From assembly GCA_018333715.1 (NCBI GenBank), contig JAGXSW010000068.1, positions 1-39,326 of the forward strand: DNA of 39,326 nucleotides, in the 5' to 3' direction. Both the position numbers and the translations under genes were made by a program. This document shows positions 1 to 39,326 of the stretch, in pieces (position 1 is the stretch's first letter; the number at the start of each line of letters is the position of its first letter). This DNA is from Syntrophaceae bacterium (GTDB taxonomy: Bacteria; Desulfobacterota; BSN033; UBA1163). The notes under the pieces are model-generated. The model was not told the DNA's origin, searched no databases, and was given only the letters and a program-made list of their open reading frames with translations.

Positions 1-102
1 AAAACCGGTGTCCAGTGTTTTTATAAGTGCTTGAGATTACTGGATTCCGGCTTTCGCCGGAATGACGATCGTTAGGATTTTTCGACTTTTTACGAGACCA
101 TC
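1..102. mobile_element. MITE family A copy, left end truncated by the window edge
   Basis: Aligns base-for-base with 23548-23657 (AAAACCGGTGTCCAGTG...CTGGATTCC-N-GGAATGAC...GACTTTTTACGAGACCATC). Ends with the same terminal repeat as the other copies. Confidence 0.8.
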
Positions 103-410
103 AAGTTATGACTCTACTCTTTTTGACCATTTGGAGGAGTTCGGGAGAAACTCGAAAAACCCAGAATGAAATTGTCAGGGAATATAAACGGATTTTCCGG
201 CCTATGATATCTACAGAGATGATTTGACCGGTAAATTTTTATAACCAGTTGAATATATTTGCTTATGGATTGATTAAAGATTAGGCAAATCGTTAAAGAA
301 TTTGAAGGGCACGCCATTTTAAAACTGAAAACTTTAAGTTATCAACAGGGTTTAAACAAAAAATGTGGGAAATAAGTCTAACTAATTAAAATCATTTATT
401 AAATAGAAAA

Positions 411-443
411 GGGATCAGTTAGAGGAGGGCTTTAACTGATCCC
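411..443. promoter_or_regulatory. 10-bp perfect inverted repeat GGGATCAGTT-N13-AACTGATCCC, candidate activator site (UAS)
   Basis: Arms read directly. Centre lies about 125 bp upstream of the -24 element at 551. No T-run follows, so it is not a typical terminator. Confidence 0.3.
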
Positions 444-550
444 AACCAGCGCATCAATTTGGGGTGAAACAAGGAGGTGATATGATTTGATGCACTGGCC
501 AAATTAAATGTAACAGATAAAAGAAAAAATATCAAATTGTAAATTGTTTT

Positions 551-565
551 TGGCACAGGATTTGC
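551..565 (+). promoter_or_regulatory. sigma-54 (-24/-12) promoter TGGCAC-AGGAT-TTGC
   Basis: Exact match to TGGCAC-N5-TTGC. The ATG of the next gene is 15 nt after the GC. Confidence 0.75.
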
Positions 566-580
566 TGGTATTATTATATT

Positions 581-1108
581 ATGAAGATTATTCTCCTTAT
601 TATTCTTCTCATCTTTATTTCAACTCCTGGATTCGCACAGATTTATAAATGGGTGGACGATAAAGGGGGCGTCCATTTTACGGATGATGTGACAAAAATT
701 CCCGATAAATACAGACTTGAAACTGATAAAATTGGAGTGTCCGAAGAAAAAAGCGAAACCAAAATTGAAGGTGATCCATCCTCAAAGAGAAAGGAAGATG
801 CTTATAAAGACCAATTAGGCAGGGGTGAGGAATACTGGAAGAATAGGGTTGAGGAATGGAAGATGAAATTGAGGACAGCCCAGGAAAAAATGGAGAGCAC
901 AAGAATAAAATATAATGAATTGACGGAAAGGTTTAATGATTCGAAAAGTTCCGCAGAGAGAAACCAACTCAGGAGAGAAAGAGATCAGGTCAAACAAGAG
1001 TTGGATCAATATAAAAGCCAATTTGAAGAAGCGAGGACAATGCTTGAAAAGAAGCTCCCTGAAGAAGCGGAGATATATAAGGCAAAGCAGGAGTGGATCA
1101 AACAGTGA
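581..1108 (+). CDS. DUF4124-domain secreted protein with coiled-coil C-terminus
   Basis: Signal peptide MKIILLIILLIFISTPGFAQ followed by IYKWVDDKGGVHFTD, the DUF4124 signature. The rest is charged and heptad-like. Confidence 0.8.
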   Translation: MKIILLIILLIFISTPGFAQIYKWVDDKGGVHFTDDVTKIPDKYRLETDKIGVSEEKSETKIEGDPSSKRKEDAYKDQLGRGEEYWKNRVEEWKMKLRTAQEKMESTRIKYNELTERFNDSKSSAERNQLRRERDQVKQELDQYKSQFEEARTMLEKKLPEEAEIYKAKQEWIKQ

Positions 1109-1348
1109 AAAGATTTCATAGAAGCTAAAAAATGTATTCAACCATCCCAAAATGGCTAACTCTTTATTTTTAAAGTTATATTCATTTCCACAAACCATAC
1201 TTCATAATTATTTAAGAAGAATCATTCAAATATTTGGGAATTGGTATCATTTTTGCGAATTGATGATTTAATCGACTTTGACCAAAAATGAGCGTTCATG
1301 TGGCAAGAAATTAGCCAATTCAACTTCAAATCGTTGATACCCAGAGAA

Positions 1349-1363
1349 TGGCATTAAAAATGC
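1349..1363 (+). promoter_or_regulatory. candidate sigma-54 promoter TGGCAT-TAAAA-ATGC
   Basis: Correct GG-N10-GC spacing, with two mismatches to the TGGCAC-N5-TTGC consensus. ATG 1380 lies 16 nt after the GC, the same geometry as at 551 and 32214. Confidence 0.4.
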
Positions 1364-1379
1364 ATATATTTTATTTATA

Positions 1380-1775
1380 ATGAAATTGGATATGAATAAC
1401 CAAACGACAGAGAGGAAGATGGGGGTTCTTGCCGTCGAGAAAAGACGGTATCCAAGATATACCGCCGAATTTCCCCTGGACTATGCCCGGATCGATGACA
1501 AAGGAACTTATGGTGGAATGATCGCCAATGTGAGCGAAGGGGGATTGCTGGTCTACCTGCCTCAACGGATGGAGATGGGAACCGTATTAAAAATCGAAAT
1601 CCTTTACGTTCAGGGGTTGGAATTTAACACGATCAAAGCTGTTGCGAAAATAGTTTGGTCTGATCTGGCGGCAAAAGAGAGCTACGGAGAGTATCGTTAC
1701 GGTTTGCAATTCCTCCACATCGAAGAGAAGGAATTTGCCAGATTGATCAATTTGTTAAAGGAGATTGGTAAATGA
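1380..1775 (+). CDS. PilZ domain protein (c-di-GMP binding type)
   Basis: RRYPR (RxxxR) followed by NVSEGG (D/NxSxxG). Alternative start ATG 1419 sits behind AGAGGAAG. Confidence 0.85.
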   Translation: MKLDMNNQTTERKMGVLAVEKRRYPRYTAEFPLDYARIDDKGTYGGMIANVSEGGLLVYLPQRMEMGTVLKIEILYVQGLEFNTIKAVAKIVWSDLAAKESYGEYRYGLQFLHIEEKEFARLINLLKEIGK

Positions 1776-1910
1776 AAAGATGATCCTCGGATCATCAACC
1801 GTCCCAGCCCATCCTATTTGCCATCCCGTGTTGTTTTACCTCGCCTTTTTTAGAAACATAAAAAATCACTTGAACTTTTTTAAAAAATTGTTAAGAATAG
1901 GAGTGTTTCT

Positions 1911-1948
1911 GGGGAGGGCAGGGGCGGGGGATTGCCTCTCCCTTTTTA
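1911..1948 (+). terminator. putative rho-independent terminator
   Basis: GGGGAGGGC...GCCTCTCCC stem with one bulge, followed by TTTTTA. Confidence 0.45.
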
Positions 1949-1999
1949 TAAGAATCCGGGACCGTTTCTAACATCAAACTGAATGCTGACAGAAAAGGC

Positions 2000-3919
2000 A
2001 TGATGGTTCAATTTCATATGGAAGATGAAAAGTATCGGGTCATCCTCCATCGAATCGGAGGAAACACTGAAGAAGAGAAGGCCCGTTTCTGCGGGGTGGT
2101 TTCAGAAAATTATGGAATACCCCTGCCCCTGATGGAAAAGATCGCTGATCGCTGTCCCATTGTCATTAAAAAAGATCTCCCATTTAAAAAGGCGGAAATG
2201 TTAGCGATTGCTTTTAAATCCTCCGGAGCCTCTGTCTCAGTGGAAAAGAAGAGGAATCTCTCTCCTGTTTTCCTTGAATTCATGACCACAGGAACCTGCC
2301 GGTTGGGATTGGAATCATCCAATCTCCGGAAGTCTCCCGGAGGGGCATGGCAGGTATTCGGGAGGATTCAAAACATCTCCAGCGAAGAACTTCACGATGT
2401 CTGGGCTCTGATTCAACTCTTCGACGAATATGAAGAGTTGATCGCCTTCGAAGAGATTCCTCTCCCCATCAATCCCCTTTCTCCCAATGAATCCTCTCCT
2501 TTTAAGGCCATTTTTGAAGGGGAGCTTCCTGTGCAAAAAATTTCCATCGCTTTTAGGAACGCTTCAGGGAATCCACTCCCGGCAATGGATAAGAGGCAGA
2601 AGAGGGAATGGGTGGAAGTGAAGATAGCTGAAACCCGGGAAAAAAGCGGACCCCTTCCTTTGACCGAAATATCTGAAGAGGTTCTTCCCGCCTTTGAGCC
2701 TCAAATCTCTCTTATCCCCGAAGGGATTGAAGAGAAGCTCGAAAAAGAGGGGACGGAAGGGGCTTCGGTAGAAATCTCGCCGCCTGGGACAGAAGAGCTC
2801 CCTTTAACTTCAGATGAAGAAATAAAAAGCCCCGGAGAAGAGTTTGCCCTGAATTTCTTTGAAAAGGGCGGACCACAACAGGAGGAGAAGAAAGGAAAAG
2901 AAGAAGAGAGATTTGAAATTGTGACGGAAGAAGATCGCGCCCAGGAAGTGATTCGGGCTCTTATGGACGAAGGAACTCCCGATGAAGAGGATCTTCGTCT
3001 CGATTATCCCGCGGATGATCGAACAGAGGATATCCGCCGTATTGAACCGGACTTCCCCTTATACGAAAAAGGGGCGCCTGTTATGGGAGAAAAACCTGCG
3101 ACTGTTGAAACAAAAACGGAGGGGGAAACTTTCCACTGCTCGTGGCTGGAAGATTTCAAAAAGGCCATTGAGGTCTATGGTCAAATGAATAGGGATCCCT
3201 TTTTATTCTGGTTTCAAGATCTCCAGAAGAAAGGGCAATTCGAGGATGCCTATCATTCCCTCTTAACCCTATTGATCTACGCCCGATTCAATCAAACTTA
3301 TCCCTCGGACACCGCATTGGAAAATACCAAGAAGGTATTTCCTCTGATGCTCCAAACGGACCTGCCTCACGAGGAATTCCCTCCATTGGAGAGGGCTCTC
3401 TTCTTTCCGCCAGATGTGTGGAGAGACCTATACATCAGGGCCATCCCTAAACTTCAGGAAGTGTCTTTTCGAGTGATGGAGGGAAAAGGATGGGAAACGT
3501 CCGATCTGGATCGGTTGATTCGCATCATCCCTCACATGACTGCAAGAAATAGCCGTTGGGCCATTCGCGCCATCCATGACTGGATCCCGGGGGTCGTCCC
3601 CGATGTTTCAGATATGTCCATTGATATAAGTGAAGGCCTTTACCGGGTGGCTTCCCGATTAGGAGTGGTCAACCCGTTATTCGATTATTATCAGGGGAAA
3701 AATTCGACGGGTGATATGAGGATTCAATCCTTTGCCAGGGCGGCTTTTCCTGACGATCCGGGAAAAATCGAGGAACCGATGAGCCGGTTAGGAACAAAAG
3801 ACGAAGGGGGAAATTGTTGGCCGACCGAACCCCAATGCCAGGATTGCCCCTTCGAGAGCTTCTGCCAAAAACTCTTTGTAGATTTTAACCCGGCAGAAAA
3901 AGGGATGATTCTTCGATAA
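2000..3919 (+). CDS. 639-aa multidomain protein with a divergent HhH-GPD/endonuclease-III-like C-terminal domain carrying a 4Fe-4S cluster loop
   Basis: - C-terminus CWPTEPQCQDCPFESFC is exactly C-X6-C-X2-C-X5-C.
- Upstream, LLTLLIYARFNQ...TKKVFPL, IPHMTARNSRWAIRAI and SIDISEGLYRVASRLGVV line up with EndoIII helices, HhH and the VDTH region.
- Middle region is acidic and disordered.
- N-terminus PIVIKKDLPFKKAEMLAIAFKSSGASVSVEKK resembles an L7/L12 C-terminal fold. Confidence 0.85.
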   Translation: MMVQFHMEDEKYRVILHRIGGNTEEEKARFCGVVSENYGIPLPLMEKIADRCPIVIKKDLPFKKAEMLAIAFKSSGASVSVEKKRNLSPVFLEFMTTGTCRLGLESSNLRKSPGGAWQVFGRIQNISSEELHDVWALIQLFDEYEELIAFEEIPLPINPLSPNESSPFKAIFEGELPVQKISIAFRNASGNPLPAMDKRQKREWVEVKIAETREKSGPLPLTEISEEVLPAFEPQISLIPEGIEEKLEKEGTEGASVEISPPGTEELPLTSDEEIKSPGEEFALNFFEKGGPQQEEKKGKEEERFEIVTEEDRAQEVIRALMDEGTPDEEDLRLDYPADDRTEDIRRIEPDFPLYEKGAPVMGEKPATVETKTEGETFHCSWLEDFKKAIEVYGQMNRDPFLFWFQDLQKKGQFEDAYHSLLTLLIYARFNQTYPSDTALENTKKVFPLMLQTDLPHEEFPPLERALFFPPDVWRDLYIRAIPKLQEVSFRVMEGKGWETSDLDRLIRIIPHMTARNSRWAIRAIHDWIPGVVPDVSDMSIDISEGLYRVASRLGVVNPLFDYYQGKNSTGDMRIQSFARAAFPDDPGKIEEPMSRLGTKDEGGNCWPTEPQCQDCPFESFCQKLFVDFNPAEKGMILR

Positions 3920-3942
3920 GGGTGGAAAATCGGAGGAACCGG

Positions 3943-4332
3943 ATGGAGAAGTCGAAATCGATGAAAGATAGAAGAAAATCCCAGAGAATGATGCTGGACT
4001 TACCCCTTGAATACCGTGTGATGGATGCGCCTTATGCCCACGGAGGATTGATGGTCAATGCGAGCGAATTGGGCATCCTTGTCCAATCCGTGAAAAACCT
4101 CCCCATTGGGACAAAATTAAATGTAGCGGTCTTATTCCCCAAAGGCTTCGAATTGGCCAACTTTGAAGTTCTGGCCGAGATCCTCTGGAAGGACCTCCAT
4201 TGGGAGGAGGATTGGGAGGGGTACCAGTATGGGTTAAGATTCCTGCAGATTCTCGCTAACGAGCATTGGAAATTGAAACAGCTTTTGAACGGCCAATTCC
4301 ATTTGGAGGAGGTCCAACGAAATTATCGGTAA
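3943..4332 (+). CDS. PilZ domain protein
   Basis: RRKSQR (RxxxR) and NASELG. GGAGG lies 6 nt before ATG 3943. The ORF is open from GTG 3922, 3 nt after the upstream stop. Confidence 0.8.
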   Translation: MEKSKSMKDRRKSQRMMLDLPLEYRVMDAPYAHGGLMVNASELGILVQSVKNLPIGTKLNVAVLFPKGFELANFEVLAEILWKDLHWEEDWEGYQYGLRFLQILANEHWKLKQLLNGQFHLEEVQRNYR

Positions 4333-4347
4333 GGGCAGGGGGAGAGG

Positions 4348-4734
4348 ATGACAGAGAAAAAGGAGGGAAAGCCTCGCATCGGGATTGCCAACATTGAAAG
4401 AAGAAAGTATCCGCGCTTTTCAATCGACCTGCCGATCGAATATTATCCGATCAGCTCTCCCGACAGTCATATCGGCCGGGCGCTCAATGCGAGCGAGGGG
4501 GGATTGCTGGTTTACCTCCCGGAAAAGATGAAGGTTGGCCAACACCTCGGTTTGAAGCTCTTCTTCCACTCCGGTTCCCAGATGAATATCATCGAGATGA
4601 CAGGGGAAGTGATCTGGATTGATATCCACCTCGAGATGAACTGGGGGGATTATCGGACGGGTTTGAAGTTGATTGATATTTCTCCCGAAAATCTGCAGCG
4701 GCTGAAAGACTTCCTGCTCTCCCTTACAAATTAA
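4348..4734 (+). CDS. PilZ domain protein, close paralogue of 1380..1775
   Basis: RRKYPR and NASEGGLLVYLPEKM, compared with NVSEGGLLVYLPQRM in the first copy. Confidence 0.85.
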   Translation: MTEKKEGKPRIGIANIERRKYPRFSIDLPIEYYPISSPDSHIGRALNASEGGLLVYLPEKMKVGQHLGLKLFFHSGSQMNIIEMTGEVIWIDIHLEMNWGDYRTGLKLIDISPENLQRLKDFLLSLTN

Positions 4735-4763
4735 ACCCCATTTTTTTACTTGTCCGAATCTTC

Positions 4764-4792
4764 TTGTCAAAAGCAAAAAGAGGGATTATAAT
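4764..4792 (+). promoter_or_regulatory. sigma-70 type promoter TTGTCA-N17-TATAAT
   Basis: Hexamers and the 17-nt spacer counted directly. AAAGGAG RBS and ATG 4814 lie downstream. Confidence 0.6.
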
Positions 4793-4813
4793 TTTTTACA
4801 AAGGAGTGGAACA

Positions 4814-5002
4814 ATGAGTGGAAAAAGCAGCTTTCCATACCGCAAATTTGACAGGAAGCCTCACCCCCATATCGTCAAACAGATATTAGAGGATGAGGAG
4901 CTGGTCGAGATGATGAAGGAGATGCTCGTTAAGGAAGGCAAACCCTGTCCTTTTTGCCACCGAAAACTAAAGGACGAGGTTAAGGCCAGGGAAATATGGT
5001 AA
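4814..5002 (+). CDS. small hypothetical protein (62 aa) with a single CPFC motif
   Basis: Own promoter, AAAGGAG RBS, charged non-repetitive sequence. No recognisable family. Confidence 0.5.
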   Translation: MSGKSSFPYRKFDRKPHPHIVKQILEDEELVEMMKEMLVKEGKPCPFCHRKLKDEVKAREIW

Positions 5003-5043
5003 TAAAAAGTTTTATAATGGCCGATCCATCAACCGCTCATTCC

Positions 5044-5385
5044 CTACATATTTTCGTCAGGAAATTCCCTGGTAAAAGAGAATTTTAAAGGATTGAGCAT
5101 AAACATTTTTGCTGAATCTTTTACGGCGTTTGAAGGTTTATCTTCTATTCGTGAGAAAATATCAACCGTTATAGTGAAAGGAAGTGAAACGGAAAAAATT
5201 CCCAATCCCGCGATCGCAGCGACAACCCCTAATGGCCTCGCAACCATTAAATCAATCGTATTCCATTGGTCTGTAATCGGATCATCCTTTTTCCATCTAT
5301 CCCATGCCAATGCATTCGGATAAATACTCCCGGCAATCATTGCGGAAATCAGAATTAATAAGAATGCTTTTTTATATCTCTTCAT
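5044..5385 (-). CDS. small membrane or secreted protein of unknown function
   Basis: AAGGAGGG RBS 4 nt before ATG at 5385. MKRYKKAFLLILISAMIAGS signal or TM segment plus a second hydrophobic segment GVVAAIAGLGIFSVSLPF. Confidence 0.6.
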   Translation of the reverse strand: MKRYKKAFLLILISAMIAGSIYPNALAWDRWKKDDPITDQWNTIDLMVARPLGVVAAIAGLGIFSVSLPFTITVDIFSRIEDKPSNAVKDSAKMFMLNPLKFSFTREFPDENM

Positions 5386-5842
5386 GGGGCCCTCCTTTTT
5401 GGTTTTATCAGATATGATTCTATCAGAAGCAGATGCCTTTGTCAATCATTCCAAGCGAATAGATCAGTCATCGGAAAATAAGAGAGAAGGTAAAAGTTAT
5501 CGGAAGGTTTTCATCCACCAGACAGAAATGATTTTGGCGATGAATAACTTGCTGATCAGGAGATGGATCTTCAAAAGATAAAGGCTGGCCAGCGTTTCTT
5601 CCTTGGTTATTCTAAACATCCATCAAGACCTCTTAAACTCGAACCAGTGAAATGGTAAGGAGAATGGTCATAAACTCTGACCCTAGCGGGAGCAAGGGTT
5701 GATTTAAAAAGAGAGAGGAGGAAAAGAGAGATGATTGTCTGAATCATATGCATCGATTGAATCATATAAAATATGAATGCAATAATTTTGCCAATTCTCG
5801 AAATATAATATAACTGACTGAAACCATTTGAAAATACGGATA

Positions 5843-5872
5843 ATTTAAACTTAAATTTTTTTAAGTTTAAAT
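5843..5872. repeat. 13-bp perfect palindrome ATTTAAACTTAAA-TTTT-TTTAAGTTTAAAT
   Basis: Read directly. Lies in an AT-rich divergent intergenic region about 680 bp long. Confidence 0.7.
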
Positions 5873-5993
5873 GCAAAGAGTGACATAGATTGTCAATGGA
5901 TTGAAAAAGGGTCAGCTCTGGAACTCGCTCATTTCTCGTTTTTAAAGATAAGGTTTGGGGAATGGGATGAATTTTTGAAATTTGAAAAAACGC

Positions 5994-6022
5994 TTGACAA
6001 CAGGCAAGAAAATCGTTATTAA
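5994..6022 (+). promoter_or_regulatory. sigma-70 type promoter TTGACA-N17-TATTAA
   Basis: Perfect -35, 17-nt spacer, 4/6 match at -10. About 40 nt upstream of the HNH gene. Confidence 0.5.
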
Positions 6023-6063
6023 CCTTAAAATTCAACAGGAATCACAGGCTATCCTCATAAGCG

Positions 6064-6588
6064 ATGGAATGGACATTACTTCTCAACTCGACTTTTGAAC
6101 CTTTGAGGGTGGTGACCTGGAAAAAGGCAATCATTATGGTCATGCTTGGCAAGGTGGAAGTGATCGAAGAGTATGAGCGGGCCATCAGGGGAATCAGGGT
6201 CTCGATCCATCTTCCGGCTGTCATTCGTTTGCACCGGTTTATCAGAAGAAAAACGCCCATCGTTAAATTTTCCAGGCAAAATTTGTATGTTCGGGACAGA
6301 GGGGTATGTCAATATTGCGGGACCCCTTTCGAGCATAAAGAGTTGACCTATGATCATGTCGTTCCCCGCTCCAAAGGCGGGCAAACGGAATGGACAAATG
6401 TGGTAACCTGTTGCGCCGCTTGTAACCTCAGAAAGGGAGGGAGAACGCCGGAAGAGGCGGGCATGCCCCTGATCAAAAAGCCTAAAGCCCCCATCTGGAT
6501 TCCCCTATTGACCAAGAGTCTCGGGATCGATGAAACTCCTTCTTCCTGGAGGGACTATCTCTACCTTAATCGGGAATTGTCACTATAA
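6064..6588 (+). CDS. HNH endonuclease (McrA/COG1403-like, about 170 aa class)
   Basis: CQYCG...DHVVPRSKGG..WTNVVTCCAACNLRKG is the HNH beta-beta-alpha metal finger. Confidence 0.9.
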   Translation: MEWTLLLNSTFEPLRVVTWKKAIIMVMLGKVEVIEEYERAIRGIRVSIHLPAVIRLHRFIRRKTPIVKFSRQNLYVRDRGVCQYCGTPFEHKELTYDHVVPRSKGGQTEWTNVVTCCAACNLRKGGRTPEEAGMPLIKKPKAPIWIPLLTKSLGIDETPSSWRDYLYLNRELSL

Positions 6589-6636
6589 AGTTAAAAAACT
6601 AACCCATGCTCTCCCGACACACCAGAGGGAAAGGCC

Positions 6637-7155
6637 ATGAAATATCTTTGGGCTCCTTGGAGAATGAATTACATTTTGAAACACAAAGAAAAGGAATGCA
6701 TCTTCTGCCTTAAACCGAGTCGTGAGAGAGACAGAGAAAATCTCATCCTGTATCGAGGGAAGCGCGCCTTTGTGATGATGAACAGATATCCTTACAATAA
6801 TGGGCATCTGATGATCGTTCCACATCGGCACTGCCTCGATCTGGAATCCTTAAACCATCTCGAGTCGAAAGAACTCTTTGAACTATTAAAGGTTTCCATC
6901 AGAGCATTAAAGCTCTCTCTCTCCCCGCAAGGTTTCAATATTGGCGTCAATATAGGAAAGGTCGGGGGAGCCGGCGAGGGCCACATCCATTTTCATATCG
7001 TTCCCCGCTGGGCAGGGGACACCAATTTTATGCCGATCTTGGGAGAGACGAAGATCGTTCCGGAGTATCTTTCAAGCACTTACCAGAGACTTCATTCTTC
7101 GTTTGTCAATCATCTGAAAAAAAGAACGAGGCAGAAAGGAGGGGGAAAAAAGTGA
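6637..7155 (+). CDS. HIT family hydrolase/phosphorylase
   Basis: Histidine triad HIHFHIVPR. N-terminal LWAPWRMNYI is typical of the Ap4A-phosphorylase-like branch. Confidence 0.9.
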   Translation: MKYLWAPWRMNYILKHKEKECIFCLKPSRERDRENLILYRGKRAFVMMNRYPYNNGHLMIVPHRHCLDLESLNHLESKELFELLKVSIRALKLSLSPQGFNIGVNIGKVGGAGEGHIHFHIVPRWAGDTNFMPILGETKIVPEYLSSTYQRLHSSFVNHLKKRTRQKGGGKK

Positions 7156-7484
7156 AATGGTTAAAAACGCTTCTGATCATGATCATCTTCATCCTTGTCA
7201 TCCTGTTCTCCCTTCAAAACAGGGAGGAGGTGGGCCTCCGATTTGGCCTTTATCCCATCCAGGACCGGTTTTGGGAGGTTCCAAAACTTCCCCTCTTTTT
7301 AATCATCCTCTGTTCCGTCTTCGTGGGAGTGTTGATCGGGGGAATCGGAGACCTTTACCAGAGGTTTCAACTTAAAAAATCACTTCGCCAAAATGAGAAA
7401 ATGATTGAGAGATTGAGCAGGGAGGTGGAGACGCTTCGGGGCTCAGGGATGGAGCAACCCTCATATCTTAAAAGAGACGTTTGA
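7152..7484 (+). CDS. LapA-domain (DUF1049) inner membrane protein
   Basis: Two TM segments followed by a charged coiled tail LKKSLRQNEKMIERLSREVETLR. GTG start overlaps the HIT gene stop. Confidence 0.7.
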   Translation: MKWLKTLLIMIIFILVILFSLQNREEVGLRFGLYPIQDRFWEVPKLPLFLIILCSVFVGVLIGGIGDLYQRFQLKKSLRQNEKMIERLSREVETLRGSGMEQPSYLKRDV

Positions 7485-7584
7485 TCTTTTTAAACCCCCA
7501 GAAAAAGGGTCTCCTCGTCAAAATTATTCTCTTGCAATTAAGATAAAATTGTAGTATATTTTTTTTACAGAATCGGGTCTGCTG

Positions 7585-7615
7585 AAAAAGCGGGCTTTTT
7601 GCCCGCTTTTTTTTT
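7585..7615 (+). terminator. rho-independent terminator
   Basis: AAAAAGCGGGC-TTTTT-GCCCGCTTTTT followed by a T-run. Confidence 0.8.
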
Positions 7616-7643
7616 AGGACGGCCCTTTAAAAGGGAAAGCAGG

Positions 7644-8102
7644 ATGTCAGGGGAGATTATCGACCGGGTGATGAAAATCATCGGCCCCATCCTTTTAGAT
7701 GAAGGGATGGAATGTGTGGATCTGGAATACCGGAGGGAGGCAAGAGGATGGGTCTTGCGCCTTTACATCGATAAAGAGGGAGGGGTCACGCTCGACGATT
7801 GCGCCAGAATCAATCAGCAAGTGGGAAGAACATTAGATGTGGAAAACCCCATTGACACCCCTTATCATTTGGAGGTCTCTTCTCCCGGTTTGACACGACC
7901 CCTAAAGACCCAAAGAGATTTCGTGAAATATCAGAATCGTCTGGTCAAGATCAAGACCGCTGAACCCATCGGGAACCAACGACAGTTTAGGGGAAGACTT
8001 TTAAGGGTCGTCACTGAAGGGATTGAGATCGAAATGGATGGAAAGGCATTTCATATTCCTTTTCAAAACATAGCAAAGGCACGTTTAGAATTGGAGTTTT
8101 AA
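7644..8102 (+). CDS. rimP: ribosome maturation factor RimP
   Basis: VDLEYRREARGWVLRLYIDKEGGVTLDDC...LEVSSPGLTRPL. The ORF-track start at 7599 lies inside the terminator, so ATG 7644 is preferred. Confidence 0.9.
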   Translation: MSGEIIDRVMKIIGPILLDEGMECVDLEYRREARGWVLRLYIDKEGGVTLDDCARINQQVGRTLDVENPIDTPYHLEVSSPGLTRPLKTQRDFVKYQNRLVKIKTAEPIGNQRQFRGRLLRVVTEGIEIEMDGKAFHIPFQNIAKARLELEF

Positions 8103-8118
8103 GAAGGAGAAGTCAACC

Positions 8119-9597
8119 ATGCCAACCAATCTAAATTTTGTGATTGACCAGGTGGGAAAGGACAAAGGGATCGACCGGAAGGTGATCATCGAAGCGCTGG
8201 AACAAGCCGTGCTGACCGCCTCCAGAAAAAAATACGGTCAACAAGGGGAGATCGAAGTTCGCTATAACGAAGAAATTGGAGAGGTGGAGTTATTTCAATT
8301 TAAACAGGTCGTAGAAGAGGCGCTCGACCCCTCGACGGAAATCTCAATTGAAGAGGCCAGGGAACTGGACAGCGAGGCGCAGGCTGGGGACAGCCTGGGC
8401 GTCAAACTCAATACCGATTTTGGCCGAATCGGCGCCCAGACGGCAAAACAGGTGATCATCCAGAAGGTTCGCGATGCTGAAAGGGATAATGTTTATAATG
8501 AGTTTAAAGACCGCAAAGGAGATCTCGTTAGCGGAACGGTCCAGAGGATGGAGAAAGGGAATCTCTACATCAATATCGGAAGGGCGGAAGCCGTCCTTTT
8601 ATCGAAAGAACAAATTCCCGGCGAGGTCTACCGGCAGGGAGAACGGATCAGGGCCTATATCCTTGATGTCCAGAAGAATGCCAAGGGACCCCAGGTCTTT
8701 CTCTCCAGAACTCATCCGGGATTTCTCATCAAACTTTTCGAAATGGAGGTGCCGGAAATCTCCGAAGGGGTGATCAAGATTATCAGCGCGGCTCGGGAGC
8801 CGGGAGAGAGGGCAAAGATCTCCGTCTACAGTTCAAACCGTGATGTTGATCCTGTCGGCGCCTGTGTGGGCATGAAAGGTTCCAGGGTTCAAAATGTGGT
8901 TCAGGAACTCCGCGGGGAAAGGATCGATATTATCCCGTGGTCCCAGGATCAGGCCAAATATGTTTGCAATGCACTCGCCCCTGCCAAAGTCTCAAGAGTT
9001 TACATCGATGAGGAAAACCGTCATATGGAGGTGGTGGTTGCGGATGACCAGCTTTCTCTCTCTATTGGGAAGAAAGGGCAAAATGTTCGTTTGACCTCCA
9101 AATTAACAGGATGGAAGATCGATATCAAGAGTGAATCAAAGATGGAAAAGATTTCCGGCGAGATTCTGGAGAGCTTTAAGAGCCTTCCGCATATCGGGGA
9201 TGTGGGAAGCCGCGTCCTTTATAATGAAGGGTTTCGGTCCCTCCAGGAGCTGGGGGAGGCTGATCCTGAAGAATTGGCCAAGGTTCTAGGAACCGAGAAG
9301 GGGAAGGCGGCCGAAATTGTTCAAATCGCATTACGGATGGCTCAGACGAAAGGGGTTGAAGAAGGCCTCCCGGGATCCCCGCAGCCGGTCGAAGAACCTG
9401 GCCTCGATCCTGTCGAGAGGATAGAAGGGGTCGGAGAGAAACTTGCGGAAATCCTGAAAGACCATGGATTTCATAACATCAGGGACATTCTGAAGTCAGA
9501 CGTGGAAAAACTTTCCGGCCTCCCGGGAATTGGCGCGAAAAAGGCGGACAAATTGATCCGCTCAGCGAAACAATTTGTCGAAGGCAATCGCCCATGA
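8119..9597 (+). CDS. nusA: transcription termination/antitermination factor NusA
   Basis: S1 and KH region (GACVGMKGSRVQNV, IGKKGQNVRL) plus C-terminal HhH repeats. Conserved position after rimP. Confidence 0.97.
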   Translation: MPTNLNFVIDQVGKDKGIDRKVIIEALEQAVLTASRKKYGQQGEIEVRYNEEIGEVELFQFKQVVEEALDPSTEISIEEARELDSEAQAGDSLGVKLNTDFGRIGAQTAKQVIIQKVRDAERDNVYNEFKDRKGDLVSGTVQRMEKGNLYINIGRAEAVLLSKEQIPGEVYRQGERIRAYILDVQKNAKGPQVFLSRTHPGFLIKLFEMEVPEISEGVIKIISAAREPGERAKISVYSSNRDVDPVGACVGMKGSRVQNVVQELRGERIDIIPWSQDQAKYVCNALAPAKVSRVYIDEENRHMEVVVADDQLSLSIGKKGQNVRLTSKLTGWKIDIKSESKMEKISGEILESFKSLPHIGDVGSRVLYNEGFRSLQELGEADPEELAKVLGTEKGKAAEIVQIALRMAQTKGVEEGLPGSPQPVEEPGLDPVERIEGVGEKLAEILKDHGFHNIRDILKSDVEKLSGLPGIGAKKADKLIRSAKQFVEGNRP

Positions 9598-9833
9598 GCC
9601 GAAAGGGACATGTCCCGATTCGCATGTGTATGGGATGCAGAAAGAGAAGGAAGAAAGAGGAGATGATTCGATTCACCCGGACTGCCGGAGGCGAGGCCCC
9701 GGCTCCCGGTGGAAAGAATCAGGACGGGAGAGGGCTTTATCTCTGCCCCGATGCATCCTGTTTAAAGGCGGCAAAGAAGAAGCGCCGTTTAGAGCCATTT
9801 AAAGATAATTGCAAAATGCAAATTGAAAAATGA
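9594..9833 (+). CDS. ylxR: YlxR/DUF448 family RNA-binding protein
   Basis: PIRMCMGCRKRRKKEEMIRF...GRGLYLCP. Overlaps the nusA stop, its canonical position. Confidence 0.85.
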   Translation: MSRKGHVPIRMCMGCRKRRKKEEMIRFTRTAGGEAPAPGGKNQDGRGLYLCPDASCLKAAKKKRRLEPFKDNCKMQIEK

Positions 9834-10050
9834 AAAATTAGCAATGCCTCAGTTACGGGTTCAAGTAATGCAAATGTACCCATATACCCCTCTTTGGAAA
9901 AGAGGGGCTAGGGGAGATTTTCCTATCATAATTTTAAAATCCCCCTTTATCCCCCTTTGCCAAAGGGGGATAAAAATACCCATAACTGAGGGATTACAAA
10001 AATTAACAATCAATGCTAATTTTGCAATGCTAATTTTATAATTTGCATTG
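9806..10050. repeat. composite palindromic repeat element (family D, GCAAAATTAGCA arms)
   Basis: Outer AT-rich inverted arms. Inner inverted repeat CCTCAGTTACGGG/CCCATAACTGAGG encloses hairpins CCCCTCTTTGGAAAAGAGGGG and CCCCCTTTGCCAAAGGGGG. The arms recur at 19903-20086. Confidence 0.75.
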
Positions 10051-10087
10051 ATCTTTTGAAAAGGGTTAATTTGAAGGAGGAAGCGGA

Positions 10088-12640
10088 ATGGCGAAAGTAA
10101 AAGTCCTCGACCTTGCAGGCGAAGTTGGGGTAGGGGACGATAAGCTGCTTCAGAAATTGAAACGGATGGGATTGAAAGTTAAGGATAAAAAGCCTGAGGT
10201 TTCCGAAAAGGCCGCCCCCCTCTCTGATGAGAAGATCATTGAAAAAGACGCTGAAAAAGAGGTGGTCGAGAAGCGGGTCAAGCCCACGGTCATCCGAAGA
10301 AGGACGAGAAGTCTTGAGATCCCAACGCCTCCTTCCCCTCCCCCTATCTCTTTAGCGCCCGAGGTTGTTCTTCCAAAAGAAGAAATAAAACATGAAGTGA
10401 CTCCTCCTAAATTGGAAGCAAAGACCCCGAAGAAAGTGGAGAAAAGGGAAGTGAAGGAGGGGAAACCCTCTCAAATAACCCCGGGGATAGAGAAGAAATC
10501 GGAGGAGATCATCGAGATAAAAGCCAAGGCCAAAGAGACTGTTTCACCCAAAACGCCCGCTGGAACGGCCCCGCCGAGAGCCGTGCCCAAAGAGGGCGTG
10601 AAGGGGCCAGGGAAGGCCGCGGAAGAGGTAAAACAGAAGGAAGCGCCCGCCAAAAAGTTGGAAACAAAATTTCCCACGAAAGAAGAGATTCTCCTTCAAG
10701 CGAAGAAAAAAGGATTCGTAAAGAAACGAAGGATGATCGAAGAAAGGATGGTGCAAGAGGAAGATTTTATAGAAGATAAAAAACAAGGAAAAGAGGAAGA
10801 GACGCCGGTTCGACATTTTAAGCCTTTTAAGAAGAAGCTCGTCCTGAAGTCACCCAGAAAAACGGAGATCACCGTCCCCAAACCCATCAAAAGAATCATC
10901 CGGATTGCTGAGGTCATCTCGGTCGGCGACCTTGCCAAAAGGATGGGCGTAAAAGGAGGGGATTTAATAAAAAAATTGATGGATATCGGCGTCATGGTCA
11001 CGATCAACCAGATGATGGATGCAGATGTAGCTTCCCTGGCGGCCATTGAGTTCGGATATGAAGTGGAACGCGTTTCCATCGAACGTCAGGAGTTTCTCGA
11101 AAGGAAGGAGGATCGACCTGAAGAATTAAAAACCAGACCGCCCGTGGTCACGATTATGGGCCATGTCGATCATGGCAAGACCATGCTTCTGGACGCCATC
11201 CGTAAGACGAATGTGGTGGAAGGAGAGGCTGGCGGAATCACCCAGCATATTGGCGCCTATAATGTCCAGCTTGAGCATGGGCATGTCGTTTTTATCGACA
11301 CCCCCGGTCATGAGGCATTTACTGCGATGAGGGCCAGAGGAGCCCAGGTGACCGATGTGGTTGTCCTGGTGGTCGCTGCGGACGATGGGGTCATGCCGCA
11401 GACCAAAGAGGCCATCGACCACGCCAGAGCGGCCAATGTTCCCATCCTCGTCGCCATCAACAAAATTGATAAACAGAATGCCAATCCCGAAAAGGTGAGA
11501 AAAGAGATGTCAGAATATGGATTGGCCCCTGAACAATGGGGAGGCAGCACGCTTTATGCCGAAATATCCGCCAAACAGAAGATCGGAATCAAAGAATTGC
11601 TCGAACTGATCCTGCTTCAGGCGGAGATTCTGGAGTTGAAGGCCAATTCCGATAAGCCCGCACGGGGAATTGTAATTGAAGCCAAGCTCGATAAGGGAAG
11701 AGGGCCCGTGGCGACCGTTCTGGTTCAAGAGGGGACCTTGAAGGCGGGCGATGTCTTCATCGCAGGCTCTCATTATGGAAGAGTAAGGGCGATGCTCACC
11801 GACAAAGGGCAGAAGATCGAAAAGGCCGGACCCTCCACCCCGGTAGAGGTGCTGGGTTTCACAGACATTCCCGATGCCGGAGAAACTTTCATCGTAGTCA
11901 CGGAAGAGAGAACCGCCAAGCAGATCAGCCTCTATCGACAGGAGAAGATTCGCTCAAAGGAGCTCTCCAAGTTGAGCAAAGTCTCCCTTGAAGATCTCTA
12001 TGAAAAGATCAAGAAGGGTGAGATCAAAGAGCTCAATGTCATCATCAAGGCGGACGTCCAGGGATCGATCGAGGCGATGAAAGAGGCGTTGAAGAAGCTC
12101 GCCAACGACGAAGTGAAAGTGAACATCATCCATGACGGGGTCGGCGGAATCACGGAAACCGATGTGAATCTGGCCTCCGCTTCCAATGCGATCATTATCG
12201 GTTTCAATGTGAGGGCAGGGTCCAAGGCCCAATCTCTTGCAGAACAAGAAAGCGTGGATCTCCGGTCCTATTCGATCATCTATGACGCCATCTCCGATAT
12301 CAGGAAAGCCCTGGAGGGTCTGCTGGAGCCGACCTATAAAGAGCATATTCTGGGCAGAGCCCAGGTGCTCCAGCTCTTCAATGTCCGCAAAATGGGGACC
12401 GTTGCGGGAAGTTTGATCACGGACGGGAAAGTGGTAAGGGGATCCCACGCCAGACTTCTGAGGGATAACGTCGTCATTTACAACGGACGGATTTCCTCGC
12501 TCAAACGATTTAAAGACGATATGAAGGAGTGCGCCCAGGGTCTTGAATGCGGCATCTGGATGGAGAATTTTAATGATCTCAAACCCGGGGATATCATTGA
12601 GGCCTATGAGATGGAGGAAGTTCAGTCACGATTGTCTTGA
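10088..12640 (+). CDS. infB: translation initiation factor IF-2
   Basis: GTPase motifs [17 protein letters not shown]. Lys/Pro/Glu-rich N-terminus. Confidence 0.98.
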
Positions 12641-12673
12641 GTCCTGGTGGGTGAAAGGGAGGGGAGAAAGGGG

Positions 12674-12961
12674 ATGGTCGTTGGAATTTGCCAGATTGAC
12701 TTTCGGATTCCGGAGAATCATTCCCTGAAGGGAAAGCGTCATGTCCTCCGAAAAATGATCGACAGGGTCAGACATCGATTCAATGTGTCCATTTCGGAGG
12801 TCGGGGATCAGGATCTCTGGCAGAGGGCCAGGATCGGAATCTGCACGGTGGGCAATGACCGGAGGCATATCAACTCCAGCCTGGACAAGGTGGTCGATTT
12901 CATCGAAAAAATGAGCCTCGGAGAGCTGGTTCATACGGAGATGGAAATCCTCTCGGTATGA
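12674..12961 (+). CDS. DUF503 family protein (YlxP-like)
   Basis: MVVGICQIDFRIPENHSLKGKR. Conserved position between infB and rbfA. The ORF is open from GTG 12647. Confidence 0.8.
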   Translation: MVVGICQIDFRIPENHSLKGKRHVLRKMIDRVRHRFNVSISEVGDQDLWQRARIGICTVGNDRRHINSSLDKVVDFIEKMSLGELVHTEMEILSV

Positions 12962-12974
12962 ATCTGACGACATA

Positions 12975-13243
12975 CAATGAACGATGGACAATGAACAAGG
13001 GACGGATAAATCCGGAATAATGGAAGATTGATGGAATCGTAAAAAGTCGTCATTCCCGTGAAAACGGGAATCCAGAGAATTCTAACTATATGAAAATAAT
13101 GGATTCCTGCTTGCGCAGGAATGACAAAAATCTCCTTTTCAGACTTTTTACGAGATCATCAAGATTGGAATAATGGAATGTTGGGTAAAACTCCCAAAAA
13201 CAACTTTTTTTAACCCATTATTCCGCCATTCCATCATTCCAAT
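12975..13243. repeat. composite intergenic repeat (CAATGAACGATGGACAA module plus family B GGAATAATGG hairpin) interrupted by a MITE
   Basis: Collinear with 28248-28362 apart from the 130-bp insert plus the 7-bp duplication. Confidence 0.85.
13031..13160. mobile_element. MITE family A copy (variant) with 7-bp target-site duplication AAGATTG
   Basis: Termini ATGGAATCGTAAAAAGTC / GACTTTTTACGAGATCATC. Internal GTCATTCCC-N-GGGAATCCAG and GGATTCCTGC-N-GCAGGAATGAC hairpins. AAGATTG at 13024-13030 and 13161-13167. Confidence 0.85.
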
Positions 13244-13252
13244 TTTAAAACG

Positions 13253-13621
13253 ATGGAAGGAAAGCGATCAGAAAAAGTGGCGGACCTGATCCGTAAGGAG
13301 GTCTCTGAGATGTTCGTGAAGACGGTCAGGGACCCCCGGATCGGTTTGATCACCATCACCAGGGTGACGGTGACCCAGGACTGTCGTTTGGCCAGGATCC
13401 ATTTTAGTGTGCCGGGCTCTGTCGAGGAAAGGGAAAGGGCAATGGAAGGCCTCGATAGCGCCAAGGGATATATCCGGAAAGAGCTGGCCAGACGGGTCAA
13501 CCTGCGCTACACCCCTGAAATACTGTTTGAGTTCGATCCCTCGATCGAGTATGCCATCCATATTGGAGAAGTTTTGCAATCCCTTCAAAAAGAGAGGGAG
13601 GAGAAACCGGATGAGAATTGA
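13253..13621 (+). CDS. rbfA: ribosome-binding factor A
   Basis: RSEKVADLIRKEVSEMF...DPRIGLITITRVTVTQDCRLARIHFS. Confidence 0.95.
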   Translation: MEGKRSEKVADLIRKEVSEMFVKTVRDPRIGLITITRVTVTQDCRLARIHFSVPGSVEERERAMEGLDSAKGYIRKELARRVNLRYTPEILFEFDPSIEYAIHIGEVLQSLQKEREEKPDEN

Positions 13622-14552
13622 CGGCCTTCTCGTCGTGGATAAACCAGCGGGGATGACCTCCCTCGATGTGGTGAGGGAGATCAAGGCTGCATTTTTGATC
13701 AAGAAGGCGGGCCATATAGGAACGCTCGATCCTTTTGCCACGGGCGTCCTGCCCGTTGCCCTGAATGAAGGAACGAAGCTGATCCCTTTCCTGCAGGATG
13801 ATCCGAAGGATTACGAAGCGGTGATGAAGATTGGGGAAGAGACCAGGACAGATGACCTCACGGGCGAAATCGTCAAGCGAGGGCCATGGGAAGACCTGTC
13901 CCCGGAAATCATCCGGACCGTTTTTAAAACTTTCTCGGGAAAGATCCGGCAGATTCCGCCGATGTTTTCGGCTGTGAAGGTTAAAGGAAAACCCCTCTAC
14001 CGGATGGCCAGAAAAGGGATCGAGATCGAAAGGCAAGAGAGAGAGGTCCAGGTCTACGATCTTCAGGTGCGGGACATCGATCTTCCGATGATCCATTTCA
14101 GAGTCTCCTGCTCAAAAGGGACTTATATCCGCGCCCTGGCAAGGGATATCGGGAAACGGATCGGATGCGGGGCTCATCTCGTCTCCTTAAGACGAACCCG
14201 CAGCGGTTCCTTTACCCTCGAACAGGCCATTCCGATGGAAAGAGTGAAGGGACTCCCCGGGGATGAGGCCCTTCATGCTTCTCTCATCCCATGGAGAGAG
14301 GTTTTGCATGGCTTCCCTGAAGTGATCGGAGATGAGCGTCTGATCCGGAAGGTCCGTTATGGCAAGGAGATGATCGTGGGAGATCTCGACCCGCAAACCC
14401 TTCCTCCCTTTGAGGAAGGACAGTGGCTCAAGATGTCCTCTCCCGAAGAGGGATTAGTGGCTATTTTACAGTCAGCATTAAGGGGCGGGGAGATCGGAAA
14501 GACAGACCCGGACAGGGTCGCCCTTCGTCCCATCCGGGTATTCCAGAAATGA
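13611..14552 (+). CDS. truB: tRNA pseudouridine-55 synthase TruB
   Basis: MRIDGLLVVDKPAGMTS and GHIGTLDPFATGVLPV. The long ORF-track extension from 13407 overlaps rbfA and is rejected. Confidence 0.95.
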   Translation: MRIDGLLVVDKPAGMTSLDVVREIKAAFLIKKAGHIGTLDPFATGVLPVALNEGTKLIPFLQDDPKDYEAVMKIGEETRTDDLTGEIVKRGPWEDLSPEIIRTVFKTFSGKIRQIPPMFSAVKVKGKPLYRMARKGIEIERQEREVQVYDLQVRDIDLPMIHFRVSCSKGTYIRALARDIGKRIGCGAHLVSLRRTRSGSFTLEQAIPMERVKGLPGDEALHASLIPWREVLHGFPEVIGDERLIRKVRYGKEMIVGDLDPQTLPPFEEGQWLKMSSPEEGLVAILQSALRGGEIGKTDPDRVALRPIRVFQK

Positions 14553-14635
14553 ACGATGAACAATGACCGGTTAAGGTAACGGTGACGATGCCCGTATCGT
14601 TCATAAAAGGTTACGGTTGTCGTCTTTTAATTCTT
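14550..14635. repeat. family C repeat (GGTAACGGTGACGATGCCCGTATCG core)
   Basis: Shares its core with 24652-24672, 24732-24761, 25583-25608 and 28222-28245. Confidence 0.7.
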
Positions 14636-14709
14636 ATCACATATTGCTTACTGACACTTAAACTGACACAGACACTTTTATTTTTTAATTAAATCGAAGG
14701 AGGAATTTC

Positions 14710-14979
14710 ATGGCATTGGTTCAGGAGAAGAAAAAAGAGATCATTGACAAGTTTAGGGCTCACGAGAAGGACACCGGCTCACCGGAGGTTCAGATTGCCC
14801 TTCTCAGTGAACGAATCCGTTATCTCACCGACCATTTCAAAGGTCACAAGAAAGATCATCACTCGCGGAGGGGGCTCTTGAAGATGGTGGGACAGCGAAG
14901 AAGACTTCTCAACTATCTTAAGGAGAACAGGATGGATCGTTATCGAATCATCATCGATCAATTAGGTCTCCGAAAATAG
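14710..14979 (+). CDS. rpsO: 30S ribosomal protein S15
   Basis: [37 protein letters not shown]. Confidence 0.98.
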
Positions 14980-15018
14980 AACGGATGATTTTTAAAAAAA
15001 TAGAATGAACAAAGGAGA

Positions 15019-17148
15019 GTGAATAAGCCTATGATGCAAAAGTTGCAGATCGAATTGGGGGGAAGACCCTTTTCCATGGAGACAGGAAGGATGGCCAAGC
15101 AGGCCAGCGGCTCTGTGGTGGTTCAGTATGGCGAGACCGTCGTTCTGGTCACAGCGGTGTCATCGGAGGAGAAGAGAGAGGGGATTGACTTTCTCCCTCT
15201 TACGGTGAACTATCAGGAAATGACCTATGCGGCGGGAAGAATCCCCGGAGGATTTTTTAAGAGGGAGGGAAGGGCGACCGACCGTGAGATCCTCATCTCC
15301 CGATTTATCGACCGACCCTTGAGGCCTCTCTTCCCGAAAGGATTTCAGAACGAGACACAGATCATTGCAACGGTTCTCTCTGCAGATTCGGAAAATGATC
15401 CTTCTGTTCTGGGAATGATCGGGGCTTCGACCGCCCTCTATCTCTCCGATATTCCGTTCGATGTTCCCATCGCGGGAGCAAAAGTGGGAAGAATCAACGG
15501 GGAATATGTCCTCAACCCCGCGCCCGACGAACTGGAGCTGAGCGACATCGATCTCTTTGTCGCCGGAAGCGAGGATGCGATCATCATGGTCGAGGGGAGC
15601 GCAAAGGAGATGAAAGAGGAGGCCATCCTGGAGGCCATTCTATTCGGCCACCAGTCCCTTAAGCCTGTCATCGAACTCCAAAAACAGCTCAGAGAAGTTT
15701 GTGGAACGAAGAAGAGGGAGTTCGACGTCGAAAAACCCGACGCGGCCCTTCTCGAAAAGGTGACGGGGATCACCCAAGAAAAATTAGGGGAGGCCTATCG
15801 GATCCCGGAAAAGATGAAGAGGCGCGAGCATCTGGAGGAAATTTTTAATTTCACCCTGAAGGAATGTCAGGCCGAGGATGAGCCGTCCCGGAAGATGGTG
15901 AAGAAAGTTTTCGAGGAGGCGGACCGCAAACTGAAGAGAAAATGGATCCTGGAGAAGAGAGAGAGGATCGATGGGAGGGGGCTGCCGGAGATTCGTCCCA
16001 TCTCATGCGAAGTCGGAATCCTTCCCCGAACCCATGGCTCCGCCCTGTTCACGCGCGGAGAAACCCAGGTGCTGGCCGTGGTCACTTTTGGCACGTCCGA
16101 AGACGAACAGAAGATCAACTCCTTGATGGGAGAAACCTATAAATCTTTTATGCTTCACTACAACTTTCCCCCGTTCAGCACCGGGGAAGTCTCTCCCTTG
16201 AGATCGCCTTCCCGAAGAGAGATCGGCCATGGCGCTCTGGCCGAGCGGGCGATCCTTCCCGTCCTTCCCTCCAGCGAGAAATTCCCTTACACGATTCGAA
16301 TCGTCTCAGAGGTCCTGGAGTCCAATGGCTCCTCTTCGATGGCCACCGTATGCGGAGCAACCCTCTCCCTGATGGATGCGGGCGTTCCCATCAAAGCACC
16401 TGTCGCAGGCATTGCCATGGGGTTGATTCTTGAAAGCGGAGGAGAGGCGATCCTCTCCGATATCCTGGGAGACGAAGATCATATCGGCGACATGGATTTC
16501 AAGATGGCGGGCACAGCCGAAGGGGTGACGGCCATTCAGATGGACGTCAAGATCAAGGGGATATCCAGAGAGGTGCTGGGCCGCGTTCTCCAGCAGTCAC
16601 GCGAGGGAAGACTCTATATCCTTGAGAAGATGAGAGAGACCCTCCCTGATCCACGGAAGGACCTCTCCCGGCATGCCCCGAGGATCGTTACCCTCCAGGT
16701 CAAACAGGAGAAGATTCGCGACATCATCGGACCGGGAGGAAAGAATATCCGGTCCATTGTCGATCAGACCGGCGTGAAAATCGATGTGGAGGATTCCGGC
16801 GCGGTCAAGCTGGCCTCTCCCAATTATGAATCGATTGAAAAAGCGATCCTGATCATCAAAAGGCTCACACAGGAAGTGGAAGTGGGGGGAATCTACAAGG
16901 GCAAGGTGATAAGGATCATGGGATTTGGCGCCATTGTCGAGATCTTTCCGGGGACGGATGGCCTGGTCCACATCTCTCAACTGGCGGATCACCATGTCAA
17001 AGAGGTGACCGATATCGTGAAGGAGGGGGATGATATCCCGGTCAAGGTGATCGAGGTTGATCCGCAGGGTCGAATCCGCCTCAGCCGAAAGGCCGCCCTG
17101 AAAGAGACCATGCACTCGAAAGAGGAGAAAGGATCGGAAAAGGTCTGA
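15019..17148 (+). CDS. pnp: polyribonucleotide nucleotidyltransferase (PNPase)
   Basis: Two RNase PH domains, then KH (GPGGKNIRSI) and S1 (YKGKVIRIMGFGAIVEI). The start could be ATG 15031/15034 rather than GTG 15019. Confidence 0.97.
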   Translation: MNKPMMQKLQIELGGRPFSMETGRMAKQASGSVVVQYGETVVLVTAVSSEEKREGIDFLPLTVNYQEMTYAAGRIPGGFFKREGRATDREILISRFIDRPLRPLFPKGFQNETQIIATVLSADSENDPSVLGMIGASTALYLSDIPFDVPIAGAKVGRINGEYVLNPAPDELELSDIDLFVAGSEDAIIMVEGSAKEMKEEAILEAILFGHQSLKPVIELQKQLREVCGTKKREFDVEKPDAALLEKVTGITQEKLGEAYRIPEKMKRREHLEEIFNFTLKECQAEDEPSRKMVKKVFEEADRKLKRKWILEKRERIDGRGLPEIRPISCEVGILPRTHGSALFTRGETQVLAVVTFGTSEDEQKINSLMGETYKSFMLHYNFPPFSTGEVSPLRSPSRREIGHGALAERAILPVLPSSEKFPYTIRIVSEVLESNGSSSMATVCGATLSLMDAGVPIKAPVAGIAMGLILESGGEAILSDILGDEDHIGDMDFKMAGTAEGVTAIQMDVKIKGISREVLGRVLQQSREGRLYILEKMRETLPDPRKDLSRHAPRIVTLQVKQEKIRDIIGPGGKNIRSIVDQTGVKIDVEDSGAVKLASPNYESIEKAILIIKRLTQEVEVGGIYKGKVIRIMGFGAIVEIFPGTDGLVHISQLADHHVKEVTDIVKEGDDIPVKVIEVDPQGRIRLSRKAALKETMHSKEEKGSEKV

Positions 17149-17150
17149 CC

Positions 17151-18485
17151 ATGGATCGGAACAATAAAAATATGCGCTCTTCATTAAAATCCTTATCGAT
17201 TCCGGATGGGCCGGGTTATCAGAAGACCGTTTTGAACAACGGGATCAAAGTGATCACCGAAGAAATTCCCTATCTCAAATCGGTCTCCATCGGCGTCTGG
17301 GTGACCACGGGATCCAGGGATGAGGAGCCGCACGAAAACGGAATTTCTCATTTGATCGAGCATCTCCTCTTCAAAGGGACCGAGCGGAGAACCGCATTGG
17401 ACATCGCCAAAGAGATCGACTCGGTGGGGGGAACGCTGAATGCCTTTACCGGCAGGGAATATACCTGCTTTTATGCAAAAGTGATCGACAAGAATTTACC
17501 CCTTGCCATCGACCTCCTCTCCGATATCTTTCTTCATTCTCTCATGGATGAAAAGGATGTGGAGAAGGAAAGGATGGTCATCCTTCAGGAGATCAAGATG
17601 GTGGAGGATACTCCTGACGATTATGTCCACGATCTTTTTAATCGGACCTGCTGGGGAGATCACCCCCTTGGTTTTCCGATCTGCGGAACCGAAGAACGGG
17701 TCAAATCCTTCAGCCGGGATCAAATCGAGCAATTTTTTAGAACCCATTACCAATCGGACCGGATCATTGTCTGTGCGGCAGGAAATCTCCAGCATCAGGA
17801 AGTGGTCGACCTCATCGAAGCCACTTTCGGCCGGATTTCAAAATCGAACCGGGCAAGGGAAAGGGTGAAACCCCTTTCGATCTCCACCACCCATATCTCA
17901 AAGCGGGATCTGGAACAGGTCCACTTCTGCCTGGGCACCCACGGACTTCATTACAATCACTCCCTTCGGTTTGCCTCTTATGTGTTGAATACCATTTTAG
18001 GGGGAGGGATGAGTTCGAGATTATTCCAGGAGATCAGGGAGAACCGCGGCCTGGCCTATTCCGTCTATTCCTATCTTCCCACCTACGTCGATGCCGGTTT
18101 AGTCGTGGTTTATGCGGGGACGGATAAAAACTCGTTCGAAGAGGTCTTTGGACTCATCCTCGAAGAGTTTAAAAAGCTTAAAGCGGAACCTTTCAAGAAC
18201 GGAGAACTGGAGATCGCCAAAGAACAGTTGAAGGGAAATCTTCTCCTCAGCCTGGAGAGCTCTGACAATTTAATGACCCGACTGGCAAAAAATGAGATCT
18301 ACTTTGAAACCTATCAGACTGTGGAGTCCATCCTTAAGGGCATTGATGAGGTCGATGAGCGGATGGTTAAAAGCCTGGCCGGCCATATCTTCGATGAACA
18401 GCGCTTCTGCCTCACCGTTCTTGGACCCATGGATGGAAGCCGGCTCGACGGGAATCCGCAGCCCTGGGGTCAATGGAACAGATAA
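17151..18485 (+). CDS. M16 (pitrilysin) family zinc peptidase
   Basis: Inverted zinc motif HLIEHLLFKGT (HxxEH). Confidence 0.9.
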   Translation: MDRNNKNMRSSLKSLSIPDGPGYQKTVLNNGIKVITEEIPYLKSVSIGVWVTTGSRDEEPHENGISHLIEHLLFKGTERRTALDIAKEIDSVGGTLNAFTGREYTCFYAKVIDKNLPLAIDLLSDIFLHSLMDEKDVEKERMVILQEIKMVEDTPDDYVHDLFNRTCWGDHPLGFPICGTEERVKSFSRDQIEQFFRTHYQSDRIIVCAAGNLQHQEVVDLIEATFGRISKSNRARERVKPLSISTTHISKRDLEQVHFCLGTHGLHYNHSLRFASYVLNTILGGGMSSRLFQEIRENRGLAYSVYSYLPTYVDAGLVVVYAGTDKNSFEEVFGLILEEFKKLKAEPFKNGELEIAKEQLKGNLLLSLESSDNLMTRLAKNEIYFETYQTVESILKGIDEVDERMVKSLAGHIFDEQRFCLTVLGPMDGSRLDGNPQPWGQWNR

Positions 18486-18922
18486 AGATCTATATCAAAC
18501 GGCTCAAGAAAAACCACCCCATCTCCCTTCCTCAATATATGACCGAAGGGTCCTCCGGAATGGACCTCTTTGCCTCTCTCGAAGAGGAGGTCCTTCTTCT
18601 GCCGGGAGAGAGAAGACTGATCCCGACCGGAATTTCCGTGGCTATCCCCGAAGGGTTTGAAGGACAGATTCGACCTCGCAGCGGATTGGCTATTCAGAAA
18701 GGAATTGGACTGGTCAATGGACCCGGGACGATCGATTCGGATTATCGCGGGGAGGTGGGAATTCTCTTGATCAATTTTGGGAAAGATCCTTTTGCCATCC
18801 GCAACGGCGAAAGAATCGCCCAGATGGTCATCTCCCGCGTGTTTCGTTCGATTCTGGCGGAGGTGGATGATCTTCCCCCCACCCAGCGGCAGGAGGGAGG
18901 CTTTGGCCACACAGGGATCTAA
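18473..18922 (+). CDS. dut: dUTP diphosphatase
   Basis: SSGMDL, RSGLA, GTIDSDYRGEV and C-terminal GGFGHTG. Confidence 0.95.
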   Translation: MEQIKIYIKRLKKNHPISLPQYMTEGSSGMDLFASLEEEVLLLPGERRLIPTGISVAIPEGFEGQIRPRSGLAIQKGIGLVNGPGTIDSDYRGEVGILLINFGKDPFAIRNGERIAQMVISRVFRSILAEVDDLPPTQRQEGGFGHTGI

Positions 18923-18952
18923 TAAAAAACATAGAGGGTCTTCATTTTAATG

Positions 18953-18985
18953 GAGCAGGGGGCCTTTTCCTCTGCTCTTTCTTTT
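18953..18985 (+). terminator. weak putative terminator after dut
   Basis: GAGCAGGGGG...CCTCTGCTC imperfect stem followed by a T-rich tract. Confidence 0.35.
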
Positions 18986-19008
18986 CCCTTCTTAAAAGAA
19001 GGACAGCG

Positions 19009-19896
19009 ATGCATCAATCGTTGGATCGATTTCTCCATTATCTCATCGTTGAAAAAGGCCTCTCCAAAAATACAATCGAGGCTTACAGCCATGGCCTGAA
19101 TCGCTTTCTAAATTATTTGCGGGGAAAAGGGACGGAAGAGGTCAGGGAAATTTCCAAACTCGATATCAGGGAATTTCTTCTCTTCCTGAAAAAGAAGGGC
19201 CTTTCAAGCAAAACCCTGGCGAGGAATCTGGTCTCCATCCGGGTCTTCATGCGGTTCCTGAACGAGGAGTCCATTCTGGGCGCCAATCCGGCTGAAGAGA
19301 TCGAATCTCCGAAAACCGCCAAGACCTTGCCGGAAATCCTTTCCCTGGAAGAGGTGGAAACGTTGCTGGAGCGACCCGACACTCAGATCCCTCAAGGGAT
19401 AAGGGATCGGGCGATGCTGGAGATGCTCTATGCCACAGGAATGAGGGTGTCTGAACTGACCCGGCTCGAGGTCAATCATGTCCATCTCGAGGCAGGCTAT
19501 GTCCTCGTTTATGGGAAAGGCTCAAAAGAGAGGATCGTGCCCATTGGCAACGAAGCGATGAAATGGGCGCGACGCTATATGGGAGAATCACGGGAAAGAC
19601 TTCTGAAGAAGAGAGAGAGTCCCTTTCTCTTTGTCAATCGATCCGGAAAGCCTATGAGCCGCCAGCATTTCTGGAAGAGCATCAAAGCCTACGGACGGAG
19701 GGCTGGAATCCGAAAAAGGATCACCCCCCACCTCCTTCGCCATTCCTTTGCCAGCCATCTCCTTGAAAGGGGAGCGGATCTTCGCTCCGTGCAACTGATG
19801 CTCGGTCATGTCGACATCTCGACGACGCAGATCTATACCCATGTGACAGGCGAAAGACTGAAAAAGATTCATCAACGATATCATCCGAGAGGGTAA
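19009..19896 (+). CDS. xerD: site-specific tyrosine recombinase XerD/XerC family
   Basis: ATGMRVSEL, HLLRHSFASHLLERGADLRSVQLMLGHVDISTTQIYTHV. Confidence 0.9.
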   Translation: MHQSLDRFLHYLIVEKGLSKNTIEAYSHGLNRFLNYLRGKGTEEVREISKLDIREFLLFLKKKGLSSKTLARNLVSIRVFMRFLNEESILGANPAEEIESPKTAKTLPEILSLEEVETLLERPDTQIPQGIRDRAMLEMLYATGMRVSELTRLEVNHVHLEAGYVLVYGKGSKERIVPIGNEAMKWARRYMGESRERLLKKRESPFLFVNRSGKPMSRQHFWKSIKAYGRRAGIRKRITPHLLRHSFASHLLERGADLRSVQLMLGHVDISTTQIYTHVTGERLKKIHQRYHPRG

Positions 19897-19902
19897 GAGA
19901 GA

Positions 19903-20086
19903 ATCAGTGCAAATTGCAAAATAGTCAATTAGCAATTAGCATTAAAAAATGAATTCAAGTGGTTTTTAACATTGTTAACTTTGTATTGCTAATTTTGCAT
20001 TGTTAATTGATTATTTTATTGGTTCAAGTGGTTTTTAACATTGCTAACTTTGCACTGCTAAATTTGCATTGTTAATTGATTATTTC
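19903..20086. repeat. family D AT-rich repeat including a two-copy tandem duplication of about 69 bp
   Basis: TTCAAGTGGTTTTTAACATTG(T/C)TAACTTTG...GCATTGTTAATTGATTATTT occurs at 19954 and again at 20023. GCAAAATTAGCA-type arms are shared with 9806-10050. Confidence 0.8.
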
Positions 20087-22714
20087 ATGGAAGTGATCAC
20101 CACTCATATAAATGCTGATTTCGATTCTCTGGCTTCCATGCTGGCAGCCAAAAAACTCTATCCGGGAGCGGTCCTGGTCTTCCCAGGCTCCCAGGAGAGG
20201 AGCCTGCGGGAGTTCTTCATCCACTCCACCCTCTATGCCCTCGAGGTGGAACGGGTGAAAAATATTGACCTCCGCCAGATCGAAAGGTTGATCCTGGTCG
20301 ACACCCGTCAGACCAGCCGGATCGGGAAATTTTCGGAGATCGTGATGAAGCCCGGCCTGGATATCCATATTTACGATCACCATCCTCCTTCTTCAGATGA
20401 TATTCGGGGCTCTCTAGAGGTTGTTGCGGAAGTGGGAGCCACCGTCACACTTCTTCTGGACCTCTTGAGGAAAAAAGGGGTTGACATCACGCCTGATGAA
20501 GCCACGGTGATGCTCCTTGGCATCTATGAGGATACGGGAAACCTGACCTTCTCCTCGGCCAGAGAGGAGGATTTTAAGGCGGCAGGATATCTGGTGGGAA
20601 AAGGAGCCAACCTCAATATTCTGTCGAACGTGATCACCAAAGAGCTCACCTCGGAACAGGTCTTCCTGCTCAATGACCTGATTCAGTCGGCTACCCGGTA
20701 CGATGTCCACGGCATCGATGTGGTGATTGCGCAGGCATCTGTGGATTGGTATATCGGTGACATTGCCATCCTCGTCCATAAGTTAAAGGATATGGAGAAC
20801 CTCGATGTCCTTTTCGTCCTCGTCCAGATGGAAGGTCGTGTCTACCTGATTGGAAGGAGCAGGATTGAGGAAGTCAATGTCTCAGAAATAGCCTCTGAAT
20901 TTGGAGGCGGCGGCCACCCCACCGCCGCCTCAGCAACCATCAAGGGAATGCCGCTCATCGAGGCGCATCGGCGGTTGCTCAAAGTGTTGAGACAGGTCGT
21001 CAGGCCAAGAAGGGTGGCCAAGGACCTCATGGTCTATCCGGTCAAGACGGTGGAACCCGACCGGACTCTGGAGGAGGCAGGAGAGATCCTTTCCCGATAT
21101 CTGCTCGATATTCTCCCGGTCTTTAAAGAGGAGAGAGTGGTTGGACTCATCTCCAAGGAAGTGGTGGACAGGGCGGTTCGTCACGGGCTAAAGGAGGCCC
21201 TTGTGAAAGAGTATATGACGACGGAGTTCTCTGCCGTCTCACCGGAAACCCCCTTTTCCCGAATTCAGGAATTGGCCATCGGACAGAGCCAGAGCCTCAT
21301 CCCGGTCATCGAAAAGGAGCGGCTCGTTGGGGTTGTAGCTCTCGGCGATGTGATGCAGGTCCTCCACGAGGGGATGATCAAATCGGTGAGAGAGATTCAA
21401 CCCCTTTATGCGCGAAAGAAGATGATCTCAAAATTGATGGAGGAGCGATTTCCGGAAAGGATACGGAACCTCCTTGCAGAATTTGGCCGGGTAGGGGATG
21501 AGCTGGGATATTCGGTCTTCGGCGTGGGAGGTTTTGTCAGGGACCTCCTGATGAGGGTGGAAAACGACGATATCGATATCGTTGTGGAGGGCGACGGGAT
21601 CCGTCTCTCTGAGGAATTCGAAAAAAGATTTCACTGCCGGATTCGAACCCACAAAAAATTCGGGACCGCCCTCATTCTCTTCTCGGATGGCCTTAAGGTG
21701 GATGTGGCGACCGCGCGCCTGGAGGTCTATGACTCTCCGGCCGCCCTTCCCACGGTGGAAAGGGGGTCGATCAAGGCGGACCTTTATCGCAGGGACTTTA
21801 CCATCAATACGCTGGCCATCCACCTCAATCCCCGGTCCTTCGGAGAATTGATCGATTTTTTCGGCGGGATGAAAGATATTAAGGAGAAGGTGATTCGTGT
21901 CCTTCATAATCTCTCCTTTGTGGAGGATCCGACCCGCGTCTTTCGGGCGATCCGTTTCGAACAACGCTTGAAGTTCCAGATCGGGAAGCCCACCCAGAAT
22001 CTGATGAAGAATGCGGTCAAGATGTCCATCTTTGATCGACTTTCAGGGGGACGGATTCTCTCAGAGCTTATTCTCATCTGCCAGGAAGAGGATCCCATCC
22101 CTGCCATGAAACGGATGAGAGATTTCAACCTCTTCCATTTTCTCCATCCCCAACTCAAAGTGGACGAGGAGAAGATCGCCCTCTTCGAACAGATTCATCA
22201 TGTCATCTCCTGGTTTGACCTTCTCTTCCTCGAGGAGAAATATGAGAGTTGGCTCATCTACTTTTACGGCCTCATCGATTCCCTCCAGGAGCGGGAGAGC
22301 CTGGAGATCTGCGAACGATTGTCGATGAATGACCGTCTGAAAAAAAGTGTGATTGAGGGAAAACGCCAGGGCGATCTGGCTTTATTCAAGATATACTCCT
22401 GGATCAGCGCCGGGAAAGAACCCAGACGTTCGGAGATTTACACGATTCTCGATTCCCTTTCAACGGAGGTCAAACTGTTGATGATGGCCAAGACAACCCG
22501 GATGGCCACCCGTCGATACATCTCTCTCTACTTTACCCAGTTGAAGGGTACGAAACCGATATTGAGAGGGGCCGACCTGGTTCAAATGGGAATCAAACCC
22601 GGACCTTCCATTCGGGAGGGTTTGGAGGATCTTCTCAAAGCCCGACTCGACGAACAGGTGATCACACGACAGGATGAGTTACAATACTTGACCAGATCTC
22701 TCAGGGTGGAATGA
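20087..22714 (+). CDS. DHH/DHHA1 phosphoesterase - CBS pair - class II nucleotidyltransferase (CCA-adding / poly(A) polymerase family) fusion protein
   Basis: - DHH/DHHA1 motifs: HINADFDSLAS, LVDT, YDHHP, EDTG, GGGGHP.
- Two CBS modules.
- Nucleotidyltransferase motifs: GVGGFVRDLL..DDIDIVVEG and RRDFTINTLA.
- ATG 20087 preferred over TTG 20069, which lies in the repeat. Confidence 0.9.
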   Translation: MEVITTHINADFDSLASMLAAKKLYPGAVLVFPGSQERSLREFFIHSTLYALEVERVKNIDLRQIERLILVDTRQTSRIGKFSEIVMKPGLDIHIYDHHPPSSDDIRGSLEVVAEVGATVTLLLDLLRKKGVDITPDEATVMLLGIYEDTGNLTFSSAREEDFKAAGYLVGKGANLNILSNVITKELTSEQVFLLNDLIQSATRYDVHGIDVVIAQASVDWYIGDIAILVHKLKDMENLDVLFVLVQMEGRVYLIGRSRIEEVNVSEIASEFGGGGHPTAASATIKGMPLIEAHRRLLKVLRQVVRPRRVAKDLMVYPVKTVEPDRTLEEAGEILSRYLLDILPVFKEERVVGLISKEVVDRAVRHGLKEALVKEYMTTEFSAVSPETPFSRIQELAIGQSQSLIPVIEKERLVGVVALGDVMQVLHEGMIKSVREIQPLYARKKMISKLMEERFPERIRNLLAEFGRVGDELGYSVFGVGGFVRDLLMRVENDDIDIVVEGDGIRLSEEFEKRFHCRIRTHKKFGTALILFSDGLKVDVATARLEVYDSPAALPTVERGSIKADLYRRDFTINTLAIHLNPRSFGELIDFFGGMKDIKEKVIRVLHNLSFVEDPTRVFRAIRFEQRLKFQIGKPTQNLMKNAVKMSIFDRLSGGRILSELILICQEEDPIPAMKRMRDFNLFHFLHPQLKVDEEKIALFEQIHHVISWFDLLFLEEKYESWLIYFYGLIDSLQERESLEICERLSMNDRLKKSVIEGKRQGDLALFKIYSWISAGKEPRRSEIYTILDSLSTEVKLLMMAKTTRMATRRYISLYFTQLKGTKPILRGADLVQMGIKPGPSIREGLEDLLKARLDEQVITRQDELQYLTRSLRVE

Positions 22715-23451
22715 TGTCCGAAAACAACTTCTATTCAGAGGAGAAATCTCCATATACGGTCCGGCTCGAGATGTTTGAAGGCCCTCTCGATCTCCTGCTT
22801 CATCTCATCCAGAAGAATGAAATGGACATCTTCAACATTCCCATCGCCTTGATCACCGGACAATACCTGGAATATCTGAAATGGATGAAGACCCTCAATC
22901 TTGACATCGCCGGAGACTACCTTTTGATGGCTTCCACTCTCCTCCATATCAAATCGAGGATGCTCCTTCCCCAGCCCTCCGTGGAAGAAGAGGAGGAAGG
23001 AGATGATCCGAGGGCCGAACTGGTGCGGAGGTTGCTGGAATATCAGAGATATAAGATGGCTGCCGTGGAACTGGTCCAGAGACCCATGCTGGACCGGGAC
23101 GTCTTTATCCGTTTGACATCGGCGGAAGAGAGGGCGCCGGAGGAGGAGAAAATCGAGGCCAACCTCTTCGATCTCATCGATGCCTTTCGCAAGGCTCTCT
23201 CAAGGGCAATGGAGGAATCCTTCCATGAAGTGACCCTGGATCGACTCAGCGTCGAGGATAAGGTTCAGGAGATTCTTCTCCTTCTTCAGAAGGAGAAGCG
23301 GAGCCTTCCTTTTCATCTCCTCTTCCCCGAACAGGCCTCGAGCAGAGTGATCGTCATTACTTTCTTGGCCATCCTAGAGCTGGTTAAAGCGAAATGGATA
23401 CGGGTCTTTCAGGCGGCTCCTTTTGAGACCATTCGAATATCACCGGTTTAA
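22711..23451 (+). CDS. scpA: segregation and condensation protein A
   Basis: FEGPLDLLLHLIQKNEMDIFNIPIALITGQYLEYL. Confidence 0.92.
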   Translation: MMSENNFYSEEKSPYTVRLEMFEGPLDLLLHLIQKNEMDIFNIPIALITGQYLEYLKWMKTLNLDIAGDYLLMASTLLHIKSRMLLPQPSVEEEEEGDDPRAELVRRLLEYQRYKMAAVELVQRPMLDRDVFIRLTSAEERAPEEEKIEANLFDLIDAFRKALSRAMEESFHEVTLDRLSVEDKVQEILLLLQKEKRSLPFHLLFPEQASSRVIVITFLAILELVKAKWIRVFQAAPFETIRISPV

Positions 23452-23456
23452 AAGAA

Positions 23457-23718
23457 ATGGAATGATGGAACAATGGAATAATGGGTGAGAAAAAGGGATT
23501 TTTATGGTTTTACTCAACATTGATAGTCTCGTAAAAAGTCGTCTCACCGGTGAAAACCGGTGTCCAGTGTTTTCATAACCGTCTGAGATTACTGGATTCC
23601 CCGATCAAGTCGGGGAATGACGATCATTAGGATTTTTAGACTTTTTACGAGACCATCAACCTTCCATTATTCCAATATTCCAGTATTCCGGAATTTTATT
23701 GTCCATACTGATCATTAA
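23457..23718. repeat. composite intergenic repeat (family B hairpin plus TTGTCCAT module, reverse orientation) interrupted by a MITE
   Basis: Reverse-complement collinear with 12975-13243 and 28248-28362. Confidence 0.8.
23523..23657. mobile_element. MITE family A copy with decayed target-site duplication
   Basis: ATAGTCTCGTAAAAAGTC...GACTTTTTACGAGACCATC. Flanks are AACATTG and AACCTTC, against the uninterrupted AACATTC (as GAATGTT) at 28299-28305. Confidence 0.85.
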
Positions 23719-23730
23719 CGGGAGGGAACT

Positions 23731-24621
23731 ATGAAACGGAAAAGGATTTTGTTGGGTTTGGTTGCAATCGTCGGATTACTGGCCTTCTTTTTTATCCTCC
23801 TCTTCGTCATCGGTCAGTATGTTTCCGGATCAGGCTCCCGTAAGTTCGCCTTCGGCGACAAGATTGCGGTGGTTGAGATCCGGGGGCTCATCACTCAATC
23901 CCAGGGCATCATCGAAGCCCTTCACCAGCTTGACGCTGATGAAGGGGTGAAAGCCATCATCCTGAGAATTGATTCTCCGGGGGGAGGGGTAGGGCCATCG
24001 CAGGAAATTTATCGGGAAGTCTTGAAGATTAAATCGAACAAAAAAAAGAAGGTGATCACCTCCATGGGCTCGGTGGCCGCCTCGGGCGGATACTATATTG
24101 CGAGCGCCTCGGACCTTATCGTGGCCAATCCCGGAACGATTACGGGCTCCATTGGGGTTCTGATGGAATTCACCAACATCGAAGAGCTCTTCAGGAAGAT
24201 CGGGATCAAGGGCGTCGTATTAAAAAGCGGCGAGCACAAAGACATCGGATCGCCTTTCAGGGAGATGACCCCTGAAGAGAAGAGACTCATCCAGTCGGTC
24301 ATTGACAATGTCCATCGGCAATTTATCGAGGCTGTGGCCGATGGAAGAAAGATGGACCGTTTAAAGGTCGCTCAGGTTGCGGACGGTCGAATCTTAACCG
24401 GGGAGCAGGCCAAACAGCTTGGGCTGGTGGATCAGCTTGGAAACCTTCAGGACGCCATCGATACAGCCGCAAAGATGGCGGGAATTGAGGGAAAACCAAT
24501 GGTCCTCTACCCCAAAAAGAAGTTCTCGCTTCTGGACCTGCTGGTGGAAGGGGTCACAGAGGCGATCCTGAAAATCCTGAGTGAAAAGGGAGTCCAGTTG
24601 AACTATCGCCTCCATCCATAA
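23731..24621 (+). CDS. sppA: signal peptide peptidase SppA, 36K type
   Basis: N-terminal TM segment, SPGG, AASGGYYIASA, GSIGV, GEHKD. Confidence 0.92.
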   Translation: MKRKRILLGLVAIVGLLAFFFILLFVIGQYVSGSGSRKFAFGDKIAVVEIRGLITQSQGIIEALHQLDADEGVKAIILRIDSPGGGVGPSQEIYREVLKIKSNKKKKVITSMGSVAASGGYYIASASDLIVANPGTITGSIGVLMEFTNIEELFRKIGIKGVVLKSGEHKDIGSPFREMTPEEKRLIQSVIDNVHRQFIEAVADGRKMDRLKVAQVADGRILTGEQAKQLGLVDQLGNLQDAIDTAAKMAGIEGKPMVLYPKKKFSLLDLLVEGVTEAILKILSEKGVQLNYRLHP

Positions 24622-24638
24622 TGACCCATTGGGAAATA

Positions 24639-24761
24639 AAGGTTACGTCCAACGGTAACGAGGCCCGTATCGTTAATAGGAGGTAACGTTAAGCGTTTTT
24701 TCATTCTTTGAACGGTACCGTAACCGATAACCGAAACGGGCTTCGTAACCGTCACCGTCAC
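24639..24761. repeat. two inverted family C cores between convergent genes
   Basis: GGTAACGAGGCCCGT at 24654-24668 and ACGGGCTTCGTAACC at 24736-24750 are near reverse complements. The repeat abuts both stop codons. Confidence 0.7.
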
Positions 24762-25510
24762 TACGATCCTCCCGACAGGATTTTGGCGATCCGTTTCATG
24801 TCCTCCCAGACTTCTCTCTTCTTTTCAGGATTCCGGAGCAGGTAGGCAGGATGGTAGGTTGGAAAGAGCTGGATGCCGGAGAAGTCGTAGACCTCTCCGC
24901 GAAGCGCTGTGATCTTGACATCGGTTTTGAGAAGGGTCTGGGCGGAAAACGTTCCAAGGGCGCAGATGATCCTGGGCCTAATCGCATGAATCTGTTTTAA
25001 AAGAAAAGGATAGCAATTCTCTATCTCATCGGGTTCAGGGTTTCTGTTCTGAGGAGGCCGGCATTTGATGATATTGGCAATATAGGCTTCCCCCCTTTCG
25101 ATGTCGATGGCCTGAAGAATTTTGGTGAGCAGCTGTCCTGCCTTCCCCACAAAGGGTCTTCCCTGAACATCTTCGTCATTGCCGGGGCCCTCTCCGATGA
25201 GCATCAACCTTGCCTTTTGGTTCCCCTCCCCGAAAACAATCGTGCGCCGCGTTCGATGAAGCTTGCATCTCCGGCAATCTCCCAATTCGCTTCGTATCTC
25301 TTCGAGACGTTGCGGGTCAGATGAAGAACGGTTTGCCATTCCATACGGCGGGGGCGATTCATGAATTGCCTCCACACCGGCAGAAGTCTCTGATGGATGG
25401 ATTTTTTCATTCCCGTTACCAAAGAGAGGCAATTCTGTAATTCCGAGTCTCTTGAGATAGTCAAGGTAAGATTTAAGATCGCCGATCATTTCCTTACCGT
25501 TTTGGTCCAT
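24761..25510 (-). CDS. uracil-DNA glycosylase, family 4
   Basis: CRRCKL, GEGPGNDEDVQGRPFVGKAG, HPAYLLR. Confidence 0.92.
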   Translation of the reverse strand: MDQNGKEMIGDLKSYLDYLKRLGITELPLFGNGNEKIHPSETSAGVEAIHESPPPYGMANRSSSDPQRLEEIRSELGDCRRCKLHRTRRTIVFGEGNQKARLMLIGEGPGNDEDVQGRPFVGKAGQLLTKILQAIDIERGEAYIANIIKCRPPQNRNPEPDEIENCYPFLLKQIHAIRPRIICALGTFSAQTLLKTDVKITALRGEVYDFSGIQLFPTYHPAYLLRNPEKKREVWEDMKRIAKILSGGS

Positions 25511-25582
25511 CGGACTTTTCCCTCTTTTTCACCTCCATTAGCCTTTTCTGACCTCCCTGTCAAGCCACAACTAAAAGGAAAT

Positions 25583-25645
25583 GGGTTACGGTGACGAAGC
25601 CCGTATGGTTTGATAGTTAAACGGTTGTGGGTTCCCCCGTGGGGT
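25583..25645. repeat. family C repeat copy
   Basis: GGGTTACGGTGACGAAGCCCGTATGG. Confidence 0.65.
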
Positions 25646-25698
25646 CTGAAAAAATTTAAGTTGATTGTCATTAAAATTTATTATAATATTGGGGCGAT

Positions 25699-26811
25699 AT
25701 GAACAAAAAAGAGAGAAAACTATTAGTGGTGGATGACAACATCGACTTCGTCCATTTCATACGGAGAGCTTTGGAACAGGAGAATTACCGAATCTCCATC
25801 GCCCTGGATGGGAAAACAGCCATTGAAAAAGCGTCAACAGAAAATCCGGAGCTCATTCTCCTTGACATGAAACTGCCTGACATATCGGGAGAAGAGGTAT
25901 TGGAGAGGGTTAAGGAGATCAATAAAGGTATCCCCGTGATGGTCATCACCGGTTATGGAGGAGACCAGTTGGCCATCGACATGATGAGAAAAGGGGCTGT
26001 CGATTTTCTCACAAAACCTCTGGAACCCCGGATTCTTATCAAGGCGATAAAGAACGCCCTGGCGATTCACGACACCCGGCAGGAGGACAAAAAGTTTAAC
26101 CCCTATCCCTCTCTTGAAATATTTTTCCCTTTTCTCGCCCATGAGATTCGAAATCCCCTCCATGCCATCTCAGGGGCCCTGGCCATCATCCAAAAGCGCT
26201 GTAATTTGAAGGATCAATTTCTCACCCAATCCATCAAGATCATCCATGAAGAAGTTCAGCGCTTAAATGATTTCGTTCAGGGGTGTCTCAATTTTGTAAG
26301 ACCTCCCGATTTCATTCGTTTCAGCGAGGTGAACCTCCGGGAGGTGATTTCAGTGACCGTGAGCATGCTGGCTCACATGTTTGAATCCGAATCAAATAAA
26401 ATCGAGATCACCGTCAAGGCTGATCCTGATCTCCCAAAGGTTTATGTCAATTATGAAGAGATTAAACAAGCCTTTTTAAACATCATCAAAAATGCCTATG
26501 AGGCGATGCCTGAAGGAGGGGAATTATCGATCGAGGCCTCCGAGACCCATGAATCCCCCAAAATGATAGAAGTTGTTTTTACGGATCAGGGGGTAGGAAT
26601 AAAGAAGGAAGCGATGGGCTCTCTCTTTAGTCCTTTTTATACCAACAAACCCAGGGGAAATGGGTTAGGGTTGGCCCTCTGTCGAAGAATCATTGTCGAA
26701 CGTCATCAGGGGACAATCCATATCGAAAGCGAAGAAAAGAAGGGAACAACGGTTAAAGTAAAGTTGCCCGCCACCCGACTACAAGAAAATACTCCAGGAG
26801 AAGCATCGTGA
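25699..26811 (+). CDS. hybrid receiver-histidine kinase (REC-HisKA-HATPase), cytoplasmic
   Basis: REC motifs VVDDN, LLDMKLPD, ITGYG, LTKP. H-box FLAHEIRNPL, N-box NIIKNAYEAM, G-boxes DQGVGI and GNGLGL. No TM segment. Confidence 0.9.
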   Translation: MNKKERKLLVVDDNIDFVHFIRRALEQENYRISIALDGKTAIEKASTENPELILLDMKLPDISGEEVLERVKEINKGIPVMVITGYGGDQLAIDMMRKGAVDFLTKPLEPRILIKAIKNALAIHDTRQEDKKFNPYPSLEIFFPFLAHEIRNPLHAISGALAIIQKRCNLKDQFLTQSIKIIHEEVQRLNDFVQGCLNFVRPPDFIRFSEVNLREVISVTVSMLAHMFESESNKIEITVKADPDLPKVYVNYEEIKQAFLNIIKNAYEAMPEGGELSIEASETHESPKMIEVVFTDQGVGIKKEAMGSLFSPFYTNKPRGNGLGLALCRRIIVERHQGTIHIESEEKKGTTVKVKLPATRLQENTPGEAS

Positions 26812-28188
26812 CGTCTCAAGCTTCTATTTTAGTGGTCGATGACGAACCCAATTCTCTTTTCGGAATATGCGAGGTTCTCAACGATGAGGGTTTTAATGTC
26901 CTTCCGGCCGGAAACGGGAGAGAAGCGTTGGGGTTGCTCCATGTGAATCCCATCAATGTGATCGTGACCGACGAGAAGATGCCTGACTTGAGCGGCATGC
27001 AGTTCCTCGCCGAAGTAAAGAAGAACCATCCAGACATTCCGGTGATCCTCATCACGGCTTACGGGTCCGTTTCGATGGCGGTTGAAAGCCTCAAGCAAGG
27101 GGCGTTCTATTTCTTTGAAAAACCGATTTTCAATAATTTAGAGAGATTTGTCACCATCATCCGGCAGGCCGTCAAAACTCAGGAGATGGAGAAAGAAATC
27201 AACTCTCTAAGAAGAGAAGTGACTGAAAAATATTCTTTCCCAAATGTCATCGGGAATCACCCCAAAATGATTGAGATTTTTGAGACCATTGGAAAGGTAT
27301 CCAGGACCGATGCGACCATTCTCATTCAGGGGGAGAGCGGGACCGGGAAAGACATCATTGCAAAAAACGATCCATTACAATAGTTCGAGACGGGAAAAAC
27401 CGCTGGTAACCGTCAATTGTGGAGCGCTCACGGAAAGCCTTCTCACGACGGAATTATTTGGCCACACAAGGGGAGCGTTTACAGGCGCGGTCAAGGATAC
27501 GATCGGACGCTTTCAGGCAGCCCATGAAGGGAGCTTGATCTTGGATGAAATCAGTGAAATTCCAGTCAATCTTCAAAAAAACCTTTTAAGAGTGATCGAA
27601 GAAAAGGAGTTTGAAAGGGTGGGGGATTCGAGGTCGACCAAGGTCGATGTTCGAATCATCTCCACAACCAACCGAAACCTTAGGGAAGAGGTGGTCAAAG
27701 GTAATTTCAGGGAAGATCTTTATTATCGATTGGGCATCGTTCCAATAACTCTCCCCCCCTTAAGGGAGCGCCTCTCAGACCTCCCATTGCTGGTCAACCA
27801 TTTTCTTAAGAAGTTCCAGAAAGGCAAGGTTCCGTTAAAAATTGAGCCGGAAGCAATCGAGCGTCTCAAGACATTTTCCTGGCCTGGAAATGTCAGGGAA
27901 TTGGCCAATGTGGTTCAGCAGATGGCGGTTTTCTGTCGAAATCATATCATCAGGGTTGATGACCTTCCTTCCCACCTTCTTCTCAATGCGGAAGATGTCC
28001 TGGCTGGGGAAAAGGGGAAGGTTGACTTAATGAAGAGGGTAGGAAATCTTGAGAAAAAAACAATTCTTGCTAAATTGAAAGAGACCAACTGGAATCAAGA
28101 GAAGACAGCAGAACTGCTTGGAATAACAAGGAAAATGCTGTCGAATCGAATCGATAAATATCATCTCAAGCCATTAAAAAAGAGGTGA
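26808..28188 (+). pseudogene. NtrC-family sigma-54-dependent response regulator (REC-AAA+-HTH) with the frame broken at an A6 run
   Basis: - ORF 26808-27383 ends GESGTGKDIIAKNDPLQ*.
- The +1 frame continues KTIHYNSSRREKPLVTVNCGA...GAFTGA...Fis-type HTH.
- Deleting one A at 27362-27367 restores GKDIIAKTIHY. Confidence 0.85.
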
Positions 28189-28213
28189 TCTTCGTGTTTG
28201 GGCAATAGTCAAT

Positions 28214-28362
28214 GGGTTAAGGTTACGGTTACGAAGCCCGTAACGTACAATGAACGATGGACAACGAACATCCGTAATAATGGAAGATTGGAATAATGGA
28301 ATGTTGGGTAAAACTAAAAGATAACTTCTCCTTACCCATTATTCCACTATTCCATCATTCCA
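28214..28362. repeat. uninterrupted composite repeat (family C core, CAATGAACGATGGACAA module and family B hairpin): the empty-site reference
   Basis: Contains both intact MITE target heptamers, AAGATTG at 28284-28290 and GAATGTT at 28299-28305. Confidence 0.85.
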
Positions 28363-28378
28363 CTTGAGGATATAATCT

Positions 28379-29293
28379 ATGGACTCTCACTGGATTCTTC
28401 TGATCGATCCCTTTAAAAATCTCTTGAACACCTACCGGATGATTTTGGAGGAGGAAAATTATTGTATTGATACAGCCCTTAATACGAAAGACGCCCGCTC
28501 TCTTTTTGATATAAGGCCATACTCGGCTATCCTTATGGAATATATCCCGCCCCTTGAGCATTTGCAGGAACTGATCCGGTGGATGAAAGAAAAGTCTCCT
28601 GAAATCTATATCCTGATGGTGACGAATGCGGTGGTGGACGAAACCACCTATGAGAAACTTTTTGAGATAGGGGTCGATGACTTCATTCTGAAACCCTATG
28701 CCCCTCAAAAAATCATCATCCGTATTAAAAAGGGGTTGAAGCAAAGAGAGATGATCGTAAAGGTCAACCAATTAGAAAGATTGAACCTCCTTGATCCCAT
28801 CGCAAGAAATATTGAGGAATTGATATTCAGCAAAATATTTTTAAAAAGATGTCTTCGACAGGAATTAAAGAAATCGAGACGGCACTGCCATCCTTTCTCG
28901 ATTCTCCTCATGCAAATCCCGGCGAAGGAAAAGGGCGGGGAACAATATGACCATTTTTATGGCGAACTTGCAAGGAGGATTAGAAAATTTATAAGGGAAG
29001 AGGATCTCATGATAAAGAATAATGGGGAGATTGTTCTCCTCCTTCCTGATACCAACCAGATGGGTTCCCAAGCCTTGAGGGGGAGGCTTTCAAATTTAAT
29101 TCGAAATGATCCCTCATGGATATCTGACGATCTCCTAAGTGCGATGCTTCAAGCCTCATCATTTCAATGTTTTACCTATCCTGACCAGTTTGATCTTCCA
29201 GAACCCCTCAGAGGCGTAGTTCAAGAGATGCAGAAGGAATTGTCCCTCAATAGTTCCTCCTTTTTGCTCCAGAACCGAAACTCCTCGAAATGA
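28379..29293 (+). CDS. atypical receiver domain fused to a degenerate GGDEF domain that retains an RxxD I-site
   Basis: - REC-like with E at the phospho-acceptor position (ILMEY) and only one acidic residue in LLIDPF.
- The GGDEF fold is traceable (DPIARN...SILLMQIP...GELARRI...LLLPDT).
- The active site is NGEIV in place of GG(D/E)EF.
- REED sits in register with the PleD RxxD I-site, four residues ahead of the GG-equivalent position. Confidence 0.75.
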   Translation: MDSHWILLIDPFKNLLNTYRMILEEENYCIDTALNTKDARSLFDIRPYSAILMEYIPPLEHLQELIRWMKEKSPEIYILMVTNAVVDETTYEKLFEIGVDDFILKPYAPQKIIIRIKKGLKQREMIVKVNQLERLNLLDPIARNIEELIFSKIFLKRCLRQELKKSRRHCHPFSILLMQIPAKEKGGEQYDHFYGELARRIRKFIREEDLMIKNNGEIVLLLPDTNQMGSQALRGRLSNLIRNDPSWISDDLLSAMLQASSFQCFTYPDQFDLPEPLRGVVQEMQKELSLNSSSFLLQNRNSSK

Positions 29294-29446
29294 TTCAAAT
29301 TAATTCTCTCCCATGTGCCATTTGGCTCACAAAAAGCGCCAAATGGTTGATCTGGACACTTATCGAAATATTTCTCCAAAACTTTCTCTCAACAATCATC
29401 AACCAATTCGATAGATTACAAAGTTTTCAGGAGAAGCCAATAGATT

Positions 29447-29460
29447 GGTATAATTATTGC
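29447..29460 (+). promoter_or_regulatory. weak candidate sigma-54 promoter TGGTAT-AATTA-TTGC
   Basis: Correct GG-N10-GC spacing and a TTGCT -12 element, but a poor -24 element in an AT-rich context. About 250 nt upstream of 29706. Confidence 0.25.
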
Positions 29461-29514
29461 TATATAATGCGAAACTGAGGTCAATTGGTAAAGGTTACGT
29501 TCAAAGACTTAAAA

Positions 29515-29660
29515 CACTAGTGTACTGTTACAGTAATCACTTTACAATCTTGTCATTCCGGACTTGATCCGGAATCCAGTCTTTTCTATCTGGATTCCCG
29601 CTTTCGCGGGAATGACATTTCTAGGGTTATTGTAAAGCTGTTATTGAAACACTACACTAG
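29515..29660. mobile_element. MITE-like element sharing family A inner hairpin modules but with different termini
   Basis: Termini CACTAGTGTA...TACACTAG. Inner GTCATTCCGGACTTGATCCGGAATCCAG and CTGGATTCCCGCTTTCGCGGGAATGAC. Confidence 0.7.
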
Positions 29661-29705
29661 CCAGATATAGGCCTTTCCACCGTTCAACTTAACCTTTTTC
29701 CACCC

Positions 29706-30107
29706 ATGTCAAAAGAAACCATTCTCATCCTCAATAAAGAACGTGGGGATTCCTCTCATCTAAAAACCTTTTTAGAAAAAGAGAAATATATTGTGCTCCC
29801 GGTCAATACCATTGATAGGCTATTAACCAATTTCCAGGAATTCGAAGTTTCAGGGGTCATTGTTGATCTTAATGCGGATCATCTTTACCTTTCTGAAATC
29901 ATTAAAAAAATAAGGGAAAGGTTCCCCAAACTCTATGTCATGATGATGGCGGATGGGAAGATTGGCGAAAAGGAGCATCAGAAGGTGATCGAGACAGGGG
30001 TTTATGATTTCTTTGTCAAGCCGATGCCTTTCGAAAAAATCCTTTTTCACCTTAAAAGCGGATTGAAACAACGCAAGAAATATCTTCAAAAAAGAGCGGA
30101 AAGCTAA
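29706..30107 (+). CDS. single-domain atypical receiver protein
   Basis: REC fold with NKE replacing the DD acidic pair and M at the T/S position. D (VIVDLN) and K (FFVKP) are retained. The tail GLKQRK is paralogous to that of 28379. Confidence 0.7.
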   Translation: MSKETILILNKERGDSSHLKTFLEKEKYIVLPVNTIDRLLTNFQEFEVSGVIVDLNADHLYLSEIIKKIRERFPKLYVMMMADGKIGEKEHQKVIETGVYDFFVKPMPFEKILFHLKSGLKQRKKYLQKRAES

Positions 30108-30147
30108 TCCAGTCAGATTGTTTAAAAAGTGATGGAGGAGTGAAATT

Positions 30148-31809
30148 ATGGAACTGAATACCCTGTCTAAGACATTTGAAAAAATCCCGGAAAGTTCCTT
30201 TTTCATGAACAAAGGCAATCGGGCATTCGGCCTCTTCGAGAAGGTTCAGGGGGCGATGCGTCATGTGCCTGATTTTGGTGAAACCTGCATGGCCATTTTG
30301 GATGTTGTGATCGAGGAGACCGATGCCGAAAACTGCTCACTGATGTTGAAAGATCCCGTTTCCGGATATCTCGTGGTTCGTTCAGCCCGAGGGAAGGGTG
30401 AAAAAAAGAGTGTTTTTTACCCCGAACAGCCTGGAAATGGAGAAAGATTTAGATCCGGAGATGGCATTGCGGGGAAAGTTCTCAAAGAAGGACAGGCCAT
30501 CATGCTGAATGATGTGAAAAAAGAGCCCCATTTCTTAAAGGCAGATGGCTTGAGCGAAAAAGTAAATTCCCTGATCTGTTTTCCCATCCGGGAAGAGGAT
30601 CAAGTCGTGGGAGTATTTAACATCAGCCATTCCCAAAGAGGAGCCTTCAACGAAGGAGACAAATGGGCGCTATCCTATATCTCCAACCAGGTCGGAAGGG
30701 CTCTCACCTCCTCACGGTTCTTTTTAGAGATAAAGGAAATAAACCGTTTAATGAAGCAGTCTGAAAAGCCTTCGCCTGCCGCCCCTCCCGCCTTTGTGGA
30801 AGTCGGCGAAATGACTCGTGAGAACGGGATTTTTATCTATGCAAGTGAAAAAATGCATCGAATTAAAGAACTGATTGATCAAGTTGCCGATACAGACGTG
30901 ACGGTCTTGATCCAGGGGGAGAGCGGCGTTGGAAAAGAGGTGGTTGCCCGCTCGATCCATCTCAATTCTTTTCGGAAAGAAAAGCCGTTTGTCAAAGTGA
31001 ATTGCGCCGCTCTTCCGCAAGAACTTCTGGAAAGTGAACTGTTTGGCTATGAGAAGGGCGCCTTTACGGGGGCTTACCGGCAGAAACCGGGGAAATTTGA
31101 ACTTGCCCAAGCCGGTACGATCTTTTTAGACGAGATCTCAGAGATGAGCCCTTTTCTCCAGGGCAAGCTTTTACAAGTGCTTCAGGACAGAGAATTCTCA
31201 AGATTGGGAGGGAAGAAAGATATATGGGTGGATGTTCGGGTCTTGGCTGCTACAAATAAAAATATCGAAGAAATGGTAAACCATCAACGATTTCGTGAAG
31301 ATCTCTATTATCGTCTCAATGTCGTCAACGTTACCCTTCCTCCCCTGAGGGAGAGGAAGGAGGAAATTCCCGTTTTTATCGAATATTTTTTGGATAAATT
31401 CAGCAAAAAATACCAGAAAAAGGCACACCCATTATCGAGCAAGATCATGAGGATTTTTAAACAACATCGTTGGCTGGGAAATGTTCGTGAACTGGAGAAT
31501 GTCGTTCAGCGTTACGTGATTCTTGAAAACGAAAAGATGATTATGGATGAATTAACTCATGGGATCATCGAGAATGCGACCATCGAAAAAGAACGGTCCC
31601 TCGCCCATTCCAAAGCCTGGCCTTCATTGAAAGATGCCTATAGAGAAGCCACGATCAAAGCGGAATCCGAATCCATTCTCAAGGCATTGCAGATAACGAA
31701 CTGGAATAGAAAAAGAGCAGCCCAACTCCTCAATATAAGCTATAAAGCGCTCCTTTATAAGATTAAAGATAGTGGCCTTGATAAGCTCATTCTCCCTATG
31801 ACGGCTTAA
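30148..31809 (+). CDS. GAF-domain sigma-54-dependent transcriptional activator
   Basis: N-terminal GAF-like domain ([18 protein letters not shown]), Walker [25 protein letters not shown]-terminal Fis-type [22 protein letters not shown]. Confidence 0.9.
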
Positions 31810-31841
31810 ATTTTCATATCATATTAAGGAGTTGAATGGTG

Positions 31842-31987
31842 ATGGTCTCGTAAAAAGTCGAAAAATCATAATAATCGTCATTCCCCGACTTGATCGGGAA
31901 ATCCAGTAATCTCAGGCACTTATGAAAATACTGGACACCGGTTTTTCCCGCGTTTCGCGGGATGAGACGACTTTTTATGAGACCATC
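31842..31987. mobile_element. MITE family A copy (inverted orientation) with a perfect 7-bp target-site duplication AATGGTG
   Basis: ATGGTCTCGTAAAAAGTC...GACTTTTTATGAGACCATC. AATGGTG at 31835-31841 and 31988-31994. Confidence 0.9.
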
Positions 31988-32068
31988 AATGGTGGTTATA
32001 ATAAAAATCAAAAAAGAATATCTTTTGAAAAGAGAACTCCCCGTTTTTTTTCGATGGTAAAGGGCAAT

Positions 32069-32126
32069 AAGTGGTAACGATTTGCCACATTTTCCCGAAT
32101 CGTTACCACTTTTTTATTTTTTTTTT
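32069..32126 (+). terminator. rho-independent terminator (14-bp stem plus long T-run)
   Basis: AAGTGGTAACGATT-N14-AATCGTTACCACTT followed by TTTTTATTTTTTTTTT. Confidence 0.75.
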
Positions 32127-32213
32127 AAAAAAATGTGATTTGTTTCAACTTTTAAGCAAAGAAATTTATATAGTTACAAAAGGTTAGAAGATTAGCGATA
32201 AATTATTTTTGCT

Positions 32214-32228
32214 TGGCACTTTAATTGC
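32214..32228 (+). promoter_or_regulatory. sigma-54 promoter TGGCAC-TTTAA-TTGC
   Basis: Exact consensus. ATG 32246 lies 17 nt after the GC. Confidence 0.8.
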
Positions 32229-32245
32229 TCTTCAATTTAATTGTT

Positions 32246-33301
32246 ATGAATAACTTTTCTAAAATTATTTTTTCTAATAGTTTAAAGATGAAAAAGGTCA
32301 AAACCATTATTGATCAAATCGCACAGACCGATATCACGGTTTTAATAAAAGGCGAAAGCGGAACGGGGAAGGAATTGATAGCCAGGACGATTCACGATGT
32401 TTCTCCGAGGGCAAAAAACAATTTTATAAAACTGAATTGCGCTGCCATTCCTAAAAGCCTCATTGAAAGCGAGTTTTTTGGGTTTGAAAAAGGGGCCTTT
32501 ACAGGAGCCCACCTCAAGAAGCCGGGGAAGTTCGAATTAGCCCATGGGGGAACAATATTGCTAAATGACATCGGTGAGATAGACATTTCGATCCAGGGCA
32601 AACTTCTCCAGGTCCTCCAGGATGGAAAATTTTCCCGATTGGGAGGAGAGGGGGATGTCCTGATCGATGCCCGGATCATCGTCACCACTAAAAATCATTT
32701 GGAAAGATCTATGATGGAAGGGCTTTTCCGTGAGGACCTTTTCTACAGGATTAATATCATCAGCATCACGGTTCCTCCCCTAAGAGAACGGAAGGAACAG
32801 ATCCTTCCGCTTACCGAATATTTTTTCAATTTTTTTAAAGAGAAATATAGAAGGGATGTCCCCTCCCTCTCGCCGAAAGCCACCAGGATATTCAAAGAAT
32901 ACCTTTGGCCGGGAAACATCCGGGAATTAGAGAACGTCGTCAAGCGGATGGTCGTCACATCGGATGAAAAGGCGGTCATTCAAATGCTTCTCGGAAAAAA
33001 GGAGAATGGCGAGATCGTCGTCGAATCCTTAAGGCCCAACGGCATCGGAGAACCGCTCCTCAATTTGAAGGAAGTGGGAAGAAAAGCGGGTGAAGAAGCG
33101 GAGAAAGATCTCATTCATGCCACCCTCCATGAGACCCATTGGAATCGAAAGGAGGCGGCCGAATTGCTCCGTACCAGTTACAAGGCGTTGCTCTATAAAA
33201 TTGAGAAATACCATTTGAATAATGGGAGGGAGTATCAGGGAAAGGGAGAGATGGCCGGTTCAATCACTGAACCCATCTCAAACAGGACTGGAGGAAAGTG
33301 A
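32246..33301 (+). CDS. sensorless sigma-54 activator (AAA+ plus HTH only)
   Basis: The AAA+ domain begins within about 20 aa of the start (KKVKTIIDQIAQTDITVLIKGESGTGKE). GAFTGA is present, with [22 protein letters not shown]. No REC, GAF or PAS domain. Confidence 0.88.
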   Translation: MNNFSKIIFSNSLKMKKVKTIIDQIAQTDITVLIKGESGTGKELIARTIHDVSPRAKNNFIKLNCAAIPKSLIESEFFGFEKGAFTGAHLKKPGKFELAHGGTILLNDIGEIDISIQGKLLQVLQDGKFSRLGGEGDVLIDARIIVTTKNHLERSMMEGLFREDLFYRINIISITVPPLRERKEQILPLTEYFFNFFKEKYRRDVPSLSPKATRIFKEYLWPGNIRELENVVKRMVVTSDEKAVIQMLLGKKENGEIVVESLRPNGIGEPLLNLKEVGRKAGEEAEKDLIHATLHETHWNRKEAAELLRTSYKALLYKIEKYHLNNGREYQGKGEMAGSITEPISNRTGGK

Positions 33302-33918
33302 TGGAAAAATTAATGTCCTTTGGAATCATTGGGATAGCCATCCTTTTGATCTATTATTCAGCGGCTTACCCTCAAACAGAGAAAGAGGGCCTGTTAAAAA
33401 AACAGCTCCAGGCTGAGGTGGTTGCTGATAGTGAAAATTATATCATCGGGTCGGAGGATATCCTTTACATCCATGTATGGAGGGAGGATGCATTATCAAG
33501 ATCCGTTCCGGTGAGAGTGGATGGATATATTTCCTTGCCCCTCATTCACGAAGTGAAGGCAGCCGGCCTTACGCCTCTTCAATTAAAAGAGGAAATAACT
33601 AAAAAATTAAAGGAGTTTATTGAGAGCCCCAATGTTTCTGTCACCGTGATGGAAGCCAATAGTTTCAAGGTTTTTGTTTCAGGGCAAGTCAGGACCCCGG
33701 GGGTCATACGGCTTCGAAGCGAAACCACCATCCTTCAATTGATTCCCATGGTGGGGGGGTTCACAGACTGGGCCAACCAGAAGAAGATTCTGATCATTCG
33801 AAAAGAAGACGGAAAAGAGAAGCGTATTACGATTAACTACAAACGGATTGTTGATGGAAAGGATTTGAATTCAAATATCATTCTAAAATCGGGCGACACT
33901 ATTATCGTCCCGGATTAA
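33301..33918 (+). CDS. polysaccharide export protein (Wza/Poly_export plus SLBB; PEP-CTERM-locus type)
   Basis: YIIGSEDILYIHVW...VRVDGYISLPLI..V.AAGLTPLQL...V.V.EANSFKVFVSGQVRTPG...LKSGDTIIVP. The ATG overlaps the upstream TGA (GTGATGG) behind GGAGGAAAG. Confidence 0.9.
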   Translation: MEKLMSFGIIGIAILLIYYSAAYPQTEKEGLLKKQLQAEVVADSENYIIGSEDILYIHVWREDALSRSVPVRVDGYISLPLIHEVKAAGLTPLQLKEEITKKLKEFIESPNVSVTVMEANSFKVFVSGQVRTPGVIRLRSETTILQLIPMVGGFTDWANQKKILIIRKEDGKEKRITINYKRIVDGKDLNSNIILKSGDTIIVPD

Positions 33919-33926
33919 GAGGTGAT

Positions 33927-35393
33927 ATGAGGATAACAAAAAAGGCTACCTCTAATAATGTCATTCCTGCGAAAGCAGGAATCAAGAAATTTTTGAAATC
34001 ACTGGACTCCCGCCTGTGCGAGTGTGGCAAATTGATAATTATTAGAGGTTCCCAAAAGAGAATCTGGCTGGGGATAGCGATCCTTTTCCCAATCATCGTG
34101 GGAATACCCATCGTCGTCCAGGCGGCAGTCGAGGACATCCTCTCGCACTTTCAGGTCTATGTGACGGCCCAGGAAGAATATAACAGTAATATCGACCTGA
34201 GGCCGAACCGATTTAAAAGGGACGATTTTATTACCACGATCTCTCCCGGGATAAGATTTTCCACAACACCCAAATCACCTGTGACGGGTGAATTCAGGCA
34301 GACCCCCACTGCTGAAGAAAGGTATGGCGTGGATCTCGACTTCCGGGCGGGATTCGTCTTTTATGCCAAAGAACATGATGACAATTATATCAGTCTTAAC
34401 GGAACGCTCAACGGTTGGTATACATTCACCCGAAATTTAACTTTCCGGGTGAGGGACTACCTGATTCGGTCCGATGAAATAAGAGAAACGGACTTGTCTG
34501 CCAGTGCGCTGCCGGGCCAAACTCTTCTTGCGAGAACCAACCGGAGAGAGCCCTATTACCGAAATGTCTTTGAACCTTCCCTGGAATATCGGTTTGGGAG
34601 AGAAAACCTTGTTGCCGTTAACTACCGAAACAGCATCTACAGGATTAAGAGCCGGACCGCTGAAGACAGCACGGAAAACTATTTCAATCCCAGGGTCGCC
34701 TATTGGTTCAATGTCAGACATGGCGTCTCCTTTGAATATGGCCTGTCACTCGGAGATTTCCAGCGATCCCCCGATTTGGTAGGGCATATGGCGATGGGCC
34801 GTTATACCTATCGTTTTAATCCGAGGACTTCGGTCTTCGGGGAATATACTTATTTAACCCGTGATTTTGAATCGCCTTCGATTGGCTATGATGTCCATCG
34901 ACCGAGCCTTGGGATTGACCATGCTTTCAGTCCGACATTGAGCGGAAGGGGACAGGCGGGGCACTTCTGGCAAAACCCGGAGAGAGGTTCCACCACCCGT
35001 GGGTTCTTTTATGATGCAAGCCTCTCGAAGCGTGGAGATAAGACCACCTATGCTCTCTCTTTTCAGGGAGGATATACAGAGGTTTATTTTGCTGCTGAGA
35101 ATCTTGGTTTTATAAAAAACCATCGAGTAACTGGGAGTATCACTCACCAACTTCTACAAAGGATGTCCGTCGGACTTTATAGCAGTTATGAATGGGCCAA
35201 ATACCCCGGGACCGAGATCGGGTTCAGAACGCCCGTCGATCAAATCTGGGGGGTTGGAGGAAATGCCTCGTATCAGATACTGAGATGGCTTAATCTATCC
35301 CTTGATCTCTCGCACCGGGAGAATCGCTCCAATATTTCAGACAGGGACTATAGCGAATACCGCGGGATGTTAAGAGCAACAGCCACCTATTAA
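33927..35393 (+). CDS. outer-membrane beta-barrel protein, PEP-CTERM/EPS-locus associated, with a repeat-derived insert in its N-terminus
   Basis: Signal peptide KRIWLGIAILFPIIVGIPIVVQA. Alternating beta-strand pattern throughout, with an aromatic C-terminal residue (ATATY). Residues 8-41 are encoded by the repeat at 33949-34048. Confidence 0.8.
   Translation: MRITKKATSNNVIPAKAGIKKFLKSLDSRLCECGKLIIIRGSQKRIWLGIAILFPIIVGIPIVVQAAVEDILSHFQVYVTAQEEYNSNIDLRPNRFKRDDFITTISPGIRFSTTPKSPVTGEFRQTPTAEERYGVDLDFRAGFVFYAKEHDDNYISLNGTLNGWYTFTRNLTFRVRDYLIRSDEIRETDLSASALPGQTLLARTNRREPYYRNVFEPSLEYRFGRENLVAVNYRNSIYRIKSRTAEDSTENYFNPRVAYWFNVRHGVSFEYGLSLGDFQRSPDLVGHMAMGRYTYRFNPRTSVFGEYTYLTRDFESPSIGYDVHRPSLGIDHAFSPTLSGRGQAGHFWQNPERGSTTRGFFYDASLSKRGDKTTYALSFQGGYTEVYFAAENLGFIKNHRVTGSITHQLLQRMSVGLYSSYEWAKYPGTEIGFRTPVDQIWGVGGNASYQILRWLNLSLDLSHRENRSNISDRDYSEYRGMLRATATY
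33949..34048. mobile_element. short MITE-like element with 11-bp perfect terminal inverted repeats inside the coding region
   Basis: CCTCTAATAAT...ATTATTAGAGG. Inner module GTCATTCCTGCGAAAGCAGGAATC is shared with family A and translates as VIPAKAGI. Confidence 0.7.
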
Positions 35394-35403
35394 CACGTGA
35401 GGT

Positions 35404-35451
35404 CCCCTCACCCTCCCCTCTCCCCGTGGGGGAGAGGGAAAGGGTGAGGGG
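35404..35451. repeat. GC-rich palindrome (REP-like intercistronic stem-loop)
   Basis: CCCCTCACCCTCCCCTCTCCCC-GT-GGGGGAGAGGGAAAGGGTGAGGGG. No T-run follows. Confidence 0.7.
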
Positions 35452-35480
35452 CGACTAACGATTTTACGGAGTATAAAACC

Positions 35481-37046
35481 ATGCCCGAACAAACGCCTTT
35501 AAACATTCATGATTACTTAGCCATTGGCCTCCGGAGGAAATGGTACATCCTCATTCCCCTCATCGTCTGTGTTCTGGGTTCTTTTGGGGTCTATAAATAC
35601 CTCCCGAAGGTTTATCAGGCCACCACGCTCATTCTGGTTCAGCCCCAGAGGGTTCCGGAGGCTTATGTCCGTCCGACCGTCACCGAAACGGTGGCGAGCC
35701 GGTTGAACACGATCAGCCAGGAAATCCTGAGCAGAACCAGGCTGGAGCAGGTGATTCTCGAATTCAGCCTTTATCCCGAGATTCGAAACAAAGTCCCGAT
35801 GGAAGGAATGGTCGAAATGATGAGAAGAGCGATCGAGGTCAAAGTTCAGGGAAATCCTCGAAGCGACCGGGACCAGAACTCGTTTTCGATTTCCCACGAA
35901 GGGAGAGATCCCCGGACGGTCATGATGGTGACGAACAAGCTTGCTTCCCTGTTCATTGAAGAGAACCTGAAAGTGAGAGAGTTGCGCGCAGAAGGCACTT
36001 CGGCCTTTATCACCAAAGAGCTCGCGGCCGTGGAGGAGCAACTGAAGAAGAAAGAAGCGGACCTCCGCCTTTTTAGGGAACGAAATATGGGACAGCTTCC
36101 CCAGCAACTCGATGCCAACTTAAGAATCCTTGATCAATTGCAGCAGCAGATTAAAACCACAAGCGAGAATATCCGGGCTGCCGAAGACAGAAACATCGTG
36201 ATTCAGAATCAAATTGAGATGCTGAAAAAACGCGAGCCTGTTCAAACCTCAAGGGAGGTTCCAAGGGATCCTGTCTCGGGGTTGGAAAGTCCGACCGCTG
36301 AGCGGGTTCGCGAGGATTCCCTGGTCGTACAACTGAACCTTCTGAAGAGGGATTTGAACAATGCCCAGTCCAGGTATAAGGAAACCCACCCGGATGTCAT
36401 CGATCTGAAGAAAAAGATAGAAAACCTCGAGCCCAAAGTGAAGGAAATACTGGAAAAGCAGGGAGTGGAGAGAGAAACGCGGGCGAGAGATTTCAGGGTC
36501 CGCCAGGAAGGGGTGATCGTTGGAAACTTGCCTCCGCCCGCGCCGGATCTTGAAACCCAGAGACTCCTCACCCAGTATACGGAGCAGTACAATGCGGCGG
36601 CATTAGAGGCGAAGCGGTTTAGGGAAGAAGAAAAAGGCTTGAAGGATCAAATCAATCTGTATCAACGAAGAATCGAGAATACGCCAAAGCGTGAGCAGGA
36701 ACTGACCCTCTTGACCCGGGATTACGATCTGATGAAGATCAATTACCAGTCTCTCCTGGAAAAAAAAATCCAGGCCCAGTTGGCGGAGAATCTCGAGCGC
36801 AAACAGCAGGGTGAGCAGTTTAAAATCCTGGACCCGGCACGTGTTCCTGTCACCCCGATTCGACCCGATCGGAATAGGATTCTTCTCATAGGAGTTGCCA
36901 TCGGCCTTGCTCTTGGGGTGGGGTTAACCTGGTTTAAAGAAACGATGAATCAGTCTTTCAAAACAGTCTCCGACGTTGAGAGCGAACTTGGATTGACGGT
37001 CCTGGCCGCCATCCCGAATTTAAAAAAAGAAAAGAAAGCCGCCTGA
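35481..37046 (+). CDS. polysaccharide chain-length determinant (Wzz/PCP family, PEP-CTERM-locus type)
   Basis: N-terminal TM segment (KWYILIPLIVCVLGSFGVY), long coiled-coil periplasmic region, C-terminal TM segment (ILLIGVAIGLALGVGLTWF). Confidence 0.88.
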   Translation: MPEQTPLNIHDYLAIGLRRKWYILIPLIVCVLGSFGVYKYLPKVYQATTLILVQPQRVPEAYVRPTVTETVASRLNTISQEILSRTRLEQVILEFSLYPEIRNKVPMEGMVEMMRRAIEVKVQGNPRSDRDQNSFSISHEGRDPRTVMMVTNKLASLFIEENLKVRELRAEGTSAFITKELAAVEEQLKKKEADLRLFRERNMGQLPQQLDANLRILDQLQQQIKTTSENIRAAEDRNIVIQNQIEMLKKREPVQTSREVPRDPVSGLESPTAERVREDSLVVQLNLLKRDLNNAQSRYKETHPDVIDLKKKIENLEPKVKEILEKQGVERETRARDFRVRQEGVIVGNLPPPAPDLETQRLLTQYTEQYNAAALEAKRFREEEKGLKDQINLYQRRIENTPKREQELTLLTRDYDLMKINYQSLLEKKIQAQLAENLERKQQGEQFKILDPARVPVTPIRPDRNRILLIGVAIGLALGVGLTWFKETMNQSFKTVSDVESELGLTVLAAIPNLKKEKKAA

Positions 37047-37051
37047 CCAAG

Positions 37052-37090
37052 CAAATGCTCGCAGAGCGCAAAGCGCAAAGCGAGCATTTG
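37052..37090. repeat. 11-bp perfect stem-loop CAAATGCTCGC-N17-GCGAGCATTTG
   Basis: Read directly. Intercistronic, with no T-run. Confidence 0.6.
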
Positions 37091-37131
37091 AAAATTAGGT
37101 TTTACGCTATGCGCTATGCGAGATTCTGAAA

Positions 37132-38127
37132 ATGTACGAAACTTTTTACGGCTTAAATGAAAATCCATTTAATGTGACGCCGAATCCGGAGTTTATCTTT
37201 CTCGGGAAAAACCACCGGGAAGCCCTGGCTCAGTTGCTTTATGGGGTCAGGGAGAAGAAAGGGTTTATTGTCATAACCGGAGAAGTGGGCACGGGAAAGA
37301 CCACTTTGATTCATTATCTTCTTGAGAAACTGGAGGGAAACAACCATACCAAGACGGCCTTTCTCTTCAACCCCAAATTAACCGTTCATGATTTCATTCA
37401 ATACATACTCAAGGATTTGGGGGTAAGGGTTCAGGGGCAAACGAAGGGCGAACATCTTCATCATCTTCATCGATATTTACTGAACGCTTACCGGAGAGAC
37501 GAGCGGGTGGTTTTGATCGTGGATGAAGCCCAGGGGTTAAACCCGGAACTTCTCGAAGAGATCAGGCTTCTTTCGAACCTCGAGACCTCAAAGTCTAAAT
37601 TGCTTCAAATTGTGCTGGTGGGTCAGCCGGAATTGGATAAGACGCTTTCACGGCCCGGATTTCGTCAACTCCGACAGAGAATCAACCTGCGATACCATCT
37701 GACGCCTCTTTCCGAAAAGGAGACCGGAGAATACATTGAAAAGAGATTGAGAATTGCCGGTTCACATGACCCCATCTTTACGGACCAGGCCATTCGTGAG
37801 ATCTATCGGAGATCAGGCGGAATACCCAGACTCATTAATATCCTGAGTGACAATGCGCTCTTAAATGGCTTTGCCCTCGATCAAAAACAGGTGAATGCAA
37901 AATCAATCAGGGAAGTTTCCGCAGATCTAAAACTTCATCAGGAGTCTCGTCGGGTCTGGCAATGGGTCCTTCTTTGTTTAGCGATCGTGTCCGGATTCAT
38001 CGTTTTCTTTTATTTAAACCAGGAGGGTTACTTATCGCCTCTTTATCATGAGGTCCTCAGGGGATTTGAATCGGTGAAACGAATATGGGTGGATGGATGG
38101 AAACACTTTTCCAATCTCTTTAACTAA
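37132..38127 (+). CDS. ExeA/GspA-like AAA ATPase (PEP-CTERM-locus secretion ATPase type)
   Basis: MYETFYGLNENPFNVTPNPEFIF, Walker A GEVGTGKTT, Walker B VLIVDEAQ, C-terminal TM segment WVLLCLAIVSGFIVFFY. Confidence 0.9.
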   Translation: MYETFYGLNENPFNVTPNPEFIFLGKNHREALAQLLYGVREKKGFIVITGEVGTGKTTLIHYLLEKLEGNNHTKTAFLFNPKLTVHDFIQYILKDLGVRVQGQTKGEHLHHLHRYLLNAYRRDERVVLIVDEAQGLNPELLEEIRLLSNLETSKSKLLQIVLVGQPELDKTLSRPGFRQLRQRINLRYHLTPLSEKETGEYIEKRLRIAGSHDPIFTDQAIREIYRRSGGIPRLINILSDNALLNGFALDQKQVNAKSIREVSADLKLHQESRRVWQWVLLCLAIVSGFIVFFYLNQEGYLSPLYHEVLRGFESVKRIWVDGWKHFSNLFN

Positions 38128-38239
38128 AACGCTATGCGCCTCCTGTTCTCCGTATTCCTGCGAAGAAAGACGAAGGACGGATGCGCTATGCTTGCCCATC
38201 GAAATGTCCCTGTAGGTGGGCGCTTTGCGAGGTTCTGTC

Positions 38240-39076
38240 ATGAGTCGAGTTTATCGCGCCCTTGAAAGAGCAGAAGAAGAGAAAAAGAAGAAACAGGAAG
38301 GGCCCTCAATCAACGTATTTGAGAACATTGAGGTTTTGAAGAAAGAGAAGCCGGTCGTAAAAATCCGTGAGGAGAAGAGAAAGAGTCTGGGGCTTCTCCC
38401 AAGGGAAGAATTCCCGGTGTTGATGGTTTCGCCTCGCTCTTTTGCAGAGGAGGAATTTCGGAAACTGAAGACACAGCTATTTCTTCGTTTGCCGAACCCC
38501 CCTCATTCGATTCTTGTCACCAGCGCCGTTCCCCGGGAGGGGAAGACAATGGTGGCGGTGAACTTAGCAATGGCGATTTCAAAGGAGATTCATAAAAAGG
38601 CCATCCTGATCGATGGCGATCTCCGAAACCCCGGCATTCATCTCGGTAAAAGCCGGACTTCCAAGGGGCTCTCCGACTATCTTTCCGATGGGACTCCCTT
38701 ACCGGAGATTCTTACAAACTCTGAAGCTGAAAACCTTCAAATCATCACCGCAGGAACTCAAACGGCGAAATCCTCGGAATTGATCGGTTCACCAAGAATG
38801 GGGGAGTTTTTAAAAGCCGTTGCCGAATGCGGAAAAAATGCTTATCTCGTGATCGATTCTTCGCCTGTGATTTCCACGACAGAGCCGACGTTGTTGTCAA
38901 GCATGGTGGACGGCATCATTCTCGTCATCATGGCGGACCGAACCCCCAAGGAGTATGTTCAAAGGGCTCTGAAATCCATCGATCGCCAGAAAATCATTGG
39001 AATCGTTTTAAACCAGATCGATGTTAATCCATCGAATCATTACTCGAGGTATTATTACCAATATTACCAAAAATAG
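38240..39076 (+). CDS. BY-kinase type tyrosine autokinase (exopolysaccharide locus)
   Basis: Walker A PREGKT, A-prime ILIDGDLRNP, Walker B LVIDSSPV, C-terminal Tyr cluster YSRYYYQYYQK. ATG 38240 (MSRVYRALERAEEE) preferred over GTG 38216. Confidence 0.9.
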   Translation: MSRVYRALERAEEEKKKKQEGPSINVFENIEVLKKEKPVVKIREEKRKSLGLLPREEFPVLMVSPRSFAEEEFRKLKTQLFLRLPNPPHSILVTSAVPREGKTMVAVNLAMAISKEIHKKAILIDGDLRNPGIHLGKSRTSKGLSDYLSDGTPLPEILTNSEAENLQIITAGTQTAKSSELIGSPRMGEFLKAVAECGKNAYLVIDSSPVISTTEPTLLSSMVDGIILVIMADRTPKEYVQRALKSIDRQKIIGIVLNQIDVNPSNHYSRYYYQYYQK

Positions 39077-39326
39077 CGTATTCATAAATTTTGAGTTTTA
39101 AGTTTTGAATAGAAAAAGTAGACTCAACATTTATAATTTAACATTAAACCCACCTTCCGGAAACTATGGTGCAACTGATTGATATAATTAAGTTGTCTTT
39201 TTATTTTTATGGACTACATTATCATTTTCGGCATTTTGATTTCCAGTTTGTCCAGCAAATCCTTCTGCTGGAAGTTAAGTGCCACGGGTTTCCGTACGCT
39301 TTTTCCTGAAAGGCGATCTCTCAGGG

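What the first reader, a model, noticed from the sequence alone, without database searches (positions are those of the whole stretch)
2000..4734. Candidate undescribed module: a 639-aa FeS/HhH-GPD-like multidomain protein in an operon with two PilZ receptors, with a third PilZ paralogue just upstream
Three stand-alone PilZ proteins lie within 3.4 kb, and all keep RxxxR and D/NxSxxG. Two of them follow the 639-aa gene with gaps of 2-23 nt and 15 nt, which implies co-translation.

The large protein joins four parts:
- an L7/L12-CTD-like N-terminus;
- a region resembling a beta-sandwich (QVFGRIQNISSEE..IQLFDEYEELIAFEE, FxLYD-like);
- an acidic disordered linker of about 180 aa;
- a DNA-glycosylase-superfamily C-terminal domain.

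I know of no described pathway that couples c-di-GMP receptors to a base-excision-type DNA-binding fold. The partnership suggests either c-di-GMP-controlled DNA binding or repair, or a glycosylase fold repurposed as a signalling scaffold.
Basis: partly seen in the sequence, partly recalled or inferred. Interest (0 to 1): 0.72.

Follow-up and report, generated by a model that had tools for sequence, protein, structure and literature searches.

The report
PilZ-linked scaffold with dead glycosylase domain
A conserved but unnamed 639-residue protein of uncultured sulfate-reducer relatives joins a ribosomal-stalk-like domain to an inactivated iron-sulfur DNA-glycosylase fold and always sits beside small c-di-GMP receptor (PilZ) genes, which suggests an undescribed second-messenger output module rather than a DNA-repair enzyme.

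Summary
Four same-strand genes are present: PilZ (1380-1775), a 639-aa protein here called BIG (2000-3919), and two more PilZ genes (3922/3943-4332 and 4348-4734). All three PilZ pass Pfam's threshold and keep RxxxR and NxSxxG.

All four proposed parts of BIG were confirmed:
- a bL12-CTD-like domain (1ctf, TM 0.80);
- an Ig-like beta-sandwich;
- a variable acidic linker of 106-245 aa;
- an all-alpha C-domain whose best structural matches are all HhH-GPD glycosylases, with an invariant C-x6-C-x2-C-x5-C loop.

The C-domain is a pseudo-enzyme. A rare sister clade, stand-alone or fused to or next to DUF6884/YaaA-like proteins, sits in helicase/UvrC contexts without PilZ. It keeps the HhH Lys and the GPD Asp and is basic. 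BIG has lost both residues and is acidic, so c-di-GMP-controlled base excision is unlikely.

The PilZ link follows the N-terminal module. A second family (BIG2, about 603 aa) shares only that module. It lies elsewhere in the genome, again with DUF4124 and arrays of the same PilZ subfamily.

The most likely reading is a c-di-GMP/PilZ-addressed Fe-S scaffold. Its output is unknown. No family model or paper found here describes it.

The parts
581..1108 (+). DUF4124 protein with an N-terminal signal-peptide-like segment and a charged coiled-coil tail. It is a co-conserved neighbour.
   Evidence: Pfam DUF4124 at E 1.8e-8. Present upstream in 31 of 36 BIG loci. Relatives with 30-37% identity flank the second family, BIG2, one of them 7-9 nt upstream of BIG2.
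1380..1775 (+). PilZ-up, a stand-alone PilZ receptor of 131 aa in its own transcription unit.
   Evidence: Pfam PilZ at 4.3e-15. Motifs RRYPR and NVSEGG are present. An ortholog lies upstream of BIG in 35 of 36 loci.
1870..1898 (+). Conserved sigma-70-like promoter element, TTGAAC-17 nt-AAGAAT, for the BIG-PilZ-PilZ operon.
   Evidence: It is the only block conserved across the intergenic regions of 10 loci. Sequence read. Function is inferred.
1912..1949 (+). GC-rich hairpin followed by a T-run in the presumed 5' leader of the BIG operon (terminator-like).
   Evidence: It is conserved only in close relatives, its stability is not above shuffled controls (z -0.5), and there is no Rfam match.
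2000..3919 (+). BIG, a 639-aa multidomain protein. It belongs to a family of about 144 clusters at 90% identity, all labelled hypothetical.
2033..2251 (+). BIG residues 12-84: bL12 (L7/L12) C-terminal-domain-like alpha/beta domain.
2297..2620 (+). BIG residues about 100-207: Ig-like beta-sandwich. Together with the bL12-like domain it forms the N-module shared with BIG2.
   Evidence: Model and Foldseek matches to DUF1425, IrmA, ApaG and the Wzt carbohydrate-binding domain. Weak FxLYD match. Sequence relatives include DUF3426-type proteins. hhalign against BIG2 gives E 7.7e-34.
2621..3124 (+). BIG residues 208-375: poorly conserved acidic linker, presumably disordered.
   Evidence: Length 106-245 aa, 20-34% Asp+Glu, pI 4.25. 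Disorder is inferred; this segment was not modelled.
3125..3916 (+). BIG residues 376-639: HhH-GPD-fold domain with an Fe-S cluster loop. It lacks the catalytic Asp and Lys and is acidic, so it is a pseudo-glycosylase.
3815..3865 (+). Cys606-x6-Cys613-x2-Cys616-x5-Cys622, with the spacing of the endonuclease III/MutY [4Fe-4S] cluster loop.
   Evidence: Invariant in 40 of 40 sequences. A Cys-loop pattern scan matched all 114 scanned members. It aligns to the NTHL1, MutY and endonuclease III loops.
3922..4332 (+). PilZ-d1, co-transcribed with BIG. The likely start is ATG 3943, preceded by GGAGGA.
   Evidence: Pfam PilZ at 8.5e-7. Motifs RKSQR and NASELG are present. Junction read. An ortholog is present in 24 of 36 loci.
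4348..4734 (+). PilZ-d2, the last gene of the operon.
   Evidence: Pfam PilZ at 1.5e-12. Motifs RKYPR and NASEGG are present. Junction read. An ortholog is present in 22 of 36 loci. A strong promoter-like site for the next gene follows at 4764-4792.

Best explanation
The locus encodes a lineage-specific c-di-GMP output module of Thermodesulfobacteriota (MAGs labelled Syntrophaceae or Syntrophorhabdus). BIG is a cytoplasmic, strongly acidic scaffold.

**Parts.**
- Its N-module (a bL12-CTD-like domain plus an Ig-like beta-sandwich) is the part functionally tied to a dedicated subfamily of single-domain PilZ receptors and to a DUF4124 protein.
- Its C-domain descends from a small clade of endonuclease-III-like [4Fe-4S] glycosylases. 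It has lost the catalytic Lys and Asp, the G-x-G hairpin and the basic surface, but it keeps the four cluster cysteines.

**Proposed mechanism.** The PilZ proteins bind c-di-GMP and, as adaptors, dock on BIG, most plausibly on the N-module. They thereby change what the Fe-S pseudo-glycosylase domain and the acidic linker engage. The Fe-S domain acts as a redox-sensitive or protein-binding module, not as a base-excision enzyme.

**Shown here.** The gene set and operon layout, the domain folds, the loss of catalytic residues, and the two independent neighbourhood associations.

**Inferred.** c-di-GMP binding, a physical PilZ-BIG contact, cluster occupancy and the output.
For: **Operon.**
- The gaps are 23 (or 2) nt and 15 nt, each followed by a ribosome-binding site.
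- A promoter-like element conserved across 10 loci lies upstream of BIG, and a separate promoter-like site follows PilZ-d2.

**PilZ.**
- All three exceed the Pfam threshold.
- RxxxR is present in 81 of 83 locus-linked PilZ ORFs and [DN]xSxxG in 80 of 83. The exceptions are truncated ORF calls, plus one protein with NAGEGG in place of the Ser.
- The three genes form three old orthologous groups that are about 34% identical to each other.

**Neighbourhood.**
- PilZ-up lies upstream of BIG in 35 of 36 genomes. One or two downstream PilZ genes occur in 29 of 36.
- Independent support comes from BIG2 (about 603 aa, 37 clusters). It shares only residues about 5-200 with BIG (hhalign E 7.7e-34) and has an unrelated C-domain.
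- BIG2 lies in a different macro-synteny (rpoZ/gmk/GTPase ... dxs). It is nevertheless preceded by PilZ-YbjQ-DUF4124 and followed by DUF4124-HTH and 3-5 PilZ genes that Pfam recognises. Three of these per locus are 32-43% identical to the window's PilZ.

**Pseudo-enzyme.**
- The sister clade is clearly homologous (hhalign probability 100, E 1e-77). It keeps an invariant G-x-K-T and P-[VI]-D (Asp in 38 of 43, GxK[TV] in 34).
- Those motifs align to endonuclease III PVD.
- The sister clade is basic and BIG is acidic.
- The sister clade sits with UvrD/PD-(D/E)XK, SF1 helicase, UvrC and YaaA/DUF6884 genes, and with no PilZ.

**Cluster ligands.** The four Cys are invariant.
Against: - No physical or genetic evidence links the PilZ proteins to BIG. 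Adjacency is the only evidence.
- The whole region from DUF4124 to rimP is syntenic across the 36 BIG genomes, so that census on its own could reflect shared ancestry.
- BIG and BIG2 both come from one phylum rich in PilZ paralogues, and genome-wide PilZ density was not measured.
- About four complete BIG loci (L012, L018, L032, L033) have no downstream PilZ, so d1 and d2 are dispensable.
- DUF4124 looks exported, which does not fit a cytoplasmic complex.
- Foldseek TM scores to HhH-GPD structures are modest (0.39-0.46), and sequence E-values to endonuclease III are marginal (0.004-0.02).
- The nearly conserved Glu545 (34 of 40), next to the lost Asp, could in principle substitute as a catalytic residue.
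- Docking on the N-module rather than elsewhere is a guess.
Confidence: 0.45

Rival explanations
1. BIG is an active, c-di-GMP-regulated DNA glycosylase or DNA-lesion-binding repair protein.
For: - The C-domain has the HhH-GPD fold and an endonuclease III/MutY-type Cys loop.
- The RV-x-SRLG helix resembles the RVLSRL segment of MutY (the MutY sequence is recalled from memory). HMMER aligns this region of the C-domain profile to MutY structures only weakly (E 0.6-1.3).
- Its closest relatives look like real repair enzymes in repair contexts.
- Glu545, next to the lost Asp, is present in 34 of 40 sequences.
Against: - The Asp-equivalent position is Gly 57, Glu 13, Asn 11, Ser 9 and Asp only 7 of 114. 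The Lys-equivalent position is variable. The hairpin glycines are replaced.
- The whole protein has pI 4.75.
- The PilZ association is shared with BIG2, which lacks this domain.
Confidence: 0.1
2. There is no functional coupling. BIG and the PilZ genes are neighbours only through inherited synteny in a PilZ-rich lineage, and BIG acts independently of c-di-GMP.
For: - The whole 8-kb region is syntenic in most of the 36 loci, and housekeeping genes (HNH, HIT, rimP) are conserved in order.
- About four complete loci lack downstream PilZ.
- PilZ-up has its own promoter region.
Against: - The spacing is tight and translationally coupled in appearance.
- One BIG locus (L034) encodes a fused tandem PilZ directly after BIG.
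- The trio of DUF4124, the N-module protein and the same PilZ subfamily recurs at a second, non-syntenic genomic location for BIG2.
- Only these three PilZ genes occur in the 39-kb window.
- Sister-clade proteins, which lack the N-module, have no PilZ neighbours.
Confidence: 0.2
3. BIG is a translation- or ribosome-linked regulator. Its bL12-CTD-like domain mimics the ribosomal stalk to bind translational GTPases, under PilZ/c-di-GMP control.
For: - The domain superposes on the bL12 C-terminal domain at TM 0.80 with 24-27% identity.
- The BIG locus lies 3.7 kb upstream of rimP-nusA-infB.
- BIG2 lies near a GTPase (MMR_HSR1+TGS) gene.
Against: - In the HMMER alignment, the bL12 helix-4 residues I recall as factor-binding (V66, I69, K70, R73; from memory, not checked) align with variable residues or with Cys31 and Ser35.
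- BIG has no bL12 N-terminal dimerisation or bL10-binding domain.
- The proximity to rimP and to the GTPase gene is separated by several unrelated genes and promoters.
Confidence: 0.1

Closest known systems
Endonuclease III (Nth/NTHL1) and MutY: HhH-GPD glycosylases with a [4Fe-4S] cluster loop
   Same: - All-alpha two-lobe fold; they are the best Foldseek matches.
- The C-x6-C-x2-C-x5-C loop lies at the C-terminus.
- The helix that follows the catalytic Asp aligns (hhalign E 0.0044), and the sister-clade profile matches Deinococcus endonuclease III at E 0.021.
   Different: - No Pfam HhH-GPD match.
- The catalytic Asp and Lys are lost and the G-x-G hairpin is replaced.
- The domain is acidic rather than basic.
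- It is fused behind a bL12-like domain, a beta-sandwich and an acidic linker, and it lies in an operon with PilZ genes.
Unnamed sister clade of stand-alone or DUF6884-fused HhH-GPD/Fe-S proteins (for example P0154 and P0169)
   Same: Homologous over the full 260 residues (hhalign probability 100, E 1e-77), with the same ARFxQ, ALENT and YRVxxRLG motifs and the same Cys loop.
   Different: - It keeps G-x-K-T and P-[VI]-D and is basic.
- It is fused to, or lies next to, DUF6884/YaaA-like proteins, which Pfam's curators propose to be DNA-repair related (PMC11701544).
- Its neighbourhoods hold helicase or UvrC genes and no PilZ.
- It has no N-module.
Single-domain PilZ adaptors (for example MapZ/PA4608 of Pseudomonas and DgrA of Caulobacter; from general knowledge, not tested here)
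   Same: Small stand-alone PilZ proteins with intact RxxxR and D/NxSxxG motifs. They are expected to act by binding a partner protein when loaded with c-di-GMP.
   Different: - The candidate partner (BIG or BIG2) belongs to a family not described in the libraries searched here.
- Three or more paralogues sit in one locus.
- Neither ligand binding nor the partner has been shown.
Catalytically dead HhH-GPD homologues such as S. pombe Mag2 (recalled from the literature, not checked here)
   Same: They set a precedent for a glycosylase fold that has lost the catalytic Asp and no longer excises bases.
   Different: As I recall, Mag2 still binds DNA (abasic sites) and is a single-domain repair-pathway protein. 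BIG's domain is acidic, carries an Fe-S loop and is embedded in a signalling-type locus.
Ribosomal protein bL12 (L7/L12), C-terminal domain
   Same: Same alpha/beta fold (TM 0.80, rmsd 2.3 A, 27% identity to 1ctf). The family profile matches at E 0.012.
   Different: - No N-terminal dimerisation domain or hinge.
- The score is below Pfam's threshold for this protein.
- The factor-binding residues are apparently not kept (this rests on memory of which residues they are).
- It forms the N-terminus of a 639-aa protein.

Membership tests
PilZ domain (Pfam PF07238), canonical c-di-GMP receptor | The profile score exceeds the curated gathering threshold. | tested here: met
   56.3, 29.7 and 48.2 bits against 22.5 for the three proteins.
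PilZ domain (Pfam PF07238), canonical c-di-GMP receptor | The RxxxR and (D/N)xSxxG ligand-binding motifs are present. | tested here: met
   RRYPR/NVSEGG, RKSQR/NASELG and RKYPR/NASEGG. The motifs are kept in 81 and 80 of 83 locus-linked homologues.
PilZ domain (Pfam PF07238), canonical c-di-GMP receptor | The protein binds c-di-GMP. | not testable with these tools
   Needs ITC, DRaCALA or a similar assay.
HhH-GPD DNA glycosylase superfamily (endonuclease III/MutY branch) | The overall two-lobe all-alpha fold. | tested here: met
   The ten best PDB matches of a model with pLDDT 86.7 are all HhH-GPD enzymes. 1orn has probability 1.0 and E 0.0097; TM scores are 0.39-0.46.
HhH-GPD DNA glycosylase superfamily (endonuclease III/MutY branch) | The sequence profile (Pfam HhH-GPD PF00730) matches. 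| tested here: not met
   No hit at E <= 1 in any of 40 members. Only marginal PDB profile hits were found.
HhH-GPD DNA glycosylase superfamily (endonuclease III/MutY branch) | A helix-hairpin-helix with a G-x-G hairpin. | tested here: not met
   The hairpin reads P-H-M-(T/G/S)-x-x-N-S-R. The sister clade has (Y/F)-x-G-x-K-T.
HhH-GPD DNA glycosylase superfamily (endonuclease III/MutY branch) | A catalytic Asp caps the helix after the Gly/Pro-rich loop. | tested here: not met
   The equivalent position 544 is Gly 22, Ser 6, Asn 4, Gln 3 and Asp 2 of 40, and Asp in 7 of 114. The alignment is supported.
HhH-GPD DNA glycosylase superfamily (endonuclease III/MutY branch) | A catalytic Lys in the HhH (bifunctional endonuclease III type). 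| tested here: not met
   Position 516 is Arg 13, Gln 10, Lys 8, Pro 5 and other residues.
HhH-GPD DNA glycosylase superfamily (endonuclease III/MutY branch) | The C-x6-C-x2-C-x5-C [4Fe-4S] cluster loop. | tested here: met
   Cys606, 613, 616 and 622 are invariant. Cluster occupancy itself cannot be tested here.
Ribosomal protein bL12 (Pfam Ribosomal_L12, PF00542) | The profile score exceeds the gathering threshold. | tested here: not met
   13.5 bits against 25.9 for this protein, although 35 of 40 members match at E <= 1, the best at 1.1e-5.
Ribosomal protein bL12 (Pfam Ribosomal_L12, PF00542) | The C-terminal-domain fold. | tested here: met
   TM 0.80 and rmsd 2.3 A to 1ctf.
Ribosomal protein bL12 (Pfam Ribosomal_L12, PF00542) | An N-terminal dimerisation/bL10-binding domain and a hinge, in a protein of about 120 aa. 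| tested here: not met
   The domain starts at residue about 12 of a 639-aa protein.
FxLYD domain (NCBIfam NF038353) | The profile score exceeds the cutoff. | tested here: not met
   12.5 bits against 23. The fold is a generic Ig-like sandwich, and more distant sequence relatives include DUF3426-type proteins.

The most novel reading that the evidence does not exclude
The bL12-CTD-like plus beta-sandwich N-module defines a new class of PilZ-addressed effector proteins. Dedicated PilZ paralogues dock on it in a c-di-GMP-dependent way and switch interchangeable C-terminal output domains. In BIG the output domain is a redox-active [4Fe-4S] pseudo-glycosylase, so the module would integrate second-messenger and redox signals in strictly anaerobic syntrophs.
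Probability: 0.3. Interest if true: 0.75.

Novelty: new variant of a known kind. Interest (0 to 1): 0.56.

Why it matters
Single-domain PilZ proteins are common, but few have known partners. This locus offers a concrete and repeatedly conserved candidate partner family. None of the family libraries (Pfam, NCBIfam, PADLOC) or paper searches used here describes it.

The work also adds to the HhH-GPD superfamily. It identifies a small clade of endonuclease-III-like Fe-S proteins that pair with DUF6884/YaaA-like proteins. It also identifies a derived branch that kept the cluster but lost catalysis, a clear case of a repair enzyme recruited as a pseudo-enzyme.

If the PilZ-BIG link is real, it would be a c-di-GMP output unrelated to the usual motility and exopolysaccharide targets, in a phylum where c-di-GMP biology is largely unexplored.

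The main limits are that every member comes from an uncultured MAG and that the output is unknown.

Tried and rejected
- **c-di-GMP or other riboswitch in the leader or intergenic regions.** Rfam gave no match at gathering thresholds on the whole window, and none at E <= 1 on 1100-2050. The leader hairpin is no more stable than shuffled sequence.
- **Anti-phage defence system.** PADLOC found nothing for BIG, BIG2 or the PilZ proteins. Only the generic HNH gene at 6064-6588 matched HNH models.
- **Direct sequence identification of BIG.** phmmer against the PDB found nothing. Pfam and NCBIfam gave only sub-threshold hits.
- **Homology between the BIG2 C-domain and the BIG or sister C-domain.** hhalign found none, and there was no informative PDB hit.
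- **A BIG-PilZ fusion (Rosetta-stone evidence).** None of the homologues listed has a recorded PilZ domain or a length that suggests one. Only a PilZ-PilZ fusion was seen, in L034.
- **The neighbourhood census as proof of coupling.** I down-weighted it once the whole region proved syntenic. The BIG2 loci were used as the independent test instead.
- **Literature linking PilZ or c-di-GMP to endonuclease III, HhH-GPD or DNA glycosylases.** Nothing relevant was found.

Full report
**1. What is in the sequence**

Window 1-8000 carries a run of same-strand genes:
- a DUF4124 protein, 581-1108;
- a 131-aa PilZ, 1380-1775 (PilZ-up);
- a 639-aa ORF, 2000-3919 (here called BIG);
- a 136-aa PilZ, 3922-4332 (PilZ-d1);
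- a 128-aa PilZ, 4348-4734 (PilZ-d2).

All three PilZ proteins pass Pfam's curated threshold. All three carry RxxxR and NxSxxG.

BIG's TAA stop is at 3917-3919. PilZ-d1 can start at GTG 3922, but ATG 3943 follows a GGAGGA site. PilZ-d2 starts 15 nt after the d1 stop and has its own purine-rich site. A near-consensus promoter-like site (TTGTCA-17-TATAAT, 4764-4792) follows PilZ-d2 and serves the next gene.

Between PilZ-up and BIG, one block is conserved across ten related loci: TTGAAC-17 nt-AAGAAT at 1870-1898. The layout is therefore PilZ-up on its own, then a BIG-PilZ-d1-PilZ-d2 operon.

**2. Anatomy of BIG**

BIG has no curated family.

A search of 5.8 billion proteins found about 144 clusters of 530-716 aa. 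Nearly all are labelled hypothetical, and those with an organism label come from Thermodesulfobacteriota/Deltaproteobacteria MAGs. A 40-sequence alignment (A1) shows three conserved blocks separated by one variable acidic stretch.

- *Residues 12-84.* The family profile matches the bL12 C-terminal domain at E 0.012. Thirty-five of 40 members match Pfam Ribosomal_L12 (best 1.1e-5). An AlphaFold2 model of residues 1-212 (pLDDT 85) superposes on 1ctf at TM 0.80 and 2.3 A with 27% identity.
- *Residues about 100-207.* This is an Ig-like beta-sandwich. Its best matches are DUF1425, IrmA, ApaG and the Wzt carbohydrate-binding domain. Sequence relatives are small proteins of the DUF3426/DUF2393 kind.
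- *Residues 208-375.* This is a poorly conserved linker of 106-245 aa with 20-34% Asp+Glu and pI 4.25.
- *Residues 376-639.* The model is all-alpha (pLDDT 86.7, pTM 0.84). Its ten best PDB matches are all HhH-GPD glycosylases: endonuclease III 1orn (probability 1.0, E 0.0097), NTHL1, OGG1 and AGOG, with TM 0.39-0.46. Cys606-x6-Cys613-x2-Cys616-x5-Cys622 is invariant. It aligns with the cluster loops of NTHL1, MutY and endonuclease III.

**3. The C-domain is an inactivated glycosylase fold**

An exhaustive HMMER search of 1.84 billion representatives found a rare sister clade. In it the same domain stands alone (about 266-330 aa) or is fused to DUF6884.

Profile-profile comparison leaves no doubt about homology (probability 100, E 1.2e-77 over 258 columns). 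The sister clade has an invariant G-x-K-T and an invariant P-[VI]-D just before the YRVxxRLG helix. Its profile aligns that PVD with the PVD of Deinococcus endonuclease III (E 0.021).

| Feature | BIG | Sister clade |
|---|---|---|
| Asp-equivalent position (544) | Gly 22, Ser 6, Asn 4, Gln 3, Asp 2 of 40; Asp in 7 of 114 | Asp in 38 of 43 |
| Lys-equivalent position (516) | Arg, Gln, Lys, Pro, variable | GxK[TV] in 34 |
| Hairpin | H-M-(T/G/S) | G-x-K-T |
| Median pI | 5.8 | 8.8 |
| Median net charge | -5 | +4 |

For comparison, E. coli Nth has pI about 8.4.

BIG's domain has therefore lost the catalytic residues and the electrostatics expected of a DNA enzyme, while keeping all four cluster ligands. 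Pfam's curators relate DUF6884 to YaaA and suggest a DNA-repair role for it (PMC11701544). Sister-clade genes sit beside UvrD/PD-(D/E)XK and SF1 helicases, UvrC, or a YaaA/DUF6884 gene, and never beside PilZ in the three contexts examined.

**4. Is the PilZ link real?**

One scan of 185,579 species-representative genomes returned 36 BIG loci. An HMM built from the three window PilZ proteins finds the following:
- A PilZ-up ortholog lies 136-465 nt upstream of BIG in almost all of the 35 loci that have one. In L029 the apparent gap is larger only because just BIG's C-terminal part was matched. The one locus without it is cut by the contig end.
- Both d1 and d2 lie downstream in 17 loci (window included), d1 only in 7, and d2 only in 6.
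- About four complete loci have no downstream PilZ.
- One locus (L034) encodes a fused tandem PilZ.

The binding motifs are retained throughout.

This census is weaker than it looks. The whole stretch DUF4124-PilZ-BIG-PilZ-PilZ-62-aa ORF-membrane protein-HNH-HIT-LapA-rimP is syntenic in most of these genomes.

The independent test came from a second family, BIG2 (about 603 aa, 37 clusters).
- It shares only the N-module with BIG (hhalign E 7.7e-34 over residues about 5-200). Its C-domain is unrelated.
- In five loci from four look-ups it lies in a different macro-synteny (rpoZ, gmk and a GTPase upstream, dxs downstream).
- The local order is nevertheless PilZ-YbjQ-DUF4124-BIG2-...-DUF4124-HTH_17, followed by three to five PilZ genes that Pfam recognises.
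- Three of those PilZ proteins per locus are 32-43% identical to the window's, and the DUF4124 proteins are 30-37% identical.

Together with the PilZ-free sister-clade contexts, this shows that the PilZ/DUF4124 association tracks the N-module and not the glycosylase fold.

**5. Most likely mechanism**

*Shown:* an operon of BIG with two canonical-looking PilZ genes; a constant third PilZ and a DUF4124 gene nearby; the domain folds; the pseudo-enzyme status; and the recurrence of the association in a paralogous family.

*Inferred:* the PilZ proteins bind c-di-GMP and act as adaptors on BIG, most plausibly on the shared N-module. The Fe-S pseudo-glycosylase domain and the acidic linker then provide a non-catalytic output, either redox-sensitive or protein-binding.

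I put this at about 0.45 overall. The component estimates are:

| Claim | Estimate |
|---|---|
| Domain architecture | about 0.9 |
| Pseudo-enzyme status | about 0.8 |
| Functional link to PilZ | about 0.7 |
| Docking on the N-module | about 0.35 |

The rivals are an active c-di-GMP-regulated glycosylase (0.1), mere synteny (0.2), and a stalk mimic acting on translational GTPases (0.1). For the last of these, the bL12 residues I recall as factor-binding are not kept in the alignment.

**6. Comparison with known systems, and novelty**

The PilZ proteins are ordinary members of PF07238. BIG's C-domain works like, and descends from, the endonuclease III/MutY branch. It fails the family's defining catalytic features, so it should not be filed as a glycosylase. 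S. pombe Mag2, which I recall from the literature, is a precedent for a dead HhH-GPD protein, but it binds DNA.

Neither BIG, BIG2 nor the sister clade has a Pfam, NCBIfam or PADLOC model. No paper in the searched library links PilZ to this fold.

I rate the finding a new variant of known kinds: a PilZ adaptor with a partner, and an HhH-GPD pseudo-enzyme. It is of moderate to good interest. Its limits are the absence of any functional read-out and the fact that every member comes from an uncultured organism.

Noticed in passing
window 4814-5002 (+), with a promoter-like site at 4764-4792: A 62-aa ORF (MSGKSSFPYRKFDRKPHPHIV...CPFCHRKL...) is 77-100% identical across 31 of 36 related loci. That is far more conserved than BIG. 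It has its own near-consensus promoter and no family assignment.
   Followed up: partly
window 1912-1949 (+): A GC-rich hairpin followed by TTTTT lies in the presumed 5' leader of the BIG operon, downstream of the conserved promoter-like element. It could be an attenuator. It is conserved only in close relatives, matches nothing in Rfam, and is not more stable than shuffled sequence.
   Followed up: partly
window 5445-6063: An AT-rich stretch of about 600 nt (GC about 0.37, against about 0.47 in the flanks) lies between the divergent 133-aa membrane-protein gene and the HNH gene. It has many promoter-like sites, only one ORF (142 aa) of implausible composition, and no Rfam match at gathering thresholds.
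   Followed up: no
P0154, P0162-P0172, P0180, P0302-P0334; loci L039-L041: A rare, unnamed clade of endonuclease-III-like Fe-S proteins has intact Lys and Asp. Its members are stand-alone, fused to DUF6884, or directly downstream of a YaaA/DUF6884 gene, and they sit next to UvrD/PD-(D/E)XK, SF1 helicase or UvrC genes. This may be an undescribed repair pair. In some members the second Cys of the loop is missing and a His-x-Gly precedes the next Cys.
   Followed up: partly
L037, L038, L042-L044 (BIG2 loci; for example L037 4322-13812): A second family (BIG2, about 603 aa) has the same N-module and an unassigned, highly conserved C-domain that ends in DYCQDGNCEHC. It sits amid two DUF4124 genes, YbjQ, an HTH_17 gene and an array of 3-5 PilZ genes that Pfam recognises.
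   Followed up: partly
L034 7996-8844: In one BIG locus the two downstream PilZ genes appear fused into a single tandem-PilZ ORF of about 283 aa (HMM score 291 bits).
   Followed up: no
P0225 (692 aa, from the representative search): A protein made of seven tandem bL12 C-terminal-domain repeats (Pfam Ribosomal_L12, E 3e-125, seven stretches). This is another non-ribosomal use of the fold.
   Followed up: no
window 6064-6588 (+): A stand-alone 174-aa HNH protein is 73-93% identical across 24 related loci. Its HNH domain resembles those of IscB, Cas9 and PtuB. It lies between the PilZ locus and the HIT-LapA-rimP-nusA-infB genes.
   Followed up: no
window 20069-22714 (+): An 881-aa protein combines DHH, DHHA1, CBS and a poly(A) polymerase/CCA-adding head domain. 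This is an unusual fusion and was not examined further.
   Followed up: no

What the first reader, a model, noticed from the sequence alone, without database searches (positions are those of the whole stretch)
12975..13243. Filled and empty sites in the same window: two independent MITE insertions into paralogous copies of another repeat
The composite repeat at 28214-28362 reads ...GGAAGATTGGAATAATGGAATGTTGGGTAAAAC... without interruption.

- The 13-kb paralogue carries a 130-bp MITE exactly after AAGATTG, and that heptamer is duplicated (13024-13030 and 13161-13167).
- The 23.5-kb paralogue, in reverse orientation, carries a MITE at a different heptamer. Its flanks AACATTG/AACCTTC correspond to the single AACATTC in the uninterrupted copies.

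This is direct in-sequence evidence of transposition with 7-bp duplication and nested repeat architecture.
Basis: seen in the sequence. Interest (0 to 1): 0.62.

Follow-up and report, generated by a model that had tools for sequence, protein, structure and literature searches.

The report
MITE insertions inside a hairpin repeat
Two copies of a small non-coding jumping element (a MITE) landed independently in two copies of a hairpin-forming intergenic repeat of an uncultured sulfate-reducer-type bacterium; this is clean but ordinary evidence of recent transposition, and the duplication it makes is 6 bp, not 7.

Summary
The repeat at 28243-28362 is uninterrupted. Its paralogues at 13 kb and 23.5 kb each carry a MITE at a different site.

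- **Flank homology.** With the element and one duplicate removed, the 13-kb copy matches the 28-kb copy at 109/119 aligned bases. The reverse-complemented 23.5-kb copy matches at 97/115. Both alignments run straight through the insertion point.
- **Not an artefact.** All three complete MITE copies recur in independent assemblies.
- **Orthologous empty sites.** Related strains (~95% identity) have them. Two runs hold contigs exactly 142 bp shorter at 23.5 kb, which is the 136-bp element plus 6 bp.

The correction concerns the duplication length. Across 119 family members from public genomes the ends are GAYG...CRTC. The duplication is 6 bp in 63 copies, 7 bp in 10 and 5 bp in 4. Swapped-flank controls give 2.

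The intact repeat has only two AAnnTT sites, and these are the two sites hit.

The family is abundant in Desulfobacterales-type genomes, and I found no description of it. I did not find its transposase. The neighbouring IS1634-family element has unrelated ends.

Verdict: a real, ordinary, new member of a known kind.

The parts
12970..13023 (+). 13-kb copy of the host repeat, 5' part (ACAATGAACGATGGACAAT module and start of the GGAAT arm), up to the duplicated site
   Evidence: Aligns to 28243-28283.
13024..13029 (.). Left target-site duplication, AAGATT
   Evidence: Direct reading. 6-bp TSD rule from 119 family members.
13030..13160 (.). MITE copy b, 131 bp. Ends GATGGAATCGTAAAAAGTCG / CAGACTTTTTACGAGATCATC, with two internal GTCATTCC..GGAATCCAG hairpin modules
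   Evidence: DNA fold -27.1 kcal/mol, z = -6.9. 98.5% identical to a second copy at L299 7159-7289. 96-97% identical to copies in L125 and L049.
13161..13166 (.). Right target-site duplication, AAGATT
   Evidence: A single AAGATT stands at the paralogous site 28284-28289 and in the ortholog L010.
13167..13243 (+). 13-kb copy of the host repeat, remainder (GGAAT arm, loop, ATTCC arm)
   Evidence: 13161-13192 is 100% identical to 28284-28315; 82% over the following 49 nt.
28243..28362 (+). Uninterrupted host repeat (empty sites). Arms are built of 8-nt units GGAAnnnT / AnnnTTCC. Its only two AAnnTT sites are 28284-28289 (AAGATT) and 28300-28305 (AATGTT)
   Evidence: RNA fold of 28205-28378: -50.5 kcal/mol, z = -4.4.
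23457..23515 (-). 23.5-kb copy of the host repeat, part on the low-coordinate side (ATTCC arm and loop when read on the - strand)
23516..23521 (.). Target-site duplication: AACATT on + (AATGTT on -)
   Evidence: Same as the single site in the empty allele of runs X5 and X8.
23522..23657 (.). MITE copy c, 136 bp
   Evidence: Contigs in X5 and X8 join 23519 to 23662, skipping 142 = 136 + 6.
23658..23663 (.). Target-site duplication with one later substitution: AACCTT on + (AAGGTT on -)
23664..23718 (-). 23.5-kb copy of the host repeat, remainder (GGAAT arm read on the - strand)
31835..31993 (.). MITE copy d (element 31841-31987, 147 bp) with perfect 6-bp duplications AATGGT at 31835-31840 and 31988-31993. 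Not inside a GGAAT repeat
   Evidence: Filled in L301 and L302. Related strains read straight through.
1..108 (.). 3' 102 bases of MITE copy a, cut by the window start, plus its right flank AAGTTA(T)
   Evidence: The complete copy is at L299 9379-9522, flanked by AAGTTAT on both sides.

Best explanation
The inserts are copies of a non-autonomous DNA transposon (a MITE) of 131-147 bp.

**Anatomy**
- It has roughly 20-bp terminal inverted repeats, GAYGRnnTCGTAAAAAGTC.
- The interior is palindromic, built of GTCATTCC...GGAATCCAG hairpin modules.
- It has no room for a gene.

**Inferred mechanism**
- A transposase supplied in trans recognises the two ends.
- It joins them to target DNA cut with a 6-bp stagger.
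- Repair of the stagger duplicates the 6 bp.

**Target preference**
- The preferred target is AAnnTT, flanked by a pyrimidine on the left and a purine on the right.
- The host repeat is a long imperfect hairpin whose purine-rich arm is a run of 8-nt units GGAAnnnT. Some units read GG-AAnnTT-G and so present that motif.
- The intact copy has exactly two such sites. One paralogue was hit at the first (AAGATT) and the other at the second (AATGTT).
- Because the next base is G in each case, the duplication looks 7 bp long.

**Order of events**
- The hairpin repeat was there first, and the insertions are recent. Strains about 95% identical still have the empty sites.
- They are not brand new: one duplicate at 23.5 kb has since mutated.

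**Shown:** the ends, the duplication length, the target consensus, filled and empty alleles, and multicopy status.
**Inferred:** the trans-acting DDE-type transposase and the cut-and-paste or replicative chemistry.
For: - **Ends.** Four TIR-bounded copies lie in the window and a fifth just upstream.
- **Family size.** These are mostly Desulfobacterales/Thermodesulfobacteriota MAGs, plus Syntrophales, Nitrospirota, one Acidobacteriota and the cultured Desulfosarcina variabilis.
- **Duplication length.**
  - 63/119 copies have a perfect 6-bp direct repeat directly outside G...C, and 16 more have one mismatch.
  - 10 have 7 bp and 4 have 5 bp.
  - Swapping flanks between copies gives only 2 perfect 6-bp matches.
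- **Duplication, not inverted repeat.** The central dinucleotide is the same in direct sense in 75/119 copies and as a reverse complement in only 15/119.
- **Target logo.** Position 1 is A in 97% and position 6 is T in 94%. Position -1 is C or T in 73%; position +1 is G or A in 80%.
- **Orthologous empty alleles.**
  - Contigs in X5 and X8 join 23519 to 23662 and span unique sequence on both sides.
  - L010 has the hairpin with a single AAGATT.
  - At 31.8 kb, a related-strain contig in X10 runs from AATGGT(G) into a diverged version of the downstream spacer. X8's contig also lacks the element, but its site itself is diverged.
- **Filled alleles** recur in independent assemblies.
- **Target sites.** The intact repeat has only two AAnnTT sites, the two that were hit.
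- **Same pattern elsewhere.** A different metagenome contig (L233) has a family member in a GGAAT arm with the 6-bp duplication AACAAT.
- **Recent amplification.** The 13-kb copy is 98.5% identical to the copy at L299 7159-7289.
Against: - **No autonomous element found.** I found none with matching ends in about 850 kb of MITE-bearing genome loci. I checked TIR pairs, lone TIRs and ORFs recurring between loci. Viral contigs and plasmids gave none either. The only transposase nearby, an IS1634-family gene, has unrelated ends. The trans-mobilisation step is therefore inferred.
- **Duplication length is not strictly fixed.** Copy a is flanked by a 7-bp repeat, AAGTTAT.
- **An alternative reading cannot be excluded.** The near-invariant A and T at the outer duplicate positions also fit a 4-bp duplication with ends one base longer. 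That reading needs an extra coincidence at every site.
- **Enrichment is not significant.** Two insertions among the 3 complete copies in the window, or 5 in the contig, is about P 0.04-0.1. This assumes insertions fall uniformly over the 68 intergenic AAnnTT sites.
Confidence: 0.88

Rival explanations
1. One reading: the element is 130 bp (13031-13160) and makes a 7-bp duplication, AAGATTG at 13 kb and a heptamer at 23.5 kb.
For: - AAGATTG is literally present twice.
- All three complete window copies have G after the right duplicate.
- 10 of 119 family members have a true 7-bp duplication, and copy a has AAGTTAT on both sides.
Against: - G at the left end and C at the right end are conserved in 114-118 of 119 copies, as mirror-image element termini.
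- A 7-bp model would leave the 13-kb element without its left terminal G.
- The base after the right duplicate equals G in only 40/119 copies.
- Perfect 6-bp duplicates outnumber 7-bp ones 63 to 10.
Confidence: 0.06
2. The outer A and T belong to the element (ends TGAYG...CRTCA) and the true duplication is only the inner 4 bp.
For: Duplicate position 1 is A in 97% of copies and position 6 is T in 94%. That is as conserved as the TIR itself.
Against: - Empty sites contain the full A-nnnn-T once. This model therefore still needs the target to carry A and T at exactly those places, and also needs the element to end in the same bases. That is two requirements where a 6-bp duplication needs one.
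- Position 2 (A, 74%) and position 5 (T, 66%) are also biased and also duplicated.
Confidence: 0.05
3. The element is actively directed to the hairpin repeat by its structure or sequence, as some insertion sequences are directed to REP-type palindromes. A short AAnnTT motif alone would not then explain the two hits.
For: - 2 of 3 complete copies in the window lie in GGAAT hairpins, which occupy under 1% of the window.
- An independent case exists in L233.
- Insertion of IS1111 into the palindromic QMITE2/REP of Coxiella is a precedent (PMC5896051).
Against: - No GGAAT arm lies beside a MITE in the genome-scan loci. The only arm found outside the window, in L069, is about 3.4 kb from that locus's copy.
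- Other copies in the same contig sit in ordinary AT-rich spacers (ATATAT, AAGTTA, AATGGT).
- Only 1 of 120 GGAAT hairpins fetched from metagenomes carries a MITE.
- The excess in the window is about P 0.04-0.1 on a simple motif model.
Confidence: 0.12
4. The nested pattern is an assembly artefact: repeat-induced chimeric contigs. Alternatively it arose by recombination between repeats, not transposition.
For: - The window is a metagenome contig that begins in a MITE and ends in an insertion sequence.
- Short-read contigs often break at these repeats.
Against: - The same filled junctions occur base-for-base in separate JGI, ENA and Logan assemblies.
- The empty allele differs by exactly element plus 6 bp.
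- Each copy has its own site-specific duplication.
Confidence: 0.02

Closest known systems
Bacterial MITEs in general (Correia element of Neisseria, Chunjie of Geobacter uraniireducens, QMITE1/2 of Coxiella; review PMC10969869)
   Same: - Small, non-coding and multicopy, with terminal inverted repeats and a site-specific direct duplication.
- Intergenic, including insertion inside an operon as described for Chunjie. Here the operon is nusA-infB-DUF503-rbfA-truB-rpsO-pnp.
- Size and sequence subfamilies share the same ends.
   Different: - The end sequence TCGTAAAAAGTC was found in no paper of the library.
- Chunjie is 178-235 bp; this family is 131-153 bp.
- The duplication is 6 bp at AAnnTT, whereas the Correia element duplicates TA (my own knowledge).
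- No parent insertion sequence has been identified.
IS1111 insertions into the palindromic QMITE2/REP element of Coxiella burnetii (PMC5896051)
   Same: - A mobile element sits inside copies of another, older hairpin-forming repeat.
- Strain comparison shows filled versus intact copies and dates the insertions to after strain divergence.
   Different: - There the guest is an autonomous IS110-type element (family from my own knowledge) with a strong preference: 20 of 21 copies are in the repeat.
- Here the guest is a MITE, and most family members are not in the hairpin repeat.
REP/BIME elements and cyanobacterial short tandemly repeated repetitive (STRR) sequences, as analogues of the host repeat (my own knowledge)
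   Same: Intergenic, hairpin-forming, multicopy, variable between strains, and tolerated inside operons. Like STRR, the arms are tandem runs of a short unit.
   Different: - The host repeat is a hairpin of about 90 nt built of 8-nt units GGAAnnnT / AnnnTTCC. The 5' arm has almost no C and the 3' arm almost no G.
- It has no GTAG head.
- No Rfam family matched the window at gathering score.
- No bacterial paper appeared among the ten listed of 75 that hold an arm sequence.
ISDol1 group of ISNCY insertion sequences (first found in Desulfococcus oleovorans), as a candidate parent
   Same: From memory of the ISfinder family table only: these elements make 6-7 bp duplications and come from Desulfobacterales. 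That fits the 6-bp (sometimes 7-bp) duplications and the host range seen here.
   Different: Not tested. No ISDol1 sequence was available in the tools, so the ends could not be compared. The literature held here confirms only that ISDol1 is an ISNCY subgroup.

Membership tests
MITE (miniature inverted-repeat transposable element) | Small size with no coding capacity | tested here: met
   Copies are 131, 136, 144 and 147 bp. Family lengths are 124-153 bp. That is too short for a transposase.
MITE (miniature inverted-repeat transposable element) | Terminal inverted repeats | tested here: met
   GAYGRnnTCGTAAAAAGTC stands at both ends. End positions are conserved in 81-118 of 119 copies on either side. 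Arms are 86-95% complementary within copies.
MITE (miniature inverted-repeat transposable element) | Target-site duplication, unique to each copy and of characteristic length | tested here: met
   6 bp: 63 perfect plus 16 with one mismatch, out of 119. The swapped-flank control gives 2. Window copies: AAGATT, AATGTT/AAGGTT, AATGGT.
MITE (miniature inverted-repeat transposable element) | Multicopy and dispersed | tested here: met
   Five copies lie in about 42 kb of this genome.
MITE (miniature inverted-repeat transposable element) | Evidence of mobility: filled and empty sites | tested here: met
   Paralogous empty sites at 28284 and 28300. Orthologous empty sites in X5 and X8, L010 and X10.
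MITE (miniature inverted-repeat transposable element) | An autonomous relative with the same ends | tested here: inconclusive
   None found in the fetched genome loci, viral contigs or plasmids. Whole genomes could not be searched for TIR pairs 1-3 kb apart.
IS1634-family insertion sequence as the parent of this MITE | Matching terminal inverted repeats | tested here: not met
   The IS next to the window start is at L299 about 7358-9367. Its transposase scores 234 bits on NF033559 (cut-off 100). It ends in CCCACCTTCCGG / CCCGACTTCCGG, unlike GATGGTCTCGTAAAAAGTC.
ISNCY / ISDol1 group as the parent of this MITE | Matching ends and 6-7 bp duplication | not testable with these tools
   No reference sequence was available. 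The duplication length for the group is from memory.
REP/BIME (for the host repeat) | Short (about 20-40 nt) G+C-rich imperfect palindrome with a conserved GTAG-type head, linked to a RAYT transposase | tested here: not met
   The host repeat is a hairpin of about 90 nt made of A+T-rich 8-nt units, with no GTAG head. No RAYT-like gene was seen in the window ORFs scanned. RAYT presence elsewhere in the genome was not tested.

The most novel reading that the evidence does not exclude
The host repeat may be the more novel object, rather than the MITE.

- GGAAT-octamer hairpins are strand-asymmetric hairpin cassettes.
- They are found in more than 100 unrelated metagenome contigs with GC from 35 to 65%.
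- They sometimes carry cargo between the arms.
- They are swapped, gained or lost at orthologous spacers between strains about 95% identical.

They could be an undescribed class of mobile or templated intergenic element that also serves as a safe landing pad for MITEs. Separately, the MITE family may be moved by a transposase type not yet linked to any MITE, since no parent was found.
Probability: 0.2. Interest if true: 0.55.

Novelty: new member of a known kind. Interest (0 to 1): 0.3.

Why it matters
- **A defined family.** The work fixes the ends, duplication length and target motif of a very abundant MITE family in uncultured Desulfobacterales-type bacteria. I found no description of this family.
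- **Practical annotation value.** Short-read contigs break at these elements. From my own knowledge, copies of this kind are also often annotated as spurious short ORFs.
- **Recent activity.** Insertions are polymorphic among strains about 95% identical.
- **Why nested repeats arise.** A repeat made of units containing the target motif is hit repeatedly. No dedicated targeting is needed.

None of this changes what is known about how MITEs work.

Tried and rejected
- **Search for the autonomous element.**
  - TIR pairs 200-5000 bp apart, lone TIRs followed by ORFs, and ORFs recurring between loci gave only false positives, for example a threonine-dehydrogenase-like gene in L106.
  - A scan of viral contigs with the TIR gave mostly chance matches and a few MITEs.
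  - BLAST against plasmids found nothing.
- **IS1634-family element upstream of the window.** Its ends are unrelated to the MITE's.
- **Rfam.** There was no hit at gathering score for the window or for 15 hairpin loci. The weak sub-threshold hits to WsnRNA46 and FtrB are 24 bits against cut-offs of about 65. I do not count them as membership.
- **MAFFT alignment of the three repeat copies.** It mis-registered the 8-nt units, so I replaced it with a pairwise alignment after removing the element.
- **A joint in X1/X2 that looked like an empty 13-kb allele** (12997 to 13161). It is the 28-kb paralogue mapping there, because the inserted letters TCCGTAATAATGG are those of 28270-28282.
- **Literature.** No paper holds the TIR string. 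No bacterial paper appeared among the ten listed for the GGAAT arms. The Chunjie paper and the FEMS insertion-sequence review were not held.
- **Taxonomic labelling of the GGAAT loci.** Exact protein look-up gave only one label, Desulfobacteraceae.

Full report
**1. Checking the observation**

- **28-kb copy.** It runs GGAAGATTGGAATAATGGAATGTTGGGTAAAAC without a break.
- **13-kb copy.** It has AAGATTG at 13024-13030 and at 13161-13167, with 130 bases between.
- **23.5-kb copy.** Read on the minus strand, it has GGAAGGTT, then an insert, then AATGTTGAGTAAAAC.

I removed each insert with one copy of its flanking repeat and aligned the remainder to the 28-kb copy.

| Copy | Identical / aligned bases vs 28-kb copy |
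|---|---|
| 13 kb | 109/119 |
| 23.5 kb, reverse complement | 97/115 |

Both alignments run straight through the insertion point. The flank homology is far beyond chance: a 25-mer shared by the 13-kb and 28-kb copies occurs in none of 100 shuffles.

**2. What the insert is**

*Copies in and near the window*

The 12-mer TCGTAAAAAGTC marks the ends of four elements in the window.

| Copy | Coordinates | Length | Flanking duplication |
|---|---|---|---|
| a | window 1-102, cut by the window start; complete at L299 9379-9522 | 144 bp | AAGTTAT both sides (7 bp if the first base A is a mutated terminal G) |
| b | 13030-13160 | 131 bp | AAGATT |
| c | 23522-23657 | 136 bp | AATGTT / AAGGTT (one later substitution) |
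| d | 31841-31987 | 147 bp | AATGGT |
| second b-type | L299 7159-7289 | 131 bp | ATATAT |

- The longer public contig L299 supplies the complete copy a and the second b-type copy.
- The second b-type copy is 98.5% identical to the 13-kb copy.
- Each element folds as a long hairpin; copy b gives -27.1 kcal/mol, z = -6.9.
- None has room for a gene.

*Family-wide ends and duplication*

Most are Desulfobacterales/Thermodesulfobacteriota MAGs. Syntrophales, Nitrospirota, one Acidobacteriota and the cultured Desulfosarcina variabilis are also present.

In 119 copies with enough flank:

- The element ends are conserved as GAYG...CRTC.
- The sequence directly outside them is a direct repeat.

| Duplication length | Perfect | One mismatch |
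|---|---|---|
| 6 bp | 63 | 16 |
| 7 bp | 10 | 4 |
| 5 bp | 4 | 3 |

- Swapping flanks between copies gives 2 perfect 6-bp matches.
- The two central bases agree in direct sense in 75 copies and as a reverse complement in 15. It is therefore a duplication, not an extension of the inverted repeat.
- The target logo is Y-A-A-w-n-T-T-R. A stands at position 1 in 97% and T at position 6 in 94%.

**3. Correcting the duplication length**

- In the window the base after each right-hand duplicate is G, the same as the element's first base. That is why AAGATT plus G looks like a 7-bp repeat.
- Family-wide, that base equals G in only 40/119 copies.
- The net insert sizes, 137 bp at 13 kb and 142 bp at 23.5 kb, equal element plus 6 with both conserved termini intact.

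**4. Real, and recent**

*Filled sites in independent assemblies*

| Site | Loci |
|---|---|
| 13 kb | L297 |
| 23.5 kb | L166, L167, L170 |
| 31.8 kb | L301, L302 |

*Empty sites in related strains*

These strains are about 95% identical to the window in the flanking genes.

- **23.5 kb.** Runs X5 and X8 hold contigs that cover unique sequence at the ScpA gene end and at the next gene's start. They join 23519 to 23662. They lack exactly 142 bp and read AACATT once, with the hairpin repeat intact.
- **13 kb.** Contig L010 has the hairpin with a single AAGATT and no MITE.
- **31.8 kb.** A related-strain contig in X10 runs from AATGGT(G) into a diverged version of the downstream spacer. X8's contig also lacks the element, though its site itself is diverged.

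*Order and age*

- The hairpin repeat predates the MITEs.
- The insertions postdate the split of these strains.
- The substitution in one 23.5-kb duplicate shows some age.

**5. Why the same repeat was hit twice**

- The host repeat is a long imperfect hairpin: -50.5 kcal/mol, z = -4.4.
- Its 5' arm is a run of 8-nt units GGAAnnnT. Its 3' arm is the complementary AnnnTTCC.
- The intact copy contains exactly two AAnnTT sites, AAGATT at 28284 and AATGTT at 28300. These are the two sites used in the paralogues.
- An unrelated metagenome contig, L233, has a family member in a GGAAT arm with the duplication AACAAT.

The association is not general:

- No GGAAT arm lies beside a MITE in the genome-scan loci. 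The only arm found outside the window, in L069, is about 3.4 kb from that locus's copy.
- Only 1 of 120 hairpins from metagenomes carries a MITE.
- With 68 intergenic AAnnTT sites in the window, two hits in the repeats is about P 0.04-0.1.

A motif preference combined with a tolerant location is enough to explain it.

**6. The missing transposase**

- I found no coding element with these ends.
- The window contig is bracketed by two copies of an IS1634-family element. Its transposase is 600 aa and scores 234 bits on NF033559.
- One copy lies between the two upstream MITEs in L299. The first 178 bases of another form the window's last bases, 39149-39326.
- Its ends, CCCACCTTCCGG / CCCGACTTCCGG, do not resemble the MITE's, so it is not the parent.
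- From memory, the ISDol1 group of ISNCY, first found in a Desulfobacterales species, makes 6-7 bp duplications. This is an untested lead.

**7. Context and comparison**

- **Organism.** It is an uncultured Desulfobacterales/Thermodesulfobacteriota bacterium from subsurface and groundwater samples.
- **Location.** The 13-kb insert lies in the DUF503-rbfA spacer of the nusA-infB-rbfA-truB-rpsO-pnp gene row.
- **Precedents.** A MITE inside an operon is described for Chunjie in Geobacter. Insertion of one mobile element into an older palindromic repeat is described for IS1111 in QMITE2 of Coxiella.
- **Literature.** The end sequence was found in no paper.

**Verdict**

This is a correct and elegant observation of ordinary MITE biology. 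It needs one correction, 6 bp rather than 7. The element family is new but of a known kind.

Noticed in passing
window 28272-28362, 13010-13243, 23457-23718; loci L177-L296: The GGAAT-octamer hairpin is not private to this genome.

- These fall into 105 unrelated groups with GC from 35 to 65%.
- 70 have a GGAAT arm within 1.5 kb upstream, mostly 0-150 nt away.

No Rfam family matched 15 of them, and no paper among the ten listed was relevant.
   Followed up: partly
L186, L232, L261 and others among L177-L296: Some GGAAT/ATTCC hairpins carry cargo between the arms. On the opposite strand this is an ORF whose product starts MDRKNINRGFKKLRVWQDA. To me it resembles the four-helix-bundle '23S rRNA intervening-sequence protein' family, but I did not test that. 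They also carry a recurrent 3' tail, AATTGTGAGCGAAGCGAACTAAGT or AATTGGGGCGAAGCCCCTAAGT.
   Followed up: no
window 12962-13252 and orthologous spacers in L001, L002, L004, L010, L297: The DUF503-rbfA spacer is replaced wholesale among strains about 95% identical.

| Spacer content | Where seen |
|---|---|
| 37 nt with no repeat | L001, X5, X8, X10 |
| A GGTTACGGTTACGAAGCCCGT-type hairpin | L002, L004; X4 has a 141-nt replacement that was not read |
| GGAAT hairpin with a nested GGTTAGG hairpin | L010 |
| GGAAT hairpin plus MITE | window, L297 |

No duplication marks the boundaries.
   Followed up: partly
window 29517-29659: A second MITE-like element with different ends (CTAGTGTACTGTTACAGTAATCACTTTACAAT / ATTGTAAAGCTGTTATTGAAACACTACACTAG). 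It has the same internal GTCATTCC..GGAATCCAG hairpin modules. A lone module lies at 33959-33985. The internal modules seem to be shared between MITE families that have different ends.
   Followed up: no
window 39149-39326; L299 about 7358-9367: The window ends 178 bases into an IS1634-family insertion sequence. Another copy lies about 50 bases before the window start, between two MITEs. All assemblies of this region stop at that element.
   Followed up: yes
window 9795-10060, 19903-20090, 14575-14635, 24648-24760, 25584-25611, 28216-28247, 35394-35455: Many other intergenic spacers hold strong hairpins whose arms are tandem short units. Examples are 15-nt TGCAATGCTAATTTT units and GGTTACGGTGACGAAGCCCGT-type units. 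Several of these families recur within the window.
   Followed up: no
window 26808-28188: A sigma-54-dependent response regulator is split into two overlapping ORFs, 26808-27383 and 27271-28188. The same split is called in independent assemblies (L172-L174), so it is probably a real frameshift.
   Followed up: no
window 13147-13174: A promoter-like match runs across the right end of the 13-kb MITE into the host repeat, pointing towards rbfA. It reads TTTACG, a 16-nt spacer, then TG-AATAAT. This is a consensus match only.
   Followed up: no
L125 6514-6644, L049 7747-7878: Copies 96-97% identical to the 13-kb MITE occur in two other labelled MAGs, Thermodesulfobacteriota Yes70-18 and Deltaproteobacteria CROMO_BS_46_3. 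Each has its own 6-bp duplication (ACTCTT; AACCAT/AACTAT). I could not tell whether these genomes are close relatives of the window organism.
   Followed up: partly
L187 4450-4629 versus window 24622-24760 and 28243-28362: A more distant syntenic relative (72-81% identity, Lake Tanganyika metagenome) has the same composite repeat, an outer CAATGAACGATGGACAAT hairpin enclosing the GGAAT hairpin. It sits in a different spacer, after the S49 peptidase gene, where the window has a GGTAACG hairpin.
   Followed up: partly

What the first reader, a model, noticed from the sequence alone, without database searches (positions are those of the whole stretch)
28379..29293. Atypical receiver plus catalytically dead GGDEF with a preserved RxxD I-site: likely c-di-GMP receptor beside an EPS locus
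The phospho-acceptor Asp is Glu (ILMEY), a phosphomimetic-like change, and the acidic pair is reduced to one residue.

In the GGDEF domain the metal and active-site signature is lost: MQIP replaces DID and NGEIV replaces GGEEF (28..29 kb; NNGEI at 29018-29032). REED (28994-29005) sits in register with the PleD RxxD I-site.

Degenerate GGDEF proteins with I-sites, such as PelD and PopA, act as c-di-GMP effectors. The position upstream of sigma-54 activators and a polysaccharide export operon, together with three PilZ proteins elsewhere in the window, suggests c-di-GMP input into EPS control through a non-canonical adaptor.
Basis: partly seen in the sequence, partly recalled or inferred. Interest (0 to 1): 0.62.

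Follow-up and report, generated by a model that had tools for sequence, protein, structure and literature searches.

The report
Dead REC-GGDEF protein, likely c-di-GMP sensor
This gene encodes a signalling protein that has lost both its phosphorylation site and its enzyme active site but strictly keeps the pocket that binds the messenger c-di-GMP, so it is most likely a c-di-GMP sensor built into the control cassette of a polysaccharide export locus; that is a known kind of protein in a family nobody has studied.

Summary
ORF 28379-29293 (+, 304 aa) is a receiver domain followed by a GGDEF domain.

**What is lost.** The phospho-acceptor Asp is Glu (E54). The acidic pair is Asp-Pro. The active site is gone: QIP replaces DxD, and NGE-I replaces GGEEF with a one-residue deletion.

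**What is kept.** REED (R206-D209) aligns exactly with the PleD I-site R359xxD362. Two further I-site residues are also present: R236 matches R390 and K165 matches R313. Across 121 homologues and 30 species-level representatives (45-91% identity), R206, D209, R236 and E54 never change. Active-site positions drift freely.

**Context.** The family occurs only in uncultured Thermodesulfobacteriota (Syntrophorhabdus/Syntrophaceae-type MAGs). It almost always sits in one cassette: REC-histidine kinase, NtrC-type activator, this gene, a paralogous pseudo-receiver, a GAF activator, a sensor-less activator, then XrtA/PEP-CTERM-like export genes. Sigma-54-type promoters in the cassette are conserved.

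**Reading.** It is most likely a non-catalytic, phosphorylation-independent c-di-GMP receptor feeding into EPS regulation, like PopA, BcsE, PelD and PssE. Binding and partner are untested. It is a new member of a known kind, of moderate interest. In this strain the upstream activator is frameshifted, and the gene's own last codons are shifted.

The parts
28379..29293 (+). REC*-GGDEF* ORF, 304 aa. The family norm is 291 aa.
28394..28726 (+). Pseudo-receiver (REC*) domain, residues 6-116.
   Evidence: Pfam Response_reg, 43.4 bits. The model shows a (beta-alpha)5 fold with pLDDT mostly 80-90.
28406..28411 (+). D10-P11 in place of the acidic pair. The first acidic residue is kept and the second is Pro.
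   Evidence: Invariant in 121/121 and 30/30 sequences. Aligns with E-D of canonical L033.
28538..28540 (+). E54 at the phospho-acceptor position.
   Evidence: Aligns with the phospho-Asp of NtrC1 and with D of L033. Invariant in 121/121 and 30/30.
28829..29236 (+). Degenerate GGDEF (GGDEF*) domain, residues 151-286.
   Evidence: Pfam GGDEF, 26.9 bits, for residues 151-245. Best Foldseek hits are WspR, DgcR and PleD.
28871..28873 (+). K165, equivalent to PleD R313, the trans (secondary) I-site arginine.
   Evidence: alignment. K or R in all 121 and all 30 sequences.
28913..28921 (+). Q179-I-P181 in place of the metal-binding D-x-D.
   Evidence: The position is variable within the family (Q/K/R/G/P/E/N).
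28994..29005 (+). R206-E-E-D209, the RxxD primary I-site motif.
   Evidence: Aligned with PleD R359-A-I-D362 and with RxxD of 7e6g, 6zxm and 6d9m. R and D are invariant in 121/121 and 30/30.
29021..29032 (+). N215-G-E-I218 in place of GG(D/E)EF, with a one-residue deletion.
29084..29086 (+). R236, equivalent to PleD R390, the third primary I-site residue.
   Evidence: alignment. Invariant in 121/121 and 30/30.
29237..29293 (+). Non-native C-terminal tail. A 1-nt deletion near 29241 bypasses the family stop.
   Evidence: DNA alignment with L004 and L005. The deletion is present in contigs of the source runs and in two independent assemblies. The tail has pLDDT below 50.
25699..26811 (+). REC-HisKA-HATPase hybrid kinase, first gene of the conserved cassette.
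   Evidence: Synteny.
26808..28188 (+). NtrC-type REC-AAA+-HTH activator (bEBP1). Here it is split into two ORFs by an extra A near 27362.
29446..29461 (+). Sigma-54-type promoter TGGTATAATTATTGCT upstream of REC2.
   Evidence: An equivalent site is present in 18 of 20 related loci.
29706..30107 (+). Stand-alone pseudo-receiver REC2, a paralogue of REC*.
   Evidence: 29% identity to REC*, E 7e-18. It keeps the Asp but has N-K for the acidic pair and Ala for Thr. Pfam Response_reg and VpsR.
30148..31809 (+). GAF-AAA+-HTH sigma-54 activator (bEBP2).
32214..32229 (+). Sigma-54-type promoter TGGCACTTTAATTGCT upstream of bEBP3 and the export genes.
   Evidence: An equivalent site is present in 19 of 20 related loci.
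32246..33301 (+). Sensor-less AAA+-HTH sigma-54 activator (bEBP3). The likely start is the ATG at 32246.
33298..39076 (+). XrtA/PEP-CTERM-like polysaccharide export genes: export protein, beta-barrel, chain-length determinant, ATPase and tyrosine kinase.
   Evidence: Pfam. The best NCBIfam hits are TIGR03027, TIGR03007, TIGR03015 and TIGR03018, all somewhat below their cutoffs.

Best explanation
The ORF encodes a stand-alone pseudo-receiver fused to a catalytically dead GGDEF domain (REC*-GGDEF*).

**Shown from sequence**
- It cannot be phosphorylated in the normal way. The acceptor is Glu, and the second metal-binding acidic residue is Pro.
- It cannot make c-di-GMP. Both metal-binding Asp residues and the GG(D/E)EF signature are lost.
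- It keeps a complete allosteric I-site (R206xxD209, R236, K/R165) under strict purifying selection.

**Inferred**
- An intercalated c-di-GMP dimer binds this I-site and changes the conformation or oligomeric state of the protein.
- The REC* domain has Glu54 with T82 and K105 retained. It probably sits permanently in one (possibly 'active-like') conformation and serves as the protein-protein interface.
- Through that interface the protein passes the c-di-GMP level to the regulatory cassette it always travels with. The most likely partner is the REC-histidine kinase/NtrC-type activator pair encoded directly upstream, with which it is probably co-transcribed. Alternatively the partner is one of the two downstream sigma-54 activators.
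- In this way it tunes sigma-54-dependent expression of the adjacent XrtA/PEP-CTERM-like polysaccharide export genes.
For: - **Domains and fold.** Pfam finds Response_reg and GGDEF. The AF2 model has mean pLDDT 76, and its best PDB matches are the REC-GGDEF cyclases WspR, DgcR and PleD.
- **Register.** PleD, 7e6g, 6zxm, 6d9m, 5euh and 4iob alignments, plus canonical L033, all place REED on RxxD, NGE-I on GGEEF and QIP on DxD. R236 matches R390 and K165 matches R313. These four residues are the ones the literature defines as the I-site (PMC7288161).
- **Selection pattern.** R206, D209, R236 and E54 are invariant in 121/121 homologues and in 30/30 species representatives down to 45% identity. 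Position 165 is always K or R. Active-site equivalents vary: position 179 is Q/K/R/G/P/E/N, position 187 takes 7 residues, and position 217 takes 6. In a wider clade of degenerate relatives, RxxD and the R390-equivalent are also kept.
- **Context.** The order REC-HK, bEBP1, REC*-GGDEF*, REC2, GAF-bEBP, bEBP3, export genes is conserved in nearly all of about 29 species loci, even where the flanks differ. Sigma-54-type promoters are conserved before REC2 (18/20 loci), before bEBP3 (19/20), and before this gene itself in 9-10/20.
- **Transcription.** An RNA-run contig from a relative about 94% identical spans bEBP1 into this gene.
- **c-di-GMP use.** The organism very probably uses c-di-GMP: three PilZ proteins have intact RxxxR and NxSxxG motifs.
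- **Precedents.** BcsE is a REC*-GGDEF* tandem that binds c-di-GMP at RxxD and regulates cellulose secretion, and PelD does likewise for Pel (PMC7439463). The search also listed a paper on c-di-GMP control of Listeria exopolysaccharide (PMC4125290); I did not read it, and the role of PssE there as an I-site receptor is from my own knowledge.
Against: - No binding data exist, and all family members come from uncultured MAGs.
- The GGDEF* domain is strongly remodelled. It has a 5-residue deletion after the GHxxG region, a 5-residue insertion in the N-terminal DxLTGLxNR hairpin, and no final beta-strand. The pocket geometry could therefore differ.
- The relative placement of the two domains in the model is unreliable. 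pTM is 0.47 and linker residues 132-151 have pLDDT below 50.
- No partner is identified. The choice between the kinase/bEBP1 pair and the downstream activators rests only on gene order.
- In this particular strain bEBP1 is frameshifted and the gene's own 3' end is shifted. The module may be decaying here.
- The export genes score below NCBIfam cutoffs, and no exosortase is seen before the contig ends.
Confidence: 0.6

Rival explanations
1. It is a pure protein-interaction adaptor or scaffold that binds no nucleotide. The RxxD/Arg surface is conserved because it contacts a protein partner or stabilises the fold.
For: Other surfaces specific to this family are equally invariant, for example R168-H169, P223/T225/G229/S230, and the C-terminal SFQxFTYPDQFxxP motif. 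The domain is heavily remodelled. BcsE shows that GGDEF* domains can carry separate partner-binding surfaces.
Against: All four residues that define the I-site are retained together, in register, while the neighbouring active-site residues drift. That pattern is not expected for a generic protein interface. RxxD is not needed for the GGDEF fold; many GGDEF domains lack it (established knowledge).
Confidence: 0.2
2. The retained pocket binds a different nucleotide rather than c-di-GMP, for example (p)ppGpp, another cyclic dinucleotide, or GTP.
For: The best global Foldseek matches (TM 0.52-0.55) are recent PleD structures that hold both c-di-GMP and (p)ppGpp (9g85, 9g86). This shows that REC-GGDEF proteins can bind other nucleotides. 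Some degenerate GGDEF domains sense GTP at the active site (established knowledge).
Against: The active-site residues needed for GTP binding are gone. The conserved residues are exactly those that contact c-di-GMP. The Foldseek ranking reflects domain arrangement in a model with low pTM.
Confidence: 0.08
3. In this strain the gene is a decaying remnant. The operon is being lost, and the copy in the window has no function, whatever the family does elsewhere.
For: Two frameshifts lie within 2 kb of one operon. One is the extra A near 27362 that splits bEBP1 at the Walker A region. The other is the 1-nt deletion near 29241 in this gene. Both are reproduced in contigs of the source runs and in two independent assemblies. 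A REP-like repeat has been inserted in front of the gene. The sigma-54 promoter found there in many relatives is absent.
Against: 287 of the 291 family positions are read in frame, with all invariant residues intact. The tail change affects only the poorly conserved last residues. The downstream genes are intact.
Confidence: 0.12
4. It is still an active, if unusual, diguanylate cyclase, or it is a normal phosphorylatable response regulator.
For: Some non-canonical motifs, such as AGDEF, retain activity; this rests only on the title and abstract of PMC3974145 as listed. JGI annotations call relatives 'PleD family response regulator' or 'diguanylate cyclase'.
Against: Both metal-binding Asp residues are replaced (Q179, P181). 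GG becomes NG, with a deletion inside the motif. The position equivalent to the base-binding Asn is Gly. These positions are not even conserved within the family. The acceptor Asp is Glu in every member, and the second acidic residue is Pro.
Confidence: 0.02

Closest known systems
PleD / WspR / DgcR (active REC-GGDEF diguanylate cyclases with I-site feedback inhibition)
   Same: They are the closest relatives by sequence and by fold. They share the REC-linker helix-GGDEF order and the same I-site residues (R359, D362, R390, R313 in PleD) in the same register.
   Different: This protein has no phospho-acceptor Asp, no metal-binding Asp residues and no GG(D/E)EF motif. It has deletions and insertions around the active site and lacks the last beta-strand. 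It has one receiver domain, whereas PleD has two.
PopA (Caulobacter; PleD paralogue, c-di-GMP effector)
   Same: Both are response-regulator-like proteins with a degenerate GGDEF active site and a functional RxxD I-site that acts as the c-di-GMP input. Output is by protein-protein interaction and does not need phosphorylation (established knowledge).
   Different: PopA has two receiver domains, keeps an Asp at the acceptor position, and acts in cell-cycle proteolysis. This protein has one receiver with Glu and sits in a sigma-54/EPS cassette. No specific sequence relationship to PopA was tested, because PopA has no PDB sequence in the searches.
BcsE (enterobacterial cellulose secretion regulator; former GIL domain)
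   Same: Both carry a phosphorylation-incompetent REC* followed by a catalytically incompetent GGDEF* that binds c-di-GMP through RxxD. Both regulate exopolysaccharide secretion (PMC7439463).
   Different: BcsE has an extra N-terminal degenerate NTPase domain and acts post-translationally on the Bcs machine through BcsQ and BcsF. There was no Pfam GIL hit here, and no BcsE entry in the PDB sequence hit tables down to E = 1 or in the 50 Foldseek matches that were displayed.
PelD (Pseudomonas) and PssE (Listeria) degenerate-GGDEF I-site receptors
   Same: A degenerate GGDEF domain acts as a c-di-GMP receptor through RxxD, plus a further Arg in PelD, and is encoded next to the EPS genes it activates (established knowledge).
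   Different: PelD is membrane-anchored with a GAF domain, and PssE is membrane-associated. Both act on synthase complexes. This protein is soluble, carries REC*, and is embedded among transcription activators. There was no PelD_GGDEF Pfam hit.
Aspartate-less receivers / pseudo-receivers (e.g. ChxR, FrzS)
   Same: The pattern here is Glu at the acceptor position, first acidic residue kept, second lost, and Lys kept. This is the commonest pattern reported for aspartate-less receivers, which are enriched in front of GGDEF domains (PMC4395418; PMC12632262).
   Different: Most characterised examples are DNA-binding or polar-localisation proteins. None is the partner of a dead GGDEF domain in a sigma-54 cassette.

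Membership tests
GGDEF domain superfamily (PF00990) | Significant match to the family profile, and the cyclase-type fold. | tested here: met
   26.9 bits against a cutoff of 23.8, covering profile positions 11-111 of 161. Foldseek E 5e-15 to 1e-12 to WspR, DgcR and PleD.
Active diguanylate cyclase | GG(D/E)EF signature with the catalytic Glu. | tested here: not met
   N215-G-E-(deletion)-I218.
Active diguanylate cyclase | Metal-binding Asp residues (PleD D327/D329 region) and base-binding Asn/Asp. | tested here: not met
   Q179 and P181. Gly at the Asn335 position. A 5-residue deletion next to the GHxxGD region. These positions vary within the family.
I-site c-di-GMP-binding GGDEF proteins (functional class: PleD, WspR, PopA, PelD, BcsE) | RxxD motif five residues upstream of the GG(D/E)EF position. 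| tested here: met
   R206-E-E-D209, then five residues, then N215-G. Invariant in 121/121 and 30/30 sequences.
I-site c-di-GMP-binding GGDEF proteins | Additional Arg residues of the site (PleD R390, and R313 in trans). | tested here: met
   R236 is invariant, and K/R165 is always basic. The definition of the site is from PMC7288161.
I-site c-di-GMP-binding GGDEF proteins | Measured binding of c-di-GMP that is lost in RxxD mutants. | not testable with these tools
   This needs purified protein (DRaCALA, ITC).
Phosphorylatable response-regulator receiver (PF00072) | Receiver fold and profile match. | tested here: met
   43.4 bits against a cutoff of 30.2. The model shows a (beta-alpha)5 fold.
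Phosphorylatable response-regulator receiver (PF00072) | Phospho-acceptor Asp and two metal-binding acidic residues. | tested here: not met
   E54 and D10-P11, invariant in the family. T82 and K105 are kept.
BcsE / GIL domain (PF10995) | Match to the GIL profile, and an N-terminal NTPase-like domain. | tested here: not met
   No GIL hit at E up to 1. The protein starts directly with REC*.
PelD | Transmembrane segments, a GAF domain, and a PelD-type GGDEF profile. | tested here: not met
   The only Pfam hits at or above their curated cutoffs are Response_reg and GGDEF; two sub-threshold chance hits, rpo30_N and Cas_Cas2CT1978, were also listed. No PelD entry appears in the PDB sequence hit tables or in the 50 Foldseek matches that were displayed.
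PopA | Two receiver domains followed by a degenerate GGDEF. | tested here: not met
   There is a single receiver domain.
XrtA/PEP-CTERM EPS locus (neighbouring genes) | Equivalog-level matches to TIGR03027, TIGR03007, TIGR03015 and TIGR03018, and presence of exosortase XrtA. | tested here: inconclusive
   These are the best NCBIfam hits, but all fall below their cutoffs: 155/180, 242/279, 304/324.5 and 169/231. The contig ends before any exosortase could be seen.

The most novel reading that the evidence does not exclude
The REC*-GGDEF* protein may be a c-di-GMP-gated pseudo-substrate of its own ancestral kinase. The Glu54 receiver would still dock on the adjacent REC-histidine kinase, or on the receiver of the NtrC-type activator. 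c-di-GMP binding at the I-site would decide whether it blocks or permits phosphotransfer. That would gate a three-tier sigma-54 cascade (bEBP1, then REC2/GAF-bEBP2, then bEBP3 and the export genes). This would be the first c-di-GMP input described for a PEP-CTERM/exosortase-type EPS system, and it would be in syntrophic Thermodesulfobacteriota. The domain-level recombination seen in the gene would then reflect exchange of receptor modules between strains.
Probability: 0.2. Interest if true: 0.6.

Novelty: new member of a known kind. Interest (0 to 1): 0.4.

Why it matters
Degenerate GGDEF proteins that keep only the I-site are an established but small class of c-di-GMP receptors. Each characterised one (PopA, PelD, BcsE, PssE) revealed a different output mechanism.

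This family offers an unusually clean natural experiment. The four I-site residues are invariant, the catalytic residues drift, and the gene sits in a fixed position inside a multi-activator sigma-54 cassette next to polysaccharide export genes.

If binding is confirmed, it would show how c-di-GMP enters transcriptional control of PEP-CTERM-like EPS production. The organisms are uncultured syntrophic Thermodesulfobacteriota, in which aggregation and granule formation matter ecologically. It would also give a tractable example of what an aspartate-less (Glu) receiver does.

The find is useful for annotation: database names such as 'PleD family response regulator' or 'diguanylate cyclase' are misleading for these proteins. 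It is not conceptually new.

Tried and rejected
- **Rfam.** A scan of the whole window at gathering thresholds found nothing.
- **Inverted repeats upstream of the gene (28284-28365).** I considered them as an activator-binding site or an RNA structure. They are copies of dispersed REP-like intergenic repeats also found at 12970-13244 and 23455-23706. This also explains the depth spikes, so I rejected them as specific regulatory sites.
- **Sigma-54 promoter directly upstream in the window.** None was found, even with no score threshold, although 9-10 of 20 relatives have one there.
- **Assembly error as the cause of the two frameshifts.** Rejected. Contigs built independently from the source runs match the window with 0 differences across both sites. 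Two separate assemblies call the same split genes.
- **Confirming an exosortase downstream.** The look-up by the tyrosine-kinase ORF found no record, probably because the called start differs. The look-up by the ATPase found the source contigs, which end about 1.2 kb further on.
- **Membership in BcsE/GIL or PelD.** There were no profile hits, no entries in the PDB sequence hit tables and none among the 50 Foldseek matches that were displayed.
- **Literature.** A search for PEP-CTERM combined with c-di-GMP and sigma-54 found nothing on this family.
- **Model coordinates.** They are not readable in the sandbox, so I could not measure the I-site geometry in the AF2 model.
Full report
**1.

The ORF 28379-29293 (+) encodes 304 aa.
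- ILMEY at 28529-28543
- MQIP at 28910-28921
- REED at 28994-29005
- NNGEI at 29018-29032

Pfam finds a receiver domain (residues 6-116, 43.4 bits). It also finds a partial GGDEF domain (residues 151-245 against profile positions 11-111 of 161, 26.9 bits, just above the 23.8-bit cutoff). The best NCBIfam matches are PorX, PleD and DgcR, all far below their cutoffs.

**2. Residue register**

phmmer alignments to solved structures give a consistent picture.

*Receiver domain*
- E54 lies on the phospho-acceptor Asp of NtrC1.
- An alignment with a canonical REC-GGDEF-HD-GYP protein from an Omnitrophota MAG (L033) puts D10-P11 on its E-D acidic pair, E54 on its Asp, T82 on Thr and K105 on Lys.

*GGDEF domain*

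Alignments to PleD, 7e6g, DgcR (6zxm), 6d9m, 5euh and TpbB, and to L033, all agree:
- Q179-I-P181 replaces D-I-D.
- Gly replaces the base-binding Asn.
- There is a 5-residue deletion after the GHxxG region.
- R206-E-E-D209 lies on PleD R359-A-I-D362.
- N215-G-E-(gap)-I218 lies on G368-G-E-E-F372.
- R236 falls on PleD R390 and K165 on R313.

A review defines the I-site as exactly these four residues: RxxD plus R390 from one domain, and R313 from the adjacent one (PMC7288161). So the active site is destroyed and the complete I-site is present.

**3. A conserved family with a telling selection pattern**

The protein database holds 483 homologues. The best 120 are 56-91% identical and about 291 aa long, and all are metagenomic. 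Counts at key positions in 121 sequences and in 30 species-level representatives from GTDB genomes down to 45% identity are:

| Position | 121 homologues | 30 species representatives |
|---|---|---|
| E54 | 121/121 | invariant |
| D10-P11 | 121/121 | invariant |
| R206 | 121/121 | invariant |
| D209 | 121/121 | invariant |
| R236 | 121/121 | invariant |
| 165 | always K or R | always K or R |
| 179 (active site) | Q in 102, P181 in 114 | Q/K/R/G/P/E/N |
| 187 (active site) | not tabulated | 7 different residues |
| 217 (active site) | E in 110 | 6 different residues |

This is the pattern expected if the I-site is functional and catalysis is long lost.

An exhaustive profile search of 1.84 billion representatives finds only 22 clusters at E up to 1e-30. 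Beyond these lies a gradient of relatives:
- One tier has Glu at the acceptor position and a degenerate active site.
- Another tier has canonical receivers but the same one-residue-deleted, degenerate GGDEF motif.
- All of them keep RxxD and the R390-equivalent.
- Further out, the hits merge into ordinary REC-GGDEF cyclases.

**4. Structure**

The AlphaFold2 model has mean pLDDT 76 and pTM 0.47. The linker (residues 132-151) and the tail (292-304) are disordered. The model shows a normal (beta-alpha)5 receiver with a long alpha-5 helix and a compact cyclase-like core.

The best Foldseek PDB matches are full-length WspR, DgcR and PleD (E 5e-15 to 1e-12). PelD and BcsE are not among the 50 matches that were displayed. 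The family is therefore an independent degenerate offshoot of REC-GGDEF cyclases, not a member of the PelD or BcsE families. There was also no GIL or PelD_GGDEF Pfam hit.

**5. Genomic context**

The window carries, in order:

| Coordinates | Gene |
|---|---|
| 25699-26811 | REC-HisKA-HATPase kinase |
| 26808-28188 | NtrC-type REC-AAA+-HTH activator (bEBP1) |
| 28379-29293 | this gene |
| 29706-30107 | stand-alone receiver REC2 |
| 30148-31809 | GAF-AAA+-HTH activator |
| 32246-33301 | sensor-less AAA+-HTH activator (bEBP3) |
| 33298-39076 | polysaccharide export genes |

The best NCBIfam matches of the export genes are the XrtA/PEP-CTERM set: export protein, chain-length determinant, ATPase and tyrosine kinase. 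All score somewhat below their cutoffs. The contig ends before an exosortase could be seen.

This exact order recurs in nearly all of about 29 species-level loci. All are Thermodesulfobacteriota MAGs labelled Syntrophorhabdus, Syntrophaceae or 'delta proteobacterium'. The order holds even where the outer flanks differ.
- One locus (L031) keeps only kinase, bEBP1, this gene and the export genes.
- In the Omnitrophota outgroup (L033), a similar REC-kinase precedes a canonical REC-GGDEF-HD-GYP protein.
- Together these tie the gene most closely to the upstream kinase/activator pair.

REC2 is the closest paralogue of REC* (29% identity, E 7e-18). It is itself a pseudo-receiver: it keeps the Asp but has N-K for the acidic pair and Ala for Thr.

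Sigma-54-type promoters are conserved:
- before REC2 (TGGTAY-N5-TTGCT) in 18/20 loci; in the window at 29446
- before bEBP3 (TGGCAY-N5-TTGCT) in 19/20 loci; in the window at 32214
- about 28 nt before this gene in 9-10/20 relatives (TGGCAGTAAATTTGCA), but not in the window

A metatranscriptome contig from a relative about 94% identical runs from bEBP1 through this gene. This is compatible with co-transcription, although DNA carry-over cannot be excluded.

The three PilZ genes (1380-1775, 3922-4332, 4348-4734) have intact RxxxR and NxSxxG motifs. They show that the organism uses c-di-GMP. They are separated from this locus by the nusA-infB-truB-pnp region and other housekeeping genes.

**6. Mechanism**

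*Shown.* The protein lacks the residues for phosphorylation and for cyclase activity, it keeps all I-site residues, and it is a fixed component of a sigma-54/EPS regulatory cassette.

*Inferred.* c-di-GMP binds the I-site, probably as an intercalated dimer as in PleD, WspR, PelD and BcsE. Binding alters the conformation or oligomerisation of the protein. The REC* domain then transmits this to a partner regulator.

On the Glu at the acceptor position:
- Glu is the commonest substitution in aspartate-less receivers (26%).
- The first acidic residue and the Lys are typically retained, and such receivers are enriched in front of GGDEF domains (PMC4395418).
- A 'locked active-like' REC* is therefore only a hypothesis.

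The most likely partner, from gene order and operon structure, is the upstream kinase/bEBP1 pair. The sensor-less bEBP3, which would need a trans-acting regulator, is the main alternative.

**7. Rivals**

- A nucleotide-free adaptor: confidence 0.2.
- A sensor of another nucleotide: 0.08. PleD structures holding (p)ppGpp were the best global matches, but the model's domain placement is unreliable.
- A decaying copy in this strain: 0.12.
- Residual enzymatic or phospho-acceptor activity: 0.02.

**8. State of this allele**

- bEBP1 is split by an extra A in an A-run near 27362 (A6 here, A5 in L005 and L006).
- This gene has a 1-nt deletion near 29241. It bypasses the family's stop and adds a 13-aa, low-confidence tail.
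- Both changes are present, without any difference, in contigs built from the two source runs (subsurface metagenomes) and in two separate public assemblies. They are real features of this population, not errors of the window.
- The gene is also a domain-level mosaic. Nucleotides 28379-28690 are 96.5% identical to L005 and 73.7% to L004. Nucleotides 28691-29236 are 94.7% identical to L004 and 73.6% to L005. The switch falls at the conserved DDFILKPY motif.

**9. Comparison and verdict**

Functionally the protein resembles PopA, BcsE, PelD and PssE, which are degenerate GGDEF I-site receptors, three of them controlling exopolysaccharides. By descent it is nearest to active REC-GGDEF cyclases.

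It fails the defining tests for an active cyclase, a phosphorylatable receiver, BcsE/GIL, PelD and PopA. It meets all sequence-level tests for an I-site receptor. No paper on this family was found.

It is a new, uncharacterised member of a known kind. Interest is moderate (0.4).

Noticed in passing
window 26808-28188 (frameshift near 27362): The NtrC-type sigma-54 activator upstream of the finding is split into 191-aa and 305-aa ORFs. The cause is one extra A in an A-run just after the Walker A motif (GESGTGKDIIAK). Relatives have an intact gene of 459-467 aa. The extra base is present in source-run contigs and in two independent assemblies, so it is a real mutation in this population.
   Followed up: yes
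window 29237-29293: A 1-nt deletion near 29241, relative to L004 and L005, shifts the last codons of the REC*-GGDEF* gene. It bypasses the usual stop (TAG at 29246-29248 in the other frame) and adds a 13-aa tail.
   Followed up: yes
window 28379-29236: The gene is a recombinant mosaic. The REC* part (to about 28690) is 96.5% identical to MAG locus L005 and 74% to L004. The linker and GGDEF* part is 94.7% identical to L004 and 74% to L005. The breakpoint lies at the conserved DDFILKPY motif. So there are two diverged alleles of the GGDEF* module in otherwise 92-95% identical genomes.
   Followed up: partly
window 28243-28365, 29589-29616, 12970-13244, 23455-23706, 31834-32001, 1-104, 33935-33993: Dispersed REP-like or MITE-like intergenic repeats, including GGAATGAC-type hairpins, occur in many intergenic regions. 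They cause depth spikes in metagenome and metatranscriptome contigs. One copy is inserted directly upstream of the REC*-GGDEF* gene.
   Followed up: partly
window 29446-29461 and 32214-32229; related loci L001-L032: Sigma-54-type promoters are conserved across about 20 species before REC2/GAF-bEBP and before bEBP3 and the export genes. Many relatives have a third one about 28 nt before the REC*-GGDEF* start. This suggests a multi-tier sigma-54 cascade.
   Followed up: partly
window 29706-30107: The stand-alone receiver REC2 is a second pseudo-receiver. It keeps the Asp but has N-K in place of the acidic pair and Ala in place of Thr. It is the closest paralogue of REC* and gives a weak VpsR-domain Pfam hit. 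It lies 40 nt upstream of the GAF activator.
   Followed up: partly
window 32225-33301: The mechanical ORF start of bEBP3 (TTG at 32225) overlaps the sigma-54 promoter. The likely true start is the ATG at 32246, only about 17 nt after the promoter's GC element. This implies a very short leader.
   Followed up: partly
window 551-566 and 1349-1364: Further sigma-54-type promoter matches lie upstream of a DUF4124 gene (581-1108) and of the first PilZ gene (1380-1775).
   Followed up: no
window 2000-3919: A 639-aa ORF between the PilZ genes has no Pfam or NCBIfam match.
   Followed up: no
window 19954-20088 and 9995-10060: Tandem and dispersed 66-nt AT-rich direct repeats (TTGCTAATTTTGCA-type) lie upstream of the DHH-CBS-poly(A) polymerase gene and of infB.
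   Followed up: no
locus L016 162-1157: One family member carries an insertion of about 45 aa inside the GGDEF* domain, right after the degenerate DxD position. Its locus appears to lack REC2.
   Followed up: no

Follow-up and report, generated by a model that had tools for sequence, protein, structure and literature searches.

With somewhat better than even probability, the region at 32069-33303 controls the export operon of an exopolysaccharide locus and also supplies the first gene of that operon. This gene encodes a sensorless sigma-54 activator that would be a HrpR/HrpS-like feed-forward partner to the GAF-domain activator next to it, rather than an autonomous lock. All elements described in the earlier note were found at the positions given there. 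The loss of its ATP-hydrolysis residues makes it probable that this activator works together with its GAF neighbour rather than as an independent switch. Coordinates refer to the window, i.e., the whole stretch of 39,326 nucleotides that was analysed from a Syntrophaceae bacterium, and all features lie on its forward strand unless stated otherwise.

The sensorless activator (32246..33301) has 351 aa and was characterized by its Pfam domains, by alignment to Aquifex NtrC1, and by conservation in its family. Only Sigma54_activat, AAA_lid_14, and HTH_8 were detected in the open reading frame. Sigma54_activat (PF00158) was matched over residues 9-174 with 212.2 bits against a cut-off of 20.2, and as the AAA+ domain begins at residue 9, there is no input domain. 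The earlier note had described an activator without a regulatory domain, and this description holds, with the absence of an N-terminal regulatory domain that defines group 4 activators such as PspF, HrpR, and HrpS and a verified start codon. Codon-phase conservation in 23 orthologues supported the start at ATG 32246; there the column entropy of codons 2-15 was 0.80, 0.43, and 1.02 at positions 1, 2, and 3, respectively, compared with 1.6, 1.5, and 1.5 for the 15 nt upstream. A later start at M15 (ATG 32288, giving a 48-nt leader) was ruled out by this periodicity and by a conserved IIFSNS peptide upstream of M15.

No variation was seen among the 22 family members in GAFTGA (32492-32509, G83-A88), in the switch asparagine N64, in the arginine fingers (RxDxxxR; R162, D164, R168), in R226, or in sensor II. 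Walker A and the Fis-type HTH (assigned by Pfam at ~33092-33211) are likewise intact. Over 120 clusters in the database, with lengths of 324-360 aa and 62-93% identity, have the same architecture, which rules out that the gene is a truncated fragment.

Walker B is degenerate in the whole family. The canonical hhhhDE is replaced by LLND, with N107-D108 at 32564-32569, and the segment "illndige" aligns with "lfldeige" of Aquifex NtrC1. Sensorless orthologues carried ND in 21 cases, NE in two, KE in one, and NG in one, while D-E occurred in none; SD was read in three additional database homologues of the protein alignment. In comparison, D-E was present in 139 of 139 other activators of the fetched loci and in all ten others of this genome. 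The background outside this genome comes from a scan of genome contigs covering 80 loci, in which only L002-L005 held true orthologues and the rest were ordinary receiver- or GAF-type activators. A metagenome scan with the family alignment, for which generic activator peptides served as query, returned only relatives of at most 54% identity.

PspF of E. coli is the model sensorless sigma-54 activator and is controlled in trans by PspA; pspF is not itself known to be transcribed by sigma-54. The protein described here resembles PspF in combining AAA+ and HTH without an input domain and in an almost identical numbering of the active site (K42, N64, R162, R168). It differs in Walker B, which is D107-E108 in the autonomous ATPase PspF and N107-D108 here, and the PspF equivalog TIGR02974 scored 253.8 bits, below its cut-off of 443.55. 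In PspF, the equivalent exchange D107A reduced ATPase activity from 39.5 to 0.23 min^-1, leaving ~0.6% (PMC3419264). The family-wide absence of a canonical Walker B thus argues against an autonomous PspF-like ATPase and against a self-sufficient lock-on. The N-D pair might still permit slow hydrolysis, as D108 could replace the missing acidic residue.

These residues also bear on the model of the earlier note, in which a constitutive, autonomous PspF-like activator fires its own promoter, locks the operon on, and is restrained by an anti-activator. The missing input domain, the intact GAFTGA, Walker A, arginine fingers, and HTH, and a conserved promoter and enhancer of its own speak for such a lock, but a self-sustaining lock requires an autonomous ATPase, and the Walker B aspartate is gone throughout the family. 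Positive autoregulation by a self-sufficient sensorless activator is therefore considered unlikely.

Among its paralogues in the genome, the sensorless protein is closest to the GAF-domain activator (30148..31809; Pfam GAF_2, Sigma54_activat, HTH_8), with 51% identity compared with at most 44% for the others. The GAF activator has the canonical Walker B, D-E. In a phylogenetic tree, whose outgroup consisted of the activators of this one genome, the sensorless and the GAF groups were each monophyletic and together separated from the 12 other activators of the genome with 100/95 support. The internal topologies of the two groups match, and the sensorless branches are longer. Wherever the contig permits a check, the GAF activator gene is the direct upstream neighbour of the sensorless gene, and the recognition helix SYKALLYKI is common to both proteins, compared with TRKMLSNRI in the receiver-type activator. 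Both proteins thus appear, from phylogeny and gene order, to be tandem paralogues that have diverged together, which on this point corresponds to an HrpRS-like pair.

HrpR and HrpS of Pseudomonas syringae are tandem paralogous sigma-54 activators that depend on each other and assemble into a hetero-hexamer in which their ATP roles are unequal (PMC3105312). The pair described here is similar in that the tandem paralogues evolved together, the ATP-site function of one partner is partly degenerate, and GAFTGA is present in both. It differs in that only one partner is sensorless while the other retains its GAF input domain, in that the degeneration lies in the wild-type Walker B (N-D), and in that the degenerate partner stands under its own sigma-54 promoter. 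The hetero-oligomer is demonstrated for HrpR/HrpS, whereas here it is a proposal. As the GAF activator is fully canonical, nothing forces a need for a partner.

The relationship of the two proteins also fits negative feedback, in which the hydrolysis-impaired paralogue competes for a shared enhancer or poisons GAF rings, so that the operon limits itself to a pulse or a set level. The identical recognition helix, the degenerate Walker B, and the position of the sensorless gene as first cistron of the regulated operon agree with this, and in work on PspF, activity can be lost when mixed rings include defective subunits (PMC3419264). However, neither a competitor nor a poison needs an invariant GAFTGA, N64, R162, D164, R168, and R226, and the scarcity expected from leaderless translation fits a poison poorly. 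Negative feedback is accordingly regarded as improbable. For the feed-forward partnership, it is relevant that a Walker B defect of some subunits can be made good in mixed rings (PMC3419264).

The promoter of the sensorless gene, P2 (TGGCAC-N5-TTGCT, 32214..32229), was identified by an exact consensus match and by conservation in orthologues. TGGCACTTTAATTGC at 32214-32228 is an exact -24/-12 core. Exact matches to TGGCAC-N5-TTGC occurred nine times in the genome compared with four for a reversed control pattern, and rpoN is encoded in the same genome (209.5 bits). Of 26 orthologous loci from other species, 24 retain P2, with constant GG and GC elements around a spacer of variable sequence. 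This recurrence makes the match more than chance, and the perfect promoter reported earlier was confirmed in this respect. Strong comparative evidence thus suggests that the sensorless gene has its own sigma-54 promoter. The exceptions were L170 and L171, which have neither promoter nor enhancer, as the whole spacer is missing and the GAF and sensorless genes are fused. In L084, a further homologous locus, the sole sigma-54-like promoter sits upstream of the GAF gene. Since the sensorless gene is co-transcribed with the GAF activator in these three loci, the family can do without a separate promoter for it.

The distance from P2 to the ATG at 32246 is 17 nt, and no Shine-Dalgarno sequence precedes this codon. 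With the usual sigma-54 geometry, transcription is predicted to start near 32240, so that an mRNA leader of only 4-7 nt without a ribosome-binding site is expected. The gap from TTGC to the start codon was 15-18 nt in 17 of the 26 orthologous loci. This near-absence of a leader had gone unmentioned in the earlier note. The same promoter-to-start spacing was observed across ~12 genera for a DUF4124 gene at 581 in the same window. Literature searches returned nothing specific on leaderless sigma-54 transcripts, and no description of a fixed promoter/enhancer pair combined with sigma-54 promoters too close to the start codon for a ribosome-binding site was found in full-text literature searches.

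Upstream of P2, a hairpin followed by a T-run and carrying enhancer-like half-sites (32069..32126) was identified by folding and motif conservation. It folds into a 16-bp stem with a minimum free energy of -22.1 kcal/mol (z = -5.3; none of 200 shuffles was as good), and in this genome it has the stable, GC-containing stem and the U-run of a rho-independent terminator. The half-sites GTGGTAA (32071-32077), TTGCCAC (32082-32088), and TTACCAC (32103-32109) lie within it, and the underlying core motif, GTGGAA-N6-TTCCAC plus a third half-site, is conserved. GTGG-N10-CCAC recurred in 18 orthologous loci at 137-147 nt upstream of the -24 element (143-147 nt in 17 loci, 137 nt in one), and while the DNA separating motif and promoter has diverged, the distance is near-fixed. 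Across genera, the sequence of the motif is conserved without compensatory changes in the stem, and stems in relatives are mostly weak (-3 to -16 kcal/mol). The conserved sequence, the weak stems of relatives, and the fixed distance suit a protein-binding site better than a terminator, although termination would also be possible.

A palindrome conserved in sequence at a fixed distance of ~145 nt from P2 points first of all to an enhancer, and the hairpin is probably the enhancer of P2. In this genome, the palindrome has been extended into a terminator-like hairpin, which could double as a real terminator, the two roles being compatible. Of the earlier statement that a strong terminator isolates the GAF activator gene, the hairpin and T-run were thus found, while isolation of that gene is only a possibility. 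The composite motif occurred only once in the genome and was rejected as a dispersed repeat. An Rfam search over 27000-34000 gave no match near any gathering score, so no known RNA element lies in the spacer. A MITE with terminal inverted repeats and ~45 genomic copies (31835..31994, no strand assigned) lies between the stop codon of the GAF activator gene and the enhancer; it is missing from the otherwise near-identical spacer of L003/L169. The canonical sigma-54 promoters glnAp2 and nifH have upstream activator sites, and P2 is like them in its TGGCAC-N5-TTGC core with a palindromic site 100-150 nt upstream. It differs in that the start codon follows only 15-18 nt past the -12 element without a Shine-Dalgarno sequence, and in that the enhancer palindrome doubles as a terminator-like hairpin.

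The strong stem and U-run in this genome, together with L170, L171, and L084, which show that co-transcription with the GAF gene works, would also agree with the hairpin being an intrinsic terminator only, the -24/-12 match not being a working promoter, and the gene being expressed by read-through from the GAF operon. Against this stand the constant GG and GC elements around a variable spacer and the weak stems of most relatives, as well as the conservation of the palindrome across genera at a fixed promoter distance, with no compensation in the stem. This explanation is very improbable.

A second sigma-54-like promoter, P1 (TGGTATAATTATTGCT, 29446..29461), precedes the genes of a stand-alone receiver and the GAF activator, and equivalent motifs were found in L003, L004, L005, and L086. 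The palindrome GCCATTTGGC-N11-GCCAAATGG (29317..29346), ~115 nt before P1, is the probable P1 enhancer; it was kept in L003, L004, L005, L082, L084, and L086 and is unlike the motif upstream of the sensorless gene. The pairing of each enhancer with an activator is putative and drawn from the similarity of the recognition helices. The two-step cascade proposed earlier is plausible, given that P1 is also a conserved sigma-54 promoter, preceded by a palindrome unlike that of P2, and that both activators have the same helix, but its lock-on step is disfavoured by Walker B.

Downstream, the junction GGAGGAAAGTGATG (33290..33303) was read directly and comprises a Shine-Dalgarno sequence (GGAGG, 33290-33294), the activator stop TGA (33299-33301), and the Wza-like start ATG (33301-33303), so that stop and start overlap by one base (33301), as the earlier note had reported. 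The Wza-like polysaccharide export protein (33301..33918; Pfam Poly_export, SLBB) opens the series of export genes (33301-39076). Among relatives, 23 of 26 carry a small, degenerate GGDEF-like gene directly behind the sensorless gene. In L169, the identical GGAGG..GTGATGG junction leads, instead of to Wza, to this small gene, which overlaps the stop codon there. The small gene was lost here and in two close relatives, while the activator was retained. The overlap with the Wza-like gene is recent and was left by deletion of the small gene; the overlap claimed as translational coupling to the export genes is real but lineage-specific.

In relatives, the small GGDEF-like gene is the best candidate for an anti-activator partner, and its position directly after the activator, with the overlapping stop in L169, makes it a plausible stoichiometric partner under the lock model. 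The cassette also includes a stand-alone receiver and a degenerate receiver-GGDEF protein, which would favour that model as well, but the candidate small gene is lost in three genomes that keep the activator. Both of these cassette proteins are encoded in the window and are further candidate partners in trans.

PrsK/PrsR control PEP-CTERM/XrtA floc-formation loci together with RpoN (PMC9850573). The present locus is similar in that sigma-54 activators adjoin the same Wza-like exporter, outer-membrane barrel, chain-length determinant, ExeA-like ATPase, and tyrosine kinase. It differs in that the sensorless protein lacks a receiver domain (PrsR TIGR02915, 304.6 bits, below the cut-off of 502.6), in that the cassette has three activators in series, and in that an exosortase was not found. 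The exosortase model PF09721 gave no hit in this 88.6%-complete genome, and an exosortase was present in only 3 of 7 cassette-bearing relatives tested. TIGR03027 (155 bits for the Wza-like protein, cut-off 180), TIGR03007, TIGR03015, and TIGR03018 were all below their cut-offs at this locus. With no exosortase and the accessory models below cut-off, the locus does not qualify as an XrtA/PEP-CTERM exopolysaccharide system.

In the favoured feed-forward partnership, the GAF activator would be made from P1 with its different enhancer, bind the GTGG-N10-CCAC enhancer, and fire P2. The sensorless paralogue translated from the P2 transcript would then bind the same sites and enter mixed rings, in which its subunits would hold ATP and sigma-54 but hydrolyse poorly, and its arginine fingers would serve the GAF subunits. 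The resulting feed-forward loop would still depend on the signal of the GAF activator. The absent leader would limit the amount of regulator, whereas the export genes downstream, with their Shine-Dalgarno sequences, would be translated well.

It is possible, and proposed only tentatively, that the natural ring is obligately asymmetric. The sensorless protein would be the ATP-holding, hydrolysis-dead subunit that grips sigma-54 via GAFTGA, and its arginine fingers would fire the GAF subunits at their ATP sites. Since its sigma-54 message is predicted to be nearly leaderless, its dose would report past promoter activity.

How labour is divided among the six subunits of sigma-54 activator rings is a long-standing question in work on PspF, NtrC1, and HrpRS, and the tools brought to it have nearly all been engineered Walker B mutants and mixing experiments. 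This locus appears to offer a stable wild-type pair of one canonical, signal-sensing subunit and one without cis-acting catalytic residues. As the sensorless partner retains all trans-acting and sigma-54-contacting residues, the question would be testable with two proteins and one promoter, and the locus provides a clean promoter/enhancer pair of fixed geometry. If the ring is indeed asymmetric, its sensorless subunits would represent the first family of wild-type activators in which a dead Walker B is built in. For annotation, the lesson is that an enhancer palindrome can take the form of a hairpin and T-run a short way upstream of a sigma-54 promoter. Two conserved sigma-54 promoters, P2 and that of the DUF4124 gene, leave no room for a ribosome-binding site, and if both cases are true, they would make leaderless sigma-54 transcripts a regular feature of this bacterial family.

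On the plus strand at 25.7-39.1 kb, a run of regulatory and export genes encodes a receiver-histidine kinase, a receiver-type sigma-54 activator (26808-28188), a receiver-GGDEF protein, a stand-alone receiver, a GAF-domain activator (30148-31809), a sensorless activator (32246-33301), and then a Wza-like exporter, an outer-membrane barrel, a chain-length determinant, an ExeA-like ATPase, and a tyrosine kinase. The source genome (metagenome-assembled, 2.6 Mb, 88.6% complete) encodes rpoN and about 16 activator genes, and its closest public relatives are labeled as Thermodesulfobacteriota, Deltaproteobacteria, or Syntrophorhabdus MAGs. A frameshift divides the receiver-type activator between the overlapping frames 26808-27383 and 27271-28188; the gene is intact in the homologous loci L082, L084, and L086 of relatives, and the split could reflect either a true pseudogene or a misassembly within an A-run. 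The export genes match NCBIfam XrtA/PEP-CTERM accessory models with every score under the cut-off. No exosortase (PF09721) was detected in the window's own 88.6%-complete genome, and only three of seven cassette-bearing relatives tested (G005, G006, G008, G014, G015, G016, and G046) carried one, always on a contig other than that of the cassette. There is no fixed link between cassette and exosortase, and for these reasons the cassette is described as a PEP-CTERM-type export module, with no claim to an XrtA system. Small four-helix-bundle genes (PF05635, 23S rRNA intervening-sequence protein/bAvd-like) are scattered in the export loci of relatives (L082:13623-13874; L084:13330-13686; L086:9536-9922 and 16257-16622), and none occurs in the window.

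The sensorless activator had been proposed to possess a sigma-54 promoter of its own, and comparison with relatives bears this out. The promoter, here called P2, is TGGCACTTTAATTGC at 32214-32228, and nine exact matches to the sigma-54 pattern were found genome-wide versus four for the reversed control. The comparison set comprised 26 species genomes from the window's GTDB family and class, each with an orthologue of the sensorless protein at 60-93% identity, and TGGCA[CT]-N5-TTGC[TC] lies upstream of the gene in 24 of these 26 loci. The GG and GC elements are invariant while the spacer between them varies, which is the signature of sigma-54 recognition, and on this comparative evidence P2 is considered real. 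The gap from TTGC to the start codon is 15-18 nt in 17 of 26 loci, 28 nt in two, and 57-161 nt in five; in L170 and L171 the entire spacer is lost and the gene begins 33-77 nt after the GAF activator gene. Column entropies across 23 orthologues were 0.80/0.43/1.02 at codon positions 1/2/3 for codons 2-15 after ATG 32246, and 1.6/1.5/1.5 for the 15 nt before it. Because coding periodicity appears in these codons and not upstream, ATG 32246 is taken as the true start. Sigma-54 transcription usually starts about 12 nt past the -12 C, a geometry that predicts a leader of 4-7 nt. No Shine-Dalgarno sequence precedes this ATG, although neighboring genes possess one.

Apart from P2, the window contains a single exact sigma-54 match (551-565), placed 15 nt ahead of the ATG of a gene for a secreted DUF4124 protein (581-1108), which also lacks a Shine-Dalgarno sequence. 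Among 20 fetched orthologous loci, 18, from about 12 genera, carry a sigma-54 promoter before the start codon, and the remaining two had no match to the search motif. Of the 18, 16 have a gap of 12-18 nt, and the other two would have one of 13-15 nt only if translation began at a downstream Met. Elsewhere in the genome, sigma-54 promoters are followed by leaders of about 33-290 nt, several of which contain a clear Shine-Dalgarno sequence. Near-leaderless sigma-54 messages look like a trait of the window's lineage; no account of leaderless sigma-54 transcripts emerged from full-text literature searches.

The hairpin at 32069-32126 (-22.1 kcal/mol, z = -5.3) had been read as a strong terminator, and the stem and its following T-run are indeed present, but a conserved enhancer-like element underlies them. 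Almost every orthologous spacer has AAAGTGGAA-N6-TT(A/T)CCACTTTTTCC-N8-TTCCACTTTT, in which a GTGG-N10-CCAC palindrome is followed 21 nt later by a third half-site (32071-32077, 32082-32088, and 32103-32109 in the window), and this composite motif occurs once in the genome. Of the 18 loci meeting the strict pattern, 17 have GTGG 143-147 nt from TGGCA and the remaining one has it at 137 nt; the DNA in between has freely diverged. Compared across loci, hairpin energies are -20.8 kcal/mol in the window, -23.7 kcal/mol in L169, and -28.1 kcal/mol in L172, and range from -3 to -16 in other loci. An activator-binding site is preferred over a terminator because the sequence is kept without compensatory stem changes and at a fixed distance from the promoter. 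The hairpin is thus primarily a putative enhancer, its long stem is a local elaboration, and termination may be a second role in the window's lineage. In L172, from a different genus, the palindrome, about 150 nt before the promoter, was independently extended to its long hairpin, which suggests that selection has favored an element combining enhancer and terminator more than once. The stretch from the GAF activator stop codon to the enhancer contains an inserted MITE (31835-31994) that has terminal inverted repeats and is present in about 45 copies in the genome, including two more in the window at 1-103 and 23515-23658.

The sensorless activator consists of an AAA+ domain, its lid, and a Fis-type HTH. 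It lacks a regulatory domain as the earlier note observed, but a PspF-like autonomous switch does not fit its Walker B motif, which aligns as "ggtillndige" to "ggtlfldeige" of Aquifex NtrC1, so that N107-D108 replaces the D-E pair. The whole family departs from D-E: genomic orthologues carry ND (21), NE (2), KE (1), or NG (1), and SD is read in three additional database homologues included in the protein alignment. All other activators matched by the same unbiased pattern had D-E, in 139/139 cases from unrelated fetched loci and in 10/10 others of the genome. K42, N64, GAFTGA (83-88), R162, D164, R168, and R226 are invariant in all 22 family members. In PspF, D107A lowers ATPase activity from 39.5 to 0.23 min^-1, and mixed rings can restore function to Walker-B-defective subunits when the other subunits carry defects in the trans-acting arginines (PMC3419264). 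The sensorless activator is Walker-B-degenerate and is predicted not to be a standard ATPase; it has lost cis catalytic residues and kept all trans-acting and sigma-54-contacting ones, as a specialized mixed-ring subunit would be expected to look.

The probable partner of the sensorless activator is the GAF activator, its closest paralogue in the genome (51% identity, others 44% or less), which lies immediately upstream in all loci with a contig long enough to check. In a maximum-likelihood tree, 26 sensorless and 23 GAF sequences each formed a monophyletic group, jointly separated (100/95 support) from 12 other activators, all from the window's own genome. Topologies within both groups match, with consistently longer sensorless branches. 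Both activators share a recognition helix, and that of the receiver-type activator is ITRKMLSNRI. HrpR/HrpS offer a parallel: they are tandem paralogues that assemble into a hetero-hexamer in which their ATP roles are unequal (PMC3105312). The pair proposed here differs in that one member, the GAF activator, retains a sensor domain.

In relatives, the strongest candidate for a partner acting in trans is a different, small protein, which is also a candidate anti-activator. In 23 of 26 orthologous loci, the activator and the Wza-like gene are separated by a gene of about 150 aa (for example L169:2559-3011 and L082:9092-9553) that encodes a GGDEF-like domain (PF00990, 31.6 bits) with SIELN replacing GGDEF. 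It is deleted in the window, L168, and L170, and no copy was found elsewhere in the window's genome. The activator TGA (33299-33301) overlaps the Wza-like ATG, six bases past GGAGG, by one base, and this overlap is recent. In L169, the closest relative retaining the small gene, an identical Shine-Dalgarno/stop/start arrangement (GGAGGGATGTGATGGCGGGT) leads into that gene; in the window, Wza codon 2 comes straight after the inherited ATG, and L168 and L170 represent intermediate deletions. The coupling is therefore an inherited junction in new use, an accident of deletion and not a conserved design feature.

Ahead of the genes for the stand-alone receiver and the GAF activator is a second sigma-54-like promoter, P1 (TGGTAT-N5-TTGCT, 29446-29461), which is kept in L003, L004, L005, and L086. 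About 115 nt upstream lies a conserved palindrome, GCCATTTGGC-N11-GCCAAATGG (29317-29346), unlike the enhancer of the sensorless gene. The two promoters, two enhancers, and two recognition-helix classes fit a cascade that would run from the kinase to the receiver-type activator, next to P1 (receiver and GAF activator), and finally to P2 (sensorless activator and export genes); we infer the pairing of activators with enhancer sites. The observation of the earlier note is confirmed and its interpretation supported in part: P2 is real on comparative evidence and a cascade is plausible. The functional steps are proposals, and the favored mechanism, with odds slightly better than even, is that the sensorless and GAF activators would act in a feed-forward partnership at a shared enhancer.
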